A stretch of 19,203 bases of DNA from contig NW_021824301.1 of assembly GCF_006345805.1 (NCBI RefSeq), positions 1 through 19,203 of the forward strand, written 5' to 3'. The position numbers were made by a program, and so were the translations under genes. This document shows, one piece after another, positions 1 to 19,203 of this stretch (the first letter of the stretch is position 1; each line of letters opens with the position of its first letter). Source of the DNA: Octopus sinensis (taxonomy: Eukaryota). Below the pieces are notes generated by a model, which had not been told where the DNA came from, searched no databases, and saw only the letters and a program-made list of their open reading frames with translations.

Positions 1-27
1 GAACTTTTGCAAAAATGTACGGGGGAG

Positions 28-31
<4 letters not shown>

Positions 32-73
<42 letters not shown>

Positions 74-550
74 CATGTGTGTGAATATACATATGTGTGT
101 GTGTGTATGTGTGTGAATATACATATATATATGTGTGTGTGTGTGTGTGTGTTTATATATATGCATAATTACACATACGTACATATATGCTTTATCTCTA
201 ACTATTATCAGATCTCTGATATCTGTGAGATATACGCGAAGAGCTGGGTGGTGTTTTCCAGACATGTAAACAATACATACATACATACATACAAACAAGC
301 AAATATATACACACGCACACACATACACATACACATACACATGCGCGCGCATGCACGCACACATACACATATATAGTGACATACATACATATATGTCTGT
401 GTGCGTGGTTGGGTGATTTACATATATGCCTATATATACATTCCTAATTTCATGTATATTTGTATAGAAAAGTACACACACGCTACACAGTTACACACAC
501 GCACATACACACACGCCCACACACACGCACACACACACACACACATACAT
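32..550. repeat. Compound (TA)n/(TG)n/(CA)n/(TACA)n microsatellites
   Basis: Directly visible; explains ORFs 65-376, 198-386 and 208-390. Confidence 0.95.
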
Positions 551-759
551 ATGGCGATATAAATATAGTAATAGATGTGTGTTTGTGTCTATCTATTTAT
601 AGTAAGGAATCTCTGAAACAATAAGTTGCATAAGAAATGACATTAAATTCCTCTTCTGCCTCGTATATCGCTTCTCAACACGCAGTTTCTCTCGCTAGGT
701 GTCCCTCTGGTTAACTCACTCTCTATAGCATACATTTGCCCTTTGGCTCTTCATTCGTA

Positions 760-1360
760 CATCCATCCATCCATCTATCCACCCACCAATCCAGCCAGCC
801 ACCCATCCATTTATGGAGCCACTAACCCATCCACCCATCCTCCCATCTACCCATCCACCCATCCTCCCATCTACCCATCCACCCATCCTCCCATCTACCC
901 ATCCACCCATCCTTCCGTCCATCCATCCATCCAGATACCCATCCACCCATCAATCCATCCATCCATCCATCCATCCATCATCCATCCATCCATCCCTCCA
1001 TCCATCTATCTATCCACCCACCCATCCATCCATCCTCCCACCCACCCATCCTCCCATCTACCCATCCACCCGTCCATCCATCCATCCATCATCCATCCAT
1101 CCATCCATCCATCCATCTATCTATCCACCACCCTTCCAGATACCCATCCACCCATCCTTCCGTCCATCCACCCATCCACCCATCCTTCCAGCCTCCCATC
1201 CACACATCCATTCATCTACCTTTCCAGCACACATCCACCCATCCTTCCGTCCATCCATCCATCCATCCATCCAGATACCCATCCACCCATCCTTCCAGCC
1301 TCCCATCCACACATCCATTCATCTACCCTTCCAGCCACCCATCCACCCATCAATCCATCC
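760..1360. repeat. (CCAT)n-derived degenerate array with higher-order units
   Basis: A CCAT backbone; the 24-bp unit acccatccacccatcctcccatct occurs three times plus a partial copy at 825-912. Explains the H/P/S/I-rich ORFs. Confidence 0.95.
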
Positions 1361-1364
1361 AACG

Positions 1365-1735
1365 TTAATCACAACTCAACTACAATAGCAACATCAACAA
1401 TAACAATAGCCTTAACGTTAGCAAGAAAATAGCAACTACAACTGCCACAACAATAGCCGTAATGTTAGAAAAAAAAAATTAGCGACGATAACAGTAACGA
1501 TGGCAACAAGCGACATCGGTAGCTGCAGCCACATCGATAGCAAGAAAATAGCAACAGCAACTACAACAAAAGCAACAACAAAATTAAGGAAGAATATAGG
1601 AACAGAACGATAGCAAAAACAACAACAAACACAGCAACAACAACAACAACAACAACCACGACGATAGCTAGAAATGACAACAGCAACAACGACATTAGCA
1701 AGAACAGCAGCAACAACAACAATAGCAACGATAGG
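1365..1735. repeat. Degenerate (AAC/AGC)n triplet array
   Basis: Visible caacaacaac/cagcaac runs. Confidence 0.9.
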
Positions 1736-1998
1736 AGAATTTAAACTTTTTTATCAGACAACCAAAACGATTATGGTGAAACGAATAAAATTGATCGACC
1801 TGTGTACAATATAGGAACTCTCTACATTAGAACTCCCATCTTCAAATTATTCCAGATATTTACTTTGAAATTATATTTCCTGTTTCCGTTCTATTTCTAA
1901 TAACAAATTCCTTTGATCTCCTTCCAGCAAACGGTTTTTTCGCCGCCATATTTTGTTGAACTTTTTACGACAATAAAGTGGTTTTAAAATTTTTTTCT

Positions 1999-2178
1999 TT
2001 AGCTTTTAGCGTTTAAACCAGCTATTTGTAAATAGTCTGCCTGCTTTATGGTCAAACTGACCAGAGCCAGTATCTCATGCTTATTTATCCTATAATGTCA
2101 TTCTAGAACTAAACAGTCACATCGTCAAAATCTCGAAGCTCCAAGATACAGCGTTATTGATACAAAACAATATAAATA
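1999..2178 (+). mobile_element. Possible degenerate copy of a common octopus MITE-like repeat
   Basis: ttttagcgtttaaacc...taatgtcattctag...aaaatctcgaagct...caaaacaat resembles a repeat I recall from octopus genomes. There is no second copy in the window to confirm it. Confidence 0.35.
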
Positions 2179-2269
2179 TTACCGACCAAAGCCTTGTGAG
2201 TGGATTTGGTAGACGGAAACTGAAAGAAGCCCGTCGTATATATATATACATATATGCGTGTGTGTGTTT

Positions 2270-2478
2270 GTGTGTCTGTGTTTGCCCCCCTAGCATTGCT
2301 TGACAACCGATGCTGGCGTGTTTATGTCCCTGTTACTTAGCGGTTCGGCAAAAGAGACCGATAGAATAAGTACTGGGCTTACAAAAGAATAAGTCCCAGG
2401 GTCGAGTTGCTCGATTAAAGGCGGTGCTCCAGCATGGCCGCAGTCAAATGGCTGAAACAAGTAAAAGAGTAAAAGAGA
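2270..2478 (+). mobile_element. 5'-truncated SINE (3' portion)
   Basis: cggttcggcaaaagagaccgatagaataagtac...ggtgctccagcatggccgcagtcaaatggctgaaacaagtaaaagagtaaaagag; a degenerate inverted copy exists at 10565-10722. Confidence 0.65.
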
Positions 2479-3259
2479 GAGAGAGAGTCAAGACTATTGA
2501 AAAGGTTGCAAGACGCAACGAAAATTTTAGGAAAATAAAAATAAGAAATTAGTGGAAATTTTACCGGTGAGTGCGTTACATAATAAGGCACAAAAAGAAA
2601 ATGACTCTCCCCAGACATAACAGAATATGCTTCAACACACGAACTCACATAAAGAATTTTCTATCAGTGACCAGCATGCATAGTAGAGCCAATAGAATTT
2701 TCTGCCCAAAATATTTTGATAGCAAAATTTTCATAATTTTGAAGAACGTTGGTACGTAAATTTTCATTTGCTGCCGACTATAACTGCGCTTGCGCGGTGG
2801 ATTTGAAAAATTATAGTGTATACAGATGGAGTATATGCGTCTTCAATGTTCCACAAATATACAATAATCATACCTCCTATGCTGATGAGGACACGGATGG
2901 CAAATTACTTTATTTTTCATTGATGTTGAAACCTCGTTACATGGGTAACTATTGAAATGTTTTTATTTTTTCATCCTCTTCGAAGTTACTTTTATCCGTG
3001 GTTTGGGCTTAAACTGCTCTTTTTAGCATGTAAGGTGTCCTGTTAAGTTCACCTCTTTTGTGTATAGAAATGTACACTAATTATATATATAATAGCGGGA
3101 TTTCGTTATTTTCTGCCTTTTTTGCAATATACAGCTTACAAATTCTGTTTGTTTGTGGAGACTTTTTATTAGTAGAGGAAATAGTGATCAATTTTGGCTG
3201 CTATTTCTAATATTTTCGGTATGTGGTTTTGAGCAACTTGTTGCATTTAACCCTTAATT

Positions 3260-4127
3260 ATAATTATATATATATATATATACGCATATTTCTTTACATT
3301 TGTGCATATATATGTATATATGTGCATATACAAATACATATATATATATATATATATATATATTCTGTGTGTGTTTGTTATAAATTTAAAAGTAATATAT
3401 TATACATTATGTTGATGAAGAAGTGAAGACTGGTTAAGATATCAGAAAAAACAACCGAAAAGAAAGAAAAAAATATTGAAATACAATAAAAAGCATTTAT
3501 AAAAAAAAATTACATATGGCGGTGATGAAGAAATATTCTATAACGATTCTTCAAAATGATGTATTTGTTAAGTGAAAGGAGCATTTGGAGTCAAAATGGC
3601 GGACATCTTGAGAGAAATTTTAAATATTAAATACTGGAATTTTTTGCAAAGTATTTTAATGTGAATCTTGAAACAAGTGAAGGTTATTTTTTCCCCCCTT
3701 GAGATTCTTTTAGCCGACATTACTGAGGTCATGCTGCAGCAACACCTACATAAGATGTTGTTGATTTTTCATATCTCCTGTCTATTTTTTCGTGTTTTTT
3801 TTCTTCTTCTCAATTTTATTTCATCATTTAAAAAAAATTTTGTCTTAATTTTTGTTTAGCAATTTTCTGTATTTGCATGAATAATTTTCTTTTGCACATT
3901 TAGTCATCCATCCATCCATCAATCCATCCATTCATACATACATACATATATACATGCGTACGTACATACATATATACATGCGTACGTACATACATATGTA
4001 CATATAAATACATAGATATATATGTGTGTGTGTGTGTATAGTATACATTATAAGCTTGTATATGCATATATACACACACATATATATATATTGTATATAT
4101 GCATACATAGAAAGAAATATATATATG
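3260..4127. repeat. (TA)n block (3260-3362) and CCAT/TACA/TG/TA block (3903-4127)
   Basis: Directly visible. Confidence 0.85.
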
Positions 4128-4137
4128 TGGGAGTGTA

Positions 4138-4266
4138 GACACGTGTCCTAGAGTTTAGGGCGTTGTACTTACGATCGCTGGGTTCGATTCCCGGGGCGTG
4201 CAGAGCCTTGTGTTCTTGAGCAAGCACTTCATTTCACACTGCTCTACTCCATTCAGCTGCAAATGC
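4138..4266 (+). mobile_element. Old tRNA-headed SINE with a CORE-like segment
   Basis: B box gggttcgattcccgg followed by ttgtgttcttgagcaagcacttcatttc, resembling the CORE-SINE motif tgtgaccttgggcaagtcacttaa (recalled). Confidence 0.5.
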
Positions 4267-4424
4267 ATAACGCCGTGATACAATAGTTTTCCGATCAGAC
4301 GAAATGTTGGCCTGCTCTCCTAACCAACAGAATGGCATCGCCCAAAAACCAAAACAACGCGAAACGCCGGGTGGCCAACAATGTGTAACGACATCCGATA
4401 TTCTGGTCGACTCCGTGGTATATA

Positions 4425-4572
4425 CCGTATTTTAACGTATATAAGGAACCCCCTAATTTGGTGGGGCTTGAATTTCGGAAAAAAAGGTTTTGTAAGGGAT
4501 TCCTGTATAAGAAACACCCATATTTTTTAAACCTAATTTTTGACAAAAAATGGTTCCTTATACGCGTTAAAA
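4425..4572. mobile_element. pogo/Tc2-like MITE remnant
   Basis: Inverted repeat ttttaacgtatataaggaacc (4430-4450) vs ggttccttatacgcgttaaaa (4552-4572) matches at 19/21. The left end is ta|CCGTATTTT, typical of Tc2/pogo-type TIRs with a TA target site; the right outermost bases appear lost. Confidence 0.6.
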
Positions 4573-4629
4573 GCTTCTTACCACACAGTCATTCCTGCGC
4601 CTACCCACACAACCACTCCTGTATATATT

Positions 4630-4697
<68 letters not shown>

Positions 4698-4827
4698 CAC
4701 AATCAAGGTGCAAAATGGCGTACTCCGAATGAATAAGGTAGTGTAATCCGATGGTAGAAAGAATTCCACGAATTAGGTACATCAAAGACAGTTAGAAGGA
4801 CAGGGGTTCGTGTGAGCGTGCGGTAAA

Positions 4828-5124
4828 TCTTTATATATAAAAGTGAAGTTGTGTGTCTGTCTCCTACGATTTAGATTCCTAACTACTCCCACATTTTTCG
4901 GTGCAGTTTAACCAAAAGCAGGTATCTTATAGTCGTGATTCATATCGAGCCCTTCTGGGTATTAGCGCGCGTCTATGATGAGTCTACGATTAAAAAAAAA
5001 TTACCATCATTTTCTCCCATTTTTAATGCATTTTTTTGCTATTATATAAGGGAAGTAACTCTCTAGAAATGCTTATATAGTTATTTCCCTTACAAACCCG
5101 AGCAACGCCGGGCGATACTGCTAG
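4828..5124 (+). mobile_element. Non-autonomous Helitron-like element (297 bp)
   Basis: Starts with TC (a^tctttatatataaaag) and ends with CTAG^t, so it sits between host A (4827) and T (5125) with no TSD. The subterminal hairpin cccgagcaacgccggg (5097-5112) lies 8 nt before CTAG. A related copy is at 16369-16877. Confidence 0.8.
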
Positions 5125-5411
5125 TAGTTAATAAAAAAAACAAACGGAGAAAAAAATTCAAGAAGAACAAAACAACAACGCAAGGCCGTGGTACATGAAA
5201 AGAATTAATAAGACACTCAATGAAGGACAGAAAGGGTGTTTTACGTTTCGAGATGACGGTTCCCATTGAAAATAGCATGGACTCGGCTCGAACTGGAAAG
5301 ATTTACTGTTATGAATATCCCCAGGAGGATTCTGAAAACACAAACTGAAAAAGCAGAAGATTATCCAATCGAAGATGGATGCAGGGGGTTCCTTGGAAAC
5401 GTTACGAACAA

Positions 5412-5725
5412 TTTGTTGTTGTTTGTTCCTTCTCAAGCCATGTCTGGCTAATAAGGGCCGGTTTCCCGCGGTTTCCTTGGCGTATAGGTTCCCCACCTGG
5501 ACGGGACGCCGGTCCGTCGGAGGTGAGCTGCTAGGTGCAGGAGGAAAGAGTGAGAGAAAGTTGTGGCAAAAGAGTCAGCAGAAGTTTCGCCATTACTTTC
5601 TGCCGGATCCGCGTAGAGCTTAGGTGTTTTCGCTCATAAACACACACGTCACCCGGTCTGAGATTCGAACCCGCGATCCATCTACCGCGACTCCGCGACT
5701 CTAACCACTACGCCATGTGCCTCCA
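5412..5725 (-). mobile_element. tRNA-derived SINE, 3' tail type A (more diverged copy)
   Basis: Reverse complement starts tggaggcacatggcgtagtggttagagtc and contains ggttcgaatc (B box). It shares ggcgtata, ctggacggga and gagtgagagaaag with 13626-13924. Confidence 0.75.
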
Positions 5726-5822
5726 TTTACGAACAATAAATAATATCCATATTATTTCTCACTTGCAATACAAAACACTAAAAATGATAAGATAAGAAAA
5801 TCAAACGAACAAAAGAATCCGT

Positions 5823-5849
5823 GACAACACCAACAACAACAACACCACC

Positions 5850-5880
<31 letters not shown>

Positions 5881-5910
5881 GCAGCAAAAGCAGCAACAAG
5901 AACAACATGG
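5823..5910. repeat. (AAC)n/(AGC)n array
   Basis: Directly visible. Confidence 0.9.
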
Positions 5911-6195
5911 AAAAAGAAAAGGAAAGAAATTGAAGGAAAATGAGATAAAAACATTTTTGAAATGCTGAATCAGAAATGTGAAATTATTTTAATTGAAACG
6001 CTAATTGTGTCTAATTTATCTGTTCCAGGCAAATATATTAAAGCGATAAAGGAAGTAATCTCTGGAATGGAGGCTTCTAGTATCGATACATAACGATGAG
6101 GGGTGGGTGGGAAACCTGGTAAACAATATTAAATAATGATGACAAGATGTAATGATGACATGGCCGTCAACTCCGTCATCAATCACCTTCACCCC

Positions 6196-6615
6196 CACCA
6201 CCACCACCACCGCTAACAACAACAACAACAGCAACAACAACAACAGAAACAATTATAATGGTGACAATCGTGATGACAATGAGGAAGATGATCTGTTTTT
6301 TTTTTGTTATTATTGGCCTCAAGAGTCAAAGATATTGAGGAATATGTGAAAGGACAGGATACAGCATCATCATCATCATCATCATCATCGTTATCATCAT
6401 CACCTATGATGACAATAATAATAGCAAGAAGAAAAAGGAGGAGGCGGAGGAGGAGGAGGAAGAGGCGAAGAGAGGAAGAAGAAGGAGGAGGAGGAGGGGA
6501 GAAGGAGAAGGATAATAATAATAAGAAGATGAAGAAAATGAAGAAAAAGGAGGATGGGAAGAAAAAGAAGAGGGAGAAGGGAAGAAGAAGAAAAAGAAGG
6601 AGGAGGAGGAGAAGG

Positions 6616-6700
<85 letters not shown>
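6196..6700. repeat. Compound triplet array ACC/AAC, ATC, GGA/GAA, then perfect (ATA)n at 6616-6700
   Basis: Directly visible; source of the poly-R/E/K/I/L ORFs. Confidence 0.95.
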
Positions 6701-6701
<1 letters not shown>

Positions 6702-6760
6702 GATTTCAAAATTTTGCACAAAAAATTTGAAAGCCTGTGTCAGTAATTTTAGGGGTAAAT

Positions 6761-6892
6761 CGATTAAACCAGCGCCCGTGCTTCACTTGTACTTATTTTT
6801 TGGGGACAAAAGGATGAAAGAAAAGTTTGACCTCGGCGTGATTTGAACTCAGAATGGAAAGTAGTTTTTGCGAACGCTCAAACGATTCTGAT
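6761..6892 (-). mobile_element. Degenerate SINE fragment of the 15730/18844 family
   Basis: Reverse complement contains ttctgagttcaaatcacgccgaggtcaaac...ctttcatcctttt...aataagtac. Confidence 0.6.
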
Positions 6893-7099
6893 ATTTGTAA
6901 CGAAGATTGGAATGACGATGAGGAGGAGGAGGAGGAGGTGGGTGGGGGGGGTGTAGGAGTGGGGGGGGGAGGAAGGGGAGGAGCAGAAGAAACAGGAGGC
7001 AGGAGGTGGAACTAAAAGAGATAATGGAGGTAGATGTGGCGCTGGTGGTGACGACGACGAAGATCACGTCGACGGCGACAGCGACGATTATGATGGTGC

Positions 7100-7684
7100 T
7101 CACTCACCATCCTCATCATCGTCACCTACACCACCACCATCACCACCACCTCTAACTACAACAACAAAAACATCATCTTCATCATCATCATCATTATCAT
7201 CACCACCATCGTCATCATCATCATCATCATCATCATCGTCATCATCATCTTCATCATCATCATCTTCATCATCATTATCATCATCTTCATCATCATCATC
7301 AACATCATCATCACCATCGTCATCATCATCGTCATCATCATCATCATATCATCATCACATCATCATCATCCTCATCATCATCATCGCCATCATCATAGAC
7401 ATCGTCATCGTCATTATCCTCATCATCGCCATCGTTGTCGTCGTCTTCATCATCATCAACATCATCATCATCATCATTATCATCATCGCCATCGTCTTCA
7501 TCATCATCATCATATCATCATCATCATCATCGTCGTCATCATCATCATCATAATCATCATCATAACCATCATCATCATAGTCATCATCATCGCCATCGTT
7601 GTCGTCGTCTTCATCATCATCATCATCGGCATCGTTGTCGTCGTCTTCATCATCATCATCACTATCATGATCGCCATCATCATT

Positions 7685-7729
<45 letters not shown>

Positions 7730-7790
7730 GCCATCATCATTATCCTCATCATCATCATCGACATCATCATCACCATCAGCATCACCATCA
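7100..7790. repeat. ~700-bp degenerate (ATC)n array
   Basis: Directly visible; source of the poly-H/S/M/D ORFs. Confidence 0.95.
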
Positions 7791-7917
7791 GCGTCACTGT
7801 CTGCCCAATACAACTTTCGTTTCGTGATATTTTCGATTCTCGAAAAACATGATTTGCTTCCGTTGTCATTCACTTGTTGTCGCTGTTGCTGTTCTTGCAT
7901 CTACCGCCGCCGCTGCC

Positions 7918-7933
7918 ATTATTATTATTATTA

Positions 7934-8011
<78 letters not shown>

Positions 8012-8378
8012 CATCGTTGTTATTACAAAAGTAGTAGTAGTAGTAGTAATAGTAGTAGTAGTAGTAGTGGTTGTTGTTGTTACCGTTGCAGTGGTTTGTT
8101 GTTGTTCTTCTTGTTCTTGTTCTTGTCCTCCTAATTGTTGCTCTCTGGCAGTTGACGCAGCTTTAATTTCACTTCTGCATGTTATCATTTTCGTCAAACG
8201 GCGACATCGCCGACATTATTTGCGCTGTCGTTGATGCAATTTTCACTTCCTCGTCTTGTTGCTGTTGTGGCAGACGATATTTTAGTCACTATTAATATTA
8301 CTATAAAGCTTATTATTATAATTATTATTATCATTATTATTATTATTATTATCATTATTATTATTATTATTATTATTG
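7918..8378. repeat. (ATT)n, (AGT)n and (GTT)n triplet arrays
   Basis: Directly visible. Confidence 0.95.
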
Positions 8379-8749
8379 TTTGTGATTCGGAGTTATTCGC
8401 CTGCAGTTGATGTACTTTCAATTTATCGCTGTTGTTGTCGTGAATGTTATTGCAAATGGTGAGGTTGTTGACGTTGTTGTTGCTGCTGTCTTCTCTTTTA
8501 AATACTTTACACTCGTTACTTATTAATTATAGTTTATTCTTATTAATTATTCACTATTTATAATCAGGTTTTGATTTTCCACTTCAATATTTTTGCCCGA
8601 TTTTGTTTAAAACTTTTCGATTTAAGACTCTGCGTTATTTTTAATACGGACGCTCACACGAACACGCACAGACACTCTCAGACACGCATATACATACACT
8701 CGCTTGAACACACGCGCGTGCCACGGCACACATACAGGTCACATACTAT

Positions 8750-8754
8750 TTACT

Positions 8755-8796
<42 letters not shown>

Positions 8797-8846
8797 ATAT
8801 ATATTATATATATATATATATATATACATATATATATAAATATATA

Positions 8847-8877
<31 letters not shown>

Positions 8878-9154
8878 CATGTGTGTATTATATATATATT
8901 ATATATATATATTATATATATATATATGTATATATGTATGTATGTATAAACATGCATAGATGCAAACACCCACTCACTGAAGTGCATATGTTTACATGTG
9001 CGTGCATGTATGCGTGTATCTATGTGTACATGTATAAATATATATATGTATACATACATAGATGCAGATATATGCTGCGTGTTATTGCTTGTCTCTGTGC
9101 ATGCATGTATATTTGCGTGCACATACGCACGTGTATACAATATATATACAAATA

Positions 9155-9202
<48 letters not shown>

Positions 9203-9249
9203 TATGTATATATATGTATATGTATATATAAGTATATATATACATATAC

Positions 9250-9282
<33 letters not shown>

Positions 9283-9397
9283 ATATATTTCTACACATGC
9301 GCACACATACATGCATACAAACATACATGGATAATTCTGTCTCTCACCACCTTTATATATATGCATGCATGTGTATGTATGTATGTATGTATGTATG

Positions 9398-9428
<31 letters not shown>

Positions 9429-9430
9429 TA
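8750..9430. repeat. (TA)n/(TATG)n microsatellite field
   Basis: Directly visible. Confidence 0.95.
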
Positions 9431-9639
9431 TGAGTACGTGAGTATGTAGAGTGAAAGAGCTAGATGGAGAGAAAGAGAGCTTGAGAGAGAGGGAGGGAGA
9501 GAAAGGGAGATTGACAGACGTAGACAGAGAAAGTGAGATGGAAAATGAGTAGATTTATTGCCTGTTTTAAGAATTATTTTAACATTCTAAATCTGCTAAT
9601 TAGTGCACTAATTAATGACTCTAGATCGGTCTTTCCTCC

Positions 9640-9930
9640 TCCCCCTCCCCCTCCAATTTCTTCTTCTTCTTCTTCTTCTTCTTCTTCTTCTGCTCCTCCT
9701 CTTCTTATTTTGTCTTCGTCATCATCATCATCATCATCATCTTCGTCGTCATCGTCGTCGTCGTCGTCGTCGTCATTGTCATCATCATCATCATCATCAT
9801 CGTCGTCATCGTCATCATCATACGCTTCTTTTTCTTCTTCGTCTTCGTCTCGTCCTTCTCTTCCTTCTCTATTTCATCTTCTTTTCCTTTTCGTCATTAC
9901 CCTTCTCCTCCTCATCATCGTCATCATCTT
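9640..9930. repeat. CCT/TCT/TCA/TCG triplet array
   Basis: Directly visible. Confidence 0.9.
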
Positions 9931-10564
9931 CGTCATCTCTTATTTTTTTCCTTTTTGTCTCGCCCTCTGTCACCCTTTTCTCGCCCCACCAACCACCATT
10001 TTCTCCCTGCATCTATCTCTCAGCTTTCTGTGTTCAGAGAATTGAAAGGTTACGAGAATTGAAAGGTTACAGGGGCCTTCCTCTTTGAAAAGAGCCCTTC
10101 ATCGATTTTTCTCAAGTTTCACATGTGAAGAAAGATAAAAAGGAATAGACGGATGTTGTGCCTTCCAGTGAATTTGCTGAAATGTGGCGAAAATGGCATG
10201 AGGGGACGGTTGGCTCCACTCAATACAAATCTGGAAGTTGGATAGAAAACATTGAGACAGGAACTTGATTTTGGTGTTTAGAGAGATCTTTCAGTGGTAG
10301 GATTCCTCGATTGGCCCCCAGAGGCCTTCTGTTTCAGAAGAGTCACGGTTTTGGTGTTTAGAGAGATCTTTTGTTGTAGAATTGCTCGATACACACACAT
10401 ATACACACACACACAGGCACACACACCTCCTCCTCCTTCTCCTCCTCATCCTCCTCCTCATCATCTTCATCGTTATTGTTACTGTTATTGTATGCTTATG
10501 TTTGTGCGTGGGCTTTATCGTACGTATGTGTGTGTAAGAGTGCGTGTGTATTCGAGTTACCTGC

Positions 10565-10722
10565 ATTGGACTAATGTCATGCTGGAGCAGACCCTTCAAA
10601 TTACTTTTAGTCGATCATATCGACACCAGTATATTTTCAGTTCTGGCCCCTATTTTATCGAACTTTTTTGTCAAACCGCTAAAGTACAGAACATATAGAA
10701 ACGTAACCTAAACACCATCAGT
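10565..10722 (-). mobile_element. Degenerate SINE fragment related to 2270-2478
   Basis: catgctggagca...tatcga...ttttgtcaaaccgctaaag...aaacaccatcagtt matches the reverse complement of 2300-2440 in scattered blocks. Confidence 0.5.
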
Positions 10723-11204
10723 TCTTAGGCTGAGATATTTACCAAATGTCTCTGTTTCAACAAGTTCCTACTTAAATTCAGAAAATTCACACAATAACTA
10801 CACCAGAGGATTAAACAGATTTACATTGAACCTTGGGGATTTACATCAGGCTCCTTTGCCTGCGGGTACTACATCTTTTATTCAACAGGTTATTCCTTAA
10901 AACTAACTCACCTTACGCGAGAATTTCCTGGCACTTGGATTTTCTTCTGTTTAAAGTGGAACATATATTTTATACTACTTCATGATATTTCACTTAGGGC
11001 CCAGTCTGCATAAGCAAAACAACTCAATTACAAATGGGAGCCACGAAGAGATTTATGCTCCTTACATCAGGTCATGTCTGACTGCGTACAGACTATGTGA
11101 GTTCTGCTCAGTATATGAGTTATACATAACACAATATCGTCCGGTGATTTCACAAGAAAATTGCGGAGACATCACGAAGTTTTAAGAAATACAATACATA
11201 CATT

Positions 11205-11437
11205 CGCACATACATACACATCTGTGTATATATCTGTATGTATGTATATTATATATATATATATATTATAATATATATATTATATATATATATTTTGTAT
11301 ATGAGCGTGTGTGAGTATGCGTGTATACACATACATATACTCTACCTATACTGACTACGCTATTTTGATTCCAGTAATTTTTTCTCATTATATAAGTATA
11401 TATGCATACATACATATATACATATAATATATATTAT

Positions 11438-11494
<57 letters not shown>

Positions 11495-11674
11495 TAAGTG
11501 AGATAGAGGTGGATATTAGCTGGAGAGATAGATTGGAAGACATATATATCATATATCATATATATATGTGCATATATATGTATAGGTATGTATAGATATA
11601 TACATATAAATTTACAGAAATTTATATAAATATATATCAATTTATATATGTACATAATAAACATACATATATGC

Positions 11675-11711
<37 letters not shown>

Positions 11712-11830
11712 GGGAGAGAGAGAGAGGGGGTGGGGAGTAAATTTTTAAGTAGGTAGATAGATAAACATAAATAAAACTCACTTCCTAGATCCTTTTATCC
11801 CATTCACCACACACACACACACACACTTCC
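11205..11830. repeat. (TA)n/(TACA)n/(GA)n/(CA)n field
   Basis: Directly visible. Confidence 0.9.
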
Positions 11831-11849
11831 AGACGAAGACGCCACTCCA

Positions 11850-12046
11850 CCACACGCCACCACAACCGACACCCTTTCCGCTGGGCAATGCCAATCTACA
11901 ATAATTACAATTAGTTAAAGGCCATTATACGTCAGGTAACGCATTAGCAAATATGTCTCCGCCGTTTCATTCTCTCTAACGCTTCGGCGCCATTTTGGCT
12001 GACGCGCTCTACACGTATTGGCGTAATCGTTCATACGAGGTAAGGT
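11850..12046 (+). promoter_or_regulatory. Candidate promoter / non-coding first exon
   Basis: A CpG-containing unique island between microsatellite blocks. It has CCAAT (11891-11895), CRE-like TACGTCA (11928-11934), YY1-type CGCCATTTT (11988-11996), and two adjacent donors GAG|GTAAGG (12040) and AAG|GTGAGG (12045). Motif-level evidence only. Confidence 0.4.
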
Positions 12047-12459
12047 GAGGTTCGTTGGCTGGTTTGTTCGATGGATGTGTTGCTCTCCTTGCTGTTACTG
12101 TTGCTGCTGTGCTTTATGTATTCATTTATTTATTTATTTGTTATTTTTTAAGTGGGGTTTCATTGGATATGAGTGAGTGAGTTGGTACGTGTGTGTGTGT
12201 GACGGGATCGTCGTGGTGGTGTTTTTTTTTGTCTTGTTATCGTGTGTGTTTAGCAAAGTATGTTATTTGGTGGTTCTGTCTGCGAGCAATAATTATAATT
12301 AATATGTACACTGTAGCCGCCATCATCGCCGCCAACAACGATTTGACAAAACTTAGGAAATTCCAAAATATCCGTCTCCCAGCGCCCAGACATATACTCA
12401 CACACTCACAAACACAAATAAAAAACATGCACAAACTTTATCGCGTTCACACGTATACA

Positions 12460-12585
12460 TGTGTGTGTGTGTAATATATATACATATGTATATATGTTAT
12501 AATGTATGTCTATATATATATATTGTATATATATATATATATTATATATATTATATATATATGTATATATATATATATATAGATG

Positions 12586-12616
<31 letters not shown>

Positions 12617-12667
12617 TATATATTGTATAATATATATATATATATATATATATACACATCTATCTAC

Positions 12668-12714
<47 letters not shown>

Positions 12715-12718
12715 ACTG

Positions 12719-12749
<31 letters not shown>

Positions 12750-13032
12750 TATATATATATACCAGATATATCTAGGTATTTATATACACAAATGCTTCAA
12801 CCGCCTCTGGTATTATGTTTATGTTGGGTGTTTATAAATGTGCCTGTCCGTCTGTTTGTCTATCTATCCTTCTAGCTATTCATCTTGCCTTGCACACACA
12901 TACACTCACACACACAGGCACACACACACTCATATATAAATAGATATGAACATGTATATATACACATACACATAATTAATGATAAAGATGGAATATATGT
13001 GAATATCTATGTATATGTATGCATTTGTATGT

Positions 13033-13076
<44 letters not shown>

Positions 13077-13135
13077 ATATACAAATATATTTAGAAAAGG
13101 TTCAAATCGGGCAGACTGCGATTAACACATACATA
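12460..13135. repeat. (TA)n/(TATC)n/(CA)n/(TG)n field
   Basis: Directly visible. Confidence 0.9.
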
Positions 13136-13442
13136 TACGGATTTAATTAAAATAAAATAAGACTTCAATTACATATTGATTATATTAGAAATATTTAAAA
13201 AAATAGAAATATAAAAGTATATGAATACTAAAAATATACATGCAGATATAGATATATAGATATGTAAACATAATAATAATAATAATAATAATGATAGAAT
13301 ATAGATAAAAATAATGAAATATTGAAAAATTACATTTTTAAAAAATTTTAAATATGATATAGAGTAAATAATAGGCATTAAAACGAGTTTTGGGTAACAC
13401 GTTAGAGGAAAGTAAGGTGTTCCAACGATCGTTTCAGGAGTA

Positions 13443-13443
<1 letters not shown>

Positions 13444-13502
<59 letters not shown>

Positions 13503-13509
13503 CATCATT

Positions 13510-13573
<64 letters not shown>

Positions 13574-13602
13574 TATTATTATATTATTATTATTATTATT
13601 AT
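13444..13602. repeat. (ATT)n-(ATC)n-(ATT)n array
   Basis: Directly visible. Confidence 0.95.
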
Positions 13603-13625
13603 GATTACATATCTATATATCTATA

Positions 13626-13924
13626 TTTTTTATTTATGCACCCTTTTCAAACCTAGCCAGGCTCATGGGCCCGGTTTCCCGGTTTCTCTGGCGTATGCGT
13701 TCCCCACAGCTGGACGGGAAGCCAGTCCATCGTACCGTTACTCAAGGAACAGGAAGAAAGAGTGAGAGAAAGATGGGCGAAATAGTACAACAGGGGTCAC
13801 CTCCAACCCCTGCCGGAGCCTCGTGGAACTTTCGCTCAATAAACTCACACGACGCCCGGTCTGGGAATCGAAATATTCCGACCGCGAGTCCGCTGCCCCA
13901 ACCACTGGGCCATTGTGCCTCCAC
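13626..13924 (-). mobile_element. tRNA-derived SINE, 3' tail type A
   Basis: Reverse complement starts gtggaggcacaatggcccagtggttggggcagcggactcgcgg. The tail contains gatggactggcttcccgtccag (resembles the V-SINE domain as recalled) and gaaaccgggaaaccgggccc, then an A-rich end. Confidence 0.8.
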
Positions 13925-14177
13925 ATATATCTATATGTCCATGTATATTTTTAGTAATCATATATTTTTATATTTTTATATTTCTAATGTATAAATATAT
14001 GTTTCAGATTGGACAAGTCTTGTTCTATCTTAACTAAACCCGTATATATATGTGTTAATCGACGTCTGCCTGATTTGAACCTTTTTCTATTATGTCTATT
14101 ATATTTGTCTAGCGCCTCGGGTTCGACTTGAGCACCTCTACGCTACCTATGTTTTTCGAAACAAAATTATGATTTTT

Positions 14178-14316
14178 ATATATATATATATATATTTATA
14201 TCTATCTATCTATCTATGTATCTACGCAAGTATGTATGTATGTATGTATGTATGTATGTATGTATGTATGTTATGATGTATGTATGTATGTATGCATGTA
14301 TATGTATGTATGCCTA

Positions 14317-14401
<85 letters not shown>

Positions 14402-14530
14402 ATATATAGATATATATATATATATCTATATATATATATATATATATAATATAATATATATATGCAAGGAAAGATGACTAGATAGATAGATAGATAGATA
14501 GATAGATTGATTGATTGACTGATTGACAGG
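14178..14530. repeat. (TA)n/(TATG)n/(TATC)n/(GATA)n field
   Basis: Directly visible. Confidence 0.95.
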
Positions 14531-14738
14531 TAGACTGAGAGAGATAGAGATTCATACTGTCTGACGAACGCTAGCGGACCGAAACTTTGAAGTCATAGTC
14601 ACCCTCTTCTTGTAATATTTTAATAAACATGTGGTTTACTAAAATGTATTGAGTAAATTTTGGATTTAATTTTAATTGTAAATTGTTTTATATCTAGCAC
14701 GACAAAACCAAACATATATATGCTCATTTCTTTTGCAG

Positions 14739-14785
14739 ACATGTGACAGCTACAGAAGTCCTTCAACTGATGAAGTTGAGCAGAC
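14739..14785 (+). other. Candidate 47-nt non-coding (5' UTR) micro-exon of the NOS gene
   Basis: Acceptor ctcatttcttttgcag ends at 14738 and donor GTGAGT is at 14786-14791. Both are near consensus, 47 nt apart, on the NOS strand and in non-repetitive sequence. Confidence 0.6.
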
Positions 14786-15025
14786 GTGAGTCCTTATTGT
14801 TATTTTTCTCTCCCTTAAAACCATACAAAATACAAATCGAATTTTACATCGCCAGCCCATTTCGCATTACCACCTATCTTTAACTAACAGCGAAGCTACA
14901 CCTCCACGTCACCTTACAACACAGCTCTACTTAACGTTTTATCCATCAGCTACTCAGTGACACGATGGCCTACGGATTGAGCGAATACAGCTCTCTGGCT
15001 TTCTGTATCTATCTCCAGGGATGTA

Positions 15026-15408
15026 GTGGAGGCGCAATGGCCCAGTGGTTAGGGCAGCGGACTCGCGGTCATAGGTTCGCGGTTTCGATTCCCAGACCGG
15101 GCGTTGTGAGTGTTTATTGAGTGAAAACACCTAAAAGCTCCACGAGGCTCCGGCAGGGGATGGTGGTGATCCCTGCTGTACTCTTTCACCACAACTTTCT
15201 CACTCTTACTTCCTGTTTCTGTTGTACCTGTACTTCAAAGGGCCGGCCTTGTCACTCTCTGTGTCACGCTGAATATCCCCGAAAACTACGTTAAGGGTAA
15301 CGTGTCTGTGGAGTGCTCAGCCACTTACACGTTAATTTCACGAGCAGGCTGTTCCGTTGATTCAGATCAACCGGAACCCTCATCGTCGTAACCGACGGAG
15401 TGCTTCCA
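15026..15408 (+). mobile_element. tRNA-derived SINE, full length, 3' tail type B
   Basis: Head gtggaggcgcaatggcccagtggttagggcagcggactc carries an A-box (TGGCCCAGTGG) and a B-box-like GGTTTCGATTCCC. 15026-15217 matches the elements at 13626-13924 and 5412-5725, and the 3' end matches the reverse complement of 19153-19203. Confidence 0.8.
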
Positions 15409-15729
15409 CCAGTGATGTATTGCGATCACCAGTAATGACCTATCGATCACGGTTCAATATTTATGGGCACAAATAGAATGTAATTGCTACAAGGCAGTTG
15501 ATTCTATCAGGCTGAGTAAAAAGTAAGCAATGTTTTGAACCATGAAGAATTTGTACCGGATTTTTGCAAAGTGCTGAATATTTTAAAACATTTTTTGCAA
15601 TTGTCTAATAATACAGAATTAGGCTCACCCAAATGCATCAATAAATTAACATTCTTCACCCTGGTGGCAAATAAATAAAATCATTATAATTGTTGTTGCT
15701 ACTGCTGCTGCTGTTGTTGTTGTTATCGA

Positions 15730-16126
15730 GGCGGCGAGCTGGCACAATCGTTAGCACGCCGGGCGAAATGCTTAGCAGTAGTTCGTCTGCCGCTACGTTC
15801 TGAGTTCGAATTCCGCCGAGGTCGACTTTGCCTTTCATCCTTTCGGGGTCGATAAATTAAGTACCAGTTACGCACTGGGGTCGATATAATCGACTTAATC
15901 CGTTTGTCTGTCCTTGTTTGTCCCCTCTGTGTTTAGCCCCTTGTGGGTAGTAAAGAAATAGGTATTTCGTCTGCTGCTACGTTCTGAGTTCGAATTCCGC
16001 CGAGGTCGACTTTGCCGTAACGCACTGGGGTCGATGTAATCGACTTAATCCGTTTGTCTGTCCTTGTTTGTCCCCACTATGTTTAGAGGGTAATAGCCCC
16101 TTGTGGGTAATAAAGAAATAGGTATT
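15730..16126 (+). mobile_element. tRNA-related SINE with a Meta-domain-like core, plus a tandem partial second unit
   Basis: Unit 1 (15730-15966) reads ggcgagctggcacaatcgttagcac...gactttgcctttcatcctttcggggtcgataaattaagtacc...gtaaagaaataggtatt. Unit 2 (15961-16126) repeats from ggtatttcgtctgc but lacks the tttcatcc...gtaccagt core. The Meta-domain assignment is from memory. Confidence 0.75.
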
Positions 16127-16368
16127 GTTGTTTTAAAGGATTTAAACCGTTTCCTCCCTCTCCCTTCCCGTCGCCTGCATCTTGTTTGTTCACATCTCAC
16201 GTTTGATGGCATTACAACACTTCCGTTACAGCCTTCTTCCCTTTTTCCTCATCCTCCTCCTGCTCCTCCTCCTCACCTTCCTTCATCTCAAGTTTCTTGG
16301 TCCCTTAGTACTCTCCACAACGTCTTTTCACGACGTTTAGGTCCTCGTTCTTTTTAAATTATCTTTCA

Positions 16369-16877
16369 CTAGCAGTATCGCCCGGCGTTGCTCGGATTTG
16401 TAAGGGAAATATAAGCATTTTTAGAGAGTTACTTCTCTTATAGATGCCAATTCGGGCTTTCTTAGCCATTTCTGTTTTTGTGTCTTCAAACCATGAAGTC
16501 CTTGTTCTAAAAGAATGCTGGTCTCCTTGACAACGCTTTACGACGTTAATTTCCTTACACTCCCTTCCCCACAGCTTCACGAGGGAGGGAAGAAGGGGGA
16601 GAAGCAAACAGGTGCTGGTGTGACCATGGACGCCAACTCCGCCGCCATCGACACACGAAAAATTATGCATTAAAATGGAATAAAAAATATGTGTTAAATT
16701 ATTTTTAAAATCGTAGGCTCATCGTAGACGCGTGCTAATACTCAGACGGGCTCGATATGAATCACGACTATAAGATACCCGAATTTGGTTAAACTGCACC
16801 GCAAAATGTGGGGAGGAGATTAGAATCTAAATCGAAGGGGACAGACCCAACACAACTAGAGTTTTATATATATAAGA
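16369..16877 (-). mobile_element. Non-autonomous Helitron-like element (509 bp), same family as 4828-5124 with an extra internal segment
   Basis: On the minus strand it begins A^TC at 16877 and ends CTAG^T at 16369. It has the same hairpin (cccggcgttgctcgg, 16381-16395) and shared blocks such as gggctcgatatgaatcacgactataagatacc and ttggttaaactgcaccg. Confidence 0.8.
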
Positions 16878-16904
16878 TTTCATGACGTTGATTATCACAT
16901 CTAC

Positions 16905-17035
16905 ACCCGTTCTTTCTTTCTTGTACTCTTTTTTTTCCTTTTTTCACTCATTCACTCATTCTCTTTTTCCTTCCTTCCTTCCTTCATTCGTTCGTTCGTT
17001 CTTTCATTATTTTCTTTCTTTCTTTTCAGGTATGT
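16905..17035 (+). other. Long polypyrimidine tract with 3' splice acceptor (AG 17028-17029) immediately followed by a donor-like GTATGT
   Basis: A ~120-nt C/T-rich tract ends ttttctttctttcttttcag|GTATGTAA, about 400 nt upstream of the NOS ATG. Confidence 0.6.
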
Positions 17036-17084
17036 AACCGGTGGAAAAAGGTAGCCGGATGTTGATTATACGACGAAGAAAAAA

Positions 17085-17265
17085 ACACGCGCACACACAC
17101 GCACACACATACACTTCCAAGAGTACTGACAAAATAATATAATATTATATATATATACACATATATATATATATATACATATTTATATTTTCTTCATATA
17201 TATATATATACGTTCCTGTATGTCACAAAATATCAAAATTCCCATAAAATTTTGTTTTTTAAACG

Positions 17266-17318
<53 letters not shown>
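17085..17318. repeat. (CA)n, (TA)n and (AAT)17 repeats just upstream of the NOS ATG
   Basis: Directly visible; (AAT)17 at 17268-17318. Confidence 0.9.
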
Positions 17319-17430
17319 TTGAAGCACCCGCTAACTTGGATGTTTAGAAGTTGTAAGGTGTAAAAGAAACAAGGAAAACCAAGCGATTCAACCTCCCATA
17401 TAGGCCTGAGAACAAAGACAGTTTTTTAAA

Positions 17431-18660
17431 ATGTCTTACATACCTAATACACTTTTAGTGAAAGTTAAAAAATCCCACGACCTGGGTCTCGGGTTCGCGG
17501 TTAACGAAAGACCTTCAAAACCCCATGTGATGATTAGCGAGGTCTTTCTTAATGGACCGGCCAAAGAAACTGGACAGATCTACGTCGGTGACTCAATTCT
17601 GCGAATCAATGATACTGACGTTAGTGACATGAATTTCGACCAAGTGGCCGACATTCTGAAGAACGTAGTCGTGGACGAAACCGTGACGTTATTTTTGAAA
17701 GGTCCTGAAGGCAGCATGACGCATTTAGAGACCATATTTCTGGATAATGGAACCCCTCGTACCATGCGAGTGACAAAACCGATCCCTAATGAATCGTTTG
17801 TCAACAGATTAAAGCGGACGTTCGGTCCATCTGTTCCGTCGGCAGTGAACCCTATTCGACGGTTTTATCACATGGACTCTGGAAAGACTAAGAAAAACAA
17901 TGCGTCCCCTAAAAAGGAACCGTTTTTTCCCAACGATAAAACATCGTCTCTGACGTCGTCGACGTCGTCCTCGTCAACGACCCCGAAAAGAAAGACACAG
18001 TCGTTTTCGGACGGCTCAGATATCATTCGAAACGGTTCGCTCCCTGTAGATTGTCCGGATCGTTCGGACGTGAACTGCCAGACGCGCAAGAATATTGTCA
18101 ACACTGCACCAAACCCCGCTAACGCCGTCAAAGAGACTGTCTTGGAAGATAGTAGAAACGGGTCTCCAAAGATCACTTTGACCGCTGTACAGAGTGTTCC
18201 TGGAGATCCGAATTCCACTAACTTACAGAACCAGATATCTGGAGATCGCGGTATCGGAGGCGGTGGTGGCGGTGGCGATGGTGGCGGTGGTGTTAGAGGT
18301 GTCCGTAGCGACGGTTATGGGGATTATGATGTGATAGTGATCAAACAGGAACAAAACCAGATCAAAGTGATAATGGCGAACGAAGACGGCGGCAGCGTGT
18401 CGGAAACGATAAGGGACGACAAGAGCAACACGAACGCGGTGATTGGGGACGAAAAGAAAACTGCCGCCGTGAACGACGTCGTCAACGGAACGCCAACTAA
18501 AAGCAGGTCTCGCAGCGGCAGCAGACACAACCTGTACTGCGAGAACACTGGTCGAGGGTCACCGGAACGCAGAGGGTCGAGCCCCGTGAAATACTGCAAA
18601 CTGAAGTGTTACCAAACTGAGAAAGTGACCACGGATATGTTGCACTTGAAAAGTGTTGAG
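17431..18660 (+). CDS. NOS1: First coding exon (410 codons) of a PDZ-containing neuronal-type nitric oxide synthase; gene continues beyond the window
   Basis: Residues 6-117 align without gaps, at an offset of +8, to the mammalian nNOS N-terminus as I recall it: LGLGFAVNERPSKPHV vs GGLGFLVKERVSKPPV, GDSILRIN vs GDIILAVN, GPEGSMTHLETIFLDNGTPRTMRVTKP vs GPEGFTTHLETTFTGDGTPKTIRVTQP. The end, KLKCYQTEKVTTDMLHLKS, matches the NOS oxygenase N-terminus KVKNWETEVVLTDTLHLKS. The ATG is in an AAAATG context with an in-frame TGA upstream at 17407-17409. The exon ends GAG|GTAAGA (donor 18661, phase 0); the ORF-track extension to 18726 is intronic read-through. Confidence 0.93.
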
Positions 18661-18666
18661 GTAAGA
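18661..18666 (+). other. 5' splice donor ending the NOS PDZ exon
   Basis: GAG|GTAAGA lies exactly where NOS homology stops, followed by T-rich and GT-repeat intronic sequence. The expected next motif (zinc-binding CxxxxC-GSIM) is not seen in 18661-19203. Confidence 0.88.
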
Positions 18667-18843
18667 TTAATTTTTTATAAAAAACATTCTCTCTGTTTTT
18701 TTCTTTCTTTTCTATTTCATATATGAGTGTGTGTGAGAGTGCGAAGGTGTGTGGTGTGTGTGTTGTGTGTGTGCATGGGGGGAGGGGGTATGTGTGTGTG
18801 GAGGTAGTACACGAGGGTGTGTATATACGTGTGTGTGCATGTT

Positions 18844-19066
18844 AGCTGGCAGAAACGGTAGCACGCCGGGCGAAATGCTTAGCGGTATTTTGTCTGCCGC
18901 TGCGTTCTGAGTTCAAATTCCGCCGAGGTTGACTTTGCCTTTCATCCTTTCGGGGTCGATTTAATAAGTACCATTTATGCACTGGGGTCGATATAATCGA
19001 CTTAATCCCTTTGTCTGTCCTTGTTTGTCCTCTCTGTGTGTAGCCCCTTGTGGGTAGTAAAGAAAT
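18844..19066 (+). mobile_element. SINE of the same family as 15730-15966, in the intron after the PDZ exon
   Basis: Near-identical to 15736-15960: agctggcagaaacggtagcacgccgggcgaaatgcttagc...gactttgcctttcatcctttcggggtcgat...agccccttgtgggtagtaaagaaata. Confidence 0.8.
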
Positions 19067-19152
19067 AAAATAGATAGACAGACAAGCAGAAAGACAGACA
19101 GATAGAGAGATGGATAGATGGATAGTAGAGACATAGATAGACTATACATATA

Positions 19153-19203
19153 GTGGCACTCCGTCAGTTACGACGACGATGGTTCCAGTTGATCCGCTCA
19201 ACG
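19153..19203 (-). mobile_element. 3' end of a tail-type-B SINE, cut by the window edge
   Basis: gcactccgtcagttacgacgacgatggttccagttgatc is the reverse complement of gatcaaccggaaccctcatcgtcgtaaccgacggagtgc (15365-15403) with a few mismatches. Confidence 0.7.

What the first reader, a model, noticed from the sequence alone, without database searches (positions are those of the whole stretch)
17431..17781. Invertebrate (probably cephalopod) NOS with a full vertebrate-nNOS-type PDZ plus beta-finger module
Seen: the PDZ and the downstream hairpin align without gaps to mammalian nNOS at offset +8. The internal PDZ ligand ETIF (res 100-103, nt 17728-17739) corresponds to ETTF 108-111. D54 and R113 correspond to the D62-R121 salt bridge that stabilises the beta-finger. 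Known: in vertebrates this finger docks into PSD-95 PDZ2 and syntrophin, coupling NOS to NMDA receptors and the dystrophin complex; many invertebrate NOS proteins (e.g. Drosophila) lack a PDZ, although PDZ-bearing NOS is known in some molluscs. Inference: this animal may have a PSD-95/Dlg- or syntrophin-anchored synaptic NOS, which is relevant to NO-dependent plasticity described in octopus learning.
Basis: partly seen in the sequence, partly recalled or inferred. Interest (0 to 1): 0.72.

Follow-up and report, generated by a model that had tools for sequence, protein, structure and literature searches.

The report
First exon of PDZ-bearing NOS gene
This is the large first coding exon of a neuronal-type nitric oxide synthase gene from a mollusc-like (probably octopus) genome, carrying an intact PDZ domain and "beta-finger" docking hairpin; this module proves to be old and widespread among animals, so the gene is ordinary, though it updates the published view that cephalopod NOS lacks a PDZ.

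Summary
Window 17431-17781 encodes a PDZ domain plus a C-terminal hairpin that aligns without gaps to mammalian nNOS residues 13-127 (offset +8; 50/115 identical, next-best offset 16/115). A confident AlphaFold model (pLDDT 89.9) superposes on the nNOS PDZ/beta-finger crystal structures, finger included. The flagged span is only the first 117 codons of a 410-codon exon (17431-18660). That exon starts at an ATG preceded by an in-frame stop, ends at a GTAAGA donor, and is under strong purifying selection (dN/dS 0.06). Its last 24 codons are the NOS-specific lead-in to the oxygenase domain. In limpet (Patella) NOS the same junction runs straight into the catalytic domain. The catalytic exons themselves lie outside the window. 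The module is not vertebrate-specific. About 50 diverse representatives keep the finger signature (L99, R113 52/52; T101 50/52; F103 46/52), among them named gastropod, bivalve and coral NOS. An oyster NOS-PSD-95 interaction is already published. One deviation is Phe69 in place of nNOS Tyr77 in the peptide groove. Cephalopod origin is plausible but could not be verified. Verdict: a correct annotation, a new member of a known kind, of low to moderate interest.

The parts
17407..17409 (+). In-frame TGA stop 8 codons upstream of the start codon; closes the reading frame upstream
   Evidence: Read directly. L001 also has an in-frame stop 11 codons upstream of its ATG.
17431..18660 (+). First coding exon (410 codons) of a PDZ-bearing, neuronal-type NOS gene
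   Evidence: ORF; nNOS is the best PDB match; dN/dS 0.064 at dS 0.42 against the orthologous exon in L002; about 30 homologous genomic first exons end at the same junction.
17449..17700 (+). PDZ core, residues 7-90
   Evidence: Pfam PF00595 E=6.9e-12. AF2 strands 7-13, 22-26, 33-38, 55-59, 84-90 and helices 43-47, 69-77, pLDDT >95.
17482..17496 (+). Carboxylate-binding loop LGLGF (residues 18-22)
   Evidence: Read directly. G21 is invariant and GLGF is the majority in the family alignment.
17590..17592 (+). D54, equivalent of nNOS Asp62 (salt-bridge partner of the finger arginine)
   Evidence: Offset +8 alignment. D in 50/50 aligned NOS-type PDZs, but also in 128/150 hits that include non-NOS PDZs, so not diagnostic on its own.
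17635..17637 (+). F69, equivalent of nNOS Tyr77 (first turn of helix alphaB, peptide-groove specificity position); deviates from the family
   Evidence: Tyr in 48 of 58 family members, including P0002 and tetrapod nNOS. Phe in the window, in P0001 and in two other members.
17701..17781 (+). Beta-finger, residues 91-117 (GPEGSMTHLETIFLDNGTPRTMRVTKP)
   Evidence: AF2 hairpin, strands 95-103 and 109-117, pLDDT about 89-96. Superposes on 1qau, 1qav_B and 4hop_B/D over 112-118 columns. 67% identical to tetrapod nNOS against 37% for the PDZ core.
17728..17739 (+). Internal pseudo-C-terminal ligand ETIF (residues 100-103), equivalent of nNOS ETTF 108-111
   Evidence: Read directly. In 52 representatives: E100 39, T101 50, F103 46.
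17767..17769 (+). R113, equivalent of nNOS Arg121
   Evidence: Arg in 52/52 representatives; invariant in A3.
17782..18495 (+). Low-complexity linker, residues 118-355 (Ser/Thr run 172-184, Gly run 274-287), with two conserved short motifs
   Evidence: Translation. Still under purifying selection against L002 (dN/dS 0.074). No DNA-level similarity to L001 in this part.
18160..18183 (+). Conserved linker motif GSPKITLT (residues 244-251)
   Evidence: SPKI(x)(L/V)T recurs in about half of 29 more distant invertebrate PDZ-NOS first exons. Function unknown.
18334..18381 (+). Conserved linker motif IVIKQEQNQIKVIMAN (residues 302-317)
   Evidence: MAFFT aligns it with IEIxQ(D/E)x(D/E)xIxV(V/I)VKGD of other invertebrate NOS and with vertebrate R(R/K)DAE(I/V)QVDR. 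The possible equivalence to the nNOS dynein-light-chain (PIN/LC8) site rests on memory and was not tested.
18496..18660 (+). Conserved exon end, residues 356-410: KSRSRSGSRH, SPERRGSSP, and the NOS-specific lead-in KYCKLKCYQTEKVTTDMLHLKSVE
   Evidence: Matches nNOS 283-321 collinearly (profile domain i-E 1.7, conditional E 1e-5). DNA-level similarity to L001 returns here (18484-18673). dN/dS 0.017. Same motif and junction as Patella NOS.
18661..18666 (+). 5' splice donor GTAAGA (phase-0 intron after codon 410)
   Evidence: Read directly. L001 and L002 have GAG|GTAAG at the same codon. The frame closes 21 codons into the intron.

Best explanation
Window 17431-18660 (+) is the first coding exon of a neuronal-type (NOS1-like) nitric oxide synthase gene of an invertebrate. 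The animal is most likely a mollusc and plausibly an octopod. The exon encodes, in order: a PDZ domain (residues 7-90); the 27-residue beta-finger hairpin (91-117); a long, mostly disordered linker with a few conserved short motifs; and the first residues of the lead-in to the oxygenase domain. It then splices, through a phase-0 GTAAGA donor, to catalytic exons beyond the window. Shown here: the sequence, the predicted fold, the exon boundaries, purifying selection, and the fact that the same N-terminal exon is joined to NOS oxygenase and reductase domains in limpet, mussel, coral and fish proteins. Inferred by analogy with rat nNOS (structures 1QAU and 1QAV; knowledge of Hillier 1999 and Tochio 2000): the hairpin is held against the PDZ core by the D54-R113 salt bridge. 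It presents T101 and F103 of ETIF as a pseudo-C-terminal peptide (positions -2 and 0) to the groove of a partner PDZ, either Dlg/PSD-95 PDZ2 or syntrophin. The NOS PDZ's own groove stays free for a second, C-terminal ligand. The effect would be to place a Ca2+/calmodulin-dependent NOS next to a membrane Ca2+ source. The module is ancestral to cnidarians plus bilaterians rather than a vertebrate invention. My probabilities: about 0.95 that this is a functional NOS first exon with an intact PDZ/beta-finger, and about 0.6 that the finger really docks into Dlg or syntrophin PDZs in this animal. The overall confidence given is a compromise between the two.
For: Identity with nNOS: the six best PDB sequence hits are all nNOS, ungapped at 5-119 to 13-127; 50/115 identical at offset +8 against 16/115 at the best other offset. 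Fold: AF2 on a 41-sequence alignment gives pLDDT 89.9 with a hairpin at 95-103/109-117. The four best Foldseek hits are the nNOS PDZ/finger chains 4hop_B/D, 1qav_B and 1qau (target TM 0.89-0.94, rmsd 1.3-2.4 A, 112-118 columns, E 1e-12 to 4e-11), whereas ordinary PDZs align over about 90 columns at E >= 5e-6. NOS membership: the exon end matches nNOS 283-321 collinearly. In Patella vulgata 'nitric oxide synthase, brain' XP_050408838.1 (PDZ + NO_synthase + flavodoxin + FAD + NAD) the sequence '...DVLHHKSAE' continues as 'PTQCTPERCMGS...' into the oxygenase exactly where this exon ends ('...DMLHLKSVE|gtaaga'). About 30 genomic first-exon ORFs end at the same place. Function retained: dN/dS 0.064 overall, 0.071 in the finger and 0.017 in the exon end, at dS 0.42; start context, upstream stop and donor are conserved in two relatives. 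Finger conservation in 52 representatives that are at most 50% identical to each other: L99 52, T101 50, F103 46, G107 51, R113 52. The finger is 67% identical to tetrapod nNOS against 37% for the PDZ core. Coral NOS P0195 has LETVF...RTVR. Precedent for the partner: oyster NOS is reported to interact with oyster PSD-95 (Jiang 2016, as cited in PMC7686737).
Against: No NOS catalytic exon is in the window, which ends 543 nt after the donor. None lies within 10 kb downstream in the relative's contig L001. No transcript evidence for the splice was obtainable. The source organism could not be named. The only cloned cephalopod NOS (Sepia officinalis) is described as lacking a PDZ (PMC4663546), so the exon might be used only in some isoforms. 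F69 replaces the Tyr found in 48/58 family members at the groove specificity position, so ligand preference of the NOS PDZ's own groove may differ from nNOS. The D54-R113 contact could not be measured because model coordinates are not exposed. D54 is also common in non-NOS PDZs. Octopus vertical-lobe LTP is NOS-dependent but NMDA-independent, so the classical NMDA receptor-PSD-95-NOS arrangement is not implied.
Confidence: 0.8

Rival explanations
1. The exon is real and belongs to the NOS gene, but it is an alternatively used 5' exon, as exon 2 is in mammalian NOS1 (the nNOS-beta and -gamma isoforms lack it). The main NOS transcript in most tissues of this animal would then lack the PDZ, and the PDZ form would be confined to particular cells.
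For: The cloned Sepia officinalis NOS cDNAs are reported to lack a PDZ (PMC4663546). Yet the more distant relative P0002, which shares the linker Gly run and the exon end with the window and so may be another cephalopod, keeps a complete PDZ/finger exon. Mammalian precedent is from my own knowledge.
Against: Strong purifying selection on the whole exon shows it is used, but says nothing about how often. No expression data were available. The Sepia clones could simply be 5'-incomplete.
Confidence: 0.3
2. The PDZ/finger is intact, but in this lineage it does not dock into Dlg/PSD-95 or syntrophin. It would target NOS through other partners, using its own peptide groove with an altered specificity, or through other PDZ proteins or vesicle and axolemma association.
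For: F69 replaces the family's Tyr at the position that, in nNOS, selects acidic residues at ligand position -2 (role of Tyr77 from my knowledge of Stricker 1997). Octopus vertical-lobe LTP is NMDA-independent. In the gastropod Stramonita the PDZ was invoked for vesicle and axolemma association, and no muscle labelling was seen (PMC4663546).
Against: The residues that contact the partner PDZ in the nNOS-syntrophin structure (T at -2, F at 0, the hairpin scaffold, R113) are all conserved here and are nearly invariant family-wide, which argues for a conserved partner surface. An oyster NOS-PSD-95 interaction is reported.
Confidence: 0.25
3. The exon is not part of a working NOS gene. It would be a pseudogene remnant, or a PDZ exon captured by another gene.
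For: Only that the catalytic exons are not visible in the window or in the 10 kb downstream of the relative's exon.
Against: dN/dS 0.064 with dS 0.42, and every indel in frame across 410 codons. Start context and GTAAG donor are conserved in three genomes. The exon end is the NOS-specific lead-in and has the lowest dN/dS, 0.017. Long introns are normal for a genome this rich in repeats.
Confidence: 0.03

Closest known systems
Rat/human nNOS (NOS1) PDZ domain with beta-finger (PDB 1QAU, 1QAV chain B, 4HOP, 1B8Q)
   Same: Ungapped alignment over 115 residues (43.5% identity; 67% in the finger). Same GLGF loop, same E-T-x-F pseudo-ligand, same Asp/Arg pair, same predicted fold (target TM 0.89-0.94). 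Same position at the extreme N-terminus of the protein.
   Different: The N-terminus is 8 residues shorter. Phe69 replaces Tyr77 in the peptide groove, and Ile replaces Thr at ligand position -1. The linker is unrelated in sequence except for short motifs. The whole region up to the oxygenase lead-in is one exon here, whereas vertebrate genomic ORFs of this family (P0045, P0061) stop at about residue 240, near '...QVDR', which suggests an extra intron in vertebrates.
Patella vulgata 'nitric oxide synthase, brain' XP_050408838.1 (P0005), with other molluscan PDZ-NOS (Lottia, Lehmannia, Stramonita, Crepidula, Chlamys, Potamilus)
   Same: Closest named full-length relative: PDZ 44% and finger 67% identical. 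It shares the linker motifs GSPKI-L- and IEI-QD-DEI-V-VKGD and the same junction into the oxygenase domain. The literature already describes a PDZ in these molluscan NOS proteins (PMC4663546, PMC7926364, PMC3724850).
   Different: The window's protein and its two close relatives carry lineage-specific Ser/Thr and Gly runs and an RS-rich block. Only the first exon is available here.
Crassostrea gigas NOS-PSD-95 interaction (Jiang et al. 2016, FASEB J 30:3527, as cited in PMC7686737)
   Same: A molluscan PDZ-bearing NOS reported to bind the species' own PSD-95.
   Different: A different class (bivalve) in an immune-cell context. I could not read the primary paper, and nothing equivalent is shown for this animal.
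Sepia officinalis NOS (Scheinker et al. 2005; AAS93626/AAS93627)
   Same: The only cloned cephalopod NOS; neuronal-type, with the autoinhibitory loop.
   Different: Described as lacking the PDZ domain (PMC4663546, citing Andreakis 2011). If the window is cephalopod, its gene does have the PDZ exon. I could not retrieve the Sepia sequence to compare N-termini.

Membership tests
nNOS-type PDZ + beta-finger module | PDZ fold with GLGF-type carboxylate-binding loop at the protein's N-terminus | tested here: met
   Pfam PF00595 E=6.9e-12; LGLGF at residues 18-22; confident AF2 PDZ fold.
nNOS-type PDZ + beta-finger module | A C-terminal extension of about 30 residues forming a two-stranded beta-hairpin packed on the PDZ | tested here: met
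   AF2 strands 95-103 and 109-117, pLDDT about 89-96. Foldseek aligns 112-118 columns to 1qau, 1qav_B and 4hop_B/D at target TM 0.89-0.94, against about 90 columns for ordinary PDZs. This is a prediction, not an experimental structure.
nNOS-type PDZ + beta-finger module | Internal pseudo-peptide E-T-x-F on the first finger strand (Thr at -2, Phe at 0) | tested here: met
   ETIF at residues 100-103, nt 17728-17739. T101 in 50/52 and F103 in 46/52 of the family.
nNOS-type PDZ + beta-finger module | Asp62-Arg121 salt bridge that pre-forms the finger | tested here: inconclusive
   Both residues are present (D54, R113). R113 is 52/52 and D54 50/50 in the family. The contact could not be measured because no coordinates are exposed, and D54 is also common in non-NOS PDZs.
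nNOS-type PDZ + beta-finger module | Tyr at the alphaB specificity position (nNOS Tyr77) of the PDZ's own peptide groove | tested here: not met
   Phe69 in the window and in P0001; Tyr in 48/58 members. The hydroxyl is lost but the aromatic ring is kept. This bears on ligand preference, not on the finger.
nNOS-type PDZ + beta-finger module | Binding of the finger to PSD-95/Dlg PDZ2 or syntrophin PDZ | not testable with these tools
   Needs binding assays or complex modelling with the species' partner PDZs, which are not in the window.
Nitric oxide synthase (animal, three-domain NOS) | [quoted passage not shown] | not testable with these tools
   Not in the window, which ends 543 nt after the donor. 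Not within 10 kb downstream in L001.
Nitric oxide synthase (animal, three-domain NOS) | NOS-specific N-terminal lead-in to the oxygenase ('K-[FY]-x-K-[LIV]-[KR]-...-D-x-L-H-x-K') in the right order after the PDZ | tested here: met
   KYCKLKCYQTEKVTTDMLHLKSVE at residues 387-410. Collinear second match to nNOS 283-321. Same motif in Patella, fish and about 30 genomic homologues.
Nitric oxide synthase (animal, three-domain NOS) | Splicing of this exon to the catalytic exons | tested here: inconclusive
   A canonical, conserved phase-0 donor is present, and full-length homologues are continuous across the same junction. No transcript from this species was available.
Nitric oxide synthase (animal, three-domain NOS) | Reductase domains (flavodoxin, FAD, NAD) and calmodulin site | not testable with these tools
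   Outside the window.

The most novel reading that the evidence does not exclude
The beta-finger, and with it PDZ-PDZ docking of NOS onto Dlg- or syntrophin-type scaffolds, dates back at least to the cnidarian-bilaterian ancestor and is the most constrained part of the NOS N-terminus. Cephalopods retain it, so the textbook statement that cephalopod NOS lacks a PDZ reflects a 5'-truncated clone or an alternative-first-exon isoform. In octopus, the PDZ form would anchor NOS postsynaptically in the amacrine neurons of the vertical lobe, next to a Ca2+ source other than NMDA receptors, and so provide the scaffold for the NO-dependent LTP 'switch'. The Tyr-to-Phe change in the groove would retune the second ligand.
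Probability: 0.3. Interest if true: 0.5.

Novelty: new member of a known kind. Interest (0 to 1): 0.25.

Why it matters
PDZ-bearing NOS is already documented in gastropods, bivalves, placozoans, corals, sponges and chordates, and an oyster NOS-PSD-95 interaction has been reported. What this locus adds is modest but concrete. If the source is a cephalopod, it shows that the lineage with the best-studied NO-dependent learning circuit among invertebrates has a NOS gene with a fully intact scaffold-docking module under strong constraint. That runs against the repeated statement, based on Sepia cDNAs, that cephalopod NOS lacks a PDZ. It also gives defined residues (T101, F103, R113, D54, F69) for testing how NOS is positioned at octopus synapses, where LTP is NOS-dependent but NMDA-independent. 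The family-wide comparison made here shows the finger to be better conserved than the PDZ core from coral to mammal, which supports an ancient origin for this unusual PDZ-PDZ docking mode.

Tried and rejected
1. Naming the source organism. The window's ORF is not on record in the contig index. The relatives' sample accessions (SRR11869394, ERZ21867824) appear in no searchable paper. No cephalopod-named NOS appeared among the 120 listed hits of the oxygenase probe.

2. Finding the catalytic exons. They are not in the window, and no NOS-like open frame lies in the 10 kb downstream of the exon in L001.

3. Finding a full-length octopus NOS containing this exon. Searches returned none. The index evidently does not return proteins longer than about 940 aa, since Patella P0005 was not returned for a probe containing 480 of its own residues. 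The absence is therefore uninformative.

4. A 125-residue query to the search for homologous proteins returned nothing, not even the 96%-identical P0001. I treat this as a tool limitation.

5. The first AlphaFold run, on a 3-sequence alignment, was unusable (pLDDT 45.5) and was discarded in favour of the 41-sequence run.

6. tRNA and Rfam scans of the window were negative. Four non-repetitive upstream ORFs have no Pfam match.

7. Measuring the D54-R113 distance in the model was impossible because coordinates are not exposed.

8. Pseudogene or exon capture was considered and rejected on dN/dS and boundary conservation.

9. Mattiello 2010 (Sepia glutamate/NO) could not be read.
Full report
**What is at the coordinates.** The flagged span 17431-17781 is the start of a 431-codon open frame (17431..18726, + strand). 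The rest of the 19.2 kb window is microsatellite- and SINE-rich non-coding DNA: 59 tandem-repeat rows, no credible ORF upstream, no Pfam match for four non-repetitive ORFs, and no tRNA or Rfam hit. The translated frame has a Pfam PDZ domain (PF00595, E=6.9e-12, residues 10-85).

**The match to nNOS.** Against all PDB chain sequences, the six best matches are all neuronal NOS (8t1j, 1b8q, 1qav_B, 4hop_B, 9whc, 1qau; E 2e-28 to 2e-25). They align without a single gap, residues 5-119 to nNOS 13-127. The next hit, PSD-95, scores 1e-13 and covers only residues 17-89. Ungapped identity at offset +8 to a tetrapod nNOS is 50/115, and the best of all other offsets is 16/115. ETIF is residues 100-103 (nt 17728-17739), D54 is 17590-17592 and R113 is 17767-17769.

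**Fold.**
- A first AlphaFold run on three sequences was unusable (pLDDT 45.5).
- With a 41-sequence alignment of NOS-type N-termini (A3), the model is confident (mean pLDDT 89.9).
- It shows a PDZ fold followed by a hairpin, with strands 95-103 and 109-117 and a turn at 104-108.
- The four best Foldseek matches in the PDB are the nNOS PDZ/beta-finger chains 4hop_B, 1qav_B, 4hop_D and 1qau: target TM 0.89-0.94, rmsd 1.3-2.4 A, 112-118 aligned columns, E 1e-12 to 4e-11.
- Ordinary PDZ domains follow at E >= 5e-6 with about 90 aligned columns, so they lack the finger.
- Model coordinates are not exposed, so I could not measure the D54-R113 contact.

**True extent and exon boundaries.**
- The coding unit is larger than flagged. 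The ATG at 17431 has an AAA context and an in-frame TGA 8 codons upstream (17407-17409).
- The frame runs 410 codons to GAG at 18658-18660, followed by GTAAGA. It closes 21 codons into the presumed intron.
- Two relatives were found: P0001 (92% identical; genomic Logan contig L002) and P0002 (47% identical; a 132-kb ENA contig, L001).
- Both have the same start context and the same GAG|GTAAG donor at the same codon. L001 also has an in-frame stop close upstream.
- Against L002 the upstream flank is 75% identical with indels, while the exon is 88% identical with only in-frame indels.
- Nei-Gojobori dN/dS against L002 is 0.064 at dS 0.42. By segment it is 0.064 (PDZ), 0.071 (finger), 0.074 (linker) and 0.017 (exon end).
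- Against the distant L001, DNA similarity survives only at 17428-17780 (PDZ plus finger) and 18484-18673 (exon end).
- This is a functional coding exon, not a relic.

**Is it NOS?** The catalytic exons are not in the window, which ends 543 nt after the donor. None is visible in the 10 kb downstream of the homologous exon in L001. The case rests on three points.
1. The PDZ/finger is specifically nNOS-like (above).
2. The exon's last residues, KYCKLKCYQTEKVTTDMLHLKSVE, match nNOS 283-321 collinearly. The match is weak alone (profile domain i-E 1.7, conditional 1e-5).
3. A profile search of 1.84 billion representatives found about 50 proteins with the same N-terminal architecture. These include full-length or spliced NOS proteins:
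   - P0005 is 'nitric oxide synthase, brain [Patella vulgata]' XP_050408838.1, with PDZ + NO_synthase + flavodoxin + FAD + NAD.
   - P0065 and P0044 are from the mussel Potamilus.
   - P0068 has the full nNOS domain set (PDZ, NO_synthase, flavodoxin, FAD, NAD) and an N-terminus close to the named fish (Megalops) NOS P0156.
   - P0084 is a further example.

In Patella, '...DVLHHKSAE' continues directly as 'PTQCTPERCMGS...' into the oxygenase domain, exactly where this exon ends. About 30 genomic first-exon ORFs of about 400 aa end '...LH-K--E' and then read 'V(S/R)' through a GT donor. I put the probability that this is the first coding exon of a working NOS gene at about 0.95.

**How special is the finger?**

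| Window residue | Conserved in the 52 representatives (each ≤50% identical to the others) |
|---|---|
| L99 | 52 |
| E100 | 39 |
| T101 | 50 |
| F103 | 46 (the rest Leu or Tyr) |
| G107 | 51 |
| R113 | 52 |
| D54 | 50 of 50 aligned |

. D54 is also Asp in 128 of 150 hits that include unrelated PDZs, so it is not diagnostic.

The finger is consistently better conserved than the PDZ core:

| Compared with | Finger (91-117) | PDZ core (5-90) |
|---|---|---|
| Tetrapod nNOS (P0155) | 67% | 37% |
| Patella NOS (P0005) | 67% | 44% |

. A coral NOS (Acropora, P0195; PDZ + NO_synthase) has LETVF...RTVR. 'Vertebrate-nNOS-type' is therefore a misnomer: the PDZ/finger module is ancestral and widely retained.

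**What the literature says.**
- A PDZ is already reported in NOS of Lottia, Lehmannia, Stramonita, Chlamys and Crepidula (PMC4663546, PMC3724850, PMC7926364).
- It is also reported in placozoans, a coral and sponges (PMC7400543).
- Oyster NOS is reported to bind oyster PSD-95 (Jiang 2016, cited in PMC7686737).

**One real deviation.** The residue equivalent to nNOS Tyr77 is Phe69 in the window and in P0001, but Tyr in 48 of 58 family members, including P0002. This is the first-turn position of helix alphaB which, from my knowledge of Stricker et al. 1997, sets the preference for acidic residues at ligand position -2. It concerns the NOS PDZ's own groove, not the finger.

**Mechanism (inferred).** By analogy with the nNOS-syntrophin and nNOS-PSD-95 work (1QAV; Tochio 2000), the hairpin is pre-formed against the PDZ through the Asp54-Arg113 pair. 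It inserts T101 and F103 as a pseudo-C-terminus into a partner PDZ groove (Dlg PDZ2 or syntrophin). The NOS groove remains free for a second ligand. This would place a Ca2+/calmodulin-dependent enzyme next to a Ca2+ entry site. All partner-contacting residues are conserved, and a molluscan precedent exists, so I put this at about 0.6.

The specific link to NMDA receptors is not supported for the octopus vertical lobe. LTP there is NOS-dependent but NMDA-independent (bioRxiv 10.1101/2024.12.25.630295), and NOS activity sits in amacrine neurites (PMC9303212).

**Taxon.** The nearest named relatives are molluscan. The window, P0001 and P0002 share lineage-specific features absent from other molluscs: a Gly run in the linker and the block KSRSRSGSRH...SPERRGSSP. 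The repeat landscape and the tRNA-derived SINE copies resemble octopus genomes as I remember them, but no tool could name the organism. 'Cephalopod' remains plausible and unverified.

If it is right, the locus contradicts the statement that cephalopod NOS lacks a PDZ, which rests on Sepia cDNAs (PMC4663546). The likely reconciliation is a 5'-incomplete clone or an alternative first exon, as with mammalian nNOS-beta and -gamma.

**Verdict.** This is a correct and well-supported annotation of an ordinary, conserved gene feature: a new member of a known kind. Interest is low to moderate (0.25). Its value lies in giving octopus neurobiology a defined docking module to test, and in showing that the beta-finger is the most conserved part of an ancient NOS N-terminus.

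Noticed in passing
window 15737-15960 and 18844-19067 (plus partial units at 15962-16086): Two direct copies (92% identical over 224 nt) of a tRNA-derived SINE-like repeat flank the NOS exon region, with extra partial units next to the first copy. ARAGORN and Rfam call no tRNA there.
   Followed up: partly
window ~15020-15410 and ~19150-19203: A second SINE-like element. By eye, its 3' part (...ccgttgattcagatcaaccggaaccctcatcgtcgtaaccgacggagtgc...) recurs in inverted orientation at the very end of the window. It was not picked up by the repeat finder at the settings used.
   Followed up: no
window 1-17400: The 17 kb upstream of the exon is extremely rich in microsatellites (CAT x207 at 7171-7790, CATC x151 at 760-1361, long TA/AT runs). 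It has no credible ORF and no Pfam match. An (AAT)17 run at 17268-17318, 113 nt upstream of the ATG, is also present at the same place in the relative L002.
   Followed up: partly
window 17635-17637 (residue F69): The peptide-groove specificity position (nNOS Tyr77) is Phe in this species and in the 92%-identical relative, but Tyr in 48/58 family members. This is a possible lineage-specific change in the ligand preference of the NOS PDZ's own groove.
   Followed up: partly
window 18160-18183 (residues 244-251, GSPKITLT): A short linear motif, SPKI-x-(L/V)-T, inside the otherwise unalignable linker. It recurs in about half of the more distant invertebrate PDZ-NOS first exons. Function unknown.
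   Followed up: partly
window 18334-18381 (residues 302-317, IVIKQEQNQIKVIMAN): A linker block conserved in many invertebrate NOS as IEIxQ(D/E)x(D/E)xIxV(V/I)VKGD. MAFFT aligns it with vertebrate nNOS '...R(R/K)DAE(I/V)QVDR', the region I recall as the PIN/LC8 (dynein light chain) binding site. P0002 has I-Q-V there and the window has I-K-V. Possibly an ancient LC8 site; not tested.
   Followed up: no
window 18499-18585 (residues 357-385): An RS-rich block, KSRSRSGSRH, and SPERRGSSP lie just before the oxygenase lead-in. An R-R-x-S/T...SPKK(F/Y) pattern recurs in many invertebrate homologues (for example SDRRGS..SPKKY) and looks like a conserved basophilic-kinase phosphorylation site. This segment has the lowest dN/dS of the exon (0.017).
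   Followed up: no
P0045 and P0061 (vertebrate genomic ORFs) versus the window exon: Vertebrate first-coding-exon ORFs of this family stop at about residue 240, near '...QVDR/QVAW'. The invertebrate exon runs on to the '...LHLKS-E' junction. This suggests that vertebrates gained, or invertebrates lost, an intron within the linker.
   Followed up: no
tool behaviour: the search for homologous proteins returned no protein longer than about 940 aa, even for a probe containing 480 residues of the 1565-aa P0005. It also returned nothing for a 125-aa query that is 96% identical to P0001. Negative results from it should not be read as absence.
   Followed up: partly
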